Source: Escherichia virus KFS-EC. From it: a DNA stretch of 64,000 nucleotides. The stretch lies in the sequence record MH560358; one strand, given 5' to 3'. The position numbers were made by a program, and so were the translations under genes. The notes below the pieces were generated by a model. It searched no databases and had not been told where the DNA came from. It saw only the letters and a program-made list of their open reading frames with translations. This document shows positions 1 through 64,000 of the stretch, in pieces. The first letter of the stretch is position 1; every line of letters begins with the position of its first letter.

Positions 1-147
1 GCAGGAAAAGACGAAATGCGGATCGCCTCCGAAATATTCCGAAAGGAATTAGATGAATTGGGGGAAGAATACGCGCCCGTGGTAATATATGACGGTGCAA
101 ACGGCATCGAAGAATATAGGCCGCGTGAAGGTCTAACAATGATATAA
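1..147 (+). CDS. 3' end of upstream gene (partial); terminase large subunit gp17 expected by T4 synteny
   Basis: Frame 1 is open from the window edge to TAA at 145-147 and sits directly upstream of gene 18 as gene 17 does in T4; fragment too short for motif confirmation. Confidence 0.35.
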   Translation, partial: AGKDEMRIASEIFRKELDELGEEYAPVVIYDGANGIEEYRPREGLTMI

Positions 148-150
148 ATA
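143..150 (+). promoter_or_regulatory. T4-type late promoter (TATAAATA) upstream of gene 18
   Basis: Exact TATAAATA about 30 nt upstream of the gene 18 ATG, overlapping the stop of the upstream ORF. Confidence 0.6.
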
Positions 151-181
151 CGATAATGCATAAAAAGATGAGGAAATTCTA

Positions 182-2185
182 ATGACTCTATTATCACCGG
201 GTTTCGAAACGAAAGAAACTACTCTCTCCACTACCATTGTGCAATCTGCGACTGGTCGCGCTGCACTGGTAGGTAAATTCCAATGGGGTCCAGCTTTCCA
301 GATTATTCAAGTAACTAATGAAGTTGAATTAGTTAATAAATTTGGTCAGCCGGATAATAACACCGCAGACTATTTCATGAGCGGGGCTAACTTCCTCCAG
401 TATGGCAATGACCTGCGTGTTGTTCGTGTATTGAATAAAGAAAAAGCGAAAAACGCAACTGCCCTAGCTGGTAACGTCGAGTTTGAAATCACAAACGAAG
501 GTTCAAACTATGAAGTAGGCGATACCATCAAGATTAAACATAACCGTCAAGATATTGAAACGGCTGGTAAAGTAACTAAAGTTGATGGTGATGGTAAAGT
601 TAAGGGCGTATTTATCCCAACTGGTAAAATTATCGCTCACGCTAAAGCAATCGGTGTATATCCAGAACTTGATGGCGGTTGGACGGCAGAGTTCACTTCT
701 TCGTCAGGTAACGGTAGTGCGGCGCTGTCAGTAACTAAAATTGTTACTGATTCCGGTCTTCTGTTAACGGATCTGGAAACTTCCCGCGCCAATATCACAA
801 ATCAGACTTTCTTGACTAAACTCCAGAAGTATGATATGCCAGCGGTAAGCGCGATCTATGCTGGTGAGATTGGCAACTCGCTGGAAGTTGAAATTCTGGC
901 ACGTAGCGCGTTCAGTGGCGCGGTAGCACCTGAATTAACTATGTATCCGTTCGGCGGAACTCGTGCCGCAGCACGCAACCTGATTCCATATGCACCGCAG
1001 AATGATAATCAATATGCATTTATTGTTCGTCGCGATGGTGTTGTGGTAGAATCCTATGTACTGTCTACTCTGAAAGGGGATAAAGACGTATACGGCAATT
1101 CTATCTACATGGACGACTTCTTTGCTCGTGGTTCTAGCCAGTACATCTATGCAACCGCTCAAGGGTGGGTAGATGGTTTCAGTGGTATTATCTCTCTTGC
1201 TGGTGGTGTTTCTGCTAACGAAGCAACGACTGGTGGAGTTGGTGCTGATCCGTTCATCGGTGCGATGATGCAAGGTTGGGATCTGTTTGCTGAACGAGAA
1301 TCTATTCACGTAAACCTGTTGATCGCTGGTGCATGTGCTGGCGAAGGCGATGCGTTCTCTACCGTACAGAAACATGCTGTTTCCATCGGTGATGAGCGTC
1401 AGGATTGCTTAGTAATGGTTTCTCCGCCGCGTAGCACTGTTGTTAATATTCCGGTGACTACCGCAATTGATAACCTGATTGCATGGCGCGAAGGTTCAGG
1501 AAACTATAATGAAAACAACATGAACATTAATACCACTTACGCGGTTATTGATGGTAACTACAAATATCAGTATGACAAATACAACGACGTAAACCGTTGG
1601 GTTCCGTTGGCTGCTGATATTGCTGGTTTGTGCGCTCGCACTGATGCTGTATCCCAGCCGTGGATGAGTCCGGCAGGTTATAACCGTGGTCAGATCATGA
1701 ACGTGGTTAAACTGGCAATTGAGCCTCGCAAGGCGCACCGCGATCGTCTGTATCAGGCCGCAATTAACCCGGTAATCGGTGCTGGTGGTGAAGGGTTTAT
1801 CCTGATGGGTGATAAAACCGCTACGACTGTTCCTAGCCCGTTTGACCGCATTAACGTTCGTCGTCTGTTTAACATGCTGAAAAAGAATATCGGCGATTCA
1901 AGCAAATACAAACTGTTTGAAAACAACGATAACTTTACTCGCGCTTCCTTCCGTATGGAGGTTTCGCAATATCTCAGCACGATTCGCTCTCTGGGTGGCA
2001 TTTATGACTTCCGAGTACAATGCGACACCACGAATAACACGCCGGATGTAATTGATCGTAACGAATTTGTTGCTAGTATGTTCATCAAACCAGCAAAATC
2101 GATCAACTATATCATGCTCAATTTCACTGCTGTTGCAACTGGTTCTGATTTTGACGAAATTATCGGTCCAGCTAACCAGGCATAA
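182..2185 (+). CDS. 18: Tail sheath protein gp18
   Basis: 667 aa ORF recognisably similar to T4 gp18 along its length; followed by gp19 as in T4. Confidence 0.95.
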   Translation: MTLLSPGFETKETTLSTTIVQSATGRAALVGKFQWGPAFQIIQVTNEVELVNKFGQPDNNTADYFMSGANFLQYGNDLRVVRVLNKEKAKNATALAGNVEFEITNEGSNYEVGDTIKIKHNRQDIETAGKVTKVDGDGKVKGVFIPTGKIIAHAKAIGVYPELDGGWTAEFTSSSGNGSAALSVTKIVTDSGLLLTDLETSRANITNQTFLTKLQKYDMPAVSAIYAGEIGNSLEVEILARSAFSGAVAPELTMYPFGGTRAAARNLIPYAPQNDNQYAFIVRRDGVVVESYVLSTLKGDKDVYGNSIYMDDFFARGSSQYIYATAQGWVDGFSGIISLAGGVSANEATTGGVGADPFIGAMMQGWDLFAERESIHVNLLIAGACAGEGDAFSTVQKHAVSIGDERQDCLVMVSPPRSTVVNIPVTTAIDNLIAWREGSGNYNENNMNINTTYAVIDGNYKYQYDKYNDVNRWVPLAADIAGLCARTDAVSQPWMSPAGYNRGQIMNVVKLAIEPRKAHRDRLYQAAINPVIGAGGEGFILMGDKTATTVPSPFDRINVRRLFNMLKKNIGDSSKYKLFENNDNFTRASFRMEVSQYLSTIRSLGGIYDFRVQCDTTNNTPDVIDRNEFVASMFIKPAKSINYIMLNFTAVATGSDFDEIIGPANQA

Positions 2186-2219
2186 TCAGTAAATTAGCAT
2201 AGATTAAAAGTTAAATCAA

Positions 2220-2238
2220 GCGGGGAGAAAATCCCCGC
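2220..2238 (+). terminator. GC stem-loop (GCGGGGAgaaaaTCCCCGC) after gene 18; weak terminator or attenuator
   Basis: Perfect inverted repeat directly after the gene 18 stop; downstream T-tract is poor, so probably partial readthrough into gene 19. Confidence 0.35.
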
Positions 2239-2258
2239 TCTATTAAGGAATATCAATT

Positions 2259-2753
2259 ATGGCACTCGATTTGAATGATATTACACGCGGTTTCGAGTCT
2301 GGCGATTTTGCTCGTCCTAACCTGTTTGAAGTTGAGATCCCGTATCTGGGGCAAAACTTTAAGCTGATGTGTAAGGCTGCGACTGTCCCGGCTGCTACCG
2401 TAGAAAAAATTGCTATAGGCTATCAAAACCGTAAAATTAACATCGCTGGCGACCGTGTATACGACGACTGGACCATCACTGTATTCAACGATGACGCACA
2501 CAAGATCCGTGATGCTATCGTTGCATGGAGCGATCAGACACACGGCACTGGTTCGGCGATCACGGGTGCAACTCCTGCACAATATAAGAAACAAGCTATT
2601 GTTCGTCAACTTAACCGTAACACCGAATCAACTAGCGAAAAAACATTGTACGGTATTTTCCCGACCAACGTTGGTGAAGTAACCCTCGATTGGGAACAAA
2701 ACAACGAAGTTGAAACGTTTGAAGTTACTTTTGCTATCGATTGGGTAGAATAA
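2259..2753 (+). CDS. 19: Tail tube protein gp19
   Basis: 164 aa; motifs GFESGDFARPNLFEVEIPYLGQNF and NRKINIAGDR match T4 gp19 closely. Confidence 0.95.
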   Translation: MALDLNDITRGFESGDFARPNLFEVEIPYLGQNFKLMCKAATVPAATVEKIAIGYQNRKINIAGDRVYDDWTITVFNDDAHKIRDAIVAWSDQTHGTGSAITGATPAQYKKQAIVRQLNRNTESTSEKTLYGIFPTNVGEVTLDWEQNNEVETFEVTFAIDWVE

Positions 2754-2765
2754 ATATATTATCAT

Positions 2766-2784
2766 GCGGGGAGAAGTTCCCCGC
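2766..2784 (+). terminator. GC stem-loop (GCGGGGAgaagtTCCCCGC) after gene 19
   Basis: Same palindrome family as after gene 18; weak T-tract. Confidence 0.3.
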
Positions 2785-2811
2785 CTAATTTCTCCCAATT
2801 CGAGGTGAATA

Positions 2812-4377
2812 ATGTTTAGTAGATTAAAAATGCTTGCGCGTTGGGCTGATTTTGACAACGACAAATACGAAGAACAAATTAAAGATAAAGCAGAGTCTAT
2901 CGCCGCACCTAAAAACAATGATGGTGCTACGGAAGTAGAAATTAATGATAATTTACCTGCTAGCGCGTGGAACTCTCTTACCCAGCAATTTTACAGCACC
3001 GACCAGAAAATCAGCACAACTAAGCAATTAGTTAACACATATCGCGGTTTGATGAATAACCATGAAGTCGAAAACGCTGTACAAAATATCGTTAACGATG
3101 CGATTGTATTTGAAGAAGGTCATGAAGTTGTTTCATTAAATCTTGAGGCGACTGGCTTTAGTGAATCTGTAAAAGAGCGCATTCATGAAGAATTTAAAGA
3201 TCTTTTAAACACTATCCAGTTTGATAGGCGCGGTCAGGATATGTTCCGTCGCTGGTATGTCGATTCGCGTATTTTCTTCCATAAAATCATCGGCAAAAAT
3301 CCAAAAGATGGTATCGTAGAATTACGCCAGCTTGACCCACGTAATCTTGAATACGTTCGAGAGATCATTACAGAAGACACACCGGAAGGTAAAATTTATA
3401 AAGCAACGAAAGAATATTTCATTTACACTGTAGGCAATAGCTCTTATTGCGCAGGTGGTCAAGTATTCTCTCCTAATAGTCGCGTTAAAATCCCGCGTAG
3501 TGCTATTACATACGCTCACAGCGGCTTGATGGATTGTGATGATAAATATATCATTGGTTATTTGCATCGGGCTGTTAAGCCAGCAAACCAGCTTAAATTG
3601 TTGGAAGACGCAATGGTCGTTTATCGTATCACGCGTGCACCGGAACGCCGAGTGTTCTTTATTGATACCGGAAACATGAACAACCGCAAGGCTGCACAGC
3701 ACATGAACTCAGTGGCACAGTCTTTTAAAAACCGCGTTGTTTATGATGCATCGACTGGTAAACTTAAAAACCAGCAAGCAAATCTATCAATGACAGAGGA
3801 CTACTGGTTACAGCGTCGAGATGGTAAAGCAATAACCGACGTTACTACTTTACCCGGTGCATCCGGTATGAGTGATATCGATGATATTCGCTACTTTAAC
3901 CGTAAATTGTATGAAGCGTTGCGTGTACCATTGTCACGCAGTAATCTCTCCGATGCTAATATGGTGATCGGTGGTGACGGTTCAGAAATTACTCGCGATG
4001 AGTTGGAATTTTCGAAATTCATTAGAACTCTGCAATCACAGTTTTCGGAAGTATTGCGCGATCCTCTGAAATATAATCTGATTCTCAAAAATGTAATTAC
4101 GGAAGACGATTGGGATCGTGAAATAAATAATATCAAGGTGGTTTTCCATCGGGACTCTTATTATACAGAAGTTAAAGACGCGGAAATTTTAGAACGTCGA
4201 ATCGGTCTAATCGAACGTATTACACCTTACATTGGTAAATATTTCTCTAACCAGACAGTGATGCGTGACATTCTGAAATATACCGATGACCAGATGGACA
4301 CCGAGAAGAAACAGATCGAAGAAGAAGCGAACGATCCGCGCTTTAAACAAACTCCCGATGAAATAGAGGATTTTTAA
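2812..4377 (+). CDS. 20: Portal vertex protein gp20
   Basis: 521 aa ORF in the gp20 position between gp19 and gp67, size as T4 gp20. Confidence 0.9.
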   Translation: MFSRLKMLARWADFDNDKYEEQIKDKAESIAAPKNNDGATEVEINDNLPASAWNSLTQQFYSTDQKISTTKQLVNTYRGLMNNHEVENAVQNIVNDAIVFEEGHEVVSLNLEATGFSESVKERIHEEFKDLLNTIQFDRRGQDMFRRWYVDSRIFFHKIIGKNPKDGIVELRQLDPRNLEYVREIITEDTPEGKIYKATKEYFIYTVGNSSYCAGGQVFSPNSRVKIPRSAITYAHSGLMDCDDKYIIGYLHRAVKPANQLKLLEDAMVVYRITRAPERRVFFIDTGNMNNRKAAQHMNSVAQSFKNRVVYDASTGKLKNQQANLSMTEDYWLQRRDGKAITDVTTLPGASGMSDIDDIRYFNRKLYEALRVPLSRSNLSDANMVIGGDGSEITRDELEFSKFIRTLQSQFSEVLRDPLKYNLILKNVITEDDWDREINNIKVVFHRDSYYTEVKDAEILERRIGLIERITPYIGKYFSNQTVMRDILKYTDDQMDTEKKQIEEEANDPRFKQTPDEIEDF

Positions 4378-4617
4378 ATGAAACAATTTATCGAAGCAAT
4401 TAAAACTCGCGATCTAACGCTGATCGAAAAAGAATTTGATAAGATCATGGAGGCTAAAAAAGCCCAGATCATCGAATCACAGCGTGTCGAAATCGCATCC
4501 AGTATCATGATCGAAGGTGAAGAAGAAAAAGACCGCGATGATGAAGATATGGATTATGAGGACGACGAAGACGAAGATCGCAAAGACGATAAAAAAGATA
4601 AAGAAGACGACGAATAA
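4378..4617 (+). CDS. 67: Prohead core protein gp67
   Basis: 79 aa, strongly acidic C-terminus, starts directly at the gp20 stop, T4 position of gene 67. Confidence 0.75.
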   Translation: MKQFIEAIKTRDLTLIEKEFDKIMEAKKAQIIESQRVEIASSIMIEGEEEKDRDDEDMDYEDDEDEDRKDDKKDKEDDE

Positions 4618-4629
4618 TAGGAAGCCAAC

Positions 4630-5037
4630 ATGATTAAAGATTTTACTCCTAAAGCTGACTTAGAAACTTTTCTGCCGGAAGCACAGGAAAAATTGGACAT
4701 GTTGGCTATGTTTGAGTCAGAAGAACTATTGAAAATCGTTGAAGGTATCTCCGAGGATGAGCCGGAACTGGCGGTAGCAATGCTGTCTATCATCGACGGA
4801 ATTACTGTAAATGAAGCAATGGTTAAACATGTAAACGCACGCGGGGAAGTTGCACGTAAGAAAGATCGCAAAACCCGTGAGCGTAATGCTTACATGACTA
4901 CTGGCCTAAGCAAAGCTAAACGCCGTCAAATTGCCCGTCGTGCTGCAAAAACCAAACGTGCAAATCCATCTATCGAACGTCATGCGGAACGTAAGCGCAA
5001 AAAAGCAATGCGTAAACGTAAGGCGTTAGGATTATAA
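4630..5037 (+). CDS. 68: Prohead core protein gp68
   Basis: 135 aa with highly basic C-terminus, T4 position of gene 68. Confidence 0.75.
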   Translation: MIKDFTPKADLETFLPEAQEKLDMLAMFESEELLKIVEGISEDEPELAVAMLSIIDGITVNEAMVKHVNARGEVARKKDRKTRERNAYMTTGLSKAKRRQIARRAAKTKRANPSIERHAERKRKKAMRKRKALGL

Positions 5038-5048
5038 CAGGAAACAAC

Positions 5049-5744
5049 ATGGAAAAGAACGAATTACTGATCGAACAATGGGGCGTTCCTTGTGCTCGCG
5101 GTAGTTCGTCATTGCTTGAATCATTTGATGATAAGGCTACAGGAAATCTCTATATTCAAGGGATTTTCCTGCAAGCCGAAACGGTAAACCGCAATAAACG
5201 CTGGTATCCTCGCAGTGTTCTAGAAAATGCGGTTACTAAATACATACATGAACAAGTTGAGACACATCAAGCTCTAGGCGAACTTAATCACCCAGCAAGA
5301 GCAATGCCAGATCCATCTAATGCTTGCATCATAATTGAAAAATTATGGTGGGAAGGTAATAACGTGATGGGTAAAGCCCGTGTTATTGAAGGGGATAAAG
5401 GCGCAGGTGATAAACTTGCTGCACTGATTCGCGCTGGCTGGATTCCTGGCGTTTCCTCCCGTGGGTTGGGTCGGTTGAAAGACTCTGGTCGCGGATACAA
5501 TATTGTACAGGAAGGTTTTGTGTTGACGGTTGGTGTTGATGTTGTATGGGGTCCGAGCGCACCTGATGCGTGGGTAACTCCTGTTGTTGAGTCAACGGAT
5601 AGCGATTCTAGCGCGTCAGACGCACCAGAAAGCGATAAAACCGAAAAAGTGACTAACCCTACAGCCTCACAACAAAACATCGTAGAATTGAATAATAGCG
5701 CGTTTATGGCGCTCGCAGAAGCGTTATCTAAACGCTATAAATAA
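5049..5744 (+). CDS. 21: Prohead core protease gp21
   Basis: 231 aa; position between 68 and 22; conserved stretches such as ELNHP and GVSSRGLGR as I recall for T4 gp21. Confidence 0.85.
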   Translation: MEKNELLIEQWGVPCARGSSSLLESFDDKATGNLYIQGIFLQAETVNRNKRWYPRSVLENAVTKYIHEQVETHQALGELNHPARAMPDPSNACIIIEKLWWEGNNVMGKARVIEGDKGAGDKLAALIRAGWIPGVSSRGLGRLKDSGRGYNIVQEGFVLTVGVDVVWGPSAPDAWVTPVVESTDSDSSASDAPESDKTEKVTNPTASQQNIVELNNSAFMALAEALSKRYK

Positions 5745-5775
5745 TAACGTCGTTATCAACAAGAAGGTTATAACC

Positions 5776-6570
5776 ATGCTTAAAGAAATGCTGCTCGAAG
5801 AAGCAAAACAGATCACCGTAGACGTTGCTCTCGATGACCTGTTTGAATCCGTCGAACTGTCGCCGGAAGTAAAAGAAAATTTTGGTACTATCTACGCTCA
5901 GGCGGTAAAAGCTAATGCTGTTGCTCTGGCAGAAAGCCACATTGAAAAAATCGCCGCTAAAGCCGATGAACTGGTAGAATCAAAGGTCGAAGAAGCACGC
6001 ACCGAGATTGAAACCAAACTGTACGAAGATGCAGATAAATTCCTGAATCACTTAGGCGCTAAATGGCTGGCAGAAAATAAAGAAGCCGTTACCCGTAATA
6101 TTAAAGCGGATCTGTGCGAATCCCTGATTGGTTCTCTGAAAGATGTTTTCGTTACTCACAATGTTGTAGTACCGGAAGAATCTGTAGACGTTGTTGCTGA
6201 ACTTGACGAAGCACTCAAAGAAGAAAAAGAAAAAACCTCTGAACTCTTTGATGCCAAACTGCAACTTGAAAGCGAAATTCGTGGCATGAAGCGCGAACAA
6301 GCGATCAATGAAAGCACTCGTGATCTTTCCGATACTCAGAAAGAAAAAGTAACCGCGCTGATTGAAGGTCTGGAATATAGCGAAACTTTCGATAAGAAAT
6401 TAACTGCAATTGTCGAAATGGTTGCTAAGAAAGAAGACAAACCAGCGAAGATTGAAGAATCACTAAATACTGATGCCGACAAGCTGAATGTTATTGCAGA
6501 AGCTGTCGAAGAATCAGAGAAAAAGGCAACTGTAGATTCCGGCGTATCCCGCTACCTGAATTTCATCTAA
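5776..6570 (+). CDS. 22: Prohead core scaffold protein gp22
   Basis: 264 aa acidic coiled-coil-like protein; N-terminus MLKEMLLEEAKQI...VALDDLFESVELSPEVKENFG matches T4 gp22. Confidence 0.85.
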   Translation: MLKEMLLEEAKQITVDVALDDLFESVELSPEVKENFGTIYAQAVKANAVALAESHIEKIAAKADELVESKVEEARTEIETKLYEDADKFLNHLGAKWLAENKEAVTRNIKADLCESLIGSLKDVFVTHNVVVPEESVDVVAELDEALKEEKEKTSELFDAKLQLESEIRGMKREQAINESTRDLSDTQKEKVTALIEGLEYSETFDKKLTAIVEMVAKKEDKPAKIEESLNTDADKLNVIAEAVEESEKKATVDSGVSRYLNFI

Positions 6571-6588
6571 TGTAATTCAAATCTACTT

Positions 6589-6596
6589 TATAAATA
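6589..6596 (+). promoter_or_regulatory. T4-type late promoter (TATAAATA) upstream of gene 23
   Basis: Exact TATAAATA about 35 nt upstream of the gp23 ATG. Confidence 0.65.
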
Positions 6597-6629
6597 CTTT
6601 AGGTTAACAACAAACAAGGTTTAAAGAAC

Positions 6630-8216
6630 ATGAAAACTACCAAAGAACTGATGGAAAAATGGTCCCCGCTGCTGGAAAACGAAAAACTGCCGGAAATCGC
6701 AACTGCGTCTAAGCAGAAACTGGTTGCTAAAATTCTGGAATCTCAGGAAGCGGATTTTGCTGTAGACCCGATCTATAAGGATGAAAAAGTTGTTGAAGCA
6801 TTCGGTGGCTTTATCGCAGAAGCCGAAGTTGCTGGCGACCACGGTTATGACGCATCTCAGATCGCGGCTGGTCAGACTACTGGTGCAATCACCAACGTAG
6901 GTCCGGCTGTTATCGGTATGGTTCGCCGTGCTATTCCTAACCTGATCGCATTTGATATTTGTGGCGTTCAGCCGATGAGCACTCCGACTAGCCAGATCTT
7001 TGCAATCCGTTCTGTATACGGTCCAGATCCGCTGAAATCTGGTGCTCGCGAAGCATTCCATCCGATGTATGCACCTGATGCGTTCCATAGCTCTCTTGCT
7101 GCTAAAGGTGCAACTGTAGGTTCACCAACTGGTACTGCATTCGCTAAACTAACTCTCAGCACTCCGATTGAAGCAGGTGATATTGTACACCACACCTTCG
7201 CAGAAACTGGCATTGCATATCTGCAAAACGTTACCGCAGGACAAGTAACCCCGACCCAAGCTGGCAGCGAGTCAGATGATGAAGTTGTCATGAAGCTGAT
7301 GGAAGAAGGTAAACTGGCTGAAATCGCTTTCGGTATGGCTACTTCCATTGCCGAAATTCAGGAAGGCTTTAACGGTTCCAGCAATAACCCGTGGGCTGAA
7401 ATGTCAATGCGTATTGACAAACAGGTTGTTGAAGCGAAATCTCGCCAACTGAAAGCCCGTTACTCTATCGAAGTTGCGCAGGATCTGCGTGCTGTACACG
7501 GTATGGATGCTGACGCTGAACTGAATGCTATCCTGGCTAACGAAGTTCTGCTGGAAATCAACCGTGAAATCGTTGACGTCATCAACTTTACCGCTCAGGT
7601 TGGTAAGACTGGTATGACTCAGACCGTTGGTTCTAAAGCTGGTGTATTTGACCTGCAAGATCCGATCGATACTCGCGGTGCTCGTTGGGCTGGTGAATCC
7701 TTCAAATCTCTGATCTACCAGATCGACAAAGAAGCTGCTGAAATCGCTCGTCAGACTGGTCGCGGTGCTGGTAACTTTGTTATCGCTTCCCGTAACGTTG
7801 TAAACATTCTGGCTTCTGCTGATCAGGGTATCAGTCTTGCTATGCAGGGTGCTGCAAAAGGTCTGAATACCGACACCACTAAAGCTGTTTTCGCTGGTGT
7901 TCTGGCTGGTAAGTACAAAGTATTCATCGACCAGTATGCTCGTCAGGACTACTTCACCGTAGGTTACAAAGGCGATAACGAAATGGATGCTGGTATCTAC
8001 TATGCTCCGTATGTTGCTCTGACTCCGCTGCGTGCAACTGATCCGCAGTCTTTCCACCCGGTTCTGGGCTTCAAGACTCGCTACGGCATCGGTATTAACC
8101 CGTTTGCAGACAGCAAATCCCAGGCACCGTCCGCTCGCATCACCTCCGGTATGTTGAGCAAAGACAGCGTAGGTAAAAACGCATACTTCCGTCGTGTATG
8201 GGTTAAAGGTTGCTAA
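6630..8216 (+). CDS. 23: Major capsid protein gp23
   Basis: 528 aa, extensive similarity to T4 gp23, flanked by 22 and 24. Confidence 0.95.
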   Translation: MKTTKELMEKWSPLLENEKLPEIATASKQKLVAKILESQEADFAVDPIYKDEKVVEAFGGFIAEAEVAGDHGYDASQIAAGQTTGAITNVGPAVIGMVRRAIPNLIAFDICGVQPMSTPTSQIFAIRSVYGPDPLKSGAREAFHPMYAPDAFHSSLAAKGATVGSPTGTAFAKLTLSTPIEAGDIVHHTFAETGIAYLQNVTAGQVTPTQAGSESDDEVVMKLMEEGKLAEIAFGMATSIAEIQEGFNGSSNNPWAEMSMRIDKQVVEAKSRQLKARYSIEVAQDLRAVHGMDADAELNAILANEVLLEINREIVDVINFTAQVGKTGMTQTVGSKAGVFDLQDPIDTRGARWAGESFKSLIYQIDKEAAEIARQTGRGAGNFVIASRNVVNILASADQGISLAMQGAAKGLNTDTTKAVFAGVLAGKYKVFIDQYARQDYFTVGYKGDNEMDAGIYYAPYVALTPLRATDPQSFHPVLGFKTRYGIGINPFADSKSQAPSARITSGMLSKDSVGKNAYFRRVWVKGC

Positions 8217-8302
8217 TATAAGCCAATTCCTGAAAAACTCCGGTCGGGTGAAATACCCGACTTATCATAAACCTTATGACAGTGTAAAGTGTTAATTCCA
8301 AA

Positions 8303-8331
8303 GGGAAGACTCGAAAGGGTCTTCCCTTTTT
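8303..8331 (+). terminator. Rho-independent terminator after gene 23
   Basis: GGGAAGAC-tcgaaag-GTCTTCCC hairpin followed by TTTTT. Confidence 0.7.
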
Positions 8332-8347
8332 GCGTATTATAACCTGT

Positions 8348-8355
8348 TATAAATA
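8348..8355 (+). promoter_or_regulatory. T4-type late promoter (TATAAATA)
   Basis: Exact TATAAATA immediately downstream of the gp23 terminator, ahead of two small ORFs. Confidence 0.5.
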
Positions 8356-8531
8356 AGGTTGCAAGCCTATATTCTATTGGGAGCGAAAATCGATACACAC
8401 AACAAAGACAGGAAGATGCGGAACATCGGTGGGTTGCTAGCCTAAATCCGGTGGATATGATATGTGATTTCTTTTGATGCTGGATTTATTAAAACACAAC
8501 AAACAATTCCACCAATTTTCGTAGTAACTGC

Positions 8532-8684
8532 ATGGCAAAGGGACCAATGAATGAAATGAGCGTTCATGTTGATATTGGGTCGGATAGATTTGGTAGATAT
8601 ACAGATCTGGTGTATGCCGACCTTGTTATGACATTCCAGCGTGACGCTAGCGATAATTTTTGGTTTTGGTACGCTGTTCCCTGA
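8532..8684 (+). CDS. Hypothetical small protein (50 aa)
   Basis: ATG-initiated 50-codon ORF between genes 23 and 24; weak ribosome binding site. Confidence 0.25.
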   Translation: MAKGPMNEMSVHVDIGSDRFGRYTDLVYADLVMTFQRDASDNFWFWYAVP

Positions 8685-8716
8685 ATTAACCCAAAATTCT
8701 CCATAAGGAGGAATGC

Positions 8717-8869
8717 ATGAGTAAGAAAGAAAACAGCTATGTTATGACTCGTAAGGAATACAACGAATTGATGTTAGCATTAGCTTATGCAATTATTCGT
8801 TCTGATCATGCAATTAATCTGGTAAACAAAGTTAACCGTAGCGTTGATAATGTTTCTAGGAAGAAGTAA
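8717..8869 (+). CDS. Hypothetical small protein (50 aa)
   Basis: ATG preceded by AGGAGG at good spacing; ends just before a hairpin terminator. Confidence 0.45.
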   Translation: MSKKENSYVMTRKEYNELMLALAYAIIRSDHAINLVNKVNRSVDNVSRKK

Positions 8870-8879
8870 GTTTATTTTT

Positions 8880-8901
8880 GGAATCCTTCGGATTCCTTTT
8901 T
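8880..8901 (+). terminator. Rho-independent terminator
   Basis: GGAATCC-ttcg-GGATTCC hairpin followed by TTTTT. Confidence 0.65.
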
Positions 8902-8908
8902 CTTTTTG

Positions 8909-8916
8909 TATAAATA
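8909..8916 (+). promoter_or_regulatory. T4-type late promoter (TATAAATA) upstream of gene 24
   Basis: Exact TATAAATA; it lies inside the ORF-track extension of gene 24, which argues that the real start is the downstream ATG. Confidence 0.65.
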
Positions 8917-8953
8917 TGATATATCCATTAAGGCAAATACAGGATTCATAAGC

Positions 8954-10195
8954 ATGACTCATATTTTTACTGAACTGTTGCGGGAATCTACTTCCTCAGT
9001 AGCTAACCAGACAGCGCGACCGCAACTATTATCATTAACTCGCGCGGTAAACAACCTGATTTTCTCTGATCTGGTAGCAATCCAACCAACGGATCAACCA
9101 GTATCTGCATTGTACGGCCTACGTTATCTTAATCGTGATGGTCAGATGACTTTCCGAACTGCTGCAACCTACGGTGGCGCGGCTGGTGATCGCACAGAGA
9201 TTGAAGAGTTTTCAAAAGAAAAATCTTATGACGAAGGCGCACTGTTCAAATCAGGCGATGTTGTATACGAAGTTGTGACCGCTGGTACAGTCGGTGAAGA
9301 TGCCGAAACTCCAGAATCTGCGATCTTTAAAGGCGTAATGACAAACAAAATTCGTTTCTATAGCGATTGTGCATCGGTAGAATACTTTGAAGATAAAAAC
9401 ACCGAAATTGTGTCTACCTCTATGCAGTTTGACAAGTGGCAAGTTAATGTAGGTTCTCGTAAACTGAAAACCTCGTTCACCACTGAATTAATGCAGGATC
9501 TTGAGGCAAGCCAAATCAACTCTGAAAACTCTGTAATTGATCTTCTGGCTACTGTTGCTTCCGAAGAGATCAACAAAGATATTATTCAGAAGTTGATCAC
9601 TGTATCATCTCGCTATAAAATTAAAGGGATCACCCCTGATGGCGTACTTTCTCTCGTTAGCGTTCAGGATGCACCATCACAAGCGCGTGAACTTTACCGC
9701 TATGCTTGCGAGATGAGCAATCAAATGTTGCGGACTTCCTCCTTTGCTGGTACATACGTTTTGGCGTCTTCTCGCGTGGTTGGCCTCCTGCAATCATCCG
9801 GTTGGATGGAAGAAACCGACAATGCTCTAAGCGAAGGTCGTCTACGTTGCGGTCTGGAAGTGTACGCAGACACGACAACACCTTTCGATTATATGCTCGT
9901 TGGTTGTAAGCACATGATCGGTGATATGGAGAGTGTAGGTTCTCTGTTCTACTCCCCATATACAGAAGCCGACGGCGCTGGCGCGTATAAGAGCGTAATT
10001 GACCCTAATAGCTTCCAGCATCATGTAGCTATTATGAATCGTTATTCACTCTCTGTCAACCCATACACATCAAAAGTTGATCAGGAAGAACACCAGGTCA
10101 TCAAGGGTGACGATTGGGGTAAAATGGCTGGACGTTCAGAAATGTCCTACATTTTAGGAATCGAACTGCCACCACTTGAGATTGACAACGCTTAA
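8954..10195 (+). CDS. 24: Capsid vertex protein gp24
   Basis: Similarity to T4 gp24 begins at the internal Met (MTHIFTELLREST); the track start at 8906 is probably TTG and overlaps the late promoter. Confidence 0.9.
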   Translation: MTHIFTELLRESTSSVANQTARPQLLSLTRAVNNLIFSDLVAIQPTDQPVSALYGLRYLNRDGQMTFRTAATYGGAAGDRTEIEEFSKEKSYDEGALFKSGDVVYEVVTAGTVGEDAETPESAIFKGVMTNKIRFYSDCASVEYFEDKNTEIVSTSMQFDKWQVNVGSRKLKTSFTTELMQDLEASQINSENSVIDLLATVASEEINKDIIQKLITVSSRYKIKGITPDGVLSLVSVQDAPSQARELYRYACEMSNQMLRTSSFAGTYVLASSRVVGLLQSSGWMEETDNALSEGRLRCGLEVYADTTTPFDYMLVGCKHMIGDMESVGSLFYSPYTEADGAGAYKSVIDPNSFQHHVAIMNRYSLSVNPYTSKVDQEEHQVIKGDDWGKMAGRSEMSYILGIELPPLEIDNA

Positions 10196-10783
10196 CTAAA
10201 TATCTAACCAAGACAAGTCAGATCCGCCCAAGATTTTTTCGACGGCGGATCTATTTTCTTGATGATATAAGTTAAAACATGGTATCCCATGTCTACGGGC
10301 AACATAAACAGCAATTCTAGTTCCTCCCGAAACGATTCCATTAACTTCTTTCGCCCAGAATATCACACAATCTACAGGATCATCAAGTGTCTCACCTAAG
10401 ACTTGAGCAACATTTCTAGAAAACAGATTTTGCATGTATAACGGTATAGAACGAGGATTATCATAAACGTGTTCTAATTCATCCATCGCCAGATTTTTTT
10501 GTTCTAAGGTTTGCCATGCAATCACATCATGACCGTTATGCTTGTGGTCATAAAACTTCCAATTTGGAATGAAAATTTTTCTATACTCTGGATCGTAATA
10601 CTTCATGAAAGCATTGTCCATACCGTAAGCCCCTCCAGAATGCGCTACAACGCGATTTTCTGACAATACCCTCCCAATGGTACTAGCCATTATCAAAATG
10701 TCGCTAGGCGCTTTTCTAGAGCCGATTAAAGCACATCTACGAAGTGGTTTTACTCCAAATAGATCTTGTAACTGGTCAAACAT
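10196..10783 (-). CDS. DprA/Smf-like Rossmann-fold protein
   Basis: 195 aa with GSR...HSGGAYGMDNAF resembling the DprA signature (GSR...SGxAxGxD); strong GGAGG ribosome binding site; occupies the position where T4 has rnlB. Confidence 0.5.
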   Translation of the reverse strand: MFDQLQDLFGVKPLRRCALIGSRKAPSDILIMASTIGRVLSENRVVAHSGGAYGMDNAFMKYYDPEYRKIFIPNWKFYDHKHNGHDVIAWQTLEQKNLAMDELEHVYDNPRSIPLYMQNLFSRNVAQVLGETLDDPVDCVIFWAKEVNGIVSGGTRIAVYVARRHGIPCFNLYHQENRSAVEKILGGSDLSWLDI

Positions 10784-10935
10784 AATATTTCCTCCATAGA
10801 AAGCAATATCATACTACAAGTTAATAACAAATACAAGTATCCGCGTAGCGGAAGCGAGCACAGCGAGCAATAAAACACTTCCAGTAATTGATTAATAAAT
10901 GTTCGAAACAAATTTTTATTATTCTATAAGATAAG

Positions 10936-10961
10936 TCTTCGTTTTGATCATAATTTAATCA
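10936..10961. repeat. 26-nt direct repeat copy 1 (TCTTCGTTTTGATCATAATTTAATCA)
   Basis: Identical copy found about 150 nt away in the same non-coding region. Confidence 0.7.
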
Positions 10962-11085
10962 TACATGTAAAAAACTACACAAAAGGATATCGCTTCGCGA
11001 ACTCCTACGGAGTATAACATTTGTGTTACAATATGTAGTGATTAATAATTAACCAAAGATACATTTTCTATGTTCTAAAGATCTT

Positions 11086-11111
11086 TCTTCGTTTTGATCA
11101 TAATTTAATCA
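11086..11111. repeat. 26-nt direct repeat copy 2
   Basis: Identical to copy 1; both are followed at similar distance by ACATGTAAA. Confidence 0.7.
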
Positions 11112-11162
11112 AACAGTATTAATATTGTGCACATGTAAACTAAAATTATGTTAATAACAGAT

Positions 11163-11188
11163 ACAAAAAGCCGCCCCTAAGGACGGCT
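11163..11188 (-). terminator. Rho-independent terminator downstream of the 11197..11634 gene
   Basis: Hairpin AGCCGtCC-ttag-GGGCGGCT with a U-tract on the minus strand. Confidence 0.55.
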
Positions 11189-11196
11189 AATGTTAA

Positions 11197-11634
11197 TTAT
11201 TTGTTGATAACGATCTGATTTCGGCGAATGGTAACATTACTCTTAGAGATGATCAGATCATCCGGCACTACGTTAGTTTTGTATGGCTGGAAGCGAACAA
11301 GCATCTGATTGCGTTTAGACCCTTCCTTAATCTTGATTTCCATCTGGATATTGTTGCCTACGTGAGCAACCGCAATTTCACCTTTATTCTCATAGACCCA
11401 CTTGCTGGTAACGTCTCCCGCAAAAGCCTTAATAACTTGCAATGCTTCGTCGTATGCGGTAGAGCTGTGAACTTTCAGAAGGCCAGCCGTAGCAAGACGG
11501 GAGCAGGTGATCGCCGGAGATTGCCAAACATCAACATTAATTTGCTCAATCAGCGTAACACCGCCCTGATCAACTGCTTTGAATGCTTCGAACATTGCCT
11601 TTTTCATTGCTACGTGGTTTTTACGGAATTTCAT
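11197..11634 (-). CDS. Hypothetical protein (145 aa)
   Basis: ORF with normal codon usage in a minus-strand gene series; no motif recognised. Confidence 0.55.
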   Translation of the reverse strand: MKFRKNHVAMKKAMFEAFKAVDQGGVTLIEQINVDVWQSPAITCSRLATAGLLKVHSSTAYDEALQVIKAFAGDVTSKWVYENKGEIAVAHVGNNIQMEIKIKEGSKRNQMLVRFQPYKTNVVPDDLIISKSNVTIRRNQIVINK

Positions 11635-11680
11635 AATTAGTCACCTCTATTGATTAGTTATTCAGAATATTAATTACAAA

Positions 11681-11956
11681 TCAGGACATTGCCCGTTTGA
11701 ATGCGTCCATTATAACAGTGTTATTTGGCATGTCAACACGTTTTTGAACTTTATTTTTAAATTTTTTGTTGATGTGGTGTTTACGATAAACAACCTTTTC
11801 ACGGTTGGCGTAAGCCTCTCGTGCATCTTTTACCATCAACCATGCCTTAGCCGCATCTTGTCCGCTGATCCCGCCAATCTTTTTAGCAATATCAACAAAA
11901 TTAAGACCGTGGTCTTCGCGTAGCATGTAAACCATTAACGCTGTTTTCTTGTCCAT
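11681..11956 (-). CDS. Hypothetical protein (91 aa; longer 127 aa alternative starts at 12064)
   Basis: Internal ATG at 11956 overlaps the stop of the upstream membrane-protein ORF in a TGATG arrangement typical of coupling. Confidence 0.45.
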   Translation of the reverse strand: MDKKTALMVYMLREDHGLNFVDIAKKIGGISGQDAAKAWLMVKDAREAYANREKVVYRKHHINKKFKNKVQKRVDMPNNTVIMDAFKRAMS

Positions 11957-12153
11957 CACTTCGCCCCATTGACGATTAACAGGATAGTGATCAGCACCGG
12001 AAACTGGATCATGACAGTACCAATAAACCGGATAAACGCATTTTCTGACTTCCACACATGACATGCGACTAGCTGATAGACCATTGTTGCAACCAAAGCC
12101 AGAAAATACATCTCGATTGGTGCTTCTTTGATCAATCGTACAATCTCATTCAT
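11956..12153 (-). CDS. Small hydrophobic membrane protein (65 aa)
   Basis: ATG start; strongly hydrophobic sequence predicted to span the membrane. Confidence 0.45.
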   Translation of the reverse strand: MNEIVRLIKEAPIEMYFLALVATMVYQLVACHVWKSENAFIRFIGTVMIQFPVLITILLIVNGAK

Positions 12154-12279
12154 ACTTCACCTCATACATTCATAAACACAACAACGAATAATACAGTAAC
12201 AGTTATTAAAGCCATTTTCAACCCCATATTCATAATATTTTCTTCGCCTCACTATGACAGTAGCATGTCGATGCGTGCC

Positions 12280-12307
12280 ATTATAGGCATCTAAATCGCT
12301 CTGTCAA
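12280..12307 (-). promoter_or_regulatory. Sigma70-like early promoter (TTGACA / TATAAT)
   Basis: Minus-strand TTGACA, 16-17 nt spacer, TATAAT between hoc and the 12153 gene. Confidence 0.45.
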
Positions 12308-12312
12308 GCACT

Positions 12313-12343
12313 AAAAACAAAAAAGCCACCCCGAAGGATGGCT
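12313..12343 (-). terminator. Rho-independent terminator downstream of hoc
   Basis: AGCCATCC-ttcg-GGGTGGCT hairpin followed by a U-tract on the minus strand. Confidence 0.7.
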
Positions 12344-12354
12344 GATAGATTTCA

Positions 12355-13581
12355 TTAAGCAGGATGCGTTTCACGAATGCGTAGAACTCGATCTGACGTC
12401 TCTCGGTCCAGTTTATGGAACTCTTTGGAATGATACATGAAACCATTGCGAGATTCCATGCAAGTGCAATCACTATATTTTTCTTCCGCTGCCGCGATTG
12501 TCTCCAGATCTTTGGCGTACTTGCTGGTAGAATAAACTTCTCGGTCACGCCACTCTAACCCAGCCTTATTGTATTTAACGATCTCGTCAAATACCCACCA
12601 TCCAATGTAGATAAATGAAGTTTTGCGCCACGGGATCGGGTGTACGTAACGAAACATTTTATGAAGAGATTCAACAACTTCCATTGAACATTTTCTGCTT
12701 GCACTTGATGCAACTTCTACTGTTTCCTCTTCGATCTGTTGATATAGTTTAGCAACACACCAGAATTTGGCTGTGTCATCGTAAGTAGCACGCTCTTTGA
12801 ATAGATGACCGTCTGGCATGATAGAAAATCCTTCCAGTGCTTCGCCGTCCTCACTACCGATCAGAGTCGGTGACGGTTGCCCTTCGCGCTGCAAATACCA
12901 GTTATGTTTGATCGTCAATTTAGGCATACCGCTAGAATCGCCTACAATGTCCTCTGACACAACATAATTAAGTAAGATCTCCTTACCTAGTGCCACGGTC
13001 TTTGATTCCACCACATCCTGATCTACGTTCATTGTTGCCAGCATGATTTTAGTCGATGCGCTATCGGCTGAATCTTCCGACTCACCCCACACTTTTACAG
13101 TATACACGCCGTTTTTATCTGCTGTAAATTCTTTGATTGTAATATTCTGTTTTGTGTCTATAACTTCTTCGCCCTTACTCCAACTATAATGTAGTTCATA
13201 GTTGTCTGCTGGAGTCTTCCCACCCGAAAATTTTACTGTTGCATGTAATTCTACGTCTTTTTGTGATGATACGTAGAAATGCGGCGGTTCGGTGATATTT
13301 ACGATTAATTCAGCTTCTTCCATGAGGAAAACGTCAGATTCTACTGATGTCGTCGTATCGGTATCTTGTACCGTTACTTTATAGCTACCCGCATTTTCAC
13401 TTGTTGCGTCTGCTACAGTTAGCGTAGCTGTGCTATTTTCATGCGGTTGGTCGTCTTTTGTCCATGTATATGTCAAATTGCTGGGTAATGGTTCGTCACC
13501 CGTTACAGTCGCCGTTAAGGTGAAACCATCGCCAGCAAGAAAACATCTTTTGTCAGATTTAATTGATACTGTGAAAGCCAT
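12355..13581 (-). CDS. hoc: Outer capsid decoration protein Hoc
   Basis: N-terminal Ig-like repeats; C-terminus YVHPIPWRKTSFIYIGWWVFDEI...ESRNGFMYH matches the T4 Hoc capsid-binding domain. Confidence 0.85.
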   Translation of the reverse strand: MAFTVSIKSDKRCFLAGDGFTLTATVTGDEPLPSNLTYTWTKDDQPHENSTATLTVADATSENAGSYKVTVQDTDTTTSVESDVFLMEEAELIVNITEPPHFYVSSQKDVELHATVKFSGGKTPADNYELHYSWSKGEEVIDTKQNITIKEFTADKNGVYTVKVWGESEDSADSASTKIMLATMNVDQDVVESKTVALGKEILLNYVVSEDIVGDSSGMPKLTIKHNWYLQREGQPSPTLIGSEDGEALEGFSIMPDGHLFKERATYDDTAKFWCVAKLYQQIEEETVEVASSASRKCSMEVVESLHKMFRYVHPIPWRKTSFIYIGWWVFDEIVKYNKAGLEWRDREVYSTSKYAKDLETIAAAEEKYSDCTCMESRNGFMYHSKEFHKLDRETSDRVLRIRETHPA

Positions 13582-13750
13582 ATAAAGCCACTCCCATAGA
13601 AAATCCGAATTTAATTAATTGAAATAGTTGATTGCCATCAACCAGATAACCATTGCGAGATTCCAATACATGAGTATTAGAATAGTGATGCAACGAGGCC
13701 GAAATAGTATCGATCTCGTCTGGGTATTTGTTCTGTTTGATGTAATACAT
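13559..13750 (-). CDS. Hypothetical 63 aa ORF with Hoc C-terminus-like ESRNGY motif (possible gene remnant)
   Basis: Contains YYIK...ESRNGYLV resembling the last part of the Hoc capsid-binding domain; overlaps the hoc start; no ribosome binding site; same frame as upstream gene but separated by two stops. Confidence 0.25.
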   Translation of the reverse strand: MYYIKQNKYPDEIDTISASLHHYSNTHVLESRNGYLVDGNQLFQLIKFGFSMGVALYGFHSIN

Positions 13751-13846
13751 TGATTTTGTTAGACATGTAGTATCCTCTTTTTAATTGCATAACGGAACTA
13801 CAATTAAAATTATAACAAATATTTCACAACTTTTATCACCCAAAAA

Positions 13847-14572
13847 TTACTTGAGTGTGTGGAATTGGCTATGTTTAGTCTCTCGCACCTTGACAGACCC
13901 ATCGCGTTTGATATAATAGATCAGTGACTTGAGGGTGTCGTGTACATACGCGTGCGGGAAACGCTCTGGATACTTCTTCCAATCTGGAGTATTAACGATC
14001 CAGTCGAAAATCCACCACGGGCAGGAGTAGTAACCACGACCGCCACCGATCAAGCAAATGGTCGGACGGAAGCCAGTAAGATCGCAAAATGAATCAGTGT
14101 CATGTGCTGGGGAACGATGCTCTGCTTCGTTAGAGAAAATGTTGGCTACCGGAGATTCCACTTTAACTTCCGGTGCTTCTTCAACATCTGACTTAACTTC
14201 TTCGACCACTGGTTCAACTGCTGGAGATTCTTCTTTTGTTTCTTCAATGGCGATCTCAGGTTCTTTCATTGCTTCAACCAGAGACGGATCAACTTCGTCG
14301 AATACCACTTTATCATCTGCGGTGTCTGCTGCCAGAATAAGATCGTTAATACTGGTTCCTTCTGCCGGAGTTTCTTCTTCCATTTCGGAAGCCAGTTTAG
14401 TTAATTCGGTTTCTACGAACTCGATCATGTTCTCTAGTGATAAAGTCTTTTTGACCTTAATATCAAATTGTTTTGCGTAGTCAGCTAATTCTGTTTTAGC
14501 TGTTTTCTGTGCTTCTTTGTCGTCGGACGCCGCAATAGCGCGGAGTTCTTCGAAATATTCTTTATCAAACAT
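13847..14572 (-). CDS. Hoc C-terminal-domain-like protein with acidic low-complexity N-terminal half (inh position)
   Basis: C-terminal CPWWIFDWIVNTPDWKK...YYIK resembles the Hoc capsid-binding region; N-terminal half is Glu/Pro/Val-rich; occupies the T4 inh position. Confidence 0.5.
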   Translation of the reverse strand: MFDKEYFEELRAIAASDDKEAQKTAKTELADYAKQFDIKVKKTLSLENMIEFVETELTKLASEMEEETPAEGTSINDLILAADTADDKVVFDEVDPSLVEAMKEPEIAIEETKEESPAVEPVVEEVKSDVEEAPEVKVESPVANIFSNEAEHRSPAHDTDSFCDLTGFRPTICLIGGGRGYYSCPWWIFDWIVNTPDWKKYPERFPHAYVHDTLKSLIYYIKRDGSVKVRETKHSQFHTLK

Positions 14573-14598
14573 GTTATTCTCCTGATTGGGGGTGTTTG

Positions 14599-14606
14599 TA
14601 TAAATA
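14599..14606 (+). promoter_or_regulatory. T4-type late promoter (TATAAATA) upstream of uvsW
   Basis: Exact TATAAATA about 35 nt upstream of the uvsW ATG. Confidence 0.5.
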
Positions 14607-14642
14607 TTTGTATACTGTATTTATTGAGTGAGGCTATTCGCT

Positions 14643-16145
14643 ATGCAAGATATTAAAATTCACTTTCTGAACTACTCCCATGTTCAAATTGAATGTAGCG
14701 ATTCAATTTTATTAGAAATGCGAGATTATTTTAGTTTTGAAGTCGAGGGAGCGCGGTTTCAAAAAAGATTTAAGTATGGTGGATGGGATGGGCGTATTCG
14801 TCTTTTAGATTACAACGGAAAGCTGCCAATCGGCCTAACTAAAACCGTGGGAATCTTCGCTAAAAATATGGGCTATAGCGTATGGGTAGATCCTCGCTTA
14901 TTCGAAAAAGAACAAGTTACAGAAGAAGAAATTACAAAATGGTGTAATGACTTAGAATTATATTCCGGTGCTAACAGGATCACCCCGCATTGGTATCAAT
15001 CAAAGGCTGTCTTTGAAGGTATCCATCATAAACGCCGTATGTTAGTTTTGCCTACGTCCGCTGGTAAATCTGCGATTGCTTGTATGTTGTCTCGCTGGTA
15101 CTTAGAGAACTACGAAGGGAAAGTGCTGATCATCGTTCCTACCACGTCGCTAGTGCTGCAAATGCGTGATGATTTTGTTGATTATCGCCAGTTTCCGTAT
15201 GAAGCAATTCATACTATCATGAGCGGTACTAGTAAACACGTAGGTGATCGCCTGATCGTTGTTAGTACGTGGCAATCAGCATGTAAACAGCCTCGTGAGT
15301 GGTTCCAACAATTTGGGATGGTAATTGTTGATGAATGTCACAAAGCCACTGCTAAAAACCTGCTAAACATCGTTACTGATATGGCTCATTGCCAATTTAA
15401 GATCGGCATGACTGGTTCCCCTCGTGACGGGAAAGCTAACATGATGCAGTATGTCGGGCTTTTCGGTGATATTTCCAAGATCGTGAGTATTGACCGCCTG
15501 ATGGAAGAAGGGCAGGTGACAAAACTGAAAATTAACTGTCTTTTCCTTCGTTATACCGATGAGGAATGTAGCGCGGTTAAGGGGCGAGAATATGCGGAAG
15601 AGATCAAGTATATTACGTCTAACCCACGACGAAATAAGTTTGCTTGTAATTTGGCGCTAAAACTCGCTAAGAAGGGCGAAAACGTATTCCTTATGTTCCG
15701 CAATACTAAGCACGGAAAACTTATGTATGACGCGTTACAGAAGGTACACGACAAGGTTTATTATATTGACGGTGGAGTTAAGACAGAAGAACGTGATGAA
15801 TTTAAGAAAATGGCGGAGGGTGACACCGGGATCATTTGTGTTGCGTCTTATGGTGTATTCTCTACTGGTGTTTCAATTAAGAATTTGCATCATGTTATTT
15901 TCGGTCATCCAGTGAAGGAATCAACTATCGTTCGTCAGAGTATCGGTCGTGCATTGCGTAAACATGGTTCGAAAGACATTGCAACGGTCTGGGATCTTAT
16001 AGATCATCTGGCGGTGAAGACAAAGAGCAAGAATGCTAAGAAACAGTTTAGCCACCTTAATTATGCTCTTAAACATGCGCTTGAAAGAATAAAAATTTAT
16101 AACACCGATCGATTCGAATATGTCACGAAAACAATCGAGATTTAA
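14643..16145 (+). CDS. uvsW: UvsW DNA/RNA helicase
   Basis: Start moved to MQDIKIHF to match T4 UvsW (MDIKVHFHDF); GTGAGG ribosome binding site; helicase motifs (LPTSAGKS, DECH). Confidence 0.9.
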   Translation: MQDIKIHFLNYSHVQIECSDSILLEMRDYFSFEVEGARFQKRFKYGGWDGRIRLLDYNGKLPIGLTKTVGIFAKNMGYSVWVDPRLFEKEQVTEEEITKWCNDLELYSGANRITPHWYQSKAVFEGIHHKRRMLVLPTSAGKSAIACMLSRWYLENYEGKVLIIVPTTSLVLQMRDDFVDYRQFPYEAIHTIMSGTSKHVGDRLIVVSTWQSACKQPREWFQQFGMVIVDECHKATAKNLLNIVTDMAHCQFKIGMTGSPRDGKANMMQYVGLFGDISKIVSIDRLMEEGQVTKLKINCLFLRYTDEECSAVKGREYAEEIKYITSNPRRNKFACNLALKLAKKGENVFLMFRNTKHGKLMYDALQKVHDKVYYIDGGVKTEERDEFKKMAEGDTGIICVASYGVFSTGVSIKNLHHVIFGHPVKESTIVRQSIGRALRKHGSKDIATVWDLIDHLAVKTKSKNAKKQFSHLNYALKHALERIKIYNTDRFEYVTKTIEI

Positions 16146-16150
16146 TAAAT

Positions 16151-16174
16151 AGGGGCTTTAATGCCCCTTTATTC
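16151..16174 (+). terminator. Rho-independent terminator after uvsW
   Basis: AGGGGC-tttaat-GCCCCT hairpin followed by TTATT. Confidence 0.6.
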
Positions 16175-16188
16175 TACGGAGATTAAAA

Positions 16189-16425
16189 ATGATTAGCTTT
16201 AAACGTTTTTTGGTTGAGGCCGCTATTGACGGTTTCATGCGTAAGATTTATTCTTGTAATACTATCGAGGGATTAAATGAACTTGAGGCATATTATGAGA
16301 AGCGCAAGAAAGAAACAGAATTGAAACCTGCTGATGATATTTCGATCCGTGATGCCATCGCCGGACGCCGTAAGCAATTGGAAGCGGACAACGAGCCAGA
16401 AGAGGAGCCGGAAGAAGATTTTTAA
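16189..16425 (+). CDS. uvsW.1: UvsW.1 small protein
   Basis: 78 aa ORF directly downstream of uvsW, as T4 uvsW.1. Confidence 0.75.
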   Translation: MISFKRFLVEAAIDGFMRKIYSCNTIEGLNELEAYYEKRKKETELKPADDISIRDAIAGRRKQLEADNEPEEEPEEDF

Positions 16426-16430
16426 GATAT

Positions 16431-16455
16431 AAAAAAGCCCCATCAATGATGGGGC
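16431..16455 (-). terminator. Rho-independent terminator for minus-strand uvsY transcription
   Basis: GCCCCATCA-a-TGATGGGGC hairpin with U-tract on the minus strand, in the convergent gap. Confidence 0.6.
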
Positions 16456-16488
16456 AAAATAAACCAATTAAAATCGGTTATCAACAAA

Positions 16489-16665
16489 TTACATTAACAG
16501 CATTGTTTGCTCTACGAGTTGTTCTTGTTCTTCGCCGTTCGCATCTTCACTAATCGAACGTTCTGTTACTAGCTGTAAGCAGTAGCCAGTGTGAACAACG
16601 CCGTTTTCTGTCTGGACGGCTAACGCATCCTCGACAGGTTGTTTACAACAAATACAGATTTTCAT
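16489..16665 (-). CDS. Small CxxC protein (58 aa), uvsY.-2-like by position
   Basis: ATG-initiated ORF MKICICCKQP...; ribosome binding site GCAGGAGGAAT; lies directly downstream of uvsY; not in the ORF track because under 60 aa. Confidence 0.45.
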   Translation of the reverse strand: MKICICCKQPVEDALAVQTENGVVHTGYCLQLVTERSISEDANGEEQEQLVEQTMLLM

Positions 16666-16686
16666 AAAAATTCCTCCTGCATGTAT

Positions 16687-17094
16687 TTAGCGTCCAGATT
16701 CCAGCATACGCAATTCTATAGCATTCTTGATCGCAAATCCACGAGATTTAACGATATCAAGTGCGCGACCAGCAAAATCCATTACCATCTGGTAATATGC
16801 AATTTTCGTATCAAGCGGTAAGATCTCGTCGTCTGCTGCCATGACAACTTTCAATTCTGATTTCTCATATTCAGCGCGACACCAGTCATCACTACGGTTA
16901 GTGTAAAAGTCAAGACGATTTTTCATAGCCTTTTTCTTTTTAGCCTCAAGAGCAATCGTCTCTCTTTTCGCCTCGCTGTAAATCCTTAACCACTTTGAGT
17001 ATACTACCGGATTATTCAGCGCCTCCCATTGCAACTTAGTCGCATCGATCTTCATGTCAGCTTCTAATTGTTCTTTCAAATCGTTTAGGTCCAT
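16687..17094 (-). CDS. uvsY: Recombination mediator UvsY
   Basis: 135 aa; alignable with T4 UvsY (KSRGFAIKNAIELRMLESG versus KSRGFAIKHIQDMRAFEAG). Confidence 0.9.
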   Translation of the reverse strand: MDLNDLKEQLEADMKIDATKLQWEALNNPVVYSKWLRIYSEAKRETIALEAKKKKAMKNRLDFYTNRSDDWCRAEYEKSELKVVMAADDEILPLDTKIAYYQMVMDFAGRALDIVKSRGFAIKNAIELRMLESGR

Positions 17095-17141
17095 AATATC
17101 CCCTTATTCACACTAAGACCTATATCATATCACACACAAAA

Positions 17142-17528
17142 TCACTTTGCAAGTCTTATGCGTAGTTGTTCAAGATCATCTGGGTTATCTATTACTGAAA
17201 AGTAGATTGATACTATGATCGAGTTGTCATCATACTGCGGAGTTACTTCTACTGTCAGGTTTCGGACCCGTGGTTCATAGTTTCGGATCGCCTCATTGAT
17301 GTTTTTTGATAAGGTATCCACTGTCAGTGGGTTCATGTTCTCAAACAGTGATTTATTGAGATCGCATCCAAACAGTGGATCAAATGGACGAGATCCCTTG
17401 CGAGTAGTCACGATCAGTAGAATAGAATCCTTAACCGCTTTAATCCCTATGTTCTTTTTAACGTCGTTATTCCACGATCTGGATATATTGAGATCCAAAT
17501 CAGTATACATCTGATTAATAGTTGCCAT
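17142..17528 (-). CDS. 25: Baseplate wedge subunit gp25
   Basis: Start moved to MATINQMY to match T4 gp25; TTRKGSRPFDP and SVIDNPDD motifs conserved. Confidence 0.9.
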   Translation of the reverse strand: MATINQMYTDLDLNISRSWNNDVKKNIGIKAVKDSILLIVTTRKGSRPFDPLFGCDLNKSLFENMNPLTVDTLSKNINEAIRNYEPRVRNLTVEVTPQYDDNSIIVSIYFSVIDNPDDLEQLRIRLAK

Positions 17529-17536
17529 GTTATACC

Positions 17537-18166
17537 TCAAAGAATTTTAAGGAAACTGGATAGACCTGATAATGAATATACACCAGATTCCCCGCATTCG
17601 CACTTGATCGGTACTGCCAGCGTGATTTGATTTCTTGTTAGCTCGTCGATCACTTCTTCCACTTTATCCGTGGTAAGCATATCCAGCACGCGGTCAAAGT
17701 CCTGTGCGTTCAGGTCGTCTATATTGAATTGCTGATCTCCGATCACGATATATTCGATACATGCAATTACCATCTGCATAATATCAACATCTTCTGTAAA
17801 CTTAGGTTGACGAAATTTGATTTTTACTTGCCCTAAGTCCAGAATATACGGTTCAACTTCTGGTATCTGTGTGCGTGAAACATCAAGAGAGTATACTTTC
17901 TCTTTATTGCATACACCACACACCCAAGTAGCATCAAATTTCATCTTATTGAGGCTGTGACACCATAAGAGAAGAAAAATATATTCTGCTTCGCATTTCT
18001 CTAGCTCTAATGCATTGATCCCCGTACATTCATGTATGATCTCTATAACAACCTCTGACAGCTTGCCAGTCTCTTTTGCTGCTACCAGTTTTTGAAATTC
18101 GCCGAAGGTGAAAGCACGGGCGTGTATCAACTTTTCGCCTAATTGGATCTTGAACAAGTATTGCAT
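17537..18166 (-). CDS. 26: Baseplate hub subunit gp26
   Basis: 209 aa ORF in the gp26 position, divergent from 51. Confidence 0.8.
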   Translation of the reverse strand: MQYLFKIQLGEKLIHARAFTFGEFQKLVAAKETGKLSEVVIEIIHECTGINALELEKCEAEYIFLLLWCHSLNKMKFDATWVCGVCNKEKVYSLDVSRTQIPEVEPYILDLGQVKIKFRQPKFTEDVDIMQMVIACIEYIVIGDQQFNIDDLNAQDFDRVLDMLTTDKVEEVIDELTRNQITLAVPIKCECGESGVYSLSGLSSFLKIL

Positions 18167-18208
18167 AATAAAACACCCTTTATAAACACATAGAATTATT
18201 TAGTATTT

Positions 18209-18216
18209 TATAAATA
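18209..18216 (+). promoter_or_regulatory. T4-type late promoter (TATAAATA) upstream of gene 51
   Basis: Exact TATAAATA about 20 nt upstream of the gp51 ATG in the divergent 26/51 intergenic region. Confidence 0.65.
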
Positions 18217-18236
18217 CCCGAAAGGGGGATTATACC

Positions 18237-19007
18237 ATGAATATTATCCGAATAAAACTACCGGAAGGTGTGCAGAGATTTAAACCATTCACGGTAAAAG
18301 ATTATAGAGATTTCCTTCTGGTGTCAACTGAAATTAAGATGAATCCAGAAGAAGAACAAACGATTCTTGATGAGCTATTAGAAGAAATATATCCAGACGT
18401 AGATCCGGCATTTCGTGAATATATTTTCCTGAATGTCTTTACTAGTTCAATTGGTAAAACTAAGATACCGCTTTGTTTTACTTGCCCGACTTGCAACAAA
18501 GAAAGAAGAATGTTGCTTAACTTACAGGTTGAAGCCCTAAAACCAATCGTTCTAGAGGCCGCAGGGCTTAAAATAACTTTCCGGTATGTTAAACCATCAA
18601 CCGACTATGCAAAAACGTTTCTGGATGCGATAGAGCGTGTATCTGATGGTATTAATGATTATCTATGGACTGAATTACCGGAAGAAGTTAGAGAACAGGT
18701 TATCGATTCAATCTCATTTGCTGAATTTGAAGAAGTTGTCAAGCAGATGCACACAATCAAGATCGAACAAAAGATATCTTGTTGTGAAAGTCATGACCTG
18801 AAATACATAGGTCTTCTTCCATTATTCAAATTGTTGTTGAATCCAGATGAGTTATTCATCTTTTATCGAATAAACCATCTATTGGCAAAATCAAATTATT
18901 CTATCAGTGATCTTATGGATATGTTACCCGTCGAGAGAAACATTGCACTGACACTGGTCGAGAAAGACGTAAAAGAGGCAAATAATGCAAAGAACGGGGT
19001 TTCCTAA
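18237..19007 (+). CDS. 51: Baseplate hub assembly protein gp51
   Basis: 256 aa; position and size as T4 gp51. Confidence 0.8.
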   Translation: MNIIRIKLPEGVQRFKPFTVKDYRDFLLVSTEIKMNPEEEQTILDELLEEIYPDVDPAFREYIFLNVFTSSIGKTKIPLCFTCPTCNKERRMLLNLQVEALKPIVLEAAGLKITFRYVKPSTDYAKTFLDAIERVSDGINDYLWTELPEEVREQVIDSISFAEFEEVVKQMHTIKIEQKISCCESHDLKYIGLLPLFKLLLNPDELFIFYRINHLLAKSNYSISDLMDMLPVERNIALTLVEKDVKEANNAKNGVS

Positions 19008-20094
19008 TGTCTCAATAAAACTTTATCAGGATTATGAGGCATTTCTAAATCATCGCTTTATAGAATTGGGCGCTACCTTTGTTACAATGACTCTGCGTGA
19101 TTCGATTCGTGGGGTGAACGAAGGATTGTTGCAATTCTATGATAATAAGGCGATGCATACAAAATTAAACGGGAGAGAGATCATTCAGATTTCGCTATCC
19201 ACTGCTAATACAGATGAAGTGTTTAACCGAATCTATGGGATCTCTCATAGTAATGTAACAATTGACCAAAAATCCGACAACATTTTAACATTCCAGTTAA
19301 AGAGCTATCACGAATCATTAAACCTTAAATTTTCTCGCTCATTGACAAATAACGCGGTTAATAACGTAACTAGCATGATTGATGCCATCTATAAGGAAGT
19401 TCCTTTATGGAAACCTACTATAAAGGGTGATAACGTTGTTATTCCTCGTTGTCCGTGGGTTAGTACCATAAATGACTATATGGATTTTGTGAGGGCATAC
19501 GGGCAAAGCGTAGAAACCGAGTCTTTCGTGTATTGCTGGGAAGATTTTGATGGTATAACGATCGCTGGACACGATACAATATTAAAAAATGAGCCAATAC
19601 CAGCTATAATCTGTGAGCCTAGACTCATGGGGCAGTTTATTGATATGTCGCCTAATCTGATGGTTTTTAATTTCGAGTGGCAGACTAAGAGCAATGCTAA
19701 AGTTAAAAATTCATTTAGCAATGTGACATACACAACTATTGATTTTGTTACTAAGCAGTATAATAAAATTATTGTTGGTAATGGGGATAATATTGCACAC
19801 TTTGCTCATGGTGGCGCTTATGGCGATTTAACTTATAAGAATGCGTTTTTGGAAGGTTCTAAACTTGCCACAATAGAACAATATGATTCATATGCTACCG
19901 CCGTGTGTCACGGTAATTTTTCGTTGCGCCCCGGCATGGTTATTCGATTCTTTGATGAGAAGCAACAAGCACGCAATGATTTTATTGTTGACGAAGTGGT
20001 GCATGAAATTAGCCGAGAGCAATCATTAACTCACCTGTATATGATCGGTAATAGCGAAGAATTACAGGAAGTCAACTTTGAAGGTAAGATATAA
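18985..20094 (+). CDS. 27: Baseplate hub subunit gp27
   Basis: N-terminus MQRTGFPNVSIKLYQDYEAF matches T4 gp27. Confidence 0.85.
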   Translation: MQRTGFPNVSIKLYQDYEAFLNHRFIELGATFVTMTLRDSIRGVNEGLLQFYDNKAMHTKLNGREIIQISLSTANTDEVFNRIYGISHSNVTIDQKSDNILTFQLKSYHESLNLKFSRSLTNNAVNNVTSMIDAIYKEVPLWKPTIKGDNVVIPRCPWVSTINDYMDFVRAYGQSVETESFVYCWEDFDGITIAGHDTILKNEPIPAIICEPRLMGQFIDMSPNLMVFNFEWQTKSNAKVKNSFSNVTYTTIDFVTKQYNKIIVGNGDNIAHFAHGGAYGDLTYKNAFLEGSKLATIEQYDSYATAVCHGNFSLRPGMVIRFFDEKQQARNDFIVDEVVHEISREQSLTHLYMIGNSEELQEVNFEGKI

Positions 20095-20612
20095 TGACAG
20101 AAACTAAACCTATGTTAAAATTTGTTGTTCCTGTAAAAAAAATAGAGATAAACGGGAAACATATCAAGATCCCAAAAATGGGGATTAAGCAACATCGATT
20201 ATTAAAAGATGTTCGTAGCTGTGATGAAACATTAAAGATTCTTCTTGATTCAATCTGTCCTGGGTTAAACGCTGCCGAGTCTGAATTGGTTATGCTTAAC
20301 CTTTGTGCGTTTAATGGTAAGTGTCTGGAAGAAAAAGATGGTCTTAAGCTGTCTGATGTGTATATTTGTACAGAGACTGAATTTACTTTAAATGGTAAAG
20401 TCTTTAAATTTAAAAATCCAATGTATACTTCTGACCCCATTATCGATGACGCTGATTTCTTGAGTCATCATTATCACGATCCTAGCGTAGACTTCCATGA
20501 TTTCCCAGCTTTTATTATGGATTGGGCTACAGGATTAAGAAAAACTATTGCACTGGATACACCGGAAGGTACTATCTATGGTGGAATTAACATATTGGAT
20601 CGCCTATCATGA
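20094..20612 (+). CDS. 28: Baseplate hub distal subunit gp28
   Basis: 172 aa, overlapping start with the gp27 stop, T4 synteny. Confidence 0.8.
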   Translation: MTETKPMLKFVVPVKKIEINGKHIKIPKMGIKQHRLLKDVRSCDETLKILLDSICPGLNAAESELVMLNLCAFNGKCLEEKDGLKLSDVYICTETEFTLNGKVFKFKNPMYTSDPIIDDADFLSHHYHDPSVDFHDFPAFIMDWATGLRKTIALDTPEGTIYGGINILDRLS

Positions 20613-22342
20613 ATGACGCATTAACATCATTTCGCGGGATGCGCAAGGAAGCGGAAGAAAACCCGATTGATAAACTTAACAAATTAGATAAACTTGATTC
20701 TATTGATAATTTGCAAGCCGCTACCGAATTGGTGGCTGAGACAGTGGAACAAAAATCTAATGAAGTTGTTGGTGCGGTAGAGGATAACACCGCAGCCAAT
20801 GAATTGACGGCAGAAAATACACAATCTACCGCTGGCAATACCCAAAAAACTTATGAAGAATTGCAAAAACTCAATAATTTCTCTTCTCAGATGAATGAGA
20901 AATTACGTGGTTTTGGTGTTATGATGGAACGTAGATTTGGTGTTGTCAGTAAAATGGCTAGCGGTATTGGTGCGATTGAAGAAGCATTGAAAAAACCGGA
21001 ACAACCGCAAACAATGCCATCACCTCAGCCAGTTTTGCCTACTGTGCCGGAACAGCCTAATAATGACAACTATCAAGGTCTTCCAAAGAAAAAACCAGAT
21101 GTTGAGGAACGGAAGAAAAAGAACGCCACAGATAAGCGTAATGCAGATTCTATGGAAAATCTTCTTAAAGTTGTTCGTGGAGGATTTAAAGAAACCATAG
21201 GTATCTCTAATAAGGTCTTAGGGATGTTATTTAAGATCACTTTGACCGCTATGGCAGAAGCCGCAAAATGGGGTGCTATTTTGATGGGTATTGTTTTTGT
21301 CATTGATACCCTGATGGTTCATTTCAGATATTGGAGCGATTTATTCGAGACAAAGTTCAGTGAATTTATGGATAAGGCCGGAGAATGGGCTGGTCCTATT
21401 AGCGATATTTTAACTACTGTTCGTCAGGTTCGAGATTATTGGTCTAAAGGCGAATATGGGGAGTTAATTAAATCTCTTGTTATGGGTATTGGTGATGCAT
21501 TCTATAAAACCTTTATCCAACTTGATCGAATTATCACTACTGGTATTGCTAAAATTCTTCGCATGATCCCTGGTATGGGTGATTATGCCGATAAGTTAGA
21601 ATATGGTGCTTTAAAATCTGCTGTCGCTCAAGGCTATACGCCAAATGAAAGAGAACTCGAATTAATGGATAAGATCGAGTCTGAACACGAAGAAGACAAA
21701 TATGGAGAGCGCACAGGATGGACAGGAAAAGCCCGTGATATTGGCGAAGCTATTGGGGATTCTATTAAGGATAAAGTTAACGAAGGTCTTGTTAGTCTGG
21801 GCTGGAGAGATCAAAAGGATGTTGACGCAGAGAAACGACAAGAAGAATTAAAACGCGGGGAATATAAGTCTGTTTCTGCTGAACAACGATCTGCTAGTCG
21901 TAAACTTAGAATTAAAAGCGAGGGCGCGATCAATAATATTAATGAAGTTATGGAGAATTTGAGCGGTGACTATGACAAAGAAAGAATGGGAGAGTTGAAA
22001 AAGGATATTGATGTTTACCGTGAGCAAGTTCAAGATCCTACATTAGTTGAAAGTGATCGTTCTCAGTTAGAGCGTCTTATTGAAAAATTTGATGAGATGT
22101 ATGCTGATAAAACTAAGGGTGTGGTTCCAACTAATCCTGTTCCTGCAACTGAAACGGAAACAGCAAAACAAGCGGAACGTACTGAACAAATGCAGAAACA
22201 AGCTGCAATCCAGCAACAAACGACAAATCAGACCTCAAACGTAAATAATACACAAATTGTAACAAACAATAGAACTATTAAACAGGGTGCACCAACAACT
22301 AGAATTGATGCTCCCGGTACAATTAATATGGGGAACTTTTAA
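20609..22342 (+). CDS. 29: Baseplate hub / tail length determinator gp29
   Basis: 577 aa, size and position as T4 gp29. Confidence 0.8.
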   Translation: MNDALTSFRGMRKEAEENPIDKLNKLDKLDSIDNLQAATELVAETVEQKSNEVVGAVEDNTAANELTAENTQSTAGNTQKTYEELQKLNNFSSQMNEKLRGFGVMMERRFGVVSKMASGIGAIEEALKKPEQPQTMPSPQPVLPTVPEQPNNDNYQGLPKKKPDVEERKKKNATDKRNADSMENLLKVVRGGFKETIGISNKVLGMLFKITLTAMAEAAKWGAILMGIVFVIDTLMVHFRYWSDLFETKFSEFMDKAGEWAGPISDILTTVRQVRDYWSKGEYGELIKSLVMGIGDAFYKTFIQLDRIITTGIAKILRMIPGMGDYADKLEYGALKSAVAQGYTPNERELELMDKIESEHEEDKYGERTGWTGKARDIGEAIGDSIKDKVNEGLVSLGWRDQKDVDAEKRQEELKRGEYKSVSAEQRSASRKLRIKSEGAINNINEVMENLSGDYDKERMGELKKDIDVYREQVQDPTLVESDRSQLERLIEKFDEMYADKTKGVVPTNPVPATETETAKQAERTEQMQKQAAIQQQTTNQTSNVNNTQIVTNNRTIKQGAPTTRIDAPGTINMGNF

Positions 22343-23400
22343 TGAAAATTAGTGTTATCAATGATGCCGTTGATAGCTTTAAAGCGGGGGTTAAAACCTC
22401 CGCTGGTTTTACCTCAAAAAATAAAGGGAAAACATTAACCGCTCAATTCCCCGCTGAACGTGCTAGCGGTAATGATGCTAGCGGTTATTATATCAACGAC
22501 TTATATAATAATGGTCTGTTATTCACTGCATACGATTATACATCTCGTACTACTGGTTCGTTGCGTGATTTCAGGAAAAAGAAAAATGTTGCTAGCGGTT
22601 TTGGCGGTAGCGTTAATATCGCTGGTTTTGATTTAAATTTGGGTGGGAGAAATGCTGCATTTGACCGAGAGGCAATTGCTAATATTCTTCTTCCTCGTAG
22701 TCAATCTGACGTTGACGCTGCCAGCCATAAGTTTAATGATGTTGGTGAATCTGTTATTTCTCGCGGCGGTGGTACTTTAGGCGGTGCTCTTTCTAATATG
22801 GCATCTACTGCCGTTTTTGGTGGTATCGAAAGTATTACTGGTGGATACCTTGCCGATCACGGTGAACAGATTTATAATACTGCGCGAAGCATGTATGCGG
22901 GTGCTGACGCACGAACGAAAAACTACGTATGGCATCTAACCCCACGTAGTATTGAAGACCTTCGCAATATTCTGATCATATACGAAACGTTTTTAGAATT
23001 GTCTTATGGTTCTAGTGGTATTTCCAGCACCGCAAAAGAATTAAAAGCGGAAGTTGATGCGTGGTATAAAAATACACTATTGAGAAAATCCACTCCAGAG
23101 GAAGCGAAGAGAAATGATACTCTGTTTGAAGGGATCACCGATTTTCTATCAAACGTAATTACTGTATCTAACCCGACAATATGGATGATCTCTAACTTCG
23201 GCAAGCGTACATCGTTTGAAGGGCGTAGCGATGCATTTGGTCCCGCTCAGATCTCAAGTGTACGTCTGGACAAGTCGCCTGATGGTAAGTTTAATGGCCT
23301 TGCTATTTCTCCTAACTTGCCGAGTACCTTTGTTCTGGAAGTATCATTTAGAGAGATCTTGACACTTTCCCGTGGTACTATATTTGGGAGTGCGGCATAA
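22342..23400 (+). CDS. 48: Baseplate tail tube cap gp48
   Basis: 352 aa, T4 synteny. Confidence 0.8.
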   Translation: MKISVINDAVDSFKAGVKTSAGFTSKNKGKTLTAQFPAERASGNDASGYYINDLYNNGLLFTAYDYTSRTTGSLRDFRKKKNVASGFGGSVNIAGFDLNLGGRNAAFDREAIANILLPRSQSDVDAASHKFNDVGESVISRGGGTLGGALSNMASTAVFGGIESITGGYLADHGEQIYNTARSMYAGADARTKNYVWHLTPRSIEDLRNILIIYETFLELSYGSSGISSTAKELKAEVDAWYKNTLLRKSTPEEAKRNDTLFEGITDFLSNVITVSNPTIWMISNFGKRTSFEGRSDAFGPAQISSVRLDKSPDGKFNGLAISPNLPSTFVLEVSFREILTLSRGTIFGSAA

Positions 23401-24332
23401 TGTTTGATTTAAATGACTTTAACGAACAAGCCGCTAACCTTGACTTTCAGCGATCTAACTTATTCAGCGTGGCATTTGCCACCACTCCAAGTAATAAGAC
23501 ACAAGCGATCCTAGAAAGTATGGGCGGTGCGGTATATGATATTATACCAAATGCATTAAATGACTATTTCGGGATTACTCGTGGTGATTATACTGACGCA
23601 TTAACAAATCTTGCTGTACAGGGTGTTAGGCGTGCTGTTGATTCATCTGGTGTCAAAAAGTATCTTTTAGGTGCAATGTCATCCCGCGTAGTTCAATCTC
23701 TTCTGGGGCAATTTGATGTTGGTACGTATGCTCTTGACTGGTTCAATATGGCATATAAGACAAGCGGTCTTCTGGTGTATGCTGTTAAGGTTCCAGAAAA
23801 CAGATTGAATTATGAAATGGACCGCAATCACAATGCACCAAACATTCGAATTACCGGACGTGATTTTGACCCGCTTGTATTGAGCTTTAGAATGGACTCT
23901 AGCGCATCAAACTATAGAGCAATGCAGGATTGGGTTAACTCAGTAGAAGACCCAGTTACAGGGCTTCGTGCGCTTCCTGTTGACGTTGAAGCAGATATTC
24001 AGGTTAACTTACATAACCGAATGGGAGTTCCTCACACGATCATGATGTTTAATGGTTGTGTTCCTGTTGGTGTGAGTGCACCGGAATTAAACTATGAAAA
24101 CAACAACGAAATCACAACATTCGATGTTACTTTCGCATATCGTTCTATGCAAACTGGTGCTGTAGGAGAGCAAGCCGCGCGAGAATGGATTGAGGATAAG
24201 GCAATAAACGCAATAACAAACACTTTCGGCAATAATTTACTTGATAGTGGGTTATCTGCTGCTGGTAATGCTTTATCGCGTCTAAATGGCGTTGGTGGGC
24301 GTGTGGTGAATACTGTCACTAACTGGTTCTGA
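23400..24332 (+). CDS. 54: Baseplate tail tube initiator gp54
   Basis: 310 aa; strong similarity to T4 gp54 (NRLNYEMD, RALPVDVEADIQVNLH). Confidence 0.9.
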   Translation: MFDLNDFNEQAANLDFQRSNLFSVAFATTPSNKTQAILESMGGAVYDIIPNALNDYFGITRGDYTDALTNLAVQGVRRAVDSSGVKKYLLGAMSSRVVQSLLGQFDVGTYALDWFNMAYKTSGLLVYAVKVPENRLNYEMDRNHNAPNIRITGRDFDPLVLSFRMDSSASNYRAMQDWVNSVEDPVTGLRALPVDVEADIQVNLHNRMGVPHTIMMFNGCVPVGVSAPELNYENNNEITTFDVTFAYRSMQTGAVGEQAAREWIEDKAINAITNTFGNNLLDSGLSAAGNALSRLNGVGGRVVNTVTNWF

Positions 24333-24342
24333 TGAACGAAAG

Positions 24343-24370
24343 GCGGGGATTATCCCCGCCTTTTTATTTT
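24343..24370 (+). terminator. Rho-independent terminator after gene 54
   Basis: GGCGGGGAttaTCCCCGCC hairpin followed by TTTTTATTTT; overlaps the stop of the convergent lipoprotein gene. Confidence 0.7.
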
Positions 24371-24834
24371 GCTAAATCATTGCAATATTTTAGTGCCTTA
24401 GTTTGAAATTCTGCGCTGTTAAGTTCTTCATAACGGTCATAATCACCGTTTAATGCTGCCTTTCTTGCTTCTTGCTCTATCTGCATGTCAGACATGATAA
24501 TACAGCGATCCCGCGCTTTCATCTTCTCAAGTTGTATAGACTCTTCTTTCTGCTTGCGCAATTCTTCTTGACGCTTCTTTTCTTCTTGTGCTTCTTTGAT
24601 TGCATCCTTGAACATCTGCGTTTGTGGTGCTAAACCAACTTTAACGCGATCCACGTCTCGACGTTCCATTTTAGAAATAAAGCACGATTCGATCTGATCA
24701 TCACTTGCATATGCTGCTTTACATTCACGAAGCAAGAAAACCGGATCTGATTTAGCATTCATCATAGCTTCCATGTTGGCACAACCAGTAAGCATGAATG
24801 CAGCCGCAAGACCAATCAGTTTAATCATTTTCAT
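24364..24834 (-). CDS. Putative lipoprotein (156 aa)
   Basis: N-terminal signal peptide with lipobox LTGC; charged coiled-coil-like remainder; ATGA overlap with the upstream ADP-ribosyltransferase gene. Confidence 0.55.
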   Translation of the reverse strand: MKMIKLIGLAAAFMLTGCANMEAMMNAKSDPVFLLRECKAAYASDDQIESCFISKMERRDVDRVKVGLAPQTQMFKDAIKEAQEEKKRQEELRKQKEESIQLEKMKARDRCIIMSDMQIEQEARKAALNGDYDRYEELNSAEFQTKALKYCNDLAK

Positions 24835-25655
24835 TTAGTCACCTCACCGAAAATTGTAAATTGTCTACGATTCTCATCGCCGAAAGATTCTACTACGTCG
24901 TTTACCTTGACGCAAGTCCCGCGCGGTAAAATTACTTCACATTCGCAAGGGTTCCATGCAATTGACCCAACAACAAAACCTTTATGATCTTTTACGTCAA
25001 TTACCCATGATACATTACAAGAATGTTGCATCTTTCCGGTCATTGATTCATATCGATTCTCACAATAAAGGCTAGTGCTGTTTGATAGCCATCCTCCAAA
25101 GATGATTGGTGTCATGCTGGTTGACACAAAGTTTTTAAAGGTAAATTCCTTATCTTCAATAATACGCTCTATTGTCTGAATGTCAAGATGTTGACCGCGA
25201 TAAAGAGTACCGTTTAACTTTTCGGTTTTATCCATGACACAATCCATCAAATCGACAATCTCTGATATCTCATCGGTCATGTCTTCTTCCCCTAAGAGAG
25301 CACCATTTACCCATTCGTATTGCTCAGACACATAATCACAGATTGCATTATATTCTGCTGGTGTTATGTTGTTATGTTTGTAATGTTTGAATACATTATC
25401 TCCAAAGTCTTCGGAGTGTACTTCATACATCACATTAATGATTTTCTTGACAAATCCATAATCTTGTGTCTCACGCTCAAGGAAGCGGATAACCTTCACA
25501 TAATCATCAAAGTTAATCTGATCGCTGATCATCTCAGTGATCATGTAACCATTAATCCCCTCAATGTCATATGTTTCGATGTAATTATCCATACGTTCCA
25601 TCATTGATTCGCGTGATTCTTCTGAAAGACGAAAATCCTGTAATTTCTTGAACAT
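24831..25655 (-). CDS. ADP-ribosyltransferase, Alt/Mod-like paralogue (274 aa)
   Basis: C-terminal half carries the R-S-E triad context (LYRG...FVSTS...CECEVILPRG) shared with the Alt catalytic domain. Confidence 0.65.
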   Translation of the reverse strand: MFKKLQDFRLSEESRESMMERMDNYIETYDIEGINGYMITEMISDQINFDDYVKVIRFLERETQDYGFVKKIINVMYEVHSEDFGDNVFKHYKHNNITPAEYNAICDYVSEQYEWVNGALLGEEDMTDEISEIVDLMDCVMDKTEKLNGTLYRGQHLDIQTIERIIEDKEFTFKNFVSTSMTPIIFGGWLSNSTSLYCENRYESMTGKMQHSCNVSWVIDVKDHKGFVVGSIAWNPCECEVILPRGTCVKVNDVVESFGDENRRQFTIFGEVTK

Positions 25656-25673
25656 TTTAAGCCTCCCATATAA

Positions 25674-25710
25674 CAGAAAACGGGGCTAGTATAAAACTAG
25701 TCCCCGTTTT
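25674..25710 (-). terminator. Imperfect hairpin between alt and the ADP-ribosyltransferase paralogue
   Basis: CGGGGCTAG...CTAGTCCCCG stem flanked by T/A tracts on both sides. Confidence 0.4.
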
Positions 25711-25733
25711 AGTCAACCATTATTTCTTAAAAA

Positions 25734-27785
25734 TTACATTTTAAATTTATCTGGCATTGCGTCTACAGATACCAGATCAGCGATAAGCTGACGTAGAGTT
25801 GCCTTATCTGCTTTCTTACGTTCGGTTTTAGCTTCGCTAATGAAGCTGGAGAAAGACAGGTCAGAAGCAGGTTTAACAACACCTTCACGGATGAATGCAT
25901 CACCGTCCGCGATCATCTCGCCAGATTCTTGTAATGCTGCCAGTTCATTTTTGTTCATAATATGTGCCTCAATGTAATAAGTTTCTTGTGAATCCGTCGA
26001 TGCCGTAGCACGAGTTACCGTATCAAAGGATAACACAACACCGCGAGGAAGTAAAATCTCGCATTCTTTGTAAGCAAATGCTTTGTTACCTACTGGCAAG
26101 ACAGGGAGGTTTTCCGCGCCAGCAATGGAGAAAGCAACATTAGCGCCACCTTCACCACGAGAGCCAGCCATAGAATCAACACCAGCAACGGCACTAGCCA
26201 CGTTTGCATTCCAGCCGCCAAAAATGTTAGGTGCAAGGGAAGTGCTCACATAGTTTTTAAAGTAAAACGCTTTTTGCTTACGTGCAGTTTCCCACATTTG
26301 CGACCGGAAGTCCATACCACGATACAGAATAGTACCCGGATCAAGTTTAACGCCATAGTTGGAGAAGGCATTATCCAGTGCATCGCACATCTTGACCAAT
26401 TCTTCTGGATCTGAGATGCCTTCAAACTCTTCCAGCTTACGGTCGGTTAGGAAGTTGTTCATATTGATGTATGCTGCATCGGCATATTCGCTCAACACAA
26501 AACCTTCCGCGCCTGGCAGATCAAGATCAATATCTGCCATCATTTCACCCATGTTGCTAGCAATTGCTTCAAACATACCGGAAGCAACATTACGTAGGGC
26601 ATCGGTTTTAATCTGGGTGATGTGACTACGCAGCATTTCAGCTTTTACATCTGCTGGCATAGACTGGTCTACTCGAACCATTGCTAGGGCGGTGATCTTG
26701 TTTTCGAATACTTCCTCGCTCATGATTTCTTTTAAGCGTTTGATTGATGCTGCGATAACTTCCGCAGACAACGGATCATATTGATCCTGAACTTTTACCA
26801 GTTCGCTTACTGCGTATTTTGCATCGGCTTCGCTTTCAAAAATAGTACGCATGAAACCATAGCGAGTGATAATATCACTTGTCCAGTCATTCAGAGAACG
26901 GGCGGTTGAACGTTCTAAGGCTTGACGATCAATCAGAGTATTAAACTGTTTCTTAGGTTCGGCTTCGGTGATATCTTCTTCCGGTTTAAGATTAATTTTT
27001 TCTGGATGATTCACATAGTCGCTGTTATAGGTCGCTTGAGTTTTCAGCATTTCTTCTTTAGTCAAACGAGATTTAGCCGCTACGCGTTGTTCCGCTTCCG
27101 CGTTTCGTTCTTCTTCTGACACAAGACTAGCCGCATACGCCTCATCTTTAGTCAGTGATTCACCAGTAGCCTTAGATACCCAGCGATCACCTAAATCACT
27201 TTCTACTTTAGTGAACAAGGATTCATCAAGTTTAATCCCTTTAATCTTATCAATCGCCATACCGCGACGCTTGACAACAACTAAAGCGATCTTTTTGCTG
27301 GTCATTACTTCCTGCTGGAATACTTCAAACTTCGGTGTACGACGCACCAAACGCTCTATAACGCGCTTAACCAGTTCGGTCTTACCTTTCATGCGGGATA
27401 CGTTAAAACGGAACATAACAGCGTCTAATTGCGCTTTACGGGCTGTTTCCATAACCACATCAAAAGCACTTGCCATGACTGCAATCGGGTTATCGCCTAG
27501 ACCATTTTTAAGCTGTACAATACGACCGCTTTTGTTCATTTCGCACAGTACAACATGTGCGGTCTTGTCACCCATACGAATGATTTTAGGTGTTTTGTTG
27601 GTGAAGTTACAAAGACGGACAATCACATCTTTATCGCGTGTCTGTACTGCAAAAAGCTGTTTAGGATTCTGCTTAGGCTTTAAGCACTGTACAGGAGCAA
27701 TACTGCCAAAGTTTTCTTCCTCTTCCGTCAACAGCCATTTCTCGAAAGATTCAATCATTAGATCGTCGATTTCTAAGTTAAACAT
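25734..27785 (-). CDS. alt: ADP-ribosyltransferase Alt
   Basis: 683 aa (T4 Alt is 682); C-terminal domain with ILYRG...YVSTS...ECEILLPRG. Confidence 0.9.
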   Translation of the reverse strand: MFNLEIDDLMIESFEKWLLTEEEENFGSIAPVQCLKPKQNPKQLFAVQTRDKDVIVRLCNFTNKTPKIIRMGDKTAHVVLCEMNKSGRIVQLKNGLGDNPIAVMASAFDVVMETARKAQLDAVMFRFNVSRMKGKTELVKRVIERLVRRTPKFEVFQQEVMTSKKIALVVVKRRGMAIDKIKGIKLDESLFTKVESDLGDRWVSKATGESLTKDEAYAASLVSEEERNAEAEQRVAAKSRLTKEEMLKTQATYNSDYVNHPEKINLKPEEDITEAEPKKQFNTLIDRQALERSTARSLNDWTSDIITRYGFMRTIFESEADAKYAVSELVKVQDQYDPLSAEVIAASIKRLKEIMSEEVFENKITALAMVRVDQSMPADVKAEMLRSHITQIKTDALRNVASGMFEAIASNMGEMMADIDLDLPGAEGFVLSEYADAAYINMNNFLTDRKLEEFEGISDPEELVKMCDALDNAFSNYGVKLDPGTILYRGMDFRSQMWETARKQKAFYFKNYVSTSLAPNIFGGWNANVASAVAGVDSMAGSRGEGGANVAFSIAGAENLPVLPVGNKAFAYKECEILLPRGVVLSFDTVTRATASTDSQETYYIEAHIMNKNELAALQESGEMIADGDAFIREGVVKPASDLSFSSFISEAKTERKKADKATLRQLIADLVSVDAMPDKFKM

Positions 27786-27853
27786 TTTATATCCTCTAGT
27801 TGATAACCTATAAACCTATATTTATGAAAACGGGGATTAACGCCCCCTTTTTA

Positions 27854-28066
27854 TTATAATGCACCATCAAGCAATTGCTCTAAGGTGTATCCTGAATAGT
27901 CTTTTTCAATCAGGATATATTTTCCTACTCGTTTAATACAACCACGCATTTCAACGTATTCTGCGTAGTTGATGGTACGAGTTGTTCCATCTTCCAGTAA
28001 TGCAGTACCGATTTCGTTAATGCGGTCATAAGTTACGTCGGTAATGATGATTTCGATGTTAGCCAT
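27854..28066 (-). CDS. Hypothetical protein (70 aa)
   Basis: Start moved to internal ATG (MANIEIIITD) with TAAGGAGT ribosome binding site; the track start lies inside the promoter. Confidence 0.5.
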   Translation of the reverse strand: MANIEIIITDVTYDRINEIGTALLEDGTTRTINYAEYVEMRGCIKRVGKYILIEKDYSGYTLEQLLDGAL

Positions 28067-28102
28067 TTGATACTCCTTAGTAGTTCGTTTCGGTATGTGT
28101 GC

Positions 28103-28131
28103 ATTATAGGGGATCACCGATCCCCTGTCAA
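28103..28131 (-). promoter_or_regulatory. PeSL-type early promoter (TTGACA, GGGGATCggtGATCCCC, TATAAT)
   Basis: Minus strand: -35 TTGACA, 17-nt spacer that is a perfect GC palindrome, -10 TATAAT, then conserved leader ending in a ribosome binding site. Confidence 0.6.
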
Positions 28132-28138
28132 CAACTTT

Positions 28139-28657
28139 TTAGTTATTTTTTAATTGTTCATCTTGCAATAATGCAATCACATGCTGGCGATGTTCTTCCG
28201 ATTGAGGTACACCGAAAAAGTTTGTTTTGTAGAAATACTCTAATCGGTCTTCTCGTGTGCTCTCTTCCATCATGATCGCGGGTAGTCCGAGATTTCGGAA
28301 ACGTCGCTTTTCTGCTGGCGTAAAATCACTGTAATACAACATAGAATCATCATTACAAGCAATGCTAAACTCATCTTTCATAAAGGAGAATATTGCGTTT
28401 AAACGCTGTTTACCGTCCACGATTTCGATCTCATAGCGAGAGCCATCATCAATCTTAGCCATTGCGATAGCACCAACCGGAAAATCATTAATCAGGTTTT
28501 CGATAAACATACGTTTGTTTTCGGTGTCCCATACCAAAGGACGCTGATAATCTGGGTTCATGTTGATATAGCCATCTTCTAACCATGCTTCGTAAACAGA
28601 GATGACAAAGTTTTTAGTATTGGTATAGTAACGGCGTTTAGGCGTTAAACGGTTCAT
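28139..28657 (-). CDS. ParB-like / DUF262-like protein (172 aa)
   Basis: DYQRPLVW and DGKQRL motifs typical of the DUF262 ParB/Srx-fold domain; ATG placed 1 nt after the upstream stop. Confidence 0.55.
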   Translation of the reverse strand: MNRLTPKRRYYTNTKNFVISVYEAWLEDGYINMNPDYQRPLVWDTENKRMFIENLINDFPVGAIAMAKIDDGSRYEIEIVDGKQRLNAIFSFMKDEFSIACNDDSMLYYSDFTPAEKRRFRNLGLPAIMMEESTREDRLEYFYKTNFFGVPQSEEHRQHVIALLQDEQLKNN

Positions 28658-28658
28658 G

Positions 28659-28991
28659 TTATAGTCTCCTGAATGGATCATCACGTAAATCAATATCTTT
28701 TAAGAACTCATCCCATGAATGGCGGATATTGTTCTTAATTCTCCAGATAAGCGCAGGGATTGAACGCTCTCCCATCTGGAAGTATGGATCATATGATCCG
28801 TATGACCAATATGCTACTACAATTCCACAATCAGCGCAATAGTATTCTATTTCACTTGCTGGCGACCAAAGTCCATCAATATGATCGGTGATCTTGCTTT
28901 CGATGTTATGGCTATGACAATCAGGGCAACGGATGCAATGACCTTGTTTATCGTAATTTGACGTTAGAGAATACTTAAACAATCTCATCAT
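28659..28991 (-). CDS. Zinc-ribbon protein (110 aa)
   Basis: CIRCPDCHSH ... YYCADCG, two CxxC pairs; ATGA overlap with the upstream methyltransferase-like gene. Confidence 0.5.
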   Translation of the reverse strand: MMRLFKYSLTSNYDKQGHCIRCPDCHSHNIESKITDHIDGLWSPASEIEYYCADCGIVVAYWSYGSYDPYFQMGERSIPALIWRIKNNIRHSWDEFLKDIDLRDDPFRRL

Positions 28992-29704
28992 GGATCCTTA
29001 TTTGCTTCAAATACTGCCTTTGCGAATCCTCGCGGGGTAAGTGACCTGATAGTCTTTGTTTTCGTTCCTTTCCCGCCTAGCTTAGAATGCTGTTTACTGT
29101 ACCCTTTATTAATCTGCACCGGTTTCTTTTCTGGCATTATAAAGCCTTGTCCGGTCCATAAGCAAGTCTTTTTTGGGTACATATCACGGGCGGCAATATA
29201 CTCAGGAAACGTAGGATGCTTATCATCTTCCGGCAAATAACCGCCATATTCCCACGGATGGAACATGTAATCAGGCTTACGCCACATGCTAGAGATAACG
29301 CTTACAGGATTCTCTATCATGTAGGGAACTCCTAGCCATTCACCCAAATAAGCGGTTATTTTAGCTGCCCGTACATCATGAACTTGAATCAATGGTCCTT
29401 GTTCTAGTTTCTTTCGTTCAAAGTGCGCAGCGCCACTAACAGCTAAATTGGTGCACGGTGGGAATGCAAAGATAATATCCGGTTTCCCCCATTCAAGGTC
29501 CATTGCTCTTTCCAGCCAGTTCAAATCAACCCAGGTGTTTACATAGGTAATGTTTTGATGTTCAAATCGGGTATTATATTTTTTGTATGTACCGTGGTCG
29601 CCATCGTCAGCATTAAAGCAGATCACCTTATGACCCGCTTTAGCCCATTCTAACCCCATTATCCCCGATCCGTCAAAGTTGCAGAATATTAATTTTTGTT
29701 TCAT
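28988..29704 (-). CDS. Cytosine-C5 methyltransferase-fold protein, minimal (238 aa)
   Basis: Motif I FCNFDGSGIMG, motif IV DIIFAFPPCTNLAVSG (PC catalytic dipeptide), motif VI YMIENPVSV (ENV-like), C-terminal TPRGFAKAV (motif IX/X-like); no room for a conventional target-recognition domain. Confidence 0.6.
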   Translation of the reverse strand: MKQKLIFCNFDGSGIMGLEWAKAGHKVICFNADDGDHGTYKKYNTRFEHQNITYVNTWVDLNWLERAMDLEWGKPDIIFAFPPCTNLAVSGAAHFERKKLEQGPLIQVHDVRAAKITAYLGEWLGVPYMIENPVSVISSMWRKPDYMFHPWEYGGYLPEDDKHPTFPEYIAARDMYPKKTCLWTGQGFIMPEKKPVQINKGYSKQHSKLGGKGTKTKTIRSLTPRGFAKAVFEANKDP

Positions 29705-29946
29705 ATACTCCCCTTTAATCCAACACAGATTTTAGAAGGTTCTTTGCCGTGCCACATTAAGTAAAGTCCGTTAATGCGGCCTTGTTTTGTATATGATTCT
29801 TTTCTGATCTTCTTATAGTGTCGTGTTTCCTCAGCCGATTGTTTAGAATACCAATCATAAAGGAAGATGAACAAAGGCCACCCATTAGCGGCCTTAATGC
29901 AGTTATTCAAAAATTCCTTATTGCGTTTAATTAATTTTCTTTTCAC
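29701..29946 (-). CDS. Hypothetical protein (81 aa)
   Basis: Start (possibly GTG) overlaps the upstream stop; basic N-terminus and hydrophobic WPLFIFLYDWY segment. Confidence 0.4.
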   Translation of the reverse strand: MKRKLIKRNKEFLNNCIKAANGWPLFIFLYDWYSKQSAEETRHYKKIRKESYTKQGRINGLYLMWHGKEPSKICVGLKGSI

Positions 29947-30194
29947 GCTGCCCCCATTGGTTTGATAGTAACAGAATCTAAAAGACCTTTGTTAGCCAGT
30001 TCGCGGCAAGTTTTCAGATCCGCAACTTCCCAGCCAGCCGCAATCAGGTTATCGATTAGGCTGTTAGCAACTTCTTCGCTCATGAAAGAGCACTGTTTGC
30101 CGATGGTGTAGCGTACACGCTGTAATTTCAGTTTACGGAAGCCTTTAACGTTCAGGTCTTTAGCGATTTTCTTTGCGGTTTCGATGTTAGCCAT
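29943..30194 (-). CDS. Hypothetical protein (83 aa), first gene of coupled operon
   Basis: ATG with ribosome binding site directly downstream of a PeSL promoter. Confidence 0.5.
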   Translation of the reverse strand: MANIETAKKIAKDLNVKGFRKLKLQRVRYTIGKQCSFMSEEVANSLIDNLIAAGWEVADLKTCRELANKGLLDSVTIKPMGAA

Positions 30195-30234
30195 TGTTTG
30201 ATTCTCCTAAGTGGTATCTCGTCTTGATGGTTGT

Positions 30235-30264
30235 ATTGTAGGGGGAGTTATCCTCCCCTGTCAA
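30235..30264 (-). promoter_or_regulatory. PeSL-type early promoter (TTGACA, GGGGAGGataaCTCCCCC, TACAAT)
   Basis: -35/-10 hexamers bracketing an 18-nt GC palindrome; leader almost identical to that at 31139-31173. Confidence 0.55.
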
Positions 30265-30278
30265 CACTTTTTATAAAA

Positions 30279-30446
30279 TTATTTGTTAATTTCTGGTGCG
30301 TTGCTAGGATAGTAACCTTCTTTAACTCCGAGATATTTCGCAACCATCCCTACAATCTTCTGTGCTACTACAATGTCAAATTTCAGATAATCTTCGCCGT
30401 GGGTTTCAATGATATATGCTTCACATGCTGCTTTAGTCTCGAACAT
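30279..30446 (-). CDS. Small protein (55 aa), copy 1 of duplicated gene
   Basis: ATG ORF MFETKAACEAYIIETHGEDYLKFDIVVAQKIVGMVAKYLGVKEGYYPSNAPEINK, about 90 percent identical to the 33560..33727 product; under 60 aa so absent from the track. Confidence 0.5.
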   Translation of the reverse strand: MFETKAACEAYIIETHGEDYLKFDIVVAQKIVGMVAKYLGVKEGYYPSNAPEINK

Positions 30447-30479
30447 TTTGATTCTCCTATTTCGTTTCGTTATGTGTGT

Positions 30480-30508
30480 ATTATAGGGGATCTCCCGATC
30501 CCCGTCAA
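30480..30508 (-). promoter_or_regulatory. PeSL-type early promoter (TTGACG, GGGGATCgggagATCCCC, TATAAT)
   Basis: Palindromic spacer between -35 and -10 on the minus strand. Confidence 0.55.
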
Positions 30509-30522
30509 CAACTTTTTTAAAA

Positions 30523-30804
30523 TTATTCGTGATTAGTTTCGATGTTGTGCATTTTGCACCAGTTCAGCCAATCACCCAGATCCTGATAGTTAATGCTTTT
30601 ATCTGCTGCCATCGTTTTTGTCTTGATACCCATATGTGCGTTATGAGTAAGCATTTTTACAGTGAACTCAATTTTATCACCTTTAGCTTTAACATCAACC
30701 AGTTTGGTCCACTGGCTACCAGCGCCGCGAATGTTCATACCAACGATGTTTCCGATGTATGCTTCTTTGTTTTTCAGGATTTCGGTTGCTTTGATGAATT
30801 TCAT
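30523..30804 (-). CDS. Hypothetical protein (93 aa)
   Basis: ATG ORF with upstream promoter and conserved leader. Confidence 0.5.
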   Translation of the reverse strand: MKFIKATEILKNKEAYIGNIVGMNIRGAGSQWTKLVDVKAKGDKIEFTVKMLTHNAHMGIKTKTMAADKSINYQDLGDWLNWCKMHNIETNHE

Positions 30805-30837
30805 TTTTGATTCTCCAGTTCGTTTCGGTATGTGTGT

Positions 30838-30866
30838 ATTATGCTATGTTCTTACTTTGGTGTCAA
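30838..30866 (-). promoter_or_regulatory. Sigma70-like early promoter (TTGACA / CATAAT), no palindrome
   Basis: Same -35 and conserved leader (ACACACATACCGAAACGAAC) as the PeSL promoters but a non-palindromic spacer. Confidence 0.5.
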
Positions 30867-30874
30867 CAACTTTT

Positions 30875-31144
30875 TTAGATATTTTCAGAAATAAATTTTA
30901 AAACTTGACGTAAATGTTTCTCATCTTTGATAGTCGCCGGAAGTTCTTCTTTTACTTCCTGTGCAAGATAGATATTTCCGTTCCAAGTGAAAGATCCGTC
31001 TTCGTTTACGCGATAGCTGAACATCCACTCGCAATCATTTTCGATTTCATATACACACAGAAGGGTGTAATCGTTAAAGTTATTGATTTCAAGGTCGAAG
31101 CCGTGACGTTTTGCAAAGTTGGTAGTGGTTTTAGTCAGCGCCAT
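30875..31144 (-). CDS. Hypothetical protein (89 aa)
   Basis: ATG ORF; 5' leader nearly identical to that of the 29943..30194 gene. Confidence 0.5.
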   Translation of the reverse strand: MALTKTTTNFAKRHGFDLEINNFNDYTLLCVYEIENDCEWMFSYRVNEDGSFTWNGNIYLAQEVKEELPATIKDEKHLRQVLKFISENI

Positions 31145-31184
31145 TGTTTGATTCTCCTAAGTGGTATCTCGTTTCGATGTGTGT

Positions 31185-31213
31185 ATTATGCTATAGGCGT
31201 GATTTGGTGTCAA
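31185..31213 (-). promoter_or_regulatory. Sigma70-like early promoter (TTGACA / CATAAT)
   Basis: -35 and -10 with 17-nt spacer on the minus strand. Confidence 0.5.
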
Positions 31214-31235
31214 TGCCTTTTTTAAAATTTTATGC

Positions 31236-31262
31236 AATAAAAAGCCGACGCTAAGGTCGGCT
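31236..31262 (-). terminator. Rho-independent terminator downstream of the 31270..31578 gene
   Basis: AGCCGAC-gctaag-GTCGGCT hairpin with U-tract on the minus strand. Confidence 0.6.
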
Positions 31263-31269
31263 AATAAAA

Positions 31270-31578
31270 TCATTTAGACAAATAATCATTCTGTGCAATC
31301 CGGTCGGCGTATGCTGGTGTTATGTCAATCGCCAACACTTTAACGCGTGCTTTCTTGCGACCTGGGTTTTCTCGTAACCAGTGCTCATGACCGTGAACAT
31401 TTTTATACTGAGATGCTTCTTCGAAGGTACGGATCGGACCTGGGTAATCAGCGTAAAGGATCTCTAGGTCATCGGTGATGTAAAAATATACATCATAATT
31501 ACTGTTCTCTAGTTTAAGCAGAGAGTTGCGAAATTGTGGTAAATTCTCGCGGGTAAATTCAACTACAAGATTTTTCAT
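31270..31578 (-). CDS. HxHW-VLAVDV family small protein (102 aa), paralogue 1
   Basis: Signature YFYITDD ... HGHEHWL ... VLAIDI shared with five neighbouring ORFs. Confidence 0.55.
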   Translation of the reverse strand: MKNLVVEFTRENLPQFRNSLLKLENSNYDVYFYITDDLEILYADYPGPIRTFEEASQYKNVHGHEHWLRENPGRKKARVKVLAIDITPAYADRIAQNDYLSK

Positions 31579-31628
31579 AGTGATATCCTCATTCAGATAG
31601 ATTAAAAGGGGGCTTAACGCCCCGTATA

Positions 31629-31916
31629 TTAAAACAGTCCTTCCTGTACACCGTAGTAGAGTTCGTCGCTGATAATTTCATTAATGCGACGGTGTGCATA
31701 TTCCTGATTTGCGAAGTTGTCAGCAAGTTCTACTTTAGTTTCGCCGTCATGAGTCCATTTAGTGATAACTTTACCATCTGCAAATTTGAAGTTGAACTCT
31801 TTAGCTACTGCATCGCGTACCAGACGTGCGAACTTGTTGTTACGGATTGCATTATCGGTTTCGTGTGCAGCGTGAGCGAATTTGTTAACTTTCAGAGTGA
31901 TAGTAATGTATGCCAT
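31629..31916 (-). CDS. Hypothetical protein (95 aa), related to the 34945..35256 product
   Basis: Shares ...VR.A.AKEFN.K... segment with the 34945..35256 ORF. Confidence 0.5.
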   Translation of the reverse strand: MAYITITLKVNKFAHAAHETDNAIRNNKFARLVRDAVAKEFNFKFADGKVITKWTHDGETKVELADNFANQEYAHRRINEIISDELYYGVQEGLF

Positions 31917-31962
31917 AATTTGATTCTCCTAGTTAGAAAGTGTATCTCGTTTCGATGGGGAT

Positions 31963-31991
31963 ATTATGCTATATCCCCGATCCGGTGTCAA
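31963..31991 (-). promoter_or_regulatory. PeSL-type early promoter with palindrome overlapping the -10
   Basis: TTGACA, 17-nt spacer, CATAAT; GGGGATAT...ATATCCCC inverted repeat spans the -10 region. Confidence 0.5.
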
Positions 31992-31997
31992 CACTTT

Positions 31998-32276
31998 TTA
32001 TAAAATAATTTTTTGATATTTTTCTATGATGTTTGTGTAGGTCACGTCAACCGCTAGCACCGTTGCTTCGAATCCACCGTTTAACCAATGGCTATGATCA
32101 TGATCGTGAAAGAAACCTAGACCAGTACGAAGACCTTCTTTATATTCGGCGCGTACATTTAGATCATCATCGATAAACAGATAAAACCATGAATTTTTAC
32201 TAGGATTGATGATACAACCTTTCAGATTAGGGAGAATATCACGACTAAGAATAAACTTATCACCTACTTTGAACAT
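31998..32276 (-). CDS. HxHW-VLAVDV family small protein (92 aa), paralogue 2
   Basis: Start moved to ATG (MFKVGDKF) with GAGGA ribosome binding site; motif FHDHDHSHWL ... VLAVDV. Confidence 0.55.
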   Translation of the reverse strand: MFKVGDKFILSRDILPNLKGCIINPSKNSWFYLFIDDDLNVRAEYKEGLRTGLGFFHDHDHSHWLNGGFEATVLAVDVTYTNIIEKYQKIIL

Positions 32277-32280
32277 AATA

Positions 32281-32601
32281 TTAGTCCTCACTTATAAGGT
32301 CAAACCAATTGTTTTTCGCATAATGCTTAATGCGTGCTTGATCTGCTTCCGCTGGTGATAGATTCCATGCAACCACTACAACTTCTGACGCATCGTCATC
32401 CGTTTCTGATACCCAATGATTGTGATTCATACAGTTATTTGCTATCGAGTGAGCAAATGATTTCATCACTGGAGACGTATAATCATAGTAACGGATTTTC
32501 AGATTTTCATCAACATACAAGTAGATCGTATAAGGTTTATATTCAGTAACCAGTAACAGACAGTTACGCAATTCTGGGAAAATCTTTTTAGTTAATTTCA
32601 T
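32281..32601 (-). CDS. HxHW family small protein (106 aa), paralogue 3
   Basis: Start moved to ATG (MKLTKKIF) one nt after the upstream stop; motif NHNHWV ... VVVVAWN. Confidence 0.5.
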   Translation of the reverse strand: MKLTKKIFPELRNCLLLVTEYKPYTIYLYVDENLKIRYYDYTSPVMKSFAHSIANNCMNHNHWVSETDDDASEVVVVAWNLSPAEADQARIKHYAKNNWFDLISED

Positions 32602-32602
32602 T

Positions 32603-32821
32603 TTATAATCCTCGGTCTCGGCTATAGTACACGGTACGCCATACAATTTCATGTTTCGTGTCGCTCCAGCACACGATCTCATTTACTCTTAAATCTTTGT
32701 TATCAACAAAAGATGAACATTGTGACGCTTCTTTCATCATTTTATCTGCTGTTTTCTCATCAAATACAGCACAGATTTCTTTATACACTCGATAATCTTT
32801 GAATTGACTCTGAATACCCAT
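32603..32821 (-). CDS. Hypothetical protein (about 72 aa), member of a two-gene paralogue pair
   Basis: SQFKDYRVYKEI...KMMKEASQCSSF parallels SKFKEYKAYQQI...KMMEDASKCPSF in the next ORF; start uncertain (41-nt overlap with upstream gene). Confidence 0.45.
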   Translation of the reverse strand: MGIQSQFKDYRVYKEICAVFDEKTADKMMKEASQCSSFVDNKDLRVNEIVCWSDTKHEIVWRTVYYSRDRGL

Positions 32822-33044
32822 AATTAACACCATTCCAACCAATTGTTTTTGAGAAAACGTTTATCCACTGTTGAGTGTAGCATGTTTCTTTCCATGATAC
32901 AATACGAGTGGAATAATGGTTTTTGTTTCCAGAAAAGGACGGGCATTTTGATGCATCTTCCATCATCTTTTCGGCGAACTCTGGTGCGTATACTCGCAGG
33001 ATCTGTTGATATGCTTTGTATTCTTTAAATTTGCTCATAATCAT
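32781..33044 (-). CDS. Hypothetical protein (87 aa), member of a two-gene paralogue pair
   Basis: ATG ORF; paralogue of 32603..32821. Confidence 0.45.
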   Translation of the reverse strand: MIMSKFKEYKAYQQILRVYAPEFAEKMMEDASKCPSFSGNKNHYSTRIVSWKETCYTQQWINVFSKTIGWNGVNYGYSESIQRLSSV

Positions 33045-33303
33045 TCACTACCTTATCAGCTTCTTTTGTTGTTTTTACATCAACTGCGATAACTCGTAAA
33101 GGTTCGTCATGGTTCCACCAGTGGTCATGAATATCAGCTTGTGATTTATCACCAAAGGAATCACGAATATCATTTTTACATTTATAGCTAATGTGACCTT
33201 CATAGTCAACATAAAGGTAATTATCGAAAATCGGCGTTTTTAAGATCATACCGAAAAATCTTTCTTTGTGTGTCTTATCCAGCGTTACAGTAATTCGCAT
33301 CAT
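33025..33303 (-). CDS. HxHW-VLAVDV family small protein (92 aa), paralogue 4
   Basis: Motif YLYVDYEG ... IHDHWW ... VIAVDV. Confidence 0.55.
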   Translation of the reverse strand: MMRITVTLDKTHKERFFGMILKTPIFDNYLYVDYEGHISYKCKNDIRDSFGDKSQADIHDHWWNHDEPLRVIAVDVKTTKEADKVVNDYEQI

Positions 33304-33315
33304 AATATATTCCTC

Positions 33316-33495
33316 TTAGAAAGGGATGGTCATTTCTTGAGCTTGTACATTCTCGTTAGGATTAAACTTCATCCAACCGATATTGTCTACCAGCATATGT
33401 ACATTTTTATCATATCCTACGTGAGTAGTCAACACTAAATGTGCTTTACCTTCAACGATGATTTCCATGTACTTCTGAACTTCGATAGCTTTCAT
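33316..33495 (-). CDS. Small protein (59 aa)
   Basis: ATG ORF MKAIEVQKYMEIIVEGK... with conserved leader and ribosome binding site; under 60 aa. Confidence 0.4.
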   Translation of the reverse strand: MKAIEVQKYMEIIVEGKAHLVLTTHVGYDKNVHMLVDNIGWMKFNPNENVQAQEMTIPF

Positions 33496-33559
33496 TTTGA
33501 TTCTCCGTTTGTTGTCTTGATGGGAGTATCTTACTACTCCCTTTAATCATTGTCAACTA

Positions 33560-33727
33560 TTATTTGTTAATTTCCGGTGCGTTGCTCGGATAGTAACCTT
33601 CTTTAACACCTAGATATTTTGCAACCATTCCGGTGATCTTCTGTGCTACTACGATATCGAATTTCAGGTAGTCTTCACCGTGGTTTGCTACAATGTATGC
33701 TTCGCATTCTGCTTTAGTCTGGAACAT
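33560..33727 (-). CDS. Small protein (55 aa), copy 2 of duplicated gene
   Basis: Start moved to ATG (MFQTKAECEAY); near-identical to the 30279..30446 product; preceded by PeSL promoter. Confidence 0.5.
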   Translation of the reverse strand: MFQTKAECEAYIVANHGEDYLKFDIVVAQKITGMVAKYLGVKEGYYPSNAPEINK

Positions 33728-33761
33728 TTTTGATTCTCCTATATCTCGTTGGTATGTGTGC

Positions 33762-33790
33762 ATTATAGGGGATCGGTGATCCCCTGTCAA
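33762..33790 (-). promoter_or_regulatory. PeSL-type early promoter (TTGACA, GGGGATCaccGATCCCC, TATAAT)
   Basis: Same architecture and almost the same palindrome as the promoter at 28103-28131. Confidence 0.6.
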
Positions 33791-33795
33791 CAACT

Positions 33796-34089
33796 TTATA
33801 ATGCTTTATATGCGTATTTCATAAATTTGTCTGCCACTTCATTGGCATGTTCAGATTCTACGCCTGATTCGAGAACAATAGCTAGGTCGGTTTCGTCATT
33901 CCCGCCGTACCAATGATTTGATGTTCGATTTTTTTCAATTGGAAATTGGTCACTTTTATCTGTGCGACAAAATACATCTAAATGCTCGTCGATGTAAAAG
34001 ATCCAATCTTCATAAAGAATAACGGTATTAGCAAGATTTTTATTGCCTTCAACGAAAGGTTCGGCTACAAACAAATTAGTATGTTCCAT
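33796..34089 (-). CDS. HxHW-related small protein (97 aa), paralogue 5
   Basis: Start moved to ATG (MEHTNLF) with GAGGAAA ribosome binding site; motif IFYIDEH ... SNHWY ... LAIVLE. Confidence 0.45.
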   Translation of the reverse strand: MEHTNLFVAEPFVEGNKNLANTVILYEDWIFYIDEHLDVFCRTDKSDQFPIEKNRTSNHWYGGNDETDLAIVLESGVESEHANEVADKFMKYAYKAL

Positions 34090-34105
34090 AGTATTTTCCT
34101 CAAAA

Positions 34106-34297
34106 TTATACAGCTTCGTAAACTTCCCAATGTCCAACACCAGCACGCTTAACGAAAAGGTTTTCTTTGATGTTATTCATAAACGTCTGGATGGATTTAA
34201 TGCGGTTTGAAGGTTTCCATTCTTCGTTGGCATTGCGTCGATACATCATAACATTACCAGTTCGCTTATATTCAGCAACCATTTTAAGACCACACAT
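34106..34297 (-). CDS. Hypothetical protein (63 aa)
   Basis: ATG with GAGGA ribosome binding site. Confidence 0.45.
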   Translation of the reverse strand: MCGLKMVAEYKRTGNVMMYRRNANEEWKPSNRIKSIQTFMNNIKENLFVKRAGVGHWEVYEAV

Positions 34298-34354
34298 AAT
34301 ATTATCCTCAATTTGTGGGAGAGTATTACCCCTCCCAATGATTGTTATGTTATA

Positions 34355-34675
34355 TCACACAAAATGGCGTGTCAATGCTTCTTTTGCGGTTCCGCTAAGA
34401 CTTTCGATCTCGCCTGGCATAACATCAACCGCCAGAACTTCTACAACATCCTCGGACCCTAACCAGTGAGTATGACCTTTGTAGAACTTGATAACCAGAC
34501 TACCTTCCTCGTCCCATTTAACGCTATCGCTAGCCCACCACACATCACCGTCGATAAAGTTGATGTAAAGCACACTACGCCACATTGAATTAATTACTTT
34601 CAATACTGCGCCTTTCATCTCTTCCACGGTATGGTCTTCCATTTTGAAGACCTCACCTACCTGAACTTTTGCCAT
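34355..34675 (-). CDS. HxHW-VLAVDV family small protein (106 aa), paralogue 6
   Basis: Motif YINFIDGD ... GHTHWL ... VLAVDV. Confidence 0.55.
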   Translation of the reverse strand: MAKVQVGEVFKMEDHTVEEMKGAVLKVINSMWRSVLYINFIDGDVWWASDSVKWDEEGSLVIKFYKGHTHWLGSEDVVEVLAVDVMPGEIESLSGTAKEALTRHFV

Positions 34676-34692
34676 TTAGTCACCTCTCTTTA

Positions 34693-34872
34693 TTACATAA
34701 CACTCACGCCAGCCGTTGAAAGTTGATGTTTCAACTGAGCATTTTCTGCTACCGTCAAATCAATGATTTCTTGTGACGCTGCAATCATATAGCCATTGGT
34801 GATATTGTTTTGCATCAGTTCAATGGTTTCTTCGTTGTAGCGGATTTTAGCGATGATTTCGTTGAAGTTCAT
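34693..34872 (-). CDS. Small protein (59 aa)
   Basis: ATG ORF MNFNEIIAKIRYNEETIELMQ... downstream of PeSL promoter; under 60 aa. Confidence 0.4.
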   Translation of the reverse strand: MNFNEIIAKIRYNEETIELMQNNITNGYMIAASQEIIDLTVAENAQLKHQLSTAGVSVM

Positions 34873-34906
34873 AATTGATTCTCCTAGTTCGTTTCGGTAT
34901 GTGTGT

Positions 34907-34936
34907 AGTATAGGGGAGTTTAACCTCCCCTGTCAA
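34907..34936 (-). promoter_or_regulatory. PeSL-type early promoter (TTGACA, GGGGAGGttaaaCTCCCC, TATACT)
   Basis: Palindromic 18-nt spacer between -35 and -10. Confidence 0.55.
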
Positions 34937-34944
34937 CAACTTTT

Positions 34945-35256
34945 TTAAAGTTTTTCCATGATAACGGTCATAATTACATCTTCTGCGCGAGCGGTCAGAT
35001 TATCAGCGTCAGCATGTGGGCGGTTGGTTGTTACAGAGATAACACCGTTGCGCACTGGTTTGATATTGATATCAAGATGATCCGCGAAACGTTCGCCAGT
35101 TACAGAATGAATTTTGGTGTTAAATTCTTTTGCCAGTGCCTTGCGAACTTCACGAATCAGGATAGCGTTTTTCAGTTGGTTCTCCGCGCTCATGGTCTTC
35201 TGGGTGTTCATGGTTCCGTCGAAGTCAATCATTGGCAGCGTTACGATGTATTTCAT
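34945..35256 (-). CDS. Hypothetical protein (103 aa)
   Basis: ATG ORF downstream of PeSL promoter; related to the 31629..31916 product. Confidence 0.5.
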   Translation of the reverse strand: MKYIVTLPMIDFDGTMNTQKTMSAENQLKNAILIREVRKALAKEFNTKIHSVTGERFADHLDINIKPVRNGVISVTTNRPHADADNLTARAEDVIMTVIMEKL

Positions 35257-35301
35257 TTTTGATTCTCCGTTTAAGAAAGTGTGTTTCGTTTTGATGTGTG
35301 T

Positions 35302-35330
35302 AGTATAGGGGATACGTGATCCCCTGTCAA
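35302..35330 (-). promoter_or_regulatory. PeSL-type early promoter (TTGACA, GGGGATCacgtaTCCCC, TATACT)
   Basis: Palindromic 17-nt spacer. Confidence 0.55.
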
Positions 35331-35343
35331 CAACTTTTTTGAA

Positions 35344-35688
35344 TTATTTTTTCATGAGCTTAATGGCTTCTTCCATAGCCAGCACATTTCGATAGTTAGG
35401 GTATCGTGTTAGATCGTCATACATTCGCTTAAGGGTGGAAACTTCCTCAAACTCTGGGTTTTCTAGATACAGTTGAACAAATTGTTTCTCTACCATCTCG
35501 GCTTTTAGCTTGTCTGCTTGTTCCTGTTCATATGATTTCGTTGGACCCAACACCAACAAAATGATAAAGGTGATCAACGGGCTAATGATCAATGATAGGA
35601 TAACATAACCGATAACGCTACGGTTTAAACGGCTTGCATACATGCCTACCAGGAAAACAAAAAGGATATAGATAAACAGAAAGAACAT
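35344..35688 (-). CDS. Membrane protein (114 aa)
   Basis: Two hydrophobic helices in the N-terminal half followed by a charged tail. Confidence 0.5.
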   Translation of the reverse strand: MFFLFIYILFVFLVGMYASRLNRSVIGYVILSLIISPLITFIILLVLGPTKSYEQEQADKLKAEMVEKQFVQLYLENPEFEEVSTLKRMYDDLTRYPNYRNVLAMEEAIKLMKK

Positions 35689-35695
35689 ATAATGG

Positions 35696-36169
35696 TTACT
35701 CCTTATTTTCGCGCTCGTACTTTTCGAAATAAAATTCTACTGGCTGGTCATGAATTGACAGCAAGCCAAAGCGTTTAGCCGCTCGCAATCCCATATTGCG
35801 CTGAATGTACTTCTGGAAGTTCTCGCGTATACACTTACGCCAGTATTCTAAGCCCATACAGCTTTTATAAAGATTGCATTGCACACACGCCGGATTCATG
35901 TTATCAAGTATATCATGTTCCGGTTTATGCATTCCTACAACCTTATACTTCCACGATCCATCATCATTACGGGCAATTCGTCCATTTTCATCATAGACTA
36001 CCTTTGAGCGTCGCAATACTGGTTTGATGTGGTCTGCGTGCCAGCGATCCCCTAGTTCCTCGCCACAATAGGCACAGCGTCCACCATATTTCATTTTCAG
36101 GATCTGGCGTTGCTCTTTCTTTGACAATTTTTTAGGTTTAGGGGCTTTCGACCCTTCATTATCACACAT
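35696..36169 (-). CDS. HNH endonuclease (157 aa)
   Basis: CAYCGEEL ... HADHIKP ... NMNPACVQCNLYK, classical HNH/His-Me finger with zinc ligands; start overlaps the ligase stop. Confidence 0.7.
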   Translation of the reverse strand: MCDNEGSKAPKPKKLSKKEQRQILKMKYGGRCAYCGEELGDRWHADHIKPVLRRSKVVYDENGRIARNDDGSWKYKVVGMHKPEHDILDNMNPACVQCNLYKSCMGLEYWRKCIRENFQKYIQRNMGLRAAKRFGLLSIHDQPVEFYFEKYERENKE

Positions 36170-37658
36170 CGAATACCTCTTTTACTGTATTTGCAGTGGT
36201 CTTGTCGTAGCGAATACGTTTGATGATCGGGAGAAATAAAGAGAACTCCGGTTCATCTTCTTTACGTGATTTGCTGCGAATGTACCCGTTGCATGTCATC
36301 TCAATGACTTTTCCAATCAGGTTATGACGGTCAGCCCATAACATTTCTCGGTCTAGTTCATTTCGACGATCGAACGGAATTACACGTTCAATACCATCAT
36401 CACCTTTTTCGGTTGTGGTGTCGGTTAATCCCGATCCGGTGTTAGTCATCATTCGTCCGCACGCACTACGGACAGTAAAACCGCCTACCTTATTAGGATC
36501 TTTACTATGCGGATATACATCAACAATTTCAGCGTCGAAGTCAATCACTTCTTTAAATTTAACCTGATCTTTACTGCGACGATCTTCAAATACACCATGT
36601 AAATTTTTAAGGATAATACCTTCTAAGCCCATGTTTACATAGCGATGATATACTTCGCGAGCTTCATCGATATTGTTAACTACAGTATTTTCGATTATCT
36701 GAACACGAGGATCGTTAAGTTCTTCAACAATCTGTTTTAGTTCTTCGAATCGATCTTTATATTGCTTCGTTGCTTTCTCGTTTCCGTAATACACATCACG
36801 GTCGATAACATCCCAGACAGTATAAACAATACATTGGGCTTCTTCTTTTGGAATAGTTCCTTTAAGTGATTTGTTGAGGATACCATTTCCGGTCTGACGG
36901 TCTGCAACAACGGATTCTTTTACTGCTTCCGCTACTGGCGTTAATGGCATTTCCTCTTCTTCAAATATCCATGACAGAGTACCATCATAAACGCTTTCAA
37001 CGAAGTTCTGCGCTGGTGTTTGCGAAAGGGTAGGCATATATACCAATTCGCCATCTAGAACAATTCCACGGCCTCGTAGACGCTCTAAAACCGCAAACAA
37101 ATCATCAAGTCCCTGATAGGTATTACCTGAACGGGTATAGATTGCTAATGTTTCCCCGTCAATATCAGCCATACCACGAGCGCCATCGCTTTTAAGTTGT
37201 GCATACGCCGGATACTTGATATTAGCAATAGTCTTATCAGAACATGACGATGCAAGGTGGCACGGCTGCTGGGGGATCAGTTTCTTCCATACCTTGTTTG
37301 CGGTGGTAGCGGAACAACCGCATTCCAAATCACGATTCAGGACCATCATTGCAACTTTAGCATCATCTTCTGACAAGCAGGTCAGAGTATCGGTAACTAG
37401 CTGTAATGCTGCGTTACCAGTTACTTGACGCGTGGCAAGTTTATTTTTAAAGACCTGTAATGCACCGGATAAAGACAATACAGACGAATAACGCGATGGT
37501 TTATCGTATTTCTTTACGCCAAACGTAACCTGTTTGCAATATGCCAGATAAAAGCATTCTTTCAGCGTTTCATTGCTCGCGGATTCTTTCAGGATCTTTT
37601 CTTTCAGCGATGTTTTGTCTGTTGCTGCAAGCTGGTTAATGATATTAAGAATTGACAT
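36162..37658 (-). CDS. 30: ATP-dependent DNA ligase gp30
   Basis: Motif I KSDGAR and similarity to T4 DNA ligase; start moved to ATG (MSILNI) with GAGGTGA ribosome binding site. Confidence 0.9.
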   Translation of the reverse strand: MSILNIINQLAATDKTSLKEKILKESASNETLKECFYLAYCKQVTFGVKKYDKPSRYSSVLSLSGALQVFKNKLATRQVTGNAALQLVTDTLTCLSEDDAKVAMMVLNRDLECGCSATTANKVWKKLIPQQPCHLASSCSDKTIANIKYPAYAQLKSDGARGMADIDGETLAIYTRSGNTYQGLDDLFAVLERLRGRGIVLDGELVYMPTLSQTPAQNFVESVYDGTLSWIFEEEEMPLTPVAEAVKESVVADRQTGNGILNKSLKGTIPKEEAQCIVYTVWDVIDRDVYYGNEKATKQYKDRFEELKQIVEELNDPRVQIIENTVVNNIDEAREVYHRYVNMGLEGIILKNLHGVFEDRRSKDQVKFKEVIDFDAEIVDVYPHSKDPNKVGGFTVRSACGRMMTNTGSGLTDTTTEKGDDGIERVIPFDRRNELDREMLWADRHNLIGKVIEMTCNGYIRSKSRKEDEPEFSLFLPIIKRIRYDKTTANTVKEVFDV

Positions 37659-38124
37659 TTTCACCTCGTTTTGTTAAACGTTCACGAATATCATTGAGGA
37701 TACTACAAAATTCCGATTCAGTCAATATAGTCTTTAACGGATCAGTTCCACCTATGCTATGACGTAATTTCTTATTTCCGGTAGCGAGTAATGCTTTACA
37801 AAATTCTGGGTTATTCCGTGCCATCGTAACAAATGCCAGATGTACCAGTCTGTAATAATGCTCACTCATTCGATGAATCGGGCGACCCTGAAAATATAAC
37901 ATGTGATTCTCAATCTTTTCAGATCTTCCGGTTCTTTTTGCTTTGCCACCGTGCATCAAAAAGATTTCTCTTTGTCTCTGAGGGTTCTTAAATCTTAGCC
38001 CCTGTAAAAATCCTTCTGTGCTGTTAATATCGCAACCAAATAGACGGAATGGTCTTTTATTGAAATTACTCAATTCACCCGATGGATAAGGTCCACCCGC
38101 ATAGATATCAATTTCAGAAGTCAT
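37645..38124 (-). CDS. NADAR / YbiA-like (DUF1768) protein
   Basis: IYAGGPYPSGELSNF ... STEGFLQGLRF ... KALLATGNKKL parallels E. coli YbiA (INFYS...GDFSNF ... SEHYFQAQKF ... RALLLATAPAKL). Confidence 0.6.
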   Translation of the reverse strand: MTSEIDIYAGGPYPSGELSNFNKRPFRLFGCDINSTEGFLQGLRFKNPQRQREIFLMHGGKAKRTGRSEKIENHMLYFQGRPIHRMSEHYYRLVHLAFVTMARNNPEFCKALLATGNKKLRHSIGGTDPLKTILTESEFCSILNDIRERLTKRGENVNS

Positions 38125-38278
38125 TGAAACTAATCTCGCTAATCAGAGAGAACGGATCATAATCGTCATTAGGAATATCGATAGTAATCGAATGAGGATT
38201 TACCCATACACCAAACTGGTCTTCATCGGTGAATACTTCGGTATGGATTTCGTGGATGTTTACATTCATAGTTTTCAT
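38114..38278 (-). CDS. Small protein (54 aa)
   Basis: ATG with AGGAA ribosome binding site; stop overlaps the start of the NADAR-like gene; under 60 aa. Confidence 0.35.
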   Translation of the reverse strand: MKTMNVNIHEIHTEVFTDEDQFGVWVNPHSITIDIPNDDYDPFSLISEISFNDF

Positions 38279-38320
38279 AATAAAATTCCTTAATAATCAA
38301 TAACTTACAAAATCATATAG

Positions 38321-38349
38321 CCAAAATATAGGCGGGATTATTTCCCGCC
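38321..38349 (-). terminator. Hairpin terminator downstream of gene 31
   Basis: GGCGGGAttattTCCCGCC with an A/T-rich tract on the minus strand. Confidence 0.45.
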
Positions 38350-38360
38350 GTTTAAAATCA

Positions 38361-38684
38361 TTAACCGTAAACTACAACAATATTCTGTTTGTGTGTTACA
38401 GTCCATTTCAGATCGATCTCTTCTTCCTTCTTAACGCCATTAATAACGTCTGGATGAGGAACTTTATTAAGTTTCCCATGAGGAAGCAATACAGTCTTGC
38501 CCAGCAATTCTTTATCAACGTTATCACCGATATCAATAATCTTACCGACTAAAGGAATCTCTCCCATAGTTCGTTTTTGCTCGATGATAATACCAAAATC
38601 GCTCTTTACTTCGGTCCCTGCGCTTTCCGCTTTAGCTTCAATGATCACATAGTCACCAAGTGCTTTAGGAGTTTTAACGGTCAT
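38361..38684 (-). CDS. 31: Co-chaperonin gp31 (GroES-like)
   Basis: 107 aa; GDYVII and VPHP motifs as in T4 gp31; AAGAGGT ribosome binding site. Confidence 0.75.
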   Translation of the reverse strand: MTVKTPKALGDYVIIEAKAESAGTEVKSDFGIIIEQKRTMGEIPLVGKIIDIGDNVDKELLGKTVLLPHGKLNKVPHPDVINGVKKEEEIDLKWTVTHKQNIVVVYG

Positions 38685-38720
38685 AATTTTCTTACCTCTT
38701 CAATTCATCTCAATAGTAAA

Positions 38721-39332
38721 TTATTTATATTTCGCGACCTTTGGATTTCTCCGCAGACCGGAATGTATTTGCGCTATACAACAATAAGAAACATTAAACA
38801 TATCAGCTATAATTTGCTTCTTAACTTTTCCTTTAAGCCGCATTATTTCTTCGACTTGCGCATTTGTCAGTTTTGCCCGTGAGTGGTTTTCACCGACATT
38901 GTTATTGAGTCCAGTTCTAAATGAATGTCTCATATTTTCTAGTAAGGTTACTATTTCTAGATTCCACACATAATTGCAGGTTTTTACACCATTGATGTGA
39001 TTAACCTCAAGTCCGGTAACGTCTCCTAGAAATGCATTTGCTACAAGTCGATGTATCTTTTCGGCTTTAACTGAGATTTTACCATTGTCTTTTTGTTTTG
39101 ACAATGTTGAATAATAATATCCATATCGGTCTAAAATTGGTTTTATTATTTTACCAGCACGTTTTTGTTTTACGAGCTTAATATTACCGGGAGAAACTTC
39201 TCTATAAAATTCGATACTTCGGTCAATAGATCTCAATCTACCATAATTAGAGATTTCATACCACGGATAACCTACAGCTTGTCTCCATTCTTCCGGCGCT
39301 GGTAATACGATATTATCATCTTTTGTTTCCAT
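38721..39332 (-). CDS. HNH homing endonuclease (NUMOD4-like N-terminus + HNH_3)
   Basis: WYEISNYGRLRS NUMOD4-like segment and HRLVANAF...VNHINGVKTCNYVWNLE HNH_3 segment; free-standing between gene 31 and cd. Confidence 0.65.
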   Translation of the reverse strand: METKDDNIVLPAPEEWRQAVGYPWYEISNYGRLRSIDRSIEFYREVSPGNIKLVKQKRAGKIIKPILDRYGYYYSTLSKQKDNGKISVKAEKIHRLVANAFLGDVTGLEVNHINGVKTCNYVWNLEIVTLLENMRHSFRTGLNNNVGENHSRAKLTNAQVEEIMRLKGKVKKQIIADMFNVSYCCIAQIHSGLRRNPKVAKYK

Positions 39333-39334
39333 TG

Positions 39335-39655
39335 TCAACTACCACCGTAAATTTCTACGATCTGTGCTGGAGTCAGCCCGTCTACATTAATCAGACTATC
39401 AAGCCCAAAACTACGGAAACCTTCAACTGCAATTTCATATACTGGCAAAGATGTTTCTGATTCTTTACGCGGTTTTTCAACATTAGGAACTAACCACTTT
39501 TCGTATGTTTCGAAAGGCATCAGTGCCGGATCTCGCGTGGCGATCATCTCGCGGACAGTACCATCTTTCTTAGTAAACTGCAAAGAGTGAGTACCGACCG
39601 AAAACATTTTCTTTAGTGCTTCACGAAGTGCGATATTATCAATTTGTTCGGTCAT
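39335..39655 (-). CDS. Hypothetical protein (106 aa)
   Basis: Start moved to ATG (MTEQID); overlaps the end of cd. Confidence 0.5.
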   Translation of the reverse strand: MTEQIDNIALREALKKMFSVGTHSLQFTKKDGTVREMIATRDPALMPFETYEKWLVPNVEKPRKESETSLPVYEIAVEGFRSFGLDSLINVDGLTPAQIVEIYGGS

Positions 39656-40154
39656 TATCAATACCCTTCAAATCAGTCAATAATGCTTTTGGAATACGCG
39701 TGATCGTAATATCTGCATTATTCAGAATATCAGCCCAATCACGCCCACCATTTCGATCATATGTGTCGCAATAGTATAGATGTTTAATTCCACTGTTTGC
39801 AATTGCTTTAGCGCAATCTGGACACGGTGAAGCAGTACACCACATACTAGCGCCTTCAATCGATACACCGCTACGGGCAGCAAACAAAATAGCATTTAAT
39901 TCAGCGTGGATCTCGTTTTTCTGTGACCATGCACTATGCTCTGGTCGTTTTTCTGGGATCATTTTGCCGTCATCATCCAGCCAACCGCTTTTATGTGCAT
40001 GACAGCTACAATTTATTTGCCCTGCTGGAGTTCCGTTAAATCCAGTAGAAATGATTCGCCCGTCTTTTTCGATCAGTGCGCCTACCTTCCACGAAACACA
40101 TTTAGAGTTCTTTGCGATCAGATAGGCGATCTGCATGTAAGTTTGTGACAACAT
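39639..40154 (-). CDS. cd: dCMP deaminase
   Basis: HAELNAIL and CTASPCPDCAKAI zinc-binding motifs of cytidine/dCMP deaminases. Confidence 0.85.
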   Translation of the reverse strand: MLSQTYMQIAYLIAKNSKCVSWKVGALIEKDGRIISTGFNGTPAGQINCSCHAHKSGWLDDDGKMIPEKRPEHSAWSQKNEIHAELNAILFAARSGVSIEGASMWCTASPCPDCAKAIANSGIKHLYYCDTYDRNGGRDWADILNNADITITRIPKALLTDLKGIDNDRTN

Positions 40155-40175
40155 AATATAATCCTCACATATTAA

Positions 40176-40379
40176 TTAACCGTATACGCGAAAGTATTCT
40201 ACTGATCCGTCGCTATACTGTTTTACATTGAATGTATTCACACCATGATTATTTCTCATGATGACATATACACTGCGACGTTCATCGCTAAACGGCATAA
40301 CTGGCGCTGGTTCAATATCAACACTAAAACCACGTTTAGCAAGTGCTTCGCCTAATTGCTTGAGTTTATCGGTAAACAT
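40176..40379 (-). CDS. Hypothetical protein (67 aa)
   Basis: ATG overlapping the pseT stop (TAATG). Confidence 0.45.
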   Translation of the reverse strand: MFTDKLKQLGEALAKRGFSVDIEPAPVMPFSDERRSVYVIMRNNHGVNTFNVKQYSDGSVEYFRVYG

Positions 40380-41278
40380 TAAAATTCTCCGTAGTTAACC
40401 TGAAAACATTCTACACCAATTGAGCGGTACATGTCAACCACTTGATCACGGTCATCTACCGCCAAAACAACATGATAACGCGGTGCAATTTCAGAGAAGA
40501 AGATCTCTTTCTTCACTTCATGATCAGGACGACGATCATTAGTTTCACGTTGAAAGTGATCACTAGGTTCAATACCCTGTTCACGCAACCATTGCAGAGT
40601 ATCTTCTTCGCAAACATCCTCACGCCCTGAGCATGTGATGATACGATAACCATTATCACGATACAGTTTAAGCATTTCGATCACTTGCGGACGCGGTTTA
40701 TCTTCTTTGACCTTTGTCCAGTCAAACGGATGACGACCGCCCTTATCCGCTAATGTCCCATCAATATCAAAGATCACTGCCTTTGGCAGCATGGTATTCG
40801 GTTTGTATACTTCTTGACCCATATATTCCTGCATCAGATAAAATTGGTTGCGCAAATGAGAAAGTGGGATTGCTTTCTCTCCGCGATAGAAATTACGTTT
40901 CTTTAGTGTCTCAAATGATTCATTGAACACTTGTTCAGTATACACCGCGTTAAATTCTTTTGCAAGTTCTTTGTAGAATACACGATGTTTTTCTTTCAGG
41001 TTAGTATCAGAGATAATGATACTTAATCCGCGTGATAGAGTCTCACGAGCAATCATTCTCTGAATAGACTCTACCAGCTTTTCTTTTTCCTTAGTATACT
41101 TGTATTTCAAATGTGAGTCAACACCAAACAACATAAGACGAAGGTCATCACGATTCACATTACGATAATTACTAAACCGGTTACATGTTTCCATAGCCCA
41201 TGTAGTTTTACCAGACCCAGAACAACCAACGGTTAAAATCACTTCACATTTCGGCATTATTTCTCCTTCGGTTTGCAC
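40379..41278 (-). CDS. pseT: Polynucleotide 5'-kinase / 3'-phosphatase PseT
   Basis: Walker A GCSGSGKTT, HAD motif VIFDIDGTLA, overall similarity to T4 PseT. Confidence 0.9.
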   Translation of the reverse strand: MQTEGEIMPKCEVILTVGCSGSGKTTWAMETCNRFSNYRNVNRDDLRLMLFGVDSHLKYKYTKEKEKLVESIQRMIARETLSRGLSIIISDTNLKEKHRVFYKELAKEFNAVYTEQVFNESFETLKKRNFYRGEKAIPLSHLRNQFYLMQEYMGQEVYKPNTMLPKAVIFDIDGTLADKGGRHPFDWTKVKEDKPRPQVIEMLKLYRDNGYRIITCSGREDVCEEDTLQWLREQGIEPSDHFQRETNDRRPDHEVKKEIFFSEIAPRYHVVLAVDDRDQVVDMYRSIGVECFQVNYGEF

Positions 41279-41709
41279 CGTTCCTCATTAAGTTCTTTGC
41301 GATAATAACACATGATCAACTTACTTTCAAGTGTATATCTCTTAATATCCGCAAGCCAGACTCTAAATTTTTGGGAGTCCTCCCACGACATAGAAACTCT
41401 AGGTTTACCGTCTATTGTATCCACTTTCAGGTCAATGTCAACTTTTTCTATTGGTGCTGGTAGTGAAGGATGTAATTTCGGTTCCTGTGAATAATGGTCC
41501 ATTGTACACGAAGAAAGCGCAAATACAATAGGCACAGCGAAGACGTGGATTATGGCGGTCTGGAAATTCTTATGTGCTTTCTTAAACATCCAGTGTATCA
41601 CGAAAATTGAAAACACCATCAGGATAATAATGCTTGCACCTATCCACAGATAATCAACCAGATTAAAATTGCTTATCTGCTCTTGTGTAGGCAATATTTC
41701 TATGCTCAT
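41257..41709 (-). CDS. Membrane protein (150 aa)
   Basis: Two N-terminal hydrophobic helices; ATGA overlap with the upstream gene. Confidence 0.5.
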   Translation of the reverse strand: MSIEILPTQEQISNFNLVDYLWIGASIIILMVFSIFVIHWMFKKAHKNFQTAIIHVFAVPIVFALSSCTMDHYSQEPKLHPSLPAPIEKVDIDLKVDTIDGKPRVSMSWEDSQKFRVWLADIKRYTLESKLIMCYYRKELNEERCKPKEK

Positions 41710-42029
41710 TTAGTAGCCTCCCTTAACTCTTCGGTAAACTCCTTAAATGAATCATTAAGCTGTTTCTCTACCAACTTGGGTTTTTGTGCTACTACATAGC
41801 CTCGTGTAGCGTCTTTCATTGCTTTGTTTTGTTCTTCTGCAAACTTAGTTCTTATTCCGTGCATCTCTTTTTGCAGCGAGTCTACAATCTTCATCTTCTC
41901 ATCGGTCTTTTTCTTATACTCTGTAAATTCCTGATTCAGTCGATCTACCTCCTTTTTATTTTCCCACCACATATTGCCACCTACCCCCAGCAATACAGAG
42001 ATGATAACAATGTATATCAGCTTTGACAT
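41706..42029 (-). CDS. Membrane-anchored protein (107 aa)
   Basis: Start moved to ATG (MSKLIYIVII) because the track start is TTG; single N-terminal hydrophobic helix then charged coiled-coil. Confidence 0.45.
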   Translation of the reverse strand: MSKLIYIVIISVLLGVGGNMWWENKKEVDRLNQEFTEYKKKTDEKMKIVDSLQKEMHGIRTKFAEEQNKAMKDATRGYVVAQKPKLVEKQLNDSFKEFTEELREATK

Positions 42030-42042
42030 ATTACCCCCAACG

Positions 42043-42067
42043 ACAAAAGGCGGGGAACTAGCCCCGC
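42043..42067 (-). terminator. Rho-independent terminator downstream of rnlA
   Basis: GCGGGGaactaGCCCCGC hairpin with U-tract on the minus strand. Confidence 0.6.
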
Positions 42068-42073
42068 TTATTA

Positions 42074-43243
42074 TTACCAATCAATCTTATCAGCCGGAAT
42101 CAGTTTCTTATAATTCCGTAGATAGTAAGTTTTCATTGAATCCAGAATACGGTCATAATCAAGACCATCAAATGCAATCATCAGACACATGAAAATATAT
42201 GCTTGTGCATCACCATGTTTACGTGATTCGATAGTCGCATTTGATGCATATGTCTTTCTGTCTTCTCCCGCGTGTGCGTTATAAAATTCTGTTGCTGTCG
42301 TGAAGGCATTGCGAAGAATAGACCTGAATGCTTCCTCGAATAGCTCGATTCTTTCCAGTGCTTCCGGTTCGCCTTCATATGCAGCACGCAAATCATCGGT
42401 TTCGCTTTCTACGACATAGTAGATCAGGTTATTAGGAAACATCGATGTGTTTTTAATGTTATGCACACCAATATACCATTCACTCTTCACTTTGAACAGT
42501 TGACCGTCTTTAGTGCGTGCAACAATTCCTTCGATACCTTCTGCGGTCCGAACTTCGTCAAGAATATTGCTAAAACGCGCTGAATCAACCTGTAACGCAT
42601 TTACCAGATGAGGACGTAGGATTGCGTCAGCAAATAGCATTTGATGCGGTACGTACTCTCCTGTGACGTTATGACGTACATTCAGAAGTGTTAGCGACGG
42701 TTCAGAATATTCTACAACAATTCGGTTGCTGGGCGCTGTATATTCAAAGTTGAAAGTATAATCAGACCCAATATCAGCAATCTTAGCGCGTAGATCCGCA
42801 TACTTCTCTGAATACAGAAGACCGTTTGCTCTCTCTGCCTGGCTTGAGTACAAGGCCGCTTTAGACTTCAACTGAACATAGCCGTTATCAATGTAGGTGC
42901 TTACTAGACTACCGTCCATTTTGTCCATGACCATTTCCACATCTTCCGGCTTAAAGCGAGCGCGATCATTCTCGCCTAAATTAAAAAACTTCTCCATAGG
43001 ACGAGATGCAATGCGGACTGGTCGGTCTTTATCGTCAATTTCAAACATGATCCCGCGACACTCTAACGCATCTGGTTTATTCCACATTTCAGGTTTGCTC
43101 AAGTACAGATAGCTAAAAATGCGCATACGGGTTTGCATCGCCGTAATTTCATCTTTGTAATAGAACGTATCAGATCCGTCACATAGTGCCATCAGATTTT
43201 TGAACAATGCTAAAACTTTTTTGTTGTTTTCTTTTGTTGACAT
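42074..43243 (-). CDS. rnlA: RNA ligase 1 (RnlA)
   Basis: ALECRGIMFE..RPVRIASRPMEKFFNL matches T4 RnlA nearly exactly. Confidence 0.9.
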   Translation of the reverse strand: MSTKENNKKVLALFKNLMALCDGSDTFYYKDEITAMQTRMRIFSYLYLSKPEMWNKPDALECRGIMFEIDDKDRPVRIASRPMEKFFNLGENDRARFKPEDVEMVMDKMDGSLVSTYIDNGYVQLKSKAALYSSQAERANGLLYSEKYADLRAKIADIGSDYTFNFEYTAPSNRIVVEYSEPSLTLLNVRHNVTGEYVPHQMLFADAILRPHLVNALQVDSARFSNILDEVRTAEGIEGIVARTKDGQLFKVKSEWYIGVHNIKNTSMFPNNLIYYVVESETDDLRAAYEGEPEALERIELFEEAFRSILRNAFTTATEFYNAHAGEDRKTYASNATIESRKHGDAQAYIFMCLMIAFDGLDYDRILDSMKTYYLRNYKKLIPADKIDW

Positions 43244-43640
43244 AATTTGTGTTCCATTCTGGTTTAAATTTGGTGATCAAAACAGGTTCTTCGATATCGG
43301 CAGTGCTTATAATATCCTTACCTGTTGGATTTTCTATGCACAACTCAAAGCACTGGCGGTAATAGAATGTTACTATCTTCCCTTCCTCTAGCGCCTTATG
43401 AATATTCTTACTCTTGCGAGTATCTGCCGTTGGTGTTTGTCTGTTAATGCTCGTCCGGTAATAATTGATCCGCTTTCTGAGATTGATAGTCTGACCAATG
43501 TATACCAGTTCATCATCAACCGCAATAGCATAAAGAACATTTAAACGGTTTTTCTGAGGAGGTAGAATCACATCACCATCTTTACACTCTAAACATGAAT
43601 ATTTAACGAATCCATAGTTTTCTATTAGCTCATTAATCAT
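43179..43640 (-). CDS. denA: Endonuclease II (DenA), GIY-YIG family
   Basis: NVLYAIAVDDELVYIGQTINLRKRINYYRT matches T4 DenA; C-terminal extension overlaps the rnlA start. Confidence 0.85.
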   Translation of the reverse strand: MINELIENYGFVKYSCLECKDGDVILPPQKNRLNVLYAIAVDDELVYIGQTINLRKRINYYRTSINRQTPTADTRKSKNIHKALEEGKIVTFYYRQCFELCIENPTGKDIISTADIEEPVLITKFKPEWNTNYVNKRKQQKSFSIVQKSDGTM

Positions 43641-43665
43641 TATCCTTTCCTCACGTCACAACAAA

Positions 43666-43683
43666 GGCGGGATTTCTCCCGCC
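43666..43683 (-). terminator. GC hairpin downstream of the 43691..44089 gene
   Basis: GGCGGGAtttcTCCCGCC; flanking U-tract is short. Confidence 0.35.
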
Positions 43684-43690
43684 CACCTTA

Positions 43691-44089
43691 TTAACTTTCC
43701 AGAATATCGCGAGCTTCGTTACGATCCTTGATGATTTTCAAGACAAATTCCAGTTTTTCTTTGTTCAGCGTTCCATTTTCCATTGCTTCTTTGACGGTAA
43801 ACACTCCGCCACCTTGCCCGTATACAGTGACAGTGATTTCACCTAACATCGTGGTATGAAAACCGCCAATTTTCGGTGATTCGAAAGAAACAATTACCTC
43901 GCGAACAGTATTACCGTCGTTGATTTCTGAGAGGGTAATGTCGTTTTTGTAGGCGGTTGCTTTAACCATACGGATCAGCATAGTCTGATCTGGGGAGATG
44001 GTCATTTTGTCCATTGTATGTTGCAATGCAGCGTAACCGAAAACTTTAACGAAGTCCAGAACGTCTTTGCGAGTTTGAAATTTAATCAT
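43691..44089 (-). CDS. Hypothetical protein (132 aa)
   Basis: ATG ORF downstream of PeSL promoter. Confidence 0.5.
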   Translation of the reverse strand: MIKFQTRKDVLDFVKVFGYAALQHTMDKMTISPDQTMLIRMVKATAYKNDITLSEINDGNTVREVIVSFESPKIGGFHTTMLGEITVTVYGQGGGVFTVKEAMENGTLNKEKLEFVLKIIKDRNEARDILES

Positions 44090-44115
44090 CTTGATACTCC
44101 TTAGTTGTTTTGGTA

Positions 44116-44150
44116 TGGGAGTATCTTACTACTCCCGTGATATGCTGTCA
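44116..44150 (-). promoter_or_regulatory. PeSL-type early promoter (GGGAGTAtcttacTACTCCC palindrome)
   Basis: TTGACA at 44145-44150 with a GC-clamped palindrome covering the -10 region. Confidence 0.45.
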
Positions 44151-44159
44151 ACTGCTTTT

Positions 44160-44309
44160 TTATGCAACCGCAAACATCAACATTTGAACATTCTTGGCTG
44201 TCTGGCTTTCAAAGTTCTGACATTCTTTGATAATGTCCTCTACTTTCTCGCCGGAGATCTCCGCGTAAGTTTCGATTGCCATTTTCAGTACCGCGTCAAA
44301 GTTGTTCAT
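44160..44309 (-). CDS. Small protein (49 aa)
   Basis: ATG ORF MNNFDAVLKMAIETYAEISGEK... between two PeSL elements; conserved leader and ribosome binding site. Confidence 0.35.
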   Translation of the reverse strand: MNNFDAVLKMAIETYAEISGEKVEDIIKECQNFESQTAKNVQMLMFAVA

Positions 44310-44341
44310 TTGATTCTCCTTAAAGTGTATTTCGTTTCGAT

Positions 44342-44376
44342 GGGGGTATATTACTACCCCCGTTTCATGCTGTCAA
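44342..44376 (-). promoter_or_regulatory. PeSL-type early promoter (GGGGGTAtattacTACCCCC palindrome)
   Basis: TTGACA followed by palindrome overlapping the -10. Confidence 0.45.
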
Positions 44377-44595
44377 CTACTTTTTAATGACAAGTTCGAA
44401 TTTTGCTACCTTGCGTCCTCGTTTATTGAAAGCAACCCACGGACGGTTTTCAATGTAGAACAATTCTTCGCCAATAATGAATACTGGCTGATTGTAAAGG
44501 CGACCCATCAGGTCACGCTGGCGAATGGTAGTAGATTCGTATACTTCGCCTACTACAAAGTGCTTGCTGATAGAGTCGGTGCAAGTAAATTTCAT
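44377..44595 (-). CDS. Hypothetical protein (72 aa)
   Basis: ATG ORF; stop abuts the next promoter. Confidence 0.5.
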   Translation of the reverse strand: MKFTCTDSISKHFVVGEVYESTTIRQRDLMGRLYNQPVFIIGEELFYIENRPWVAFNKRGRKVAKFELVIKK

Positions 44596-44622
44596 TTTGA
44601 TTCTCCTTTGTTTCGTTTCGAT

Positions 44623-44657
44623 GGGGGTATATTACTACCCCCGTTATTCAGTGTCAA
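44623..44657 (-). promoter_or_regulatory. PeSL-type early promoter (GGGGGTAtattacTACCCCC palindrome, second copy)
   Basis: Palindrome identical to the one at 44342-44361. Confidence 0.45.
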
Positions 44658-44664
44658 CTACTTT

Positions 44665-44883
44665 TTACTTGTTGTATTCATTCCACCATTGGGTTAGCTT
44701 ATCAATTATTTTTGTGTTTCTATCCAACTTCTCCCACCGTTTTCTAGGGTTTATCAACCGGAATAGGTAAGGTGTACTTGTTAAGTGAACTCGGTCAATG
44801 TAGTGATTGATGTACTGCTTTTCGATTCTAAGTTTCATCTTTTTACGATGAAAATATGCAATGACTTGTTCTTCTGTTTCCAT
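44665..44883 (-). CDS. Hypothetical protein (72 aa)
   Basis: ATG ORF with upstream sigma70-like promoter. Confidence 0.5.
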   Translation of the reverse strand: METEEQVIAYFHRKKMKLRIEKQYINHYIDRVHLTSTPYLFRLINPRKRWEKLDRNTKIIDKLTQWWNEYNK

Positions 44884-44905
44884 ATGTTCCTCCGTTTCGA
44901 TGTGT

Positions 44906-44934
44906 ATTATGCTATGGCAAGATCAGATTGTCAA
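44906..44934 (-). promoter_or_regulatory. Sigma70-like early promoter (TTGACA / CATAAT)
   Basis: -35 and -10 with 17-nt spacer. Confidence 0.5.
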
Positions 44935-44944
44935 CACCCAATAA

Positions 44945-44970
44945 CAAAAAAGTCGCCACTATGGGCGACT
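44945..44970 (-). terminator. Rho-independent terminator downstream of the HAD-like gene
   Basis: AGTCGCC-actatg-GGCGACT hairpin with U-tract on the minus strand. Confidence 0.6.
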
Positions 44971-44981
44971 TTGAACAAACA

Positions 44982-45458
44982 TTAATCATGACCGTGATTT
45001 GCAATATCCGCTCGCGTCTTATCTTTGTGATTTCCTACGTCAAAGACACGATAACCATTTTCACGCAAAACTTTAATCACTTCTGGGTTATCCTCAAAGA
45101 CTCCGACAACTTCATCTTTATCAAAGGATTTAATTACCTCTAATTTGATGTGATAGTCTTTACGGGAATCGGTACGGCCTCTCATAAAGATTTTATCAAA
45201 ACACACCCCGTTAGAAATTAACCAATCAATTGTTTCCATGTAAGCATGTGAACTTCGTCCGGTGAGGATGTAAATCAAATGCCCGTTGTCTGAAAGAGCA
45301 TTAATAACACGAATTACATCGTAAATGGGGGAATCTCCCCCACATGCCTTGTTATATTCGATCCATGACTCGACTTTATCAAGATTTTCGGTTGGCATCT
45401 TTGCTAGTCGATGTGTTGGATCTGTGATCGTAAAATCTAAATCGACAAAATATATCAT
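44982..45458 (-). CDS. HAD-family phosphatase-like protein (158 aa)
   Basis: DLDFT (DxDxT) motif I near the N-terminus and ILTGR motif; resembles the phosphatase half of PseT. Confidence 0.55.
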   Translation of the reverse strand: MIYFVDLDFTITDPTHRLAKMPTENLDKVESWIEYNKACGGDSPIYDVIRVINALSDNGHLIYILTGRSSHAYMETIDWLISNGVCFDKIFMRGRTDSRKDYHIKLEVIKSFDKDEVVGVFEDNPEVIKVLRENGYRVFDVGNHKDKTRADIANHGHD

Positions 45459-46618
45459 AGATATTTCCCGAATCGGTTGTAGTCTTCGTCTGTTAAATCG
45501 GTATTAACCTGAGATACCAGATACATAATCTCTACTTCCTGCGCTGCATTCTGTACTTCGTCAGAGTTCAACCATTTACGCATCCACGGTAACGGATGAC
45601 GACGAACACTAAACGGGCTTTTCAGTCCGGCAGCACGCATACGGGAATCTGCCAGGTATTCTACATAGGTTTTCAGAATTTCCGGTGACAAGCCAGGAAT
45701 TGCCCCCATTGCGAATAAGTGATCTACCCATTCTTTTTCTTGCTCGACAACATCCAGAAAGATTTTCGTTGCTTCGCCTTCAAGTTCTTCCGCAATCTGT
45801 TTCCACTCATCACCATCAGCCCCCGTTTGCCATTGACGAATAATGTATTGTGTTCCTTTTAAGTGAAGTTGTTCATCACGCGCAATAAATTTCATGATCT
45901 TCGCGTTACCTTCCAGCAAACCACGTTCGGCAAAGCTGAAAGTACATGCAAAAGACACATAAAAACGGATTGCTTCCAGTGCATTAACGCAATGCATACA
46001 CAGATAGAGTGAGTCCATCAGATTGCGTTTAGTTTCTTCCACGTACGAAATGCTATCAGAATATGCATCAAGGTCAAATTCATTTTCAGAAGAACGACTA
46101 AAACTTTCTTTAGCGTCCTCGTATTCACGGATTTTCACCAGAACATCATCATAATATTGCCCGATAGATTCCGCTCGCTTCATGATAGCAGGGTTATCGA
46201 TGATCTGGTCGAACTCACTAGCCGGATCAATGAAACAGTTACGCATAATGTGTGTATAGCTTCGGCTATGAATCGTTTCGCTGAATGTCCATGTTTGCAA
46301 CCATGTATCGAGAGTTGGATCAGATACAATTGGACCAAATGCTGCGGACGGTGCGCGACCTTGAATAGAATCAAGTAATGTCTGATACTTCAAGTTTTCA
46401 GTAAAGAAACGCTTTTCAACGTCACCCATATTAAGATATTGAATGCGGTCGGTTGCAAGTGAAATTTCTTCTGGACGCCAGAAAAATGACAGAGATTTTT
46501 CAATTAATTCTTCAAATACTTGATGACGCTGAATATCATAGCGAGCGATACCCAACCCACTACCCAGAAACATCGGTTCGTTCATAATATCAACATGTTC
46601 GCGGTTAAATACGCTCAT
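45455..46618 (-). CDS. nrdB: Ribonucleotide reductase small subunit NrdB
   Basis: 387 aa, similarity to T4 NrdB; uninterrupted (no intron). Confidence 0.9.
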   Translation of the reverse strand: MSVFNREHVDIMNEPMFLGSGLGIARYDIQRHQVFEELIEKSLSFFWRPEEISLATDRIQYLNMGDVEKRFFTENLKYQTLLDSIQGRAPSAAFGPIVSDPTLDTWLQTWTFSETIHSRSYTHIMRNCFIDPASEFDQIIDNPAIMKRAESIGQYYDDVLVKIREYEDAKESFSRSSENEFDLDAYSDSISYVEETKRNLMDSLYLCMHCVNALEAIRFYVSFACTFSFAERGLLEGNAKIMKFIARDEQLHLKGTQYIIRQWQTGADGDEWKQIAEELEGEATKIFLDVVEQEKEWVDHLFAMGAIPGLSPEILKTYVEYLADSRMRAAGLKSPFSVRRHPLPWMRKWLNSDEVQNAAQEVEIMYLVSQVNTDLTDEDYNRFGKYL

Positions 46619-46633
46619 TAATTCACCTCACTA

Positions 46634-46801
46634 TCACTTTTTAACACAAAAGAACTTAGTATTTCTGTTTATTTCGCTATCCTGCTGCAATTCCTGCACA
46701 GCTTCAAAACAATTTTGATGTGATGAAAACTCTACGCTGGTAACAGTTCCTTTATTATATACGCCTACGCTAACGGAAAGTAATAACCATATTGTAGCCA
46801 T
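46634..46801 (-). CDS. Small protein (55 aa) with hydrophobic N-terminus, paralogue B
   Basis: ATG ORF MATIWLLLSVSVGVYNKG...; start overlaps the upstream stop (TAATG). Confidence 0.4.
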   Translation of the reverse strand: MATIWLLLSVSVGVYNKGTVTSVEFSSHQNCFEAVQELQQDSEINRNTKFFCVKK

Positions 46802-46974
46802 TAGTTCACCTTCTGCTTTTCAACACAGTACAGATTCATAAAGCGTTTATTGTCTTCGCGGATAACCTCGCGAGCTTTAACGCAATCCTGCTTTGTTGCA
46901 AACTCAATGCTTGACATATTTCCGTAATTATACATTGAATTGCTGATTGCAATCAATAACCATACAGTAGCCAT
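46801..46974 (-). CDS. Small protein (57 aa) with hydrophobic N-terminus, paralogue A
   Basis: ATG ORF MATVWLLIAISNSMYNYG...; TAATG coupling at both ends. Confidence 0.4.
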   Translation of the reverse strand: MATVWLLIAISNSMYNYGNMSSIEFATKQDCVKAREVIREDNKRFMNLYCVEKQKVN

Positions 46975-47141
46975 TATTCGACAACCTCAAAGCATTTATC
47001 ATCAGGAAGAATAGCCCATTCTACGCCATATTCATCCTCAACGTAGTAGCAAGCCCCATCATGTCGAGCATCATATTCATCACCGACAACAAAGCTATCA
47101 GCTAGCTCAAAATCTACAGCAACACATTTTAATTTGGTCAT
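46974..47141 (-). CDS. Small acidic protein (55 aa)
   Basis: Start moved to ATG (MTKLKCVAVDF) with GTGAGGA ribosome binding site downstream of a PeSL promoter. Confidence 0.45.
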   Translation of the reverse strand: MTKLKCVAVDFELADSFVVGDEYDARHDGACYYVEDEYGVEWAILPDDKCFEVVE

Positions 47142-47172
47142 AATAAAATCCTCACTTGTTTTTGATGGTTGT

Positions 47173-47201
47173 ATTATAGCGGGGATTTCTCCCCGCGTCA
47201 A
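47173..47201 (-). promoter_or_regulatory. PeSL-type early promoter (TTGACG, GCGGGGAgaaaTCCCCGC, TATAAT)
   Basis: Palindromic spacer between -35 and -10, directly downstream of the nrdA stop. Confidence 0.55.
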
Positions 47202-47209
47202 CACTTATT

Positions 47210-49453
47210 TTACAGCTTGCAAGATGAGCACTCGCTAGCGTCTTCCGTACCATCTGCACCGTCGCGAACGTTCGCATAATACAGGGTTTTCAGACCGTAA
47301 TATTGAGCAAACAGCATATCATCTAACACATCAGCAATATCGACTTTACCAGTCTTATAAGTGCTTGGATCGTAGGATGTATTGGAACTAATCGCCTGAT
47401 CTACAAACTTCTGCATGATCGCTGCCAGTGTCAGATAAGGCTTGTTACCTTTCTTGATCAGTGTCCAAAGCAGGTCAATAACATCAGCATTATTCTCTAC
47501 GTTCGGAATAACCTGATTAAATTGCCCTTCTTTCGATCCTTTAACCGATACAATCCCGCGAGGCGGTTCAATACCGTTTGTGCTGTTAGATACCTGAGAA
47601 GACGACTCACAAGGCATCAGCGCCGAAAGCGTACTGTTACGAATGCCATATTTTTTCAGGTCTTCGCGCAGTTCTTCCCAATCCATCTCATACACCGGAT
47701 CAACCAGTTCATCTACTGTCTTTTTGTACCAGTCGATAGGCAGTTCACCGCGACCATAGCGTGTTTCGTGCATCAGTTCGCAAGCACCCTTCTCTTTAGC
47801 CAGTCGCACACTAGCCTTAATCAGAGCATATTGCAAGCGTTCAAACGTTTTATGCGTAAACTCGTTAGCGTCTTCATATGTGAAGAAATTATCTGCTAGA
47901 TATGATGCAAAGTTAGTAACACCAATACCCAGAGAGCGACGTTTTTTGGCTGTCAGAGCTTGTTCTACAGGATAATCCTGATAATCTAACAGGTTGTCAA
48001 GTGCACGCACCATAACCATAGCAATGCGTTCTACTTCTTCCATATTTTCGATATCAAAGTTTCCTAAAACATATGCTGCCAAAGTGCATAGGCTGATCTC
48101 TGAATCATCACGACCCATCGGTTTTGTTGGCAGAGCAATTTCACAACACAGGTTAGATTGTTTAATCGGTGCTACATTACGAATAAACGCCCCGTGATTG
48201 TTCATGTTGTCTGTGAACGTTGGGTAGATTCGACCAGTGTTAAAACGTTCAATTGCCACCGCTAAAAACAGGTCTTCGGCTTTAACACGAGTTTTACGAA
48301 CACTCGGATCTTTTTCCAGTTTTTCGTAAAGCTGGCGGAAACCTTCCTCATCTCGGAAGTATAGATCCCACAACAAGCCACCCGCAACATCTGGACTAAA
48401 CAGAGTAATGTAATCCCGTTTAAGGAATCGCTCTACCATCAGGTTATTAATCTGTACGCCGTAATCAAGATGACGAATGCGGTTATCTTCCACCCCCTTA
48501 TTGTTCTTTAACACAATCAGACTTTCAAACTCTAAATGCCACATTGGGTAATAGAGTGTCGCTGCCCCGCCACGAATACCGCCTTGTGAGCATGACTTAA
48601 CGGCAGTCTGAAAATGTTTCCAGAATGGGATAACGCCAGTATGACGAACTTCACCATGCCCGATCTTAGATCCTTCCGCGCGAATCATACCAGCATTGAT
48701 ACCGATGCCAGCACGCTTGCTAATATACTTGATGATTGCATTTGCTGTTTCGTTGATGCCCTGCAATGAGTCATCACTTTCAATCACCACACACGAACTA
48801 AATTGGCGTGTTGGGGTACGCACACCTGCCATAATCGGAGTAGGCAGAGAGATTTGCTTATTCGCAACAGCATTATAAAAATCAATCACATGTTCAAGTC
48901 GATTTTCTGTCTCTTCTTGATGCAAGCACATACCGATCAGCATATACGCAAATTGCGGTGTTTCAATGATTTTCTTAGTGCTGCGATCCTGAACAAGATA
49001 TTTCTCTTTTAACTGCATCGCACCAGCATAGGTCATTTTAAAATCAAGTTTATGGTCGATGAATTTCTCCAGATATTCCACTTCTTCACGGGAATATTTT
49101 TGCAGAATTTCGCGATCATATTTTCCGGTTGCAATATTACGCTCAATATGGCTATAAAAATCAATAGGTTGGAATTGACCGTATACTGATTTACGAAGCG
49201 CGAACATTGCAAGGTTACTTGCTACATATTGATAATCAGGTGTTTCTACAGTAATGTTATCTGCGGCGACCTTAATCAATACTTTCTGGATATCATTGGT
49301 AGACATACCTTCTGTCAGAAGTGGTTCAACCATATCAAACAATTCATATGGATCAACGTTATGACCTTCGGCTGCCGCTTCCAGAATTTTCATTACTTTT
49401 TCTTTTTCAAACGGAACAGTCAGACCGGAAGACTTAACAACATTTTTAATCAT
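47210..49453 (-). CDS. nrdA: Ribonucleotide reductase large subunit NrdA
   Basis: 747 aa, class I RNR alpha with C-terminal CSSC redox pair. Confidence 0.9.
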   Translation of the reverse strand: MIKNVVKSSGLTVPFEKEKVMKILEAAAEGHNVDPYELFDMVEPLLTEGMSTNDIQKVLIKVAADNITVETPDYQYVASNLAMFALRKSVYGQFQPIDFYSHIERNIATGKYDREILQKYSREEVEYLEKFIDHKLDFKMTYAGAMQLKEKYLVQDRSTKKIIETPQFAYMLIGMCLHQEETENRLEHVIDFYNAVANKQISLPTPIMAGVRTPTRQFSSCVVIESDDSLQGINETANAIIKYISKRAGIGINAGMIRAEGSKIGHGEVRHTGVIPFWKHFQTAVKSCSQGGIRGGAATLYYPMWHLEFESLIVLKNNKGVEDNRIRHLDYGVQINNLMVERFLKRDYITLFSPDVAGGLLWDLYFRDEEGFRQLYEKLEKDPSVRKTRVKAEDLFLAVAIERFNTGRIYPTFTDNMNNHGAFIRNVAPIKQSNLCCEIALPTKPMGRDDSEISLCTLAAYVLGNFDIENMEEVERIAMVMVRALDNLLDYQDYPVEQALTAKKRRSLGIGVTNFASYLADNFFTYEDANEFTHKTFERLQYALIKASVRLAKEKGACELMHETRYGRGELPIDWYKKTVDELVDPVYEMDWEELREDLKKYGIRNSTLSALMPCESSSQVSNSTNGIEPPRGIVSVKGSKEGQFNQVIPNVENNADVIDLLWTLIKKGNKPYLTLAAIMQKFVDQAISSNTSYDPSTYKTGKVDIADVLDDMLFAQYYGLKTLYYANVRDGADGTEDASECSSCKL

Positions 49454-49499
49454 ATTACCTCACTTCATATTTTAGCAGGAACAAGTTTATCCTCCATAT

Positions 49500-49530
49500 T
49501 GGGGGGCTTTCGCCCCCCCTTTTGTTTATA
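49500..49530. other. GC stem-loop (GGGGGGCtttcGCCCCCC) at the td / nrdA junction
   Basis: Perfect 7-bp G/C stem at or overlapping the td stop; T-tract lies on the plus-strand side, so orientation and function are ambiguous; coordinates approximate. Confidence 0.3.
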
Positions 49531-50761
49531 CTGCCATTTGAGCGGTGATTGCTGGATGGCTTTGATAGTTGTGAATTTTAAAATCTTTCGGAGTCTTTGT
49601 CAATACCTCATCTAAAGATTTAAATTCCGGCAACTCAATTGTTGGTTTATCAAACGGAACACGGCTTAACTGTTCCATAACTTGATCAAAATGGTTTTTG
49701 TAAATGTGGCAATCCCCACACTGATAAACCAGTTCGCCAACTTCTAACCCGCAAATCTTCGCGATGATATGCGTTAACAGTGCATAGCTCGCTACGTTGA
49801 ACGGATTCCCTAAAAAGAGATCATTCGAACGCATGAAAAATAAACAACTCAATTTGTTGTCGTTGGAAACATAAAACTGTACCATCGGATGACATACACC
49901 TAACACAGCATTATGCGTTTCCTGTACGTTCCATGAATCAATGATAATACGACGACTATACGGATCATTCTTGATCATGTCAATAACTTTTTGTAACTGG
50001 TCTTCCCAAATCTTCGGGCGATAGACATATTCTTCATCGTCTTTAGTGCTTGATGTGTCTACGTCCATACTAACAAACATCGTGGTATCTGGTGCTAAAA
50101 TATCCCCGCCCAGATAATCACTATCAAGCAGATAACCGAAATAACCATCATCTACCCATTCCTGGAATCCCCACAAGCAATATGCATCATTAACAAAATT
50201 AGATTGAGTCTTCCAGTGGTCTGCTACTAAGAATAGATTATATTCAGAATCAAACTCTTCATAACGCATACCACGCCAGATAGCACATAAACGGTCTTCT
50301 GTGTCATTGGTTGGCGTAAAGTCTTCTACCCACGGGTGCTTAAATGTATGTGTATATTTGCTCTTAACGCGCTTAATTTTGATTTCACCATGTGGATGAA
50401 TCGGTTTGCGTCGCCACGCCATACCATACATATTGCCGACATTATAACCATTGAATCGCAAAGGATTCTTTTCTTTCATATCAAGACAGTTACCGCGCCA
50501 AATGTCGAAGGCTTCTTCGTCAAACTGACCGCGTGTAATTTCCTGTAAGCGACGGCGGTCAAGTGATCCCTCCATAAACCATAGCAACTCGCCAATTATA
50601 GAGGCTGTAGCCATCTTTTTAGTGGTCAGTAATGGGAAACCCTTGCTTAAATCGATTCGCATCTCCGCGCCGAATTTAGAGAGCGTACCTACCCCCGTGC
50701 GGTCTTCACGAGGACAGCCATTATCAAGAACATCACGCAATAGTTTCAAATATTCTTTCAT
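49526..50761 (-). CDS. td: Thymidylate synthase with large internal insertion
   Basis: N- and C-terminal blocks match ThyA / T4 Td (DRTGVGT, DPYSRRIIIDSWNV, HPAITAQMAV); about 130 extra residues between the WRR and EDQLQ blocks. Confidence 0.85.
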   Translation of the reverse strand: MKEYLKLLRDVLDNGCPREDRTGVGTLSKFGAEMRIDLSKGFPLLTTKKMATASIIGELLWFMEGSLDRRRLQEITRGQFDEEAFDIWRGNCLDMKEKNPLRFNGYNVGNMYGMAWRRKPIHPHGEIKIKRVKSKYTHTFKHPWVEDFTPTNDTEDRLCAIWRGMRYEEFDSEYNLFLVADHWKTQSNFVNDAYCLWGFQEWVDDGYFGYLLDSDYLGGDILAPDTTMFVSMDVDTSSTKDDEEYVYRPKIWEDQLQKVIDMIKNDPYSRRIIIDSWNVQETHNAVLGVCHPMVQFYVSNDNKLSCLFFMRSNDLFLGNPFNVASYALLTHIIAKICGLEVGELVYQCGDCHIYKNHFDQVMEQLSRVPFDKPTIELPEFKSLDEVLTKTPKDFKIHNYQSHPAITAQMAV

Positions 50762-51002
50762 CCCACATCACCTTTTTCTTATTGATTGCTTTCTTACGCA
50801 GTTTTGCTACTGTCTCGTCAATGTCTATAAAGATAACACCACGGTCGAATATAGTAGCAGGTCTTGATATATCGCTATTTTCTTGCACAGGAAGCCATGA
50901 TGCGCTAGCTTCATCATAGAGATATTGTAAACCGTAATAATCTACGGCTACTGCGTAGTTTTCACTGGTAGCCGTCCATAATTGAATAATACCGACTTTC
51001 AT
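50733..51002 (-). CDS. Hypothetical protein (89 aa)
   Basis: Start moved to ATG (MKVGIIQLW); 3' end overlaps the td start by 29 nt. Confidence 0.4.
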   Translation of the reverse strand: MKVGIIQLWTATSENYAVAVDYYGLQYLYDEASASWLPVQENSDISRPATIFDRGVIFIDIDETVAKLRKKAINKKKVMWDERIFETIA

Positions 51003-51094
51003 TATTGTTCCCGTCCGCAATGTAAACACCGACTACCAGCAAACATCAAAGATTCACCACAATGTTTGCACTCATAATCTGTCAGAATTTTCAT
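51002..51094 (-). CDS. Zinc-ribbon micro-protein (30 aa)
   Basis: ATG ORF MKILTDYECKHCGESLMFAGSRCLHCGREQ; TAATG overlap with the downstream gene. Confidence 0.3.
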   Translation of the reverse strand: MKILTDYECKHCGESLMFAGSRCLHCGREQ

Positions 51095-51095
51095 G

Positions 51096-51665
51096 TTACA
51101 CCTTCTTACGTTCTAAAATTTGTTCGCTGATCAGGTAATCATCAAGGAAGTAACTATGTTCTTCTTTTGTTGCAAAGTCAAAATATAATTCCTGAATCAT
51201 TTCCTTAGAGATCCCAACATCATATTCGAACGGATCATTAATTCCTGCTCGTTGAACATATGTTAACACAATACGATCCGAAAAGTCAACCGCTTTTTCA
51301 ATCAGGGAAGGTCCGCCGATAACACTTACCAAACCTTGCGTTTTCTCTAGGGCTTTTAACAGATCCTTCAATTCAATTCCAGTATACACATCAGGTTGGT
51401 CGCCGTTTTTAGCTTTCGGTTCTGGCTTGTTGGTATCGGTGCTAACAACCACATTCAAACGTCCCCAAAGTGCTTTAGGCAGACTTTCAAAGGTATTGCG
51501 TCCCATTACTACCGCAGAAAAATCAACCTCGCCAATAGTGCGGATTTGAAAGTTTTCCATATCTTTTTTGATTGGACGACCCCACGGTAAACCGCCTTTA
51601 AAACCAAAAGCCCAATTTTCATCCGACATTTTAGTGTTACCAATCGCAAATACACATTGAATCAT
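51096..51665 (-). CDS. frd: Dihydrofolate reductase
   Basis: GGLPWGRPIKKDMENF matches the T4 Frd motif GLPWGRVKKDLQNF. Confidence 0.85.
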   Translation of the reverse strand: MIQCVFAIGNTKMSDENWAFGFKGGLPWGRPIKKDMENFQIRTIGEVDFSAVVMGRNTFESLPKALWGRLNVVVSTDTNKPEPKAKNGDQPDVYTGIELKDLLKALEKTQGLVSVIGGPSLIEKAVDFSDRIVLTYVQRAGINDPFEYDVGISKEMIQELYFDFATKEEHSYFLDDYLISEQILERKKV

Positions 51666-51681
51666 AATATATGATCTCCTA

Positions 51682-52011
51682 TTAAATCAGTTTAAAGAAG
51701 TTTTCGTTTACATTTTCTTCGGTGATTGCTGTCTTAAATTCAGTCCCATCATCAGGAGAAACATAATAGCGTTCGGAATAATCACGCCACATTTTCAGTA
51801 AGCTGACACCGACATTGACACCGTTTTCCCAGAAACGGAATACAATTTTATGTGCGGTGTAACGATAATCACTTTGAATCAAGCTACCATCACCGCGACG
51901 GGATTCATAAACAGTAATACATTCACGGTTAGCGGCTTTAAGGCATTCTTCAATAGTGCCGCACGAGATAATACTTACTTTTTCATCTACGATTTGTTCT
52001 ACAGTCCACAT
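51682..52011 (-). CDS. Hypothetical protein (109 aa)
   Basis: ATG ORF downstream of an early promoter. Confidence 0.5.
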   Translation of the reverse strand: MWTVEQIVDEKVSIISCGTIEECLKAANRECITVYESRRGDGSLIQSDYRYTAHKIVFRFWENGVNVGVSLLKMWRDYSERYYVSPDDGTEFKTAITEENVNENFFKLI

Positions 52012-52042
52012 AATATAGTCCTCTCTTTGTTTCGATGTTTGT

Positions 52043-52070
52043 ATTATACATCATCTGTGTTCGGCGTCAA
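52043..52070 (-). promoter_or_regulatory. Sigma70-like early promoter (TTGACG / TATAAT)
   Basis: -35/-10 with 16-nt spacer. Confidence 0.45.
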
Positions 52071-52396
52071 CCTTTTTGTTCCATGAAAAGCGGTGCTGTT
52101 TCTTCTTTCAGTTTAATAACTAGCGCGGAAACTTCATCAAGAAAATCTTTTTCCATATGAGCAAGCATTGATTTAGAATCTTTGATGACTCTCAAAGAAT
52201 ATTCACTTAGATTTCCTTTTCCTAACAATAATGCGGGACACACACTATGTGGGATCTCGATTTCATGATATTCACTCATAGTATAATATTTGTGAATTTT
52301 TAAATCTATATTTCTTCGTTGTACGTCTACATCAGCAATGACATACAGACGTTCGATTTTATCACTTTTTTGAGAAAGGGTAGCATTCAAAAACAT
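52067..52396 (-). CDS. Hypothetical protein (109 aa)
   Basis: ATG ORF downstream of an early promoter. Confidence 0.5.
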   Translation of the reverse strand: MFLNATLSQKSDKIERLYVIADVDVQRRNIDLKIHKYYTMSEYHEIEIPHSVCPALLLGKGNLSEYSLRVIKDSKSMLAHMEKDFLDEVSALVIKLKEETAPLFMEQKG

Positions 52397-52425
52397 TGTT
52401 AATCCTCCGTTGTTTCGATGTGTGT

Positions 52426-52453
52426 ATTATACATTACCACATCAGCATGTCAA
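52426..52453 (-). promoter_or_regulatory. Sigma70-like early promoter (TTGACA / TATAAT)
   Basis: -35/-10 with 16-nt spacer, just downstream of the gene 32 terminator. Confidence 0.45.
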
Positions 52454-52478
52454 CACCTTTTTCATAAAATTTTAGGCA

Positions 52479-52505
52479 ATAAAAAAGCCTCCCCGAAGGA
52501 AGGCT
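52479..52505 (-). terminator. Rho-independent terminator downstream of gene 32
   Basis: AGCCTTCC-ttcg-GGGAGGCT hairpin with U-tract on the minus strand. Confidence 0.7.
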
Positions 52506-52515
52506 TTAAAATTCA

Positions 52516-53484
52516 TTACATCCCTAACAGAGCGTCAAGATCATCCAGATCAGAAGCGGAGGAAGTACCGCCACCCAGGTCCAGAGATGCCATCAGGTCA
52601 TCAGCGGAAGAACTCGACGCTGCGATAGCTGCGGTAGAAACAGACGCGGCGATAGCTGAGGTAGTGCCAGCATCGAATGCATTCATCTGTGCGTCAAAAT
52701 CGTCAAGCTGGCTGTTAATCGCTGCCGCAGCACTGGAAGCCGCCGCACCAGCTACCATAGAAACGCCCATAGTTTTCTTAAATTTGGTTTCCAGTTCATC
52801 GAACGGTTTAAACTGGCTAGGCGCTACAATCTCACCCAGATCAACCATGTTTTCCATCAGATATTTCTGATATGCTTCGTCTTCAATCTTCGGAAGCTGT
52901 GATTGCTGCATGAAACGAGAATCATCATAGTTCTGGTGTTTATCAACCTTCTTAGCTTTCAGGAGGAAGTTAGCACCGGAGAACACACAAGTTACATCTA
53001 CCGGAACTTCGCCCATATCGGTATTCACGTTCACCATTGCAACGATCTTATCATAAATTTTCTGACCGAAGCGGAATTTGAATACATTACCTTCATTTTC
53101 TGGTGCTTGAGGATCTTTCAGTACCAGAATATTTGCGTAGTAAGAGGCTTTACGCTTAATCAGTTGCCATTCGGTTTTATCGGTATTGTACAGGTCTTTT
53201 TCGTTAATATATTTGCACACAGGGCAAGAATCAAAATCACCGTGGGTGCTTGAGCAGTTTTCCCAATACCATTTACCATTAACTTTGAAGGAATGGTTTA
53301 CCAGTTTCACAATCGGCAGACCGTCTTCTGTCTTAGACGGCAGGAAGCGAATCAGGGCTTCACCGTTACCTGCTGCATCAGTCTTAATCTTCCACTCTTT
53401 CGGGTCTTCTTTGGAGAAACCGTTGCCACCTTTCAGTGCGGCCAGTTGAGCTTGCAGTTTGGAAGAATCTTGGCGTTTAAACAT
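52516..53484 (-). CDS. 32: Single-stranded DNA-binding protein gp32
   Basis: Start moved to MFKRQ (T4 gp32 starts MFKRK); strong similarity including the zinc-binding region and acidic C-terminus. Confidence 0.9.
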
Positions 53485-53544
53485 ATTCACTATTCCTTCT
53501 TTTGATTAATTTACTAGACTATTATACAGATTTAAATTTACTTG

Positions 53545-54225
53545 TCAACTATTTGTTTCGGCTTTTAATTGAGATATTTCTTTACACTCTTTAACTACTT
53601 TAACAAATAATGCTCTTGCTTTTGCGGCGTCAATAACAAGTAGTTTCTTGTACGCCTTCATTTTAACACTATAAGTTTGCCAAATCAAGTCTTTGGCTAC
53701 CTTGTCGTGTGCGTCGATTATATTTAGAAAGCTATCTAACAACATAAACGACTCAAACGATATAATCCGATTTTGCAGTAGTTTAAAGATACCGCTAGTT
53801 TCGGTTGCGGGATTGTATGTAATTAGCTCTTTAAGAGTAACCCCGCGTTTCTCTGAGAAGTATACCAGACTTTTAATGTCATCGTCAAATCGTGTTGCCG
53901 CATCAGTGATTTTACCGATGTACTCCATGTAAAACCCGTATGCGTCAACATCAGTGATTTCACCTACCCATGCATCGGTATTAGCTACCAGATTGCTTAG
54001 GAATAGGAAGTATAATTCTCTTAGATTGTACTTTTCCGCTAATTTTGCGAAATAATACTTATCTCTGCGTTTATTGAATGCGGCATTAGACAACCGCATC
54101 CTCCAATTGTATTTTACGCAATCATAACGCCCGTTCATATGAGCTTTCATCATGCAATATAACATATACACAGATTTAGCATTAATTCGCATATCTGGAT
54201 CTGGAGGAAGACGGTTTCTGATCAT
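53545..54225 (-). CDS. 59: Helicase loader gp59
   Basis: 226 aa; similarity to T4 gp59 (KSVYMLYCMMKAHMNGRYD, FLSNLVANTDAW). Confidence 0.9.
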   Translation of the reverse strand: MIRNRLPPDPDMRINAKSVYMLYCMMKAHMNGRYDCVKYNWRMRLSNAAFNKRRDKYYFAKLAEKYNLRELYFLFLSNLVANTDAWVGEITDVDAYGFYMEYIGKITDAATRFDDDIKSLVYFSEKRGVTLKELITYNPATETSGIFKLLQNRIISFESFMLLDSFLNIIDAHDKVAKDLIWQTYSVKMKAYKKLLVIDAAKARALFVKVVKECKEISQLKAETNS

Positions 54226-54234
54226 ACATACCCC

Positions 54235-54489
54235 TTAAATATCGAGAGTGTTGGTCGGTTCGTCGATCACTCCCTTCCTGAGCGTTCTATTTACTATACA
54301 TTCTTGTGTGATCTTGTCAATAATGGACACCGGAATATACTTCTGATAGTGACCATATTCGATAGAGTTTTCCTCTACAAACTGCGTTGTCGCTTCAAGA
54401 TAAGTCAATCCCTTTTCAACAACCAGTTTTTCGATTGCAAGACCGTTTGCTGTTTTGTTCGCGGCTTTTACCGCATGTTCATTAAGCAT
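54235..54489 (-). CDS. 33: Late transcription accessory protein gp33-like (by position)
   Basis: Small acidic protein between dsbA and 59 as in T4; start moved to ATG 5 nt after the dsbA stop; sequence not verified. Confidence 0.45.
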   Translation of the reverse strand: MLNEHAVKAANKTANGLAIEKLVVEKGLTYLEATTQFVEENSIEYGHYQKYIPVSIIDKITQECIVNRTLRKGVIDEPTNTLDI

Positions 54490-54757
54490 TGAACACCCGA
54501 TCATAGAGTTCTACCGCTTCGTCGCGTTCTGCTTCGAAGGTTTCTCGCTGTTGCTGGTGATACAGTTTAAACAGAATGCCCCACATTTTACCATCTACGC
54601 CTAATTCTTCTTTAGCACGCTGTTTGATCTCTTTGATCTTATCGCCATATGCTTCTTGAATGGTTTTCTGATCACTGGCTTCTTTAATCAGTTGTGCCAG
54701 GGTATTTCCGTGCACTGCTTCGTCAAATACTACTTTTTCTTTTTTCTGTTCAGTCAT
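54482..54757 (-). CDS. dsbA: dsDNA-binding protein DsbA
   Basis: 91 aa; FDEAVHG ... ELGVDGKMW ... ELYDRVF align with T4 DsbA. Confidence 0.8.
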   Translation of the reverse strand: MTEQKKEKVVFDEAVHGNTLAQLIKEASDQKTIQEAYGDKIKEIKQRAKEELGVDGKMWGILFKLYHQQQRETFEAERDEAVELYDRVFNA

Positions 54758-54761
54758 AATA

Positions 54762-55358
54762 TTAACCCTCTTTCGTCATTAATTGAAAACCACGTTCAGC
54801 TTTTGAAATTTCGCTAGGACTTAAATCGTCACCAACATATTCTAGCATCATTTCTCGGATAATGTCAAGTGCTTTTTCATCACCTGATTTTAACTCGAAC
54901 TCAAGTTCATAGTGAGCCTCTCCCATTCTTTCGCCGACTTTGCAATAATAGAAAGTGTCTTTGCACATTTCCACTATAGCACCCTCAAGGTCAAGTGTCA
55001 ATGACTTGCGGTATGTCATTACTTGAAGTAAAGGAACGATAAGGTCGGAGTTTACGCCTAGACTATCAACATAGTGATAGAAATCATCCGTTGTTGAAAA
55101 AGTAATTTCTTCTCGGTTGAAGAGTCCAGATTCACTATCACCTATTTTGACCATGATCAATGATCTATTAACGTCAAGTCGAGCATAAATTCCTTTTCGA
55201 CGTAGTGCATGATCTTCGGTATCATAATAAAATTCGTGTTTTAGAGTGTTAGCACGATCTACTAGATTGTACCCGTCATACATTGCTACCCACAAATCAC
55301 AGATTGTTTCGACGCCAATTTGTGAGTGTGCATAGTATTTTAATTCAAGTTCTTTCAT
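54762..55358 (-). CDS. CYTH-domain (triphosphate tunnel metalloenzyme-like) protein
   Basis: N-terminal ELELK (ExExK), FYYDTEDHALRRKGIYARL and C-terminal YELEFELK match the CYTH signature. Confidence 0.55.
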   Translation of the reverse strand: MKELELKYYAHSQIGVETICDLWVAMYDGYNLVDRANTLKHEFYYDTEDHALRRKGIYARLDVNRSLIMVKIGDSESGLFNREEITFSTTDDFYHYVDSLGVNSDLIVPLLQVMTYRKSLTLDLEGAIVEMCKDTFYYCKVGERMGEAHYELEFELKSGDEKALDIIREMMLEYVGDDLSPSEISKAERGFQLMTKEG

Positions 55359-55368
55359 ATGTCAACCC

Positions 55369-56316
55369 TTAGAACTCACCAATTTTCTGCAACATTTTAA
55401 CCAACGCATTTGTTACAAAATAGTTATAAATTTTACCGCGTGGTGCTGGTTTAGATTTTTCCCATGCTAACAAAATTTCATATTCGATGTTATCGGGAAT
55501 AAATTCGAAATCAATAAGTTCGCGGTTTTCGTCAAAGCGTCGTGCTTCTTCCTCTGTCATCAAAGACTTTGGATCTTCGGCATCGAAAATTTGCTCTAAC
55601 CATTTGGTTGCAATTGGTTTAGCCCTTTCTCCTTCCAGTCGTGAGATAATGAAATCACTACGGCACTTGATAGAAGCTACACCGTCTTTTGCGTCACCCT
55701 TAACACATTTTACCATAAGGTCTTTGTAAGGGCTACCATATTTGCATTTCTTCCACGCTTTCTGTACTGGCGCCCACTGTTTCACGTTTTTGTATTTGTG
55801 CAACTGTGTGTAGTCACCATCGCCTGAGTTGATCAGCACCTGGCGACCTTCGACAGAAAACTTTTTAGTTAATACAGCGATTATATCATCTGCTTCAACT
55901 TTGTCAACCTTAATAACGTGATAAGGCATGTTCTCTTTAAACTCTTCGGTGATCTTATTGATCGCAGCAAAGATCATCTCCCAATCACGCGGATCTGCGT
56001 CTCGTTTTTCCTTACGGTTGCGTTTATAGTAAGGGGCGATATCACGTCGCCAGTAACCTTTGCTTGAATCAAAAGCAAGTACCGTAATAGGGTATTGCTC
56101 TTTGAATTTTGTCATATTATAACGCATGGTGTCAAGGATAAGATGACGGATCATGCCTTCATTAATAGGATCTTCCGGTTTAAAGGTATGTGAGATAGTA
56201 GCAATCATAAGCTGCGACATATCAATCAAATGCACACCTTCCGGCAGTTTATCTTCTGGATCATCAAAGAAATCATTAAGTGTAGCGGTAGTTTTTGTAA
56301 ACGGGTTATACGTCAT
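55369..56316 (-). CDS. rnh: RNase H / 5'-3' flap endonuclease
   Basis: 315 aa; similarity to T4 RNase H (RHLILDT, GDGDYTQLHKY, GKIYNYFV). Confidence 0.9.
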   Translation of the reverse strand: MTYNPFTKTTATLNDFFDDPEDKLPEGVHLIDMSQLMIATISHTFKPEDPINEGMIRHLILDTMRYNMTKFKEQYPITVLAFDSSKGYWRRDIAPYYKRNRKEKRDADPRDWEMIFAAINKITEEFKENMPYHVIKVDKVEADDIIAVLTKKFSVEGRQVLINSGDGDYTQLHKYKNVKQWAPVQKAWKKCKYGSPYKDLMVKCVKGDAKDGVASIKCRSDFIISRLEGERAKPIATKWLEQIFDAEDPKSLMTEEEARRFDENRELIDFEFIPDNIEYEILLAWEKSKPAPRGKIYNYFVTNALVKMLQKIGEF

Positions 56317-56318
56317 AA

Positions 56319-56504
56319 TTAAGTTCTCTCCACTCTCACAACAACATATTCGCCAAACGAGTTAGATACTTCACGATCATACCCGTATTTCTCCATAACT
56401 CGCAGAATTGCATTGTTTAATTCGGCACGGAAATAATTGTAATCCTTATCTGGGATTCTGTCAACTATCCATTTTGCACCGTCTGACAAATCAACTTTAA
56501 CCAT
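56319..56504 (-). CDS. Hypothetical protein (61 aa)
   Basis: ATG ORF immediately upstream of rnh. Confidence 0.45.
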   Translation of the reverse strand: MVKVDLSDGAKWIVDRIPDKDYNYFRAELNNAILRVMEKYGYDREVSNSFGEYVVVRVERT

Positions 56505-56510
56505 AATATA

Positions 56511-57092
56511 TCATCCTCTTTTTGGAAAATTTAAATAAGCATACTCGCCAACTATTTCATGTGCTGCACGGTCATAAGCCTTAGCCGCCTCAACTTCTGT
56601 CTCAAAGTATCCTAGATGTATATTCTTTCGATTGATAACAATATACGCCTTCCACGGCTTTTTCTTGCTTGGTGATAATGATACACCTTTATATTTGCTA
56701 TGGCAAGCCTTTTTCTTTGAGACGTTAAACTGATTTTGCTGTTCGGTTGCTTCTCTCATGTTTGACGGTCTATTGTTAGTTTTGTCTTGGTCTATGTGAT
56801 CTATTCGTTCAACCTGAGTACCATACTCTAAAAACCAGACAACTCTATGTACAAACAGATTAAGTTTATGACCATTGTTGTAAAATGTAAAGTATAAATA
56901 TCCTTCTTTATGGAGACATACCCTTACCACATCACCTTTTTTGTATATGGACCCTTCTTTTCGGAATCCAGCAGCTACAGAATCCTTTAAATGGTATAAT
57001 ATTCCATCGACATGATAGAATCTACCTTTTATCGCTTTCTGTGTCTCGATATCCCAAAATTTTGTTTTTGCCACAACAAACACCACACACAA
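56511..57092 (-). CDS. HNH-AP2 homing endonuclease
   Basis: HNH_3 segment (HRVVWF...IDHIDQDKTNNRPSNM) followed by AP2-like DNA-binding segment (YKGVS...KPWKAYIVINRKNIHLGYFETEVEAAKAYDRAA). Confidence 0.7.
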   Translation of the reverse strand: MCVVFVVAKTKFWDIETQKAIKGRFYHVDGILYHLKDSVAAGFRKEGSIYKKGDVVRVCLHKEGYLYFTFYNNGHKLNLFVHRVVWFLEYGTQVERIDHIDQDKTNNRPSNMREATEQQNQFNVSKKKACHSKYKGVSLSPSKKKPWKAYIVINRKNIHLGYFETEVEAAKAYDRAAHEIVGEYAYLNFPKRG

Positions 57093-57126
57093 TAAATAAT
57101 TTCATATTATAACAGGAGACCCAATA

Positions 57127-60100
57127 ATGGCAGATTTTTCTCAACATTTCAAGGCCACCTTTGGCTTTGACGCTGGTAATGAAAAGGTCGTCAATGTAGC
57201 ATACGCAGATAAAAACACATCAACGGATGCGGTCAACGTTGAATTTTTCAATTACCATAATGGTATTACTCAGTATGACACAACTCGCGGTTATGATCAA
57301 TACGGAACTACAATCTATCAAAACCGTCCGTATTATGCAAAAGAAGATATCACAAAGCCAGCAGGTGATTTTGACCCGACTAAATGGCAAGCACTGCGCA
57401 CGGACCCACGTTGGGATTATATTGCAGCAACTTCCGGTGATACTCCTTTAAAGTCTGGTGATTATATCGCAGCAGATGGTCAATTTGCAAACTTGACTTT
57501 CTCGATGCCAACTAAACCAGCAGAGGGAGACACTATAACAGTAAAAGATATCGGTGGCAAGTGTGGTGTTAACGAATTATCGTTCTTGAGTTCAGGACAT
57601 GAGTTTTACCATAACGGTAATGTGTATAACCGAAAATGGTATTGCACTACCCCGTATGCAATGAACTATTTCATCTTTGTTCGGAATCGTTGGCATGTTT
57701 ATCAGACGGGAACAGAGCCGCGCGGTGTGTACGCACAGCCAGCGATTGATGCTATTCAAATGCAGAATGGTGATCAGGTATTTCGTCGTAGTTCGTTGGG
57801 TAATATTACCTTAGTGCTTCCTAAGTTTGCCAACAATGGCGACATGATCCAGACTACAGACCTTGACGGATTAACCGCAACCAACCACGTTACGGTTAAA
57901 GTTCATGAGCACGCAGAAGAACAATCAATTGGCACGTCCGGTCTAAAAGAGATTATTGGTAAGCGTAGCGGTCATGGTGTATTCATCTTTGACAAGACGG
58001 AAAACTTATGGCGTTTGTGGGATGGTGATCAGTCTGTTCGTCTTAAACCGATCATCGATGACACTCGCTTGCAACCTAATAGCTATGTTGCTGTATTTGG
58101 TGGTCGTGATGTTACTCTGACGCTGCCAACCAATGTCGAGCCGGGTGATCGTATTCAAGTTTCTATGCAGTATATGCACGGAAACCAGAATTGCCGTATT
58201 ATCACCCCCACAGAGGATACAAAAATCCTTATGCCGAAAAACATGGTTCAGTTTCCGAAGCGTAGCGAGTACCCATTCAACGGGACCGACACATGGAAGG
58301 AAGTGTCTGAATTGTCGTTCAATGCGGCTAGTGATTATGTACCTTATCTGGAGTTCTCTTATTCAGAAGGTGATGATGGTAAGAAATACTGGTTGGTGGC
58401 ACACGCTCATCCGATCGTAGAACGAGTAGATCCGACTCGTAAAGCGCGTGTCGGTGTAATTGCACTGGCTACCCAGACTGAAACGAATAAAAACCATGAA
58501 GAGAATCCTAGCGACGAAGTTGCAGTAACACCAAAAATGCTGGCTAATAAAACAGCCAACGAAACTCGACGCGGTATTGCTCGCATTGCGACTCAAGCGG
58601 AAACGCATCAAGATACTGGTTCCAACTTCATGGATGATGTTATCGTTACGCCTAAAAAGTTAAATGACTGTGTTGCTACCGAAGCCCGTCGTGGTGTGAT
58701 GGAAATTGCAACCCAGCACGAAACCAATGAAGGTTTAGACGATACCCGCGCTATTACTCCTAAGAAATTAGAAGAACGTCGCGCTTCCGAAGATTTAGCT
58801 GGTATTGCTGAAATTGTTCAGGCTGGCGGTAGTGCTGCCGCTCGACGTGGCGAAGCTGGTACAGGGATCTATAACATCAACGACCATGCTAAAATTGTTA
58901 CTCCACAAAACATCAACGAAGTCAAGGCGACAGAAACTTCCCGTGGTGTTGGCTATCTGGCAACTGACGCGGAAGTGCAAGGGGCTACAGAATCAACCCC
59001 GCAAGATGCTTTACTAATCACGACTCGCACGCTAACGAAACGTACTGCTACCGAATCGCGCACTGGTATCGCTGAAATTGCAACCCAGGAAGAAACAAAC
59101 TTAGGTCAAAGTGATAACCATATCATCACGCCTAAAAAGCTGCATACTCGCCGCGCAACGGAAACTTTACATGGTTTAGCAGAAATTGCAACTCAGCCGG
59201 AATTTGATGCAGGTCTTGATGATGCTCGCATTTCTACCCCATTGAAGATTAAAACCTTCTTTGAGAATGCACAGCGTTTGAAAGTAGATCCGACTCAGGG
59301 GCTTAACCTTACTGGTGATTTGTGGCAAGGTATCATGATCAGCGGTCTGGATGCAACCGAAGACACAAAAGGTGTCGCTAAAGTTGCTACTACTCAGCTT
59401 ACGGATGCTGGTCAAGATGATACTACAATCATCACGCCTAAAAAGCTGCAAGGCAAAAAAGCCACCGAAGGTAAAGAAGGTATTATCCGCGTTGGTACTC
59501 AAGACGAAACCGTCGCTGGTACTATGGACAATGTAGCAATTTCGCCTAAAAACTTCAAATATGTTGTTCAGACAGAAGAAACATGGCAAGCAACGGAAGC
59601 CCGTCGCGGATTCCTGAAAGTAGCAACACAAGAAAACTGTTTTGTTGGTGATAATCTGCAAGGTTCTACTCAAGAGCTTGATGAATATCAGCATGATGGG
59701 ATTGCGGTAACTCCGAAAGGATTAAACTACGCACTTGCTAATTTCTTACCTAAAATGGCAACCGCTCAGAATAGTTTGAAATTGGGTAACGTAGAGGCCG
59801 CTAAATGGGCGCGTAGAGACATTGACCAGACCATTGAGAGCAATTACACGTTTAATAAAAACGTTAACTTGAAGGGCGATTTAGAGTGCTTAAAATCCGG
59901 TTCCTTTGAAACTCTGTTTGTGACTAAGAACTCGACTGACGATCCGAGTAATGGTCATCTGGTATTGGGTGAGCGTGGAGTTGACGGTCACACCGGAATT
60001 ACTCTGCATGGCACAACCTTGTCAGAAGGTATGGAAAACTCATGGTCTATTATCGTTGGTGGTACTGGAACGGCGCAAGCAGTTAATAGTGATGCTATCG

Positions 60101-60867
60101 CTTTCTGTAAGATTGACGATTCTGGATCTGTTGAGCATTATGCCTTTGCTATGGAACGTGACGGCGATGCGTTAGCATATAGAGACTTCATAGCAGGTCG
60201 TAACCTGTATGCGAAACAAGGCGGTTTATATATTGTAGACCACGCCAATCCGGCAATGACTCGCTCTACAGACGGTATGTTGAATATCGGTCACGGTGGA
60301 AGTGTTAACATCAAAGCCGGTTATCAGAATCTGACTACAGAGATCGCAGGACAGAAATACCAGATCGTTCACGCAGGAAACGCAGACGAAGTTCTCGACC
60401 GTCAGTTTGTCAAGAATGCTGGCGATACGATGACCGGAAAGCTGATTATGGATAATGCGCCTATTGTTTCTGTTAAGCATGAGGCTATCGCGGCAACCGC
60501 TCCGGCAATCGGTAACATCGGTTTCTGGAACATGCGAGTAACTACCCAAAACATCAAAGAAACCTATCCAGAGAAGAAAAACGGCACATTGATGCAATGG
60601 GGTACTGATGAAAACGGCCTTACCCAAATCTGGTCGCCTGATGGTACTCATAAGCATTATATCCGTTCCGGTACAGATGGTCAATGGACCGCATGGGGCG
60701 AAATTTACACCAAACAGAACAAGCCTACCGCTCAGGAAATCGGGGCAGTTGTTGCCGAAGGTGGATTGATGAACTCTATGACGGTTCGTGACTGGATCAA
60801 GGTTGGTAATGTTAAAATTATTGCCAATAATCTGACTCGTACCGTAGATTTTATCTGGGAAGACTAA
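57127..60867 (+). CDS. 34: Long tail fibre proximal subunit gp34
   Basis: 1246 aa; N-terminus similar to T4 gp34 (PTRGY, RALRTD); position after rnh. Confidence 0.85.
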   Translation: MADFSQHFKATFGFDAGNEKVVNVAYADKNTSTDAVNVEFFNYHNGITQYDTTRGYDQYGTTIYQNRPYYAKEDITKPAGDFDPTKWQALRTDPRWDYIAATSGDTPLKSGDYIAADGQFANLTFSMPTKPAEGDTITVKDIGGKCGVNELSFLSSGHEFYHNGNVYNRKWYCTTPYAMNYFIFVRNRWHVYQTGTEPRGVYAQPAIDAIQMQNGDQVFRRSSLGNITLVLPKFANNGDMIQTTDLDGLTATNHVTVKVHEHAEEQSIGTSGLKEIIGKRSGHGVFIFDKTENLWRLWDGDQSVRLKPIIDDTRLQPNSYVAVFGGRDVTLTLPTNVEPGDRIQVSMQYMHGNQNCRIITPTEDTKILMPKNMVQFPKRSEYPFNGTDTWKEVSELSFNAASDYVPYLEFSYSEGDDGKKYWLVAHAHPIVERVDPTRKARVGVIALATQTETNKNHEENPSDEVAVTPKMLANKTANETRRGIARIATQAETHQDTGSNFMDDVIVTPKKLNDCVATEARRGVMEIATQHETNEGLDDTRAITPKKLEERRASEDLAGIAEIVQAGGSAAARRGEAGTGIYNINDHAKIVTPQNINEVKATETSRGVGYLATDAEVQGATESTPQDALLITTRTLTKRTATESRTGIAEIATQEETNLGQSDNHIITPKKLHTRRATETLHGLAEIATQPEFDAGLDDARISTPLKIKTFFENAQRLKVDPTQGLNLTGDLWQGIMISGLDATEDTKGVAKVATTQLTDAGQDDTTIITPKKLQGKKATEGKEGIIRVGTQDETVAGTMDNVAISPKNFKYVVQTEETWQATEARRGFLKVATQENCFVGDNLQGSTQELDEYQHDGIAVTPKGLNYALANFLPKMATAQNSLKLGNVEAAKWARRDIDQTIESNYTFNKNVNLKGDLECLKSGSFETLFVTKNSTDDPSNGHLVLGERGVDGHTGITLHGTTLSEGMENSWSIIVGGTGTAQAVNSDAIAFCKIDDSGSVEHYAFAMERDGDALAYRDFIAGRNLYAKQGGLYIVDHANPAMTRSTDGMLNIGHGGSVNIKAGYQNLTTEIAGQKYQIVHAGNADEVLDRQFVKNAGDTMTGKLIMDNAPIVSVKHEAIAATAPAIGNIGFWNMRVTTQNIKETYPEKKNGTLMQWGTDENGLTQIWSPDGTHKHYIRSGTDGQWTAWGEIYTKQNKPTAQEIGAVVAEGGLMNSMTVRDWIKVGNVKIIANNLTRTVDFIWED

Positions 60868-60900
60868 TTAAAGGGGGCGAAAGCCCCCTATGGGGTTATT

Positions 60901-62040
60901 ATGACACAAGAGATAGAATTACGCAATACTGGAATTAAGTTTGCGCATTTCGACGAAGACTCCGCGACATTTACAAGCATTTCAGAAAACAACTCTGTGA
61001 TGTATAAGCTGGAAGTGCGCGGATCTAATGCGGATTCTTCCAAACCAGCAAGGATTAGATTTAATGGAGTGGAGATCGTCGGGACTGGCTATGAAACTGG
61101 CCTAAATTTTAAAGTTCTTACTCCAACTGGAAAACTACACGAAGAAAAGGTATTCTATGGTCGCGGTGCTGTTTTGGCAATGCGTGATTATCTTTCTTTG
61201 TTGAAAGGTGACTATATCATTGCGATGGCAACGCATGGAGAATTGTTTGCAGATCCGATAAGTGATGTTGTATTTTCTAAGATGGGATCTGTATCATTCC
61301 CGAATCACATTTTGTTACAGCAAATTCCTCGTGTATCCTATGCAGCAATTTATTCTACTAAAATGGGTAAAATTGTGTGCGAAGGGATGCAAGCAACGCA
61401 CGGAGAAGGTCAAGATTCGTCTATACAAATTGAGAAGGTTTATGATACTATAGATGATCTTGCGGTCACAGGAACACCACAACGATTTTTAGATTATCCG
61501 GTTGAGTATGTTAGCGAAGATGCCGAACATTTCGAGCTAATACAATGGCCTCATGATGAGATCAGCGCACCACTTGAATATTTTAACATAAAGGCAGGTG
61601 ACAAACTATCAATATCCTTTGAATTGTTCCGTGATAGTGCCGCAGCCGCAGCCAACGTAACAGCGCGTTTCTATCACAACTACTTCACTGATGGACAATA
61701 TCAAACTGGCGTTCGTTATAATGCCAGCCAGAAAGATCAATGGGAAAAGTTTGAAGCCGTCTATACCGTACCGGAAGGAGTTGATAGTGTTGCCACTGGT
61801 TGTATCAGATATCCAACCAACTCAAATGAAGGTATTGTTAAAATTAGAAACATACTAATAACGCCGATCAGTGGAGTCGTCAAAACTACTGGTCCTACTT
61901 CATTTGGTGTTAATGGTGTTAGAACAACTCATATTCAGGATAACGGTGATTTTACTAACCCTGTAATGAGTCTTCTTAAACTGCCTAGAGATAATAAACA
62001 CATCACATCCAACAACTTTAAAGAGTTCGATGTTGATTAA
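60901..62040 (+). CDS. 35: Long tail fibre hinge connector gp35
   Basis: 379 aa between 34 and 36 (T4 gp35 is 372 aa); assigned by synteny. Confidence 0.7.
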   Translation: MTQEIELRNTGIKFAHFDEDSATFTSISENNSVMYKLEVRGSNADSSKPARIRFNGVEIVGTGYETGLNFKVLTPTGKLHEEKVFYGRGAVLAMRDYLSLLKGDYIIAMATHGELFADPISDVVFSKMGSVSFPNHILLQQIPRVSYAAIYSTKMGKIVCEGMQATHGEGQDSSIQIEKVYDTIDDLAVTGTPQRFLDYPVEYVSEDAEHFELIQWPHDEISAPLEYFNIKAGDKLSISFELFRDSAAAAANVTARFYHNYFTDGQYQTGVRYNASQKDQWEKFEAVYTVPEGVDSVATGCIRYPTNSNEGIVKIRNILITPISGVVKTTGPTSFGVNGVRTTHIQDNGDFTNPVMSLLKLPRDNKHITSNNFKEFDVD

Positions 62041-62051
62041 CATTTTTAACA

Positions 62052-62080
62052 AGCCGATCCTCGTGGTCGGCTTTATTTTT
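62052..62080 (+). terminator. Rho-independent terminator after gene 35
   Basis: AGCCGAtCC-tcg-GGTCGGCT hairpin followed by TTATTTTT. Confidence 0.55.
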
Positions 62081-62202
62081 ATACAGTTGGTTAAAACATA
62101 ACCAAAACGAAGAAAGATCTTTAGAATAATAGAAAATTTGTTTCGGTTAAAAAATAGTCAGTGCCTACGGCACGTCGCGAAGCGATATTTTGTTAACATT
62201 CT

Positions 62203-62210
62203 ATAAATAC
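62203..62210 (+). promoter_or_regulatory. T4-type late promoter (TATAAATA) upstream of gene 36
   Basis: Exact TATAAATA about 32 nt upstream of the gp36 ATG. Confidence 0.65.
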
Positions 62211-62242
62211 TCGGAACTATAACTAATTTTTGAGGTTACTTT

Positions 62243-63733
62243 ATGGCAGATTTGAAACATGGATCTACTGTAGGCGGATCTCCCATTTGGACGCAAGGAA
62301 ACTTGACGATCCAGCCAGCGGGGGATCAGCTTTTCTACAAAGGTCATAAAATCTATACCGCTTTTGATAAACCTTCGGCTGCCGATTTTGATGCTGTTAG
62401 TGCTAAAGACGGTGGCACATTTCAAAAGCAGGTCCATTTTGAGGAAGGTTTAAGCGTCGGTAGTGCATCGGCTGGAGAAACCAAAAAGAACGGGATCTTT
62501 AAAGGAAATAGTGATGCGGCTAACTTTGATGGTGTAAGTTGGGGTTTCCATTCGTGGAAATCTATTGGTTTTGTTAATGCTCGTGATGATGTTATCATGG
62601 CTTATATTGACACTACCACAGGTGATTTTAAAACTAAAGGGACTATCGAAGGGACAACCATTAAAGACACAGGTCAACGCGTCTATAGCCCTGTTAATAA
62701 ACCAACGAATAATGATTTAGATTTGGTGTCTCGTCGCGGTGATACCCTCACAGGAACATATAATTTAAACACTGTCACTGTTAAACTATCGGTTGATTCG
62801 AAATTAATTGCAAGGGAACGTGATTTAATTAATTTTGATGCGACTAAGATCTATTATGGTAACGTTCTTGATACGTTGGTCTTCCGAAGTAAAGATGAGC
62901 CTACCATTTTTGTTAATGGCAGAGAAGGTCGTTTTTATCACACCAACAATAAACCAACTAAAGCCGATGTTGGGCTAGGCAATGTCACCAATGATGCACA
63001 GGTTAAACGTGCTGGTGATATTATGGAAGGTAACTTGCAAGCGCCTAGAATGTTGGCGACAAACGATCCGGCTGGTCCTAATGAATTGGTTCGTTTGAGC
63101 TACTTTGAGAGAAAATCAATGGTAGCAAATCCAACCATCATAGGAAACGTTGATTGGAACACTCTTATTAATCGCGGTATCTATCGTGTGGAAAATGCTG
63201 GGTCAGGTACTAATAAACCGTCTGATAGCTATTATAACGGCGTTTTGATGGTATATCGCCCAGAAGATGCGGTCGGTACTCGTCGAATTGTTCAGGTGTA
63301 TTATCCTGAATCTATTGACCATCCGATGTGCTGGCGTTCGTGTTCTAATGAATCATGGACTGCATGGAACTATGTAGATCACCGTAAATTGGCTGATATT
63401 CGCTATGTTAACGTAACTGGAGATACCATGACAGGACCGTTAACTGTTCCGGCTGCAAACGGTGTTAGCACAGCTAGAGGTGCATATAATGGTGATAACT
63501 ACTATGCTGGGTTAAATAGTGCCGATGGCACGGCTATGATTCACCGTATCAGCGATATTAAAGCCACTGAAAAATTGGGTATTACACATGATTCGAAAGC
63601 TGTTTTCGTTAAATCGCGTGGAAATACTCAAGCCACCGACCGCTATGAACTTTACCACGAAGGGCATAAACCTACCCCTGCCGAAGTTGGCGCGGTTCCG
63701 CTCAATGCGGTAATTGATTTTGGTACTTTCTAA
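62243..63733 (+). CDS. 36: Long tail fibre distal connector gp36 (extended, 496 aa)
   Basis: N-terminus MADLKHGSTVGGSPIWTQGN matches T4 gp36, but the protein is more than twice the T4 length. Confidence 0.75.
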   Translation: MADLKHGSTVGGSPIWTQGNLTIQPAGDQLFYKGHKIYTAFDKPSAADFDAVSAKDGGTFQKQVHFEEGLSVGSASAGETKKNGIFKGNSDAANFDGVSWGFHSWKSIGFVNARDDVIMAYIDTTTGDFKTKGTIEGTTIKDTGQRVYSPVNKPTNNDLDLVSRRGDTLTGTYNLNTVTVKLSVDSKLIARERDLINFDATKIYYGNVLDTLVFRSKDEPTIFVNGREGRFYHTNNKPTKADVGLGNVTNDAQVKRAGDIMEGNLQAPRMLATNDPAGPNELVRLSYFERKSMVANPTIIGNVDWNTLINRGIYRVENAGSGTNKPSDSYYNGVLMVYRPEDAVGTRRIVQVYYPESIDHPMCWRSCSNESWTAWNYVDHRKLADIRYVNVTGDTMTGPLTVPAANGVSTARGAYNGDNYYAGLNSADGTAMIHRISDIKATEKLGITHDSKAVFVKSRGNTQATDRYELYHEGHKPTPAEVGAVPLNAVIDFGTF

Positions 63734-63739
63734 TATTAG

Positions 63740-63764
63740 CGGGGATTATCTCCCCGCTTTTCTA
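63740..63764 (+). terminator. Hairpin terminator after gene 36
   Basis: GCGGGGAttatcTCCCCGC followed by TTTTCT. Confidence 0.5.
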
Positions 63765-63803
63765 AATAATATTATTCTAATAACCGTTTAAGGATTTTAT
63801 AAA

Positions 63804-64000
63804 ATGGCAGATTTAAACAGAATCCAGTTTAAACGCACTAGCGCAGCCGGACGTAAACCGGATGCTGGTACGATGAATCCGGGAGAGTTGGCAATTAACT
63901 TAGCAGACCAATATCTGCTTACAAAAAATGATGGTGGGCAAATTGTTAATTTAAGCTGCCCTCCAGTTTATGACAAGAGCGTTAATGTAAAAGGTCGTGT
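63804..64000 (+). CDS. 37: Long tail fibre distal subunit gp37, N-terminal fragment (runs off window)
   Basis: MADLNRIQFKRTSAAGRKP...GELAINL matches the T4 gp37 N-terminus. Confidence 0.7.
   Translation, partial: MADLNRIQFKRTSAAGRKPDAGTMNPGELAINLADQYLLTKNDGGQIVNLSCPPVYDKSVNVKGR

Follow-up and report, generated by a model that had tools for sequence, protein, structure and literature searches.

Two features of the Escherichia virus KFS-EC genome (MH560358), a 55-aa gene present in two copies and a leader repeated in front of two unrelated genes, raise the question of whether small genes have recently been duplicated and exchanged at this locus. A sequence-only reading of the 64-kb window, which is the whole stretch of DNA analyzed here, had taken both as direct evidence of recent recombination through promoter-bearing cassettes. 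Our results showed that the finding is real, ordinary, and already known, being explained by the promoter-early stem-loop (PeSL) system of phages RB49 and phi1; it is mainly a correct recognition of that published system. The best explanation, which we regard as highly probable, is an RB49-like PeSL region with ancient paralogs, a mosaic leader module, and homologous recombination between cassettes.

Genomic context

Judged by its sequence, the window is assigned to Krischvirus and represents an RB49/phi1-like T4-type coliphage. The 4.4-kb region containing both features was 92.9–98.2% identical to Krischvirus genomes among the matches listed (25 of 57 records), with none of the 57 below 90%, and it matched the ORF numbers of RB49 and phi1 gene by gene. 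It is part of the hyperplastic region, where the minus strand carries small early ORFans; all genes and cassettes described below lie on that strand. Since scans of IMG/VR gave only two loci for the 55-aa protein and a single contig for the leader, the relatives were retrieved individually from phage records in GenBank.

The PeSL cassettes of RB49 and phi1 were described by Arbiol et al. 2010 (Genome Biol Evol 2:140; PMC2839356), and the work was extended by Comeau et al. 2014. In this literature, PeSLs are strong early promoters and terminators, and recombination between neighboring PeSLs gives rise to circles and deletions. Arbiol et al. 2010 reported promoter activity for PeSL206/205 (~13,000 Miller units of lacZ) and PeSL193/192 and terminator activity for PeSL211/210, all from RB49/phi1, and by analogy with these experiments the PeSLs of the window may have the same activities. 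Only two genomes were compared in that study, and the paralogy of ORF191 and ORF205 is not mentioned in its main text.

Two diverged copies of the 55-aa gene

Copy A (30279..30446) is the ortholog of RB49 ORF191, and copy B (33560..33727) is the ortholog of RB49 ORF205. Both ORFs were found as the sequence-only reading had described them, with 49 of 55 residues identical (89%, E = 1e-37) against its estimate of about 90%. The nucleotide alignment gave 143 identical positions of 168 (85%), and the 25 differences corresponded to a dS of ~0.94, a dN of 0.055, and a dN/dS of ~0.06, which indicates an old pair and speaks against the word “recent”. Copy B starts at the ATG of 33727, which follows GGAGAATCAAAA and is also the start annotated in RB49; in the mechanical ORF list, copy B was lengthened to a TTG at 33793, just upstream of and overlapping the -35 hexamer.

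Comparison of the 3' flanks showed that the homology of the two copies stops at the stop codon. The duplicated unit would consist of a PeSL and its ORF and end at the stop, with a 5' boundary that is blurred because all PeSLs resemble one another; a unit of this composition is the one predicted to move by the published mini-circle model. Both copies are present in ~50 of the 57 Krischvirus records. Among the phages first compared, A-type or B-type orthologs differed by 1–4 nt, whereas A and B differed by 23–26 nt. Because the copies of each type are nearly invariant yet distinct from those of the other, the duplication appears to predate the sampled genus, and ORF191 and ORF205 are best read as an ancient paralog pair in which both copies have been retained under strong purifying selection. 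The patterns at the diagnostic sites were pure in a set of 19 genomes, except in the converted copies of phage PTE-Eco09.

Organization of the cassettes

The window contained 14 cassettes on the minus strand, from 28064 to 47215, and none was found on the plus strand. Most of the flagged genes are located behind such a PeSL cassette of ~80 bp, in which an AT-rich tract with the stop of the preceding gene is followed by consensus -35 and -10 hexamers, an A/C-rich leader, and a strong SD with the ATG, and in which a GC hairpin lies within or adjoins the promoter spacer. The AT-rich tract upstream of the -35 reads TAATTTTAAAAAAGTTG and similar; the 3' end of the cassette reads GGAGAATCAAA-ATG in 12 of the 14 and GGAGTATCAA in the other two.

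As the sequence-only reading had stated, each copy of the 55-aa gene is preceded by a PeSL promoter, here a sigma-70 consensus promoter with a GC hairpin in its spacer. Upstream of copy A, PeSL193/191 (30447..30522) carries the AT-rich tract, the promoter (30508..30480; -35 TTGACG at 30508-30503, -10 TATAAT at 30485-30480, 17-nt spacer), the hairpin GGGGATC-GGGA-GATCCCC at 30503-30486, the A/C-rich leader, and the SD GGAG at 30457-30454. Upstream of copy B, PeSL206/205 (33728..33804) has the same arrangement of promoter (33790..33762; -35 TTGACA at 33790-33785, -10 TATAAT at 33767-33762, 17-nt spacer), hairpin GGGGATC-ACC-GATCCCC at 33784-33768, and SD GGAG at 33739-33736. The two promoters scored 11/12 and 12/12, respectively. 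Downstream of copy A, PeSL191/190 (30195..30278; score 11/12, 18-nt spacer) contains a -35 at 30264-30259, a GGGGAG..CTCCCC hairpin, and the -10 TACAAT at 30240-30235, and it holds one copy of the shared leader. Downstream of copy B, PeSL205/204 (33496..33559) belongs to a different subclass, in which the hairpin GGGAGTA..TACTCCC overlaps the -10 TAAGAT and the AT-rich tract is nearly missing, reading TAATAGTTGACA.

Folding gave -12 to -18 kcal/mol for the spacer hairpins upstream of the two copies, stems of 6–8 bp were predicted in the PeSLs flanking the copies (7 bp in both upstream ones), and whole-cassette folds had z-scores from -2.2 to -4.2. The cassette upstream of ORF194 (31145..31227; score 11/12; -35 at 31213-31208, -10 CATAAT at 31190-31185) has only a weak GC hairpin of its own and relies on a separate canonical terminator hairpin just upstream, at 31243-31262, and no convincing GC hairpin was seen in the cassette at 30866. 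Because these two cassettes are without a convincing GC hairpin, not every cassette of the region would qualify as a full PeSL. With sigma-70 hexamers, an AT-rich tract, a stem-loop, and the SD and start of an ORFan in a hyperplastic region, which are the features required by Arbiol et al. 2010, the intergenic cassettes can be identified as the PeSLs of that study.

The shared leader block

The quoted leader 30-mer occurred exactly twice in the 64 kb, at 30192-30221 and 31142-31171 (0.00 occurrences expected by chance), and the exact match reaches 33 nt when extended (30190..30222 and 31140..31172), including the ATG and the GC of codon 2. The leader, SD, and start block (ACGAGATACCACTTAGGAGAATCAAACAATGGC) precedes ORF190 (29943..30194; 83 aa, phrog_14908) in its first copy and ORF194 (30875..31144; 89 aa, phrog_6147) in its second. 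No similarity between these two proteins was detected by BLASTP, and the description of near-identical leaders before unrelated ORFs was borne out. Among the 91 pairs of the 14 cassettes, this block was the second longest, the median being 12 nt. Of 55 Krischvirus records with the 33-mer, 42 had it twice and none had it at a third locus. It seems to be one module of a mosaic cassette family.

Neither feature of the window shows a fresh event. With a dS of this size for the gene pair and both features found genus-wide, the window represents a standing, maintained state.

Recombination at the cassettes of related phages

Recombination events were found in the junction sequences of relatives, not in the window, and there recombination through the cassettes is well supported. 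At least six independent deletions have their junctions inside PeSLs adjoining these genes (Cognac, FL04, JK32/UPWr_E1, MIZ4, phiS, and PTE-Eco09). Cognac and FL04 have both lost the 3.3 kb between copies B and A, with chimeric PeSLs that differ between the two, and copy A is precisely deleted in JK32 and UPWr_E1. ORF193 is joined to ORF185 in MIZ4, and ORF205 is joined to ORF212 in phiS and to ORF210 in PTE-Eco09. The PeSLs at the two copy loci are mosaic in several phages. Inter-paralog conversion patches occur inside both ORF copies of PTE-Eco09, which is the only clear case of conversion within the ORFs. Conversion homogenizing the 3' third of the ORF was also considered for copies A and B, for which the data are suggestive and not decisive; with 19 genomes, the sites concerned were polymorphic four-fold sites in both paralogs.

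With the window, phi1, and Whisky as proxies for the parental sequences, the crossovers were placed in the AT-rich/-35 part (MIZ4, PTE-Eco09), the 5' stem arm (FL04), the stretch from the loop to the -10 (Cognac), the -10/+1 interval (JK32/UPWr_E1), and the SD-ATG interval (phiS). Because they are scattered along the cassette, general homologous recombination is favored over a site-specific enzyme. The claim of recombination through the cassettes thus holds for these junctions and for the experiments of Arbiol et al. 2010 (PMC2839356) in the same region; its description as recent, and as directly evident in the window, does not. In the mechanism that we propose, the dispersed PeSLs would act as direct repeats and serve as substrates for the general homologous recombination of the phage. 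The outcome would be short gene-conversion tracts as well as deletions and, at PeSL slots, insertions, and the tracts would prevent modules of the cassettes, the 33-nt leader among them, from diverging within a genome. Genomes sequenced after 2010 add modest support to the system in the form of independent natural deletions and conversions inside the cassettes flanking both copies.

Alternative explanations

The repeat could be an assembly artefact, the condition that the sequence-only reading itself had named as its refutation. This has a negligible probability, since the copies are only 85% identical in nucleotides, their flanks are unique, and the same two diverged copies recur in the dozens of independently assembled Krischvirus genomes described above. 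A recent duplication or recombination in this particular genome would agree with the high protein identity and the exact leader match; it was rejected as extremely unlikely given the genus-wide conservation, as the synonymous near-identity and the closest similarity between within-genome copies that characterize a recent segmental duplication were both lacking, the A-versus-B differences recurred unchanged in almost all of the 19 genomes, and most records carry both genes and both leaders. More plausible, while still unlikely, is that A and B are pseudo-paralogs, one of them a diverged allele that entered a second PeSL slot from a co-infecting phage. PeSL slots do take foreign ORFs: the slot between ORF193 (30523..30804; 93 aa) and copy A is empty here and in phi1 and is occupied by ORF192 in RB49 and G2494 and by a different 312-bp ORF in JSE. 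The gene family also moves horizontally, because homologs at 70–72% identity exist in unrelated siphoviruses (Swiduovirus, Skatevirus), and no copies of intermediate divergence were found. However, A and B are each other's closest matches, at 89% against 83% for the P0003 cluster and the lower values for the siphoviruses, and the PeSLs upstream of both are of the hairpin-in-spacer subclass; moreover, such an insertion would use the same machinery as a duplication and end in the same result.

For the leader, purifying selection on a functional 5'UTR or an element of translation initiation might by itself maintain the identity, with no exchange between loci. The block is conserved across the genus and spans the SD and the start codon with the spacer between them, and because Rfam shows no known RNA family (nothing was matched in the whole window), only a simple translational role is suggested. 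We consider this explanation improbable, as some genomes carry a private variant in both of their leaders (catcAAAacgag in phiS, atacTactt in JK32), the identical stretch switches between 33 and 40–41 nt among RB49, phi1, JSE, and phiS, and a sequenced experimental circle crosses over in this very block: in the band-H mini-circle of ORFs 191-194, the crossover between the -10 and the ATG of PeSLs 190/191 and 194/195 involves exactly the shared-leader pair (Arbiol et al. 2010). A dedicated site- or structure-specific recombinase targeting the GGGG...CCCC hairpin in an integron-like manner, a possibility raised by Arbiol et al. 2010, would fit the conservation of the hairpin and the two reverse-complement states of the PeSL206/205 loop among strains (ACC and GGT). 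It is very improbable, because in place of a single crossover point the six mapped natural junctions occupy at least five positions in the cassette, the junctions of the published circles vary as well, and no integrase-like gene is annotated in the RB49/phi1 region. There is a slim chance that the PeSLs act beyond passive homology patches, as a hairpin- or cruciform-directed shuffling device operating by structure-specific nicking or template switching. Such a directed process is suggested by the loop states, by the occurrence in PeSL206/205 of each loop state with each -10 variant (four combinations), two features less than 10 nt apart, and by the co-occurring private variants in leaders 950 bp apart; if true, cassettes would be exchanged much more often than the flanking ORFs, and the phage would have a built-in shuffling device. 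General homologous recombination between PeSLs that flank ancient paralogs remains the preferred explanation.

Relation to known systems

The region shares its genus, hyperplastic setting, ORF numbering, and cassette architecture with the PeSL system of RB49/phi1 and differs in nothing essential, except that the natural deletion and conversion variants described here come from genomes later than Arbiol et al. 2010. Like the morons of lambdoid and other tailed phages, PeSL units are small autonomous transcription units that place accessory genes between other genes. Morons are flanked by their own promoter and terminator, have no conserved repeats at their ends, and presumably spread through illegitimate recombination (Arbiol et al. 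2010, Discussion), whereas PeSL units find their homology in the conserved regulatory cassette itself. Integron cassettes, with attC hairpins and an integrase, resemble PeSLs in their circular single-gene intermediates, hairpin boundaries, and arrays of small ORFans; PeSLs differ in having no integrase, a promoter in each cassette, and crossovers over the whole repeat instead of at one site. Concerted evolution and ectopic conversion in bacterial REP/IS elements and rRNA operons likewise produce short tracts, shared private variants, and direct-repeat deletions, but PeSLs are only ~80 bp long and contain functional promoters and leaders, and the ORF paralogs mostly escape homogenization. PeSL cassettes explain the gain, loss, and reshuffling of small early accessory genes in T4-type phages.

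The 55-aa protein

No Pfam match was obtained for either copy or for the neighboring genes. The ORFs downstream of the cassettes fall in PHROGs of unknown function, and for the 55-aa product phrog_8009, of this kind, was the only match. A homolog search of 5.8 billion proteins returned just four clusters, all close relatives; one of them, P0004, is an over-extended call whose start lies upstream of the true ATG and whose C-terminus is divergent too. A search for a PeSL-like cassette at the siphovirus swi2 homolog was negative. AlphaFold2, run on a five-sequence alignment, gave a two-helix model of low confidence (pLDDT 67). The product may be an immediate-early small helical protein and might well act as a host-directed accessory factor. 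That strong purifying selection has retained two diverged copies suggests that the protein matters to the phage, and its C-terminal tail, EGYYPSNAP, is conserved.

Organization of the region and its PeSL cassettes

The 4.4-kb region matched Krischvirus genomes (RB49-like T4-type coliphages) at 92.9-98.2% identity over the 25 matches listed, among which phage kvi was the best (98.2%). All genes of the region are carried on the minus strand. Assigned gene by gene against RB49 and phi1, the two 55-aa ORFs correspond to ORF191 (copy A, 30279-30446) and ORF205 (copy B, 33560-33727), and the same comparison placed ORF190 at 29943-30194, ORF193 at 30523-30804 and ORF194 at 30875-31144, all on the minus strand. 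The topology is of the phi1 type, with ORF192 absent between ORF193 and ORF191; ORF195 and ORF196 are likewise absent between ORF197 and ORF194. Just downstream, at 24831-27785 and 28988-29704 (minus strand), the cassette array is adjoined by two Alt-like ADP-ribosyltransferase paralogs, which are 37% identical over 109 aa, and a DNA methyltransferase (RB49 ORF189).

Fourteen minus-strand cassettes were found between 28064 and 47215. Their order is an AT-rich tract of the AAAAAGTTG type, TTGACA, a 17-18-nt spacer and a TATAAT-like -10, followed by ACACACAT(A)CCGAAACGAA, then GGAGAATCAAA and the ATG. In the cassettes upstream of copies A and B, the spacer is predicted to fold into a 7-bp GC hairpin (GGGGATC-loop-GATCCCC), while folding gave no convincing hairpin in 2 of the 14 (30866 and 31213). 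The cassettes are mosaics that have long exact blocks in common with different partners, and the median longest shared block is 12 nt. Canonical intrinsic terminators, with a GC stem and then a T-run, were observed after ORF197 (31243-31262, minus strand) and ORF198 (31609-31623, minus strand), where the neighbouring cassette is without its own GC hairpin or no cassette is present.

These cassettes are the published promoter-early stem-loop (PeSL) system, which was defined in phi1 and RB49, divided into subclasses by hairpin position, and demonstrated to have both promoter and terminator activity (Arbiol et al. 2010, PMC2839356). When fused to lacZ, PeSL206/205, the cassette ahead of copy B, yielded about 13,000 Miller units, and recombination between PeSLs to form mini-circles was both proposed and demonstrated (Arbiol et al. 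2010, PMC2839356). PeSLs were later extended to other T4-like phages (Comeau et al. 2014).

The two copies of the 55-aa gene are old and maintained

The 55-aa gene pair was confirmed, with 143 of 168 nt identical between the genes and 49 of 55 residues between the products. Homology between the loci begins in the AT-rich/-35 segment of the preceding cassette and runs to the stop codon, beyond which each locus continues into a cassette of a different subclass. For copy B, the ATG at 33727 is the true start. A longer mechanically called ORF, beginning at a TTG beside or overlapping the -35 hexamer, adds 33728-33793; this extension runs through the gene's own promoter and leader and was rejected as a gene-calling artefact. 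The same upstream extension occurs in at least one protein in databases, P0004 (77 aa).

The sequence-only reading took the pair and the near-identical leaders as direct evidence of recent recombination through the cassettes. Its identification of the elements as PeSLs was correct and the recombination is real and already published; neither "recent" nor "direct evidence" from the window was borne out. Nei-Gojobori estimates for copy A against copy B were dS = 0.94, dN = 0.055 and dN/dS = 0.06. Orthologs were compared for 15 A-locus and 17 B-locus copies, from 19 genomes overall. In the genomes first compared, 1-4 nt separated the A copies from copy A of the window and, likewise, the B copies from its copy B, whereas A and B copies were 23-26 nt apart. 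Patterns at the diagnostic sites were pure A or pure B over all 19 genomes, with the exception of converted copies in PTE-Eco09. By tblastn, about 50 of 57 Krischvirus records contain two copies, which excludes an assembly artefact and, together with the stable A/B divergence, shows that the duplication, or double acquisition, is older than the sampled genus. Both copies have been retained under selection.

Six small ORFs of about 92-107 aa on the minus strand (31270-31578, 31998-32276, 32281-32604, 33025-33303, 33796-34089 and 34355-34675) are diverged paralogs of one another (18-31% identity) that share an invariant H-W and a VLAVDV-like motif close to the C-terminus; Pfam matched none of the six. 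Old duplications are therefore common in the region, and among them the 55-aa pair is only the youngest. Two more tandem pairs of tiny paralogous ORFs, about 38-40% identical, lie at 32603-32842/32781-33044 and 46634-46801/46801-46974 (minus strand).

The leader shared by ORF190 and ORF194

The near-identical leaders were also confirmed. The window contains two exact occurrences of the quoted 30-mer (30192-30221 and 31142-31171; chance expectation 0.00), which lie within an exact match of 33 nt (30190-30222 = 31140-31172) that spans the distal leader, SD, spacer, ATG and GC, and the ORFs that it precedes, ORF190 and ORF194, are indeed unrelated. Among 91 cassette pairs, this block is the second longest shared. 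The 33-nt leader was present in 55 Krischvirus records, twice in 42 and three times in 0, and was found in none outside Krischvirus among 50,697 phage records. Within a genome the two leaders vary together, as phiS carries a private AAA variant and JK32 a private T variant in both, and their identity reaches 40-41 nt in RB49, phi1, JSE and phiS. One published mini-circle, "band H", carried ORFs 191-194 (Arbiol et al. 2010, PMC2839356), and its crossover falls exactly in this leader pair.

Recombination through the cassettes in relatives

All evidence for recombination through the cassettes came from relatives, not the window, and includes chimeric junctions in seven phages. Cognac has a single copy, with B's upstream neighbour fused to A's ORF and about 3.3 kb (13 ORFs) lost; the crossover lies between the hairpin loop and the -10/+1 region. 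FL04 carries the same deletion as an independent event, with its crossover in the 5' stem arm. In JK32 and UPWr_E1, copy A was lost precisely by joining the 5' part of PeSL193/191 to the leader of PeSL191/190 at TACACACAT/CAAG. ORF193 is fused to ORF185 in MIZ4 (crossover within AAAAAGTTGTTGAC), the ORF212/210 cassette to ORF205 in phiS (within GGAGAATCAAAAATG), and ORF210 to the ORF205 cassette in PTE-Eco09 (within AAAGTTGTTGACAGGGGA). The methyltransferase block was deleted in MIZ4 via a PeSL x PeSL event.

Exchange also affected the genes and cassettes at the two loci. In PTE-Eco09 (L014 2217-2384 and 5501-5668), the A-locus copy has B alleles at nt 7-24 and the B-locus copy has A alleles at nt 51-75; these reciprocal-looking patches are gene conversion between the paralogs. 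The A-locus PeSL carries a B-type leader in Whisky, Skers and PTE-Eco09 and a B-type hairpin in JSE, and the B-locus PeSL of E26 has an A-type loop. The PeSL slot of copy A, between ORF193 and ORF191 (30447-30522), is a hot spot for insertions, for which relatives show at least three states: empty in the window and phi1, occupied by the 477-bp ORF192 in RB49 and G2494, and by a different, unrelated 312-bp ORF in JSE.

With junctions scattered along the whole cassette, the mechanism with the best support is general recombination driven by homology; a site-specific enzyme performing the exchange would fit the data less well. For T4-type phages, homology of less than 50 bp is enough (cited in Arbiol et al. 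2010, PMC2839356). The loop of the PeSL206/205 hairpin (33768-33784) reads ACC in the window, as in eight other genomes, and its exact reverse complement, GGT, in six genomes, and each of the four possible pairings of loop state with the adjacent -10 variants (TATAATG and TATACTA) occurs. This switch could be a template-switching flip or an exchange with another PeSL; the GGT form is present within the window in PeSL186/185 (28103-28131).

The 55-aa protein

The 55-aa protein had no Pfam family and is a member of phrog_8009, annotated as of unknown function. A search of 5.8 billion proteins gave only four homolog clusters, all close. Homologs of 51 aa with 70-72% identity adjoin terminase genes in unrelated 45-47-kb siphoviruses, including Swiduovirus swi2 (L010 2501-2656), Skatevirus SeSz-2 (L011) and others. 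No PeSL was found at these siphovirus homologs. Their presence in unrelated phages implies that the gene spread horizontally beyond T4-type phages. The AF2 model, of low confidence, placed helices at residues 5-16 and 18-39 and left the C-terminal tail EGYYPSNAP disordered, although this tail is highly conserved. We infer that the product may be an immediate-early accessory protein, which perhaps binds a host factor via the EGYYPSNAP tail.

Follow-up and report, generated by a model that had tools for sequence, protein, structure and literature searches.

The gene directly upstream of the DNA ligase gene of Escherichia virus KFS-EC is, in all likelihood, the Krischvirus ortholog of T4 gene 30.3, whose product AdfN (anti-DarT factor NADAR) is a stand-alone ADP-ribosylglycohydrolase with no partner toxin. 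The kind of protein is already known, as it belongs to the published, experimentally characterised phage NADAR/gp30.3/AdfN family. The DNA analysed is a 64,000-nucleotide stretch of sequence record MH560358, referred to here as the window. A sequence-only reading of the window had placed a 159 aa ORF with a NADAR (YbiA-like) domain directly upstream of the ligase gene, and its coordinates and placement proved correct.

NADARs reverse the guanine-N2 ADP-ribosylation made by DarT1 (Schuller et al., Mol Cell 2023, PMC11543638). Purified T4 gp30.3 was shown by the Suskiewicz group to cleave guanine-ADP-ribose in DNA, but not thymine-ADP-ribose (Toxins 2024, PMC11125620), and the protein was named AdfN by Johannesman et al. 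(Nat Commun 2025, PMC11825919; preprint PMC11257639). Without adfN, T4 and T2 plate about 4 logs less efficiently on DarTG1 hosts, and T4 adfN supplied in trans rescues RB69, whose natural allele is 15 residues shorter, has lost the C-terminal helix and is inactive or of reduced activity (PMC11825919). The AdfN mutants E36A and K43A are both impaired, the defect of K43A being only partial (PMC11825919). In vitro, purified AdfN strips the ADP-ribose from DNA that DarT1 has modified (PMC11825919; also PMC11125620, PMC12945103). In an independent transposon screen 30.3/adfN was essential on DarTG1 hosts only (bioRxiv 10.1101/2025.11.20.689424), and growth on plain K-12 does not require it (PMC11825919, bioRxiv 10.1101/2025.11.20.689424). 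T4 AdfN is fully effective only during T-even infection (PMC11825919). Against DarT1 made in uninfected cells, DarG1 rescues and T4 AdfN does not. In the literature searched, no report was found in which Krischvirus or RB49 was challenged with DarT or DarTG.

Orthology with T4 gp30.3

The window protein matches the Pfam family PF08010 (Phage_30_3, 'Bacteriophage protein GP30.3') at E=1.3e-38 and 132.4 bits, against a cut-off of 36 bits, and phrog_652 at E=3e-45. By BLASTP it is 39% identical over its full length to T4 gp30.3 taken from AF158101 (E=1e-30). In T4 the local gene order is 31, rIII, 30.9 to 30.4, 30.3, 30.2, 30.1, 30, alt.1, alt, and in the window it is 31, 31.-1, 30.3, 30. Thus 30.3 lies between genes 31 and 30 in both phages, and it is the only gene that they have in common in the variable stretch between these two core genes. 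Orthology is drawn from the family match, the full-length alignment and this shared position taken together.

The two proteins are alike in their single-domain size (159 aa here and 152 aa in T4), catalytic Glu, phage-specific His and C-terminal helix. They differ at the phosphate-binding Lys of T4, K43, which is Arg R44 in the window protein. Their settings also differ from one another. Gene 30.3 of the window abuts the ligase gene directly, 30.2 and 30.1 being absent; 31.-1, the small gene ahead of it, has no relation to T4 30.4; and the DNA of RB49-type phages, in contrast to that of T4, has unmodified cytosine. As a counterpart of T4 30.4, 31.-1 would be a candidate for the T-even factor that AdfN needs; this was ruled out by lack of similarity and by the assignment of the two to different PHROGs. 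A tblastn search of the window for homologs of T4 AdfA (61.2) and AdfM (tk.4) returned nothing significant, a result that is uninformative for the rest of the genome.

Fold and subfamily

The NADAR (YbiA-like) fold of the window protein is confirmed by its structural model. An AlphaFold2 model built from the alignment has a mean pLDDT of 93.7 and a pTM of 0.88, and a Foldseek search with this model returns the YbiA structure 2b3w (E=3e-6) and 8bau (E=1e-3). Similarity to E. coli YbiA is weak but real, being weak in pairwise comparison (BLASTP, 23% identity over 106 aa, E=0.005) and strong at the level of fold. YbiA (2b3w) is the sole match of a 13-sequence family profile among all PDB sequences (E=0.041), and hhalign of the family profile with YbiA gives a probability of 90.7% (E=1.2e-6) over 117 columns, nearly the whole domain. 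The protein consists of the NADAR core domain only, with no N-terminal extension.

The sequence-only reading had aligned the hallmark segments of the protein with those of YbiA, and this alignment is confirmed. Its assignment to the NADARs holds by fold and by hhalign; the YbiA-like label does not hold at the level of subfamily, the protein falling into the distinct phage NADAR/gp30.3 subfamily, which has His at the place of the last-strand Glu of YbiA. A NADAR profile match had been named beforehand as the check on the assignment. The Pfam NADAR profile PF08719 scores 15.5 bits (E=0.021), under its cut-off of 35.1 bits, and the support comes from the fold and from the profile alignment with YbiA.

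The window protein and YbiA have in common the N-terminal motif SNF...G...sE..fQ..+F, but are only 18-23% identical. The YbiA subfamily is defined by a Glu in the last beta-strand (PMC11125620), which is replaced by His in the window protein. YbiA is, moreover, a chromosomal gene beside dinG, in a LexA-controlled operon according to PMC11125620, whereas the gene described here is that of a lytic phage. Membership of the YbiA subfamily was rejected on the His at the aligned last-strand position and on the PF08719 score below the gathering cut-off. The DarG1 proteins, the NADAR antitoxins of DarTG1 (BC4488 subfamily; for example the E. coli C7 NADAR and that of Geobacter lovleyi, 8bat), are encoded beside a DarT1 toxin gene, have an N-terminal extension that the window protein lacks, and a catalytic Asp where the window protein has the last-strand His. 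In the window no DarT gene adjoins 30.3, its neighbours being 31.-1 and the ligase gene, so that the protein is an orphan antitoxin-like enzyme of a lytic phage and the DarG1 subfamily was likewise rejected. [quoted passage not shown] Both were acquired independently, fall into other clades of NADARs and work without the T-even infection context (PMC11825919).

Active site and the Lys-to-Arg change

Residues at the catalytic positions were counted in an alignment to the family profile of the 150 best cluster representatives, the homologs from the first search, T4 gp30.3 and YbiA. In a gap-free stretch of the alignment with T4, E37 of the window protein stands at the position of the catalytic E36 (E88 in the C7 NADAR), where 163 of 168 aligned domains have Glu. 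Opposite the Glu in the YbiA segment 'LVEH' the window protein has H122, the phage-type His (His in 158/162 aligned domains). Seven residues past the Glu, T4 K43 corresponds to R44; among the 168 aligned domains this position is Lys in 160 and Arg in six. The Lys found at this position in T4 (K43) and in the C7 NADAR (K95) is therefore missing from the window protein, its replacement by Arg being conservative. In 8bau the diphosphate is contacted by K50. E37, R44 and H122 are the putative active-site residues, and the C-terminal helix, residues 136-157 of the model, is intact.

Three of the six Arg cases are the window protein itself, its 98%-identical cluster representative and a 69%-identical metagenomic relative. 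Two more are second half-repeats that have degenerated and in which the Glu is missing as well, and the last is an unrelated 355-aa protein. The proteins of RB49 and ECD7 likewise have E, R and H at the three catalytic positions. Judged from the alleles read, Arg in place of Lys at position 44 is rare in the family and runs through the whole clade of Krischvirus-like phages.

R44 is of interest for what the equivalent substitution does in a DarG1. E. coli C7 DarG1 K95R hydrolyses guanine-ADP-ribose in vitro but fails to rescue DarT1 toxicity in vivo (PMC11543638), and thus separates catalysis from in-vivo protection. In the window protein R44 is expected to keep phosphate binding and may alter efficiency.

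Gene context

The features of the region and the other genes referred to in the text are collected in Table 1.

Table 1. Features at and around gene 30.3 and other genes referred to in the text (positions in the window)
Feature	Position	Strand	Details
Alt C-terminal-like transferase	24831..25655	minus	274 aa; PF03496, E=4e-16; ECD7 'similar to C-terminal part of Alt'
alt, full-length homolog	25734..27785	minus	683 aa; PF03496, E=2e-9; ECD7 'alt'
Protein with GmrSD_N (DUF262) domain	28139..28693	minus	184 aa; domain E=6e-20; hypothetical in ECD7
HNH endonuclease	35696..36169	minus	157 aa; PF01844, E=5e-6
Gene 30, ATP-dependent DNA ligase	36162..37658	minus	PF01068, E=2.8e-22; phrog_114, E=1.4e-141
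adfN (probable gene 30.3 ortholog)	37645..38124	minus	ATG-to-TAA ORF, 159 aa; single-domain phage NADAR
Gene 31.-1	38114..38278	minus	54 aa; phrog_15277, E=2e-41; RB49 annotation; present in the 69%-identical relative
Terminator-like hairpin	38331..38349	minus	GGCGGGA-AATAA-TCCCGCC, G+C-rich, then TATATTTT
Gene 31, co-chaperonin	38361..38684		beyond the hairpin, upstream of 31.-1
NUMOD4 + HNH_3 homing-endonuclease gene	38721..39338	minus	between gene 31 and 31.1

The ligase ORF, directly downstream of adfN on the same strand, was listed as 36162..37664 (500 aa). Its true start, read from the junction and in agreement with the RB49 GenBank record, is the ATG at 37658, which is preceded by a GAGGTGA ribosome-binding site. 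The adfN/ligase junction reads ...CGAGGTGAAAATGTCAATTCTTAA, and the last codons of adfN overlap the start of the ligase gene by 14 nt. Translational coupling of the ligase gene to adfN through this overlap is probable. On the other side the stop of 31.-1 overlaps the start of adfN by 11 nt, and 31.-1 also appears to be translationally coupled to adfN. The 31.-1 product is acidic, and in comparison with the relative at 69% identity its gene has a dN of 0.60 and a dS of 1.5.

The 82-nt gap between gene 31 and 31.-1 holds the hairpin, whose stem has seven pairs, six of them G-C, ahead of the run of T. As a pattern match from a consensus scan, it resembles a terminator and would mark the end of the transcription unit upstream. 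Sigma-70-like sites were no more frequent in the scan than in shuffled sequence, and no clear promoter of this type emerged between the hairpin and 31.-1.

Endonuclease genes lie on both sides of this group. The HNH endonuclease gene is directly downstream of the ligase gene, its start overlapping the ligase stop by 8 nt. The NUMOD4 + HNH_3 gene is polymorphic. In many Krischvirus genomes the match to the region is broken into two pieces and covers about 82% of it, and the gene is absent from the metagenomic contig of the 69%-identical relative.

Conservation in Krischvirus and beyond

Positions 36000-39500 of the window match 58 phage records at 95-99% DNA identity, all of them RB49/ECD7/JSE/Phi1-like (genus Krischvirus, family Straboviridae). 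In every one of the 58 adfN is full-length and in a single piece, with a protein identity of 97.5-99.4%, and in nearly all it is annotated 'hypothetical protein'. The window protein differs from RB49 gp30.3 by a single substitution, S68T (99.4% identity), and from the ECD7 protein at three positions. Over a wider range, homologs were found by tblastn in 1508 phage records, and a profile search of 1.84 billion cluster representatives gave 1674 relatives at E<=0.001. Some relatives (P0028 and P0053, about 290 aa) have tandem or degenerate NADAR architectures, outside the window, in which a full gp30.3-type NADAR is interrupted by, or joined to, an incomplete second copy without the catalytic Glu.

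The 69%-identical relative is encoded on a 6.4-kb metagenomic contig with the order rnlA, spanin, pseT, cd, 31.1, 31, 31.-1, 30.3, 30. The contig keeps the 14-nt overlap of 30.3 and ligase as well as the GAGGTGA-ATG ligase junction, and 31.-1 is retained alongside adfN in Krischvirus-like phages generally. Between adfN of the window and that of this relative, dN is 0.21 and dS is 1.75; dS is near saturation, so the dN/dS of 0.12 is approximate. By this approximate ratio adfN is under purifying selection. Together with the 58 intact alleles, the ratio argues for a maintained function and against a decay of the kind seen in RB69.

Proposed function and alternatives

By analogy with the T4 ortholog and with solved NADAR structures, the substrate, chemistry and anti-DarTG1 phenotype of the window protein would be those of AdfN. 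On infection of a DarTG1 host, DarT1 would ADP-ribosylate guanine N2 in the phage DNA, and replication would be blocked. AdfN would then bind the ADP-ribose, its phosphates held by the basic residue at position 44 and its distal ribose placed between E37 and H122, and would cut the N-glycosidic bond to guanine, leaving a template that can again be replicated. A role in countering a DarTG-like host defence, one of two functions put forward in the sequence-only reading, thus gains support through the T4 ortholog (PMC11825919, PMC11125620). The plating on DarTG hosts and the in vitro hydrolysis that it had suggested are already published for T4, with the outcome it predicted (PMC11825919, PMC11125620).

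Unmodified DNA had to be considered here. RB49 has no hydroxymethylase or glucosyltransferase genes and its cytosine is unmodified (PMC4041780), and the preprint on AdfN raised the idea that the enzyme prefers hydroxymethylated DNA (PMC11257639), an idea dropped in the published version. A contradiction between the two was rejected, as AdfN is needed even by T4-GT7, whose DNA is unmodified (PMC11825919). By the same result, the lack of cytosine modification in RB49-type DNA is no obstacle to an AdfN function.

Against the reading as an AdfN ortholog stand the identity of only 39% to the T4 protein that was tested, the Arg at the position of T4 K43 in view of the in-vivo failure of C7 DarG1 K95R (PMC11543638), and the lack of an AdfA or AdfM homolog within the window as supporting context. 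As T4 AdfN has its full effect only in T-even infection (PMC11825919), the function need not carry over from one phage genus to another.

In one alternative the enzyme is weakened or retargeted, R44 making it poor against DarT1-modified DNA in vivo and the protein being tuned to another ADP-ribosylated nucleic-acid adduct, for instance one made by a different host transferase, or guanine-ADP-ribose in RNA. R44 does replace a Lys kept in 160 of 168 domains, and the intact domains with Arg are confined to the Krischvirus-like clade and a single unrelated protein. The K95R precedent of catalysis in vitro and failure in vivo points the same way (PMC11543638), and NADARs of all four families also strip guanine-ADP-ribose from RNA (PMC12945103). 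However, Arg keeps the positive charge and K95R keeps catalysis, neither the remaining active site nor the C-terminal helix shows damage, and in T4 even K43A is no more than partly defective (PMC11825919). A T4-like role is also favoured by strong purifying selection and by the conserved synteny, and weakening or retargeting is considered improbable.

The sequence-only reading had also proposed that the protein regulates modifications made by the phage itself, and had counted two ADP-ribosyltransferases in the phage. The count stands, as both ORFs match PF03496. The two genes are adjacent to each other, on the same strand as the NADAR gene and about 10 kb from it, and this Alt-type pair makes up the only transferase genes in the window. 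The window also encodes a GmrSD_N protein without the C-terminal nuclease half of GmrSD-type restriction enzymes. Alt-type enzymes (the T4 Alt/Mod family) modify arginine residues in proteins. A NADAR that removes or tunes the ADP-ribosylation of host proteins or RNA by these transferases would fit their shared strand, and a comparative study found that NADAR genes of T4-like phages are expressed early together with transferases (PMC9503650). The chemistry does not agree with it: in contrast to the protein arginine targeted by Alt-type enzymes, NADARs cleave base-linked ADP-ribose (guanine, some cytosine), and the characterised ones, T4 gp30.3 included, have as their substrate the guanine-linked ADP-ribose of nucleic acids (PMC11125620, PMC12945103). 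Nor do the transferase genes adjoin 30.3, and the T4 deletion phenotype is seen on DarTG1 hosts only (PMC11825919, bioRxiv 10.1101/2025.11.20.689424). The proposal found no support and is very unlikely.

A housekeeping N-glycosidase of the YbiA type, acting on riboflavin-pathway intermediates or on soluble immune signals derived from ADP-ribose, would accord with the proposal in the same comparative study that phage NADARs target low-molecular-weight ADP-ribose derivatives (PMC9503650), but is equally improbable given the His in place of the YbiA-defining last-strand Glu (PMC11125620), the Pfam NADAR score below threshold and the DNA substrate demonstrated for the T4 ortholog.

Implications

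Read as an AdfN ortholog, the gene would mean that the orphan antitoxin-like counter-defence of T4 is also kept by RB49-type phages, whose cytosine is unmodified. An ortholog in a phage with unmodified DNA fits the published view that AdfN is independent of DNA modification, and adds nothing new to it. The recommended annotation is adfN (anti-DarT factor NADAR, DNA ADP-ribosylglycohydrolase) in place of 'hypothetical protein'.

The only point of research interest is R44, as a probe for why DarG1 K95R separates catalysis from protection. That its presence throughout the clade marks a changed substrate range or efficiency, directed at other guanine-ADP-ribosylating defences or RNA adducts or allowing activity without a T-even-specific cofactor, is a tentative suggestion with a small chance of being right. 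If true, the Krischvirus AdfN would be a ready natural variant with which to work out what a NADAR needs in order to protect in vivo.

Follow-up and report, generated by a model that had tools for sequence, protein, structure and literature searches.

The window analyzed here comprises 64,000 nt of Escherichia virus KFS-EC (record MH560358), and all positions are counted within it. By its sequence, the window belongs to Krischvirus, that is, to the RB49-like T4-type coliphages. The gap between nrdA and nrdB is filled by three small ORFs, all encoded on the minus strand. The genes of the locus, from the upstream to the downstream one, are as follows:

nrdA, 47210–49453, minus strand: upstream gene, 747 aa
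ORF1, 46974–47141, minus strand: 55 aa counted from ATG (MTKLKC...); corresponds to RB49p233; PHROG 16302
ORF2, 46801–46974, minus strand: 57 aa (MATVWLLIAIS...); corresponds to RB49p232; PHROG 5579; the conserved paralogue
ORF3, 46634–46801, minus strand: 55 aa (MATIWLLLSVS...); corresponds to RB49p231; PHROG 5579; the more variable paralogue
nrdB, 45455–46618, minus strand: cistron downstream of ORF3, 387 aa

A previous sequence-only reading of this DNA had described three minus-strand ORFs chained by TAATG overlaps, and both the program-made ORF list and the junction sequences agree with this description. On the minus strand, the ORF1/ORF2 and ORF2/ORF3 junctions read TAATGG, with the final A of the TAA serving as the first base of the ATG, and these overlaps are kept in relatives. 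Each ORF is also preceded by its own Shine-Dalgarno-like site (GAGGA, 7 nt 5' of the ATG of ORF1; GAGGT, 9 nt 5' of the ORF2 start; AAGGTG, 5 nt 5' of the ORF3 start), and the Shine-Dalgarno sequence of nrdB, GAGGTGA, lies inside the 15-nt gap between ORF3 and nrdB. Translational coupling of the three ORFs would be compatible with the overlaps; given the UAAUG overlaps and the individual Shine-Dalgarno sites, ribosomes probably pass between the small cistrons, although independent initiation is possible because each ORF has a site of its own.

The same reading had attributed the absence of the ORFs from the ORF track to a length below 60 aa. This is true of ORF2 and ORF3, but ORF1 would show there as a 76-aa ORF, since the program-made list lengthens it to a GTG start at 47204. 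This GTG falls within the promoter treated in a later section and lacks a Shine-Dalgarno sequence; in the records of RB49 and its relatives, the annotated gene is the 168-nt version that begins with ATG.

Relatives, coding character and selection

The 751 bases around the locus match 57 phage records at 90–99% identity, the best being PHB13 (98.8%). The ORF2 protein of PHB13 is the same as that of the window, and the window alleles otherwise differ by a few residues from those of Krischvirus. The three ORFs of the window are RB49p231-233 (ORF231-233 of phi1): the gene order, the CDS boundaries, and the place between nrdA and nrdB all agree (95–99% nucleotide identity in 52 records), and no substantive difference separates the two sets. 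Orthologues of ORF1-3 carry a “hypothetical” CDS annotation in more than 50 GenBank records, which are most of the Krischvirus records. Therefore, the three genes are not new. They have been annotated as hypothetical since the RB49 genome; likewise, the slot that they occupy is a well-known hot spot of homing endonucleases, and both the PHROGs and the type of promoter element found here are known. A scan of IMG/VR added only two further loci, both of them from Krischvirus.

The comparison of the locus across Krischvirus genomes supports the expectation that the frames are kept in close relatives: the frames and junctions of ORF1-3 are the same in RB49, Phi1, GEC-3S, Sf20, and others. The locus was taken from 18 relatives, and pN/pS was calculated on ungapped codon alignments of 15–17 Krischvirus relatives, with the following results (polymorphic sites at codon positions 1/2/3 in brackets):

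ORF1: pN/pS 0.26 (8/5/13)
ORF2: pN/pS 0.05 (2/2/10)
ORF3: pN/pS 0.31 (6/5/10)
nrdB, first 56 codons: pN/pS 0.06 (3/2/13)
nrdA, last 56 codons: pN/pS 0.02 (3/0/21)

In all three small ORFs, third codon positions have more than their share of the polymorphic sites. Judged by these codon alignments, ORF1, ORF2, and ORF3 are under purifying selection and hence protein-coding. Together with the recurrence of the ORF2/ORF3 family in unrelated phages, the pN/pS values confirm the earlier proposal of three real small genes. The constraint on ORF2 is as strong as that on nrdB, and variation among ORF3 orthologues falls mostly in the predicted helix and the loop that follows it (9 of 21 sites). ORF2 would thus represent the constrained copy and ORF3 the faster-diverging one.

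ORF1 encodes a very acidic protein (15 D/E against 4 K/R; net charge, −11; pI ~4.05). It matches PHROG 16302 over the full length (E = 2.6e-41, residues 1–55 against positions 1–55 of the 55-position profile) and is an ORFan restricted to Krischvirus. Two assignments were rejected for this protein: kinship to the ORF2/ORF3 family, for which hhalign gave a probability of 0.2%, and DUF7244, which remained below the threshold (15.3 bits against a cut-off of 27).

The reading frame of ORF1 is disrupted in 5 of the 18 relatives examined, by a stop at codon 12 in G37-3, a stop at codon 41 in JEP8, a +1 frameshift in kaaroe, a −1 frameshift in pEJ01, and a −2 frameshift in FL20; furthermore, 21 nt are duplicated in frame in GEC-3S. 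Sequencing errors may account for two of the frameshifts, which are located in homopolymer runs. These lesions, the restriction of ORF1 to Krischvirus, and the replacement of part of the cassette by mobE in some relatives (see below) might mean that the ORF products are immaterial, the ORFs being leader cistrons or decaying filler of which only the translation or the DNA matters, for instance by keeping the nrdB mRNA translated or by serving as a recombination substrate. Such an explanation would apply mostly to ORF1. However, all three ORFs have pN/pS values far below 1, and the ORF2/ORF3 family is deeply conserved, its fold being predicted with confidence and its cysteines being invariant even between unrelated phages, so we regard it as very unlikely.

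A promoter with an embedded hairpin downstream of nrdA

Two further features occupy the region between nrdA and ORF1:

PeSL-type early promoter, 47173–47201, minus strand: TTGACG-N17-TATAAT, with the −35 hexamer at 47201–47196 and the −10 hexamer at 47178–47173
G/C hairpin, 47179–47196, minus strand: GCGGGGA-GAAA-TCCCCGC in the promoter spacer, the stem-loop of the PeSL

The −35 hexamer follows the nrdA stop codon at a distance of 8 nt. The two hexamers match 11 of the 12 consensus σ70 positions, and the element is identical or nearly identical in 18 relatives; in addition, the GEC-3S record annotates a promoter at the same position. The RNA of 47142–47215 folds with −21.5 kcal/mol (z = −4.2). 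The hairpin at 47179–47196 has a stem without a U-tract and was not called by the terminator scan, and no credible RNA family was found in the Rfam scan of 45000–49600.

The promoter-early stem-loops (PeSLs) of RB49 and phi1 combine near-perfect σ70 hexamers with a Gn-loop-Cn stem-loop, and they carry a Shine-Dalgarno sequence and an ATG at the 3' end (PMC2839356; PMC4122927). Promoter and terminator activity has been reported by experiment for the PeSLs 193/192, 206/205, and 211/210, with 211/210 acting as terminator (PMC2839356). It has been proposed that PeSLs mediate the shuffling of cassettes (Arbiol et al., 2010, PMC2839356; Comeau et al., 2014, PMC4122927). The element in the window is like these PeSLs in its hexamers, the N17 spacing, the hairpin between the boxes, the Shine-Dalgarno sequence and ATG, its repetition in the genome, and the variable ORFans that it flanks. 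On these features, the element 3' of nrdA is a PeSL-type cassette. The window holds four PeSL-type copies with a G/C hairpin, the other three being at 28103, 30480, and 33762, while chance alone would give 0.08 matches of the bare hexamer pattern. A text search of PMC2839356 and PMC4122927 found no mention of nrdA, nrdB, or ORF231-233.

In KMB43 and three other relatives, an 898-bp cassette with a C5-cytosine methyltransferase is inserted between nrdA and ORF1. In KMB43, this cassette is flanked by 43-nt direct repeats of the PeSL, as the PeSL model predicts.

According to this arrangement, the host RNA polymerase would start at about 47166, and the mRNA would read through ORF1, ORF2, ORF3, nrdB, and the gene for a PNKP phosphatase. 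The hairpin is presumed to serve as an attenuator or terminator for transcripts arriving from nrdA. By attenuating the read-through from nrdA, it would leave nrdB with an early promoter of its own. In T4, a terminator inside mobE and a middle promoter before nrdB have been described (PMC2988022); the regulatory logic of a terminator followed by a fresh promoter for nrdB would be alike at this place in both phages, with different parts. The literature search returned no expression or transcriptome data for Krischvirus.

The ORF2/ORF3 family and its predicted fold

The last two ORFs had been taken for paralogues with conserved cysteines, and our comparison leaves little doubt on this point: ORF2 and ORF3 share 38% identity and 75% positives (E = 1e-16), and both cysteines are conserved. 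Both proteins match the whole 52-position profile of PHROG 5579 (ORF2, E = 5.5e-24, residues 2–53; ORF3, E = 3.4e-24, residues 2–55). A word-indexed profile search recovered only 20 clusters of the family, and the full HMMER profile search of 1.8 billion representatives recovered 91 clusters at E ≤ 1e-3, nearly all of 50–70 aa. Among the 95 members of the resulting family, 83 matched PHROG 5579 and 14 matched PHROG 3766. ORF2 and ORF3 belong to these groups of small phage proteins, to which no function or structure has been assigned. To PHROG 5579, the present analysis contributes a fold model, the pair of invariant cysteines, and the distribution of the family over T4-like, T7-like, and temperate phages.

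The mean column identity of the 95-member alignment is 23%, and its only invariant columns are C31 and C50 (ORF2 numbering), with L7 and F25 nearly invariant. The consensus can be written as WLLI..S.G.YN.G.V...E.F.....C..A...(n)...CV. Exactly two cysteines are present in 91 of the 95 members, at a spacing of 15–27 residues.

Among GenBank phages, the family seems to be limited to Krischvirus, with the exception of the Autographiviridae Enterobacter phage SDFMU_EhYP, in which an unannotated 56-aa ORF (49% identity) lies between the genes for the primase-helicase and the DNA polymerase. The family is thus much broader than the GenBank phage records suggest, and it has no Pfam or NCBIfam model. 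The contigs with distant members are all phage-like, and the gene stands within early clusters of small ORFs. At one of these loci it adjoins genes for a dCMP deaminase, a kinase, and DnaB; at another, a DNA ligase gene; at a third, the small-ORF cluster lies upstream of AAA+ ATPase and CobT-like genes and is divergent from the terminase and portal genes. In the temperate phages, the gene has recombination genes (ERF/SSB, NinB) on one side and xis/int on the other; at one of these loci, genes for Lar restriction alleviation and a Tad2-like protein are nearby. Each of the distant phages has one copy and the window has only two (ORF2 and ORF3), so that the tandem duplication is specific to Krischvirus.

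Neither ORF2 nor ORF3 had a match in Pfam, NCBIfam, or PADLOC, and the same three resources held no functional homologue of ORF1-3. The Pfam scan of all 95 members gave scattered single hits and no family match, the PDB sequence search gave nothing below E = 0.4, and Foldseek with the ORF2 model found nothing below E = 0.5 in the PDB and many uncharacterized small phage proteins in BFVD. DUF1482 (PF07358; YebW of E. coli), a group of small prophage-type proteins, resembles the family in its size, in its hydrophobic N-terminal strand, and in the cysteine with which the helix begins, and a BFVD model labeled “DUF1482 family protein” superposes on the ORF2 model with a TM score of 0.72. The hhalign comparison of the family with YebW pairs SIEFATKQDC with VVDVYNTEQQC. 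Membership in DUF1482 was nevertheless rejected, because none of the 95 members reached E ≤ 0.1 against the Pfam model and the hhalign probability was 1.7%; the likeness is at most a resemblance at the level of the fold. A literature search on DUF1482 and the RB49 locus tags returned nothing relevant.

With the 95-sequence alignment, AlphaFold2 predicted the structure of ORF2 at a pLDDT of 91 and a pTM of 0.73; this run superseded one with 14 close sequences, which was uninformative (pLDDT 58). The model consists of a strand (residues 3–11), a second strand (20–25), a helix (28–41), and a third strand (46–54). ORF2 and ORF3 are accordingly predicted to form a compact, soluble strand-strand-helix-strand unit, in which the hydrophobic residues 3–11 would make up the first strand of a three-stranded sheet (pLDDT ~90).

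The sequence-only reading had considered the N-termini of both proteins signal-peptide-like. If it were right, ORF2 and ORF3 would be exported by a Sec signal peptide that is cut after the conserved S-x-G, leaving a periplasmic peptide of ~43 residues with a C31–C50 disulfide, for example a superinfection-exclusion or lysis-timing factor like Spackle of T4. The N-terminus is indeed hydrophobic, the S-x-G before Y-N fits the −3/−1 rule for signal peptidase, and two invariant cysteines are typical of disulfide-stabilized extracytoplasmic mini-proteins. However, the expected hydrophobic core of a signal peptide is about 10–15 residues after a positive n-region, whereas the strictly apolar N-terminal run of the 95 family members is at most 9 residues long (median, 7). 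Before this core, 77 members have no net charge and 7 have a negative one, so that 84 of the 95 lack a net positive charge there; in ORF2 and ORF3 the core is preceded by MAT-. The best Kyte-Doolittle 19-residue windows (0.61 for ORF2 and 1.11 for ORF3) are low against the membrane-helix cut-off of 1.6, which goes with an apolar core of at least 18 residues. Moreover, the N-terminal segment (WLLI..S.G.YN.G) is the most conserved stretch of the family, which is unusual for a cleaved leader, and its removal from the model would leave one strand, the helix, and one strand. An N-terminus that forms the first strand of the sheet is not a signal peptide. The signal-peptide reading is therefore probably wrong, export is unlikely, and ORF2 and ORF3 are better left out of counts of secreted or membrane proteins. 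The N-terminal peptide of ORF2/ORF3 in its uncleaved form is (M)ATVWLLIAISNSMYNYGNMSSIEFATK.

The nrdA-nrdB slot and possible roles of the cassette

The previous reading had compared the locus with nrdA.1/nrdA.2 and mobE of T4. mobE does occupy the nrdA-nrdB gap of T4, but the other gene in this gap is nrdB.1, and nrdA.1 and nrdA.2 are found on the upstream side of nrdA, between it and td. In the T-even phages, mobE and nrdB.1 of T4 (and hef) take the same genomic slot as ORF1-3. MobE of T4 is an HNH/NUMOD3 homing endonuclease. Searching the six-frame ORFs of the T4 locus at 135–146 kb with the family profile found nothing, and homology of ORF2/ORF3 to T4 mobE, nrdB.1, nrdA.1, or nrdA.2 was rejected on this basis.

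ORF1, ORF2, and ORF3 are all present in 51 of the 57 Krischvirus records. In JSE (two records), AV108, and FL15, ORF1 is followed by a 215-aa homing endonuclease (mobE) that replaces ORF2 and ORF3. The MobE of JSE is intact; it is 49% identical to T4 MobE at the N-terminus and 58% identical to T4 NrdB.1 at the C-terminus, and this resemblance shows that nrdB.1 of T4 is the severed C-terminus of MobE. G37-3 has one ORF2/ORF3 chimera and an HNH_3-AP2 endonuclease, and FL20 has a chimera of ORF2/ORF3 only. The 5' ends of ORF2 and ORF3 are 80% identical over 35 nt, which accounts for these chimeras, including the one in the metagenomic P0019.

As far as gene content tells, ORF2 and ORF3 are accessory and mutually exclusive with mobE, and the cassette of ORF1-3 is dispensable, being swapped for homing endonucleases in some relatives. 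With the three ORFs, mobE, the HNH-AP2 endonuclease, and the methyltransferase, the locus offers a natural series for the study of dispensability and of exchange mediated by PeSLs or homing.

Overall, we consider it somewhat more probable than not (roughly 0.55) that the locus represents a small cassette of early genes, carried by an RB49-type phage at the nrdA/nrdB hot spot, with the parts as explained above. The products of ORF1-3 would be early cytoplasmic proteins that bind a partner protein of the host or the phage. An accessory role of the host-takeover or anti-defence type, exerted through protein binding, is suggested by the dispensability of the cassette, the tandem duplication into a constrained and a faster-evolving copy, the variation of ORF3 in the helix and loop, and the early-cluster contexts of distant members; we propose this role only tentatively. 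Even more tentative is a scenario in which the Cys-pair mini-protein is directed, at an early stage of infection, against a conserved host factor or a defence system that it inhibits or rewires, with the cysteines forming a disulfide, a metal site, or a redox-sensitive site. If true, the family would be a new class of phage counter-defence or takeover proteins, and the duplication in Krischvirus would be the mark of an arms race in which ORF2 is held constrained and ORF3 diversifies on the face of its helix.

The position of ORF2 and ORF3 between nrdA and nrdB, in the same orientation as nrdB, might instead point to helpers of the co-transcribed ribonucleotide reductase (RNR), in which the two cysteines form a redox-active pair or a Zn or Fe-S site across a dimer. 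The invariance of the cysteines and the location of distant members near genes for dCMP deaminase and a kinase, DNA ligase, and replication would be in line with such a function. However, the wide spacing of the two cysteines does not make a CxxC, neither their fold nor the searches link the proteins to thioredoxin or glutaredoxin, no RNR gene occurs in the fetched flanks of the distant loci examined, and JSE, AV108, and FL15 keep nrdA and nrdB without both paralogues. Thus, we find such a helper function unlikely. Assignment to the thioredoxin/glutaredoxin-type proteins as such was rejected, based on the missing CxxC, the strand-strand-helix-strand fold, and the lack of a Pfam match.

Owing to its breadth, its confident predicted fold, and its pair of cysteines, the ORF2/ORF3 family could reasonably be included when small accessory proteins of phages are screened for function.

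Two invariant cysteines would be odd in a purely cytoplasmic binder and speak against the main reading, which does not account for the disulfide, metal, or redox role that they may indicate.

Methyltransferase cassette and PeSL-type elements

In phage KMB43 (locus L002, 1623-2563), the interval between nrdA and ORF1 carries an 898-bp insert that codes for a C-5 cytosine DNA methyltransferase (PF00145, E=4e-19), and the same cassette was found between these genes in LF73P4, Delraymugoa and Aragogtheria. In KMB43 it is bounded on both sides by 43-nt direct repeats of the promoter-early stem-loop (PeSL), which are 95% identical, an arrangement that makes the cassette a textbook example of PeSL-mediated insertion. 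Three additional PeSL-type elements of the window have the order TTGAC, GGGGATC...GATCCCC hairpin and TATAAT:

28103-28131, minus strand, PeSL-type element
30480-30508, minus strand, PeSL-type element
33762-33790, minus strand, PeSL-type element

A fifth exact match to the hexamers, at 60656-60684, lacks the G/C hairpin.

Recombination and replacement of the small genes

A single chimera of the paralogues ORF2 and ORF3 is present in G37-3 (locus L005, 1501-2218), with MATVW derived from ORF2 and the remainder from ORF3; a 179-aa homing endonuclease (HNH_3 and AP2 domains) lies between this chimera and nrdB, and ORF1 is interrupted by a stop at codon 12. Other ORF2/ORF3 recombinants were found in FL20 and in the metagenomic protein P0019. 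In GEC-3S (locus L001), an in-frame 21-nt tandem duplication (…VYDARRDEYDARHD…) extends the ORF1 protein to 62 aa.

In JSE, AV108 and FL15, both ORF2 and ORF3 are replaced by an intact 215-aa MobE-type HNH/NUMOD3 endonuclease. The regions compared were:

L009, 2238-2885, MobE-type endonuclease locus of JSE
L030, MobE-type endonuclease locus of AV108
L031, MobE-type endonuclease locus of FL15
L017, 4717-5417, corresponding T4 region

The last 81 residues of the MobE-type endonuclease are 58% identical to T4 NrdB.1; the T4 gene nrdB.1 thus appears to be a MobE C-terminus that has been split from the rest of the protein.

The Autographiviridae member Enterobacter phage SDFMU_EhYP (OQ884031; locus L004, 2644-2814) has a homologue of ORF2/ORF3, 56 aa long and with 49% identity, which is not annotated and lies between the genes for a primase-helicase-like ATPase and DNA polymerase. 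This 1.1-kb gap also holds several more small ORFs without annotation.

Candidate internal promoters and genes around nrdB

Three further features of the window are:

About 46973-47002, minus strand, AAATGCTTTG with a MotA-box-like TGCTT, ORF1/ORF2 junction
44982-45458, minus strand, 158-aa ORF overlapping the nrdB stop (ATGA)
43179-43640, minus strand, 153-aa ORF with a borderline GIY-YIG match

Together with AATAAT located 11-12 nt downstream, AAATGCTTTG could represent a T4-type middle promoter for ORF3 and nrdB. Inside ORF2, at 46956-46927, there is a second σ70-like site, TTGATT-18-TATAAT (10/12 positions).

Relatives annotate the 158-aa ORF as '3'-phosphatase' or 'polynucleotide kinase'. 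Its match to polynucleotide kinase-phosphatase is confined to the HAD phosphatase domain (PF25109, E=2.9e-13), and no kinase domain was found in it. Downstream of the nrdB operon, the 153-aa ORF, whose GIY-YIG score of 22.2 bits falls just short of the gathering score (22.6), may encode a Seg-like free-standing homing endonuclease.
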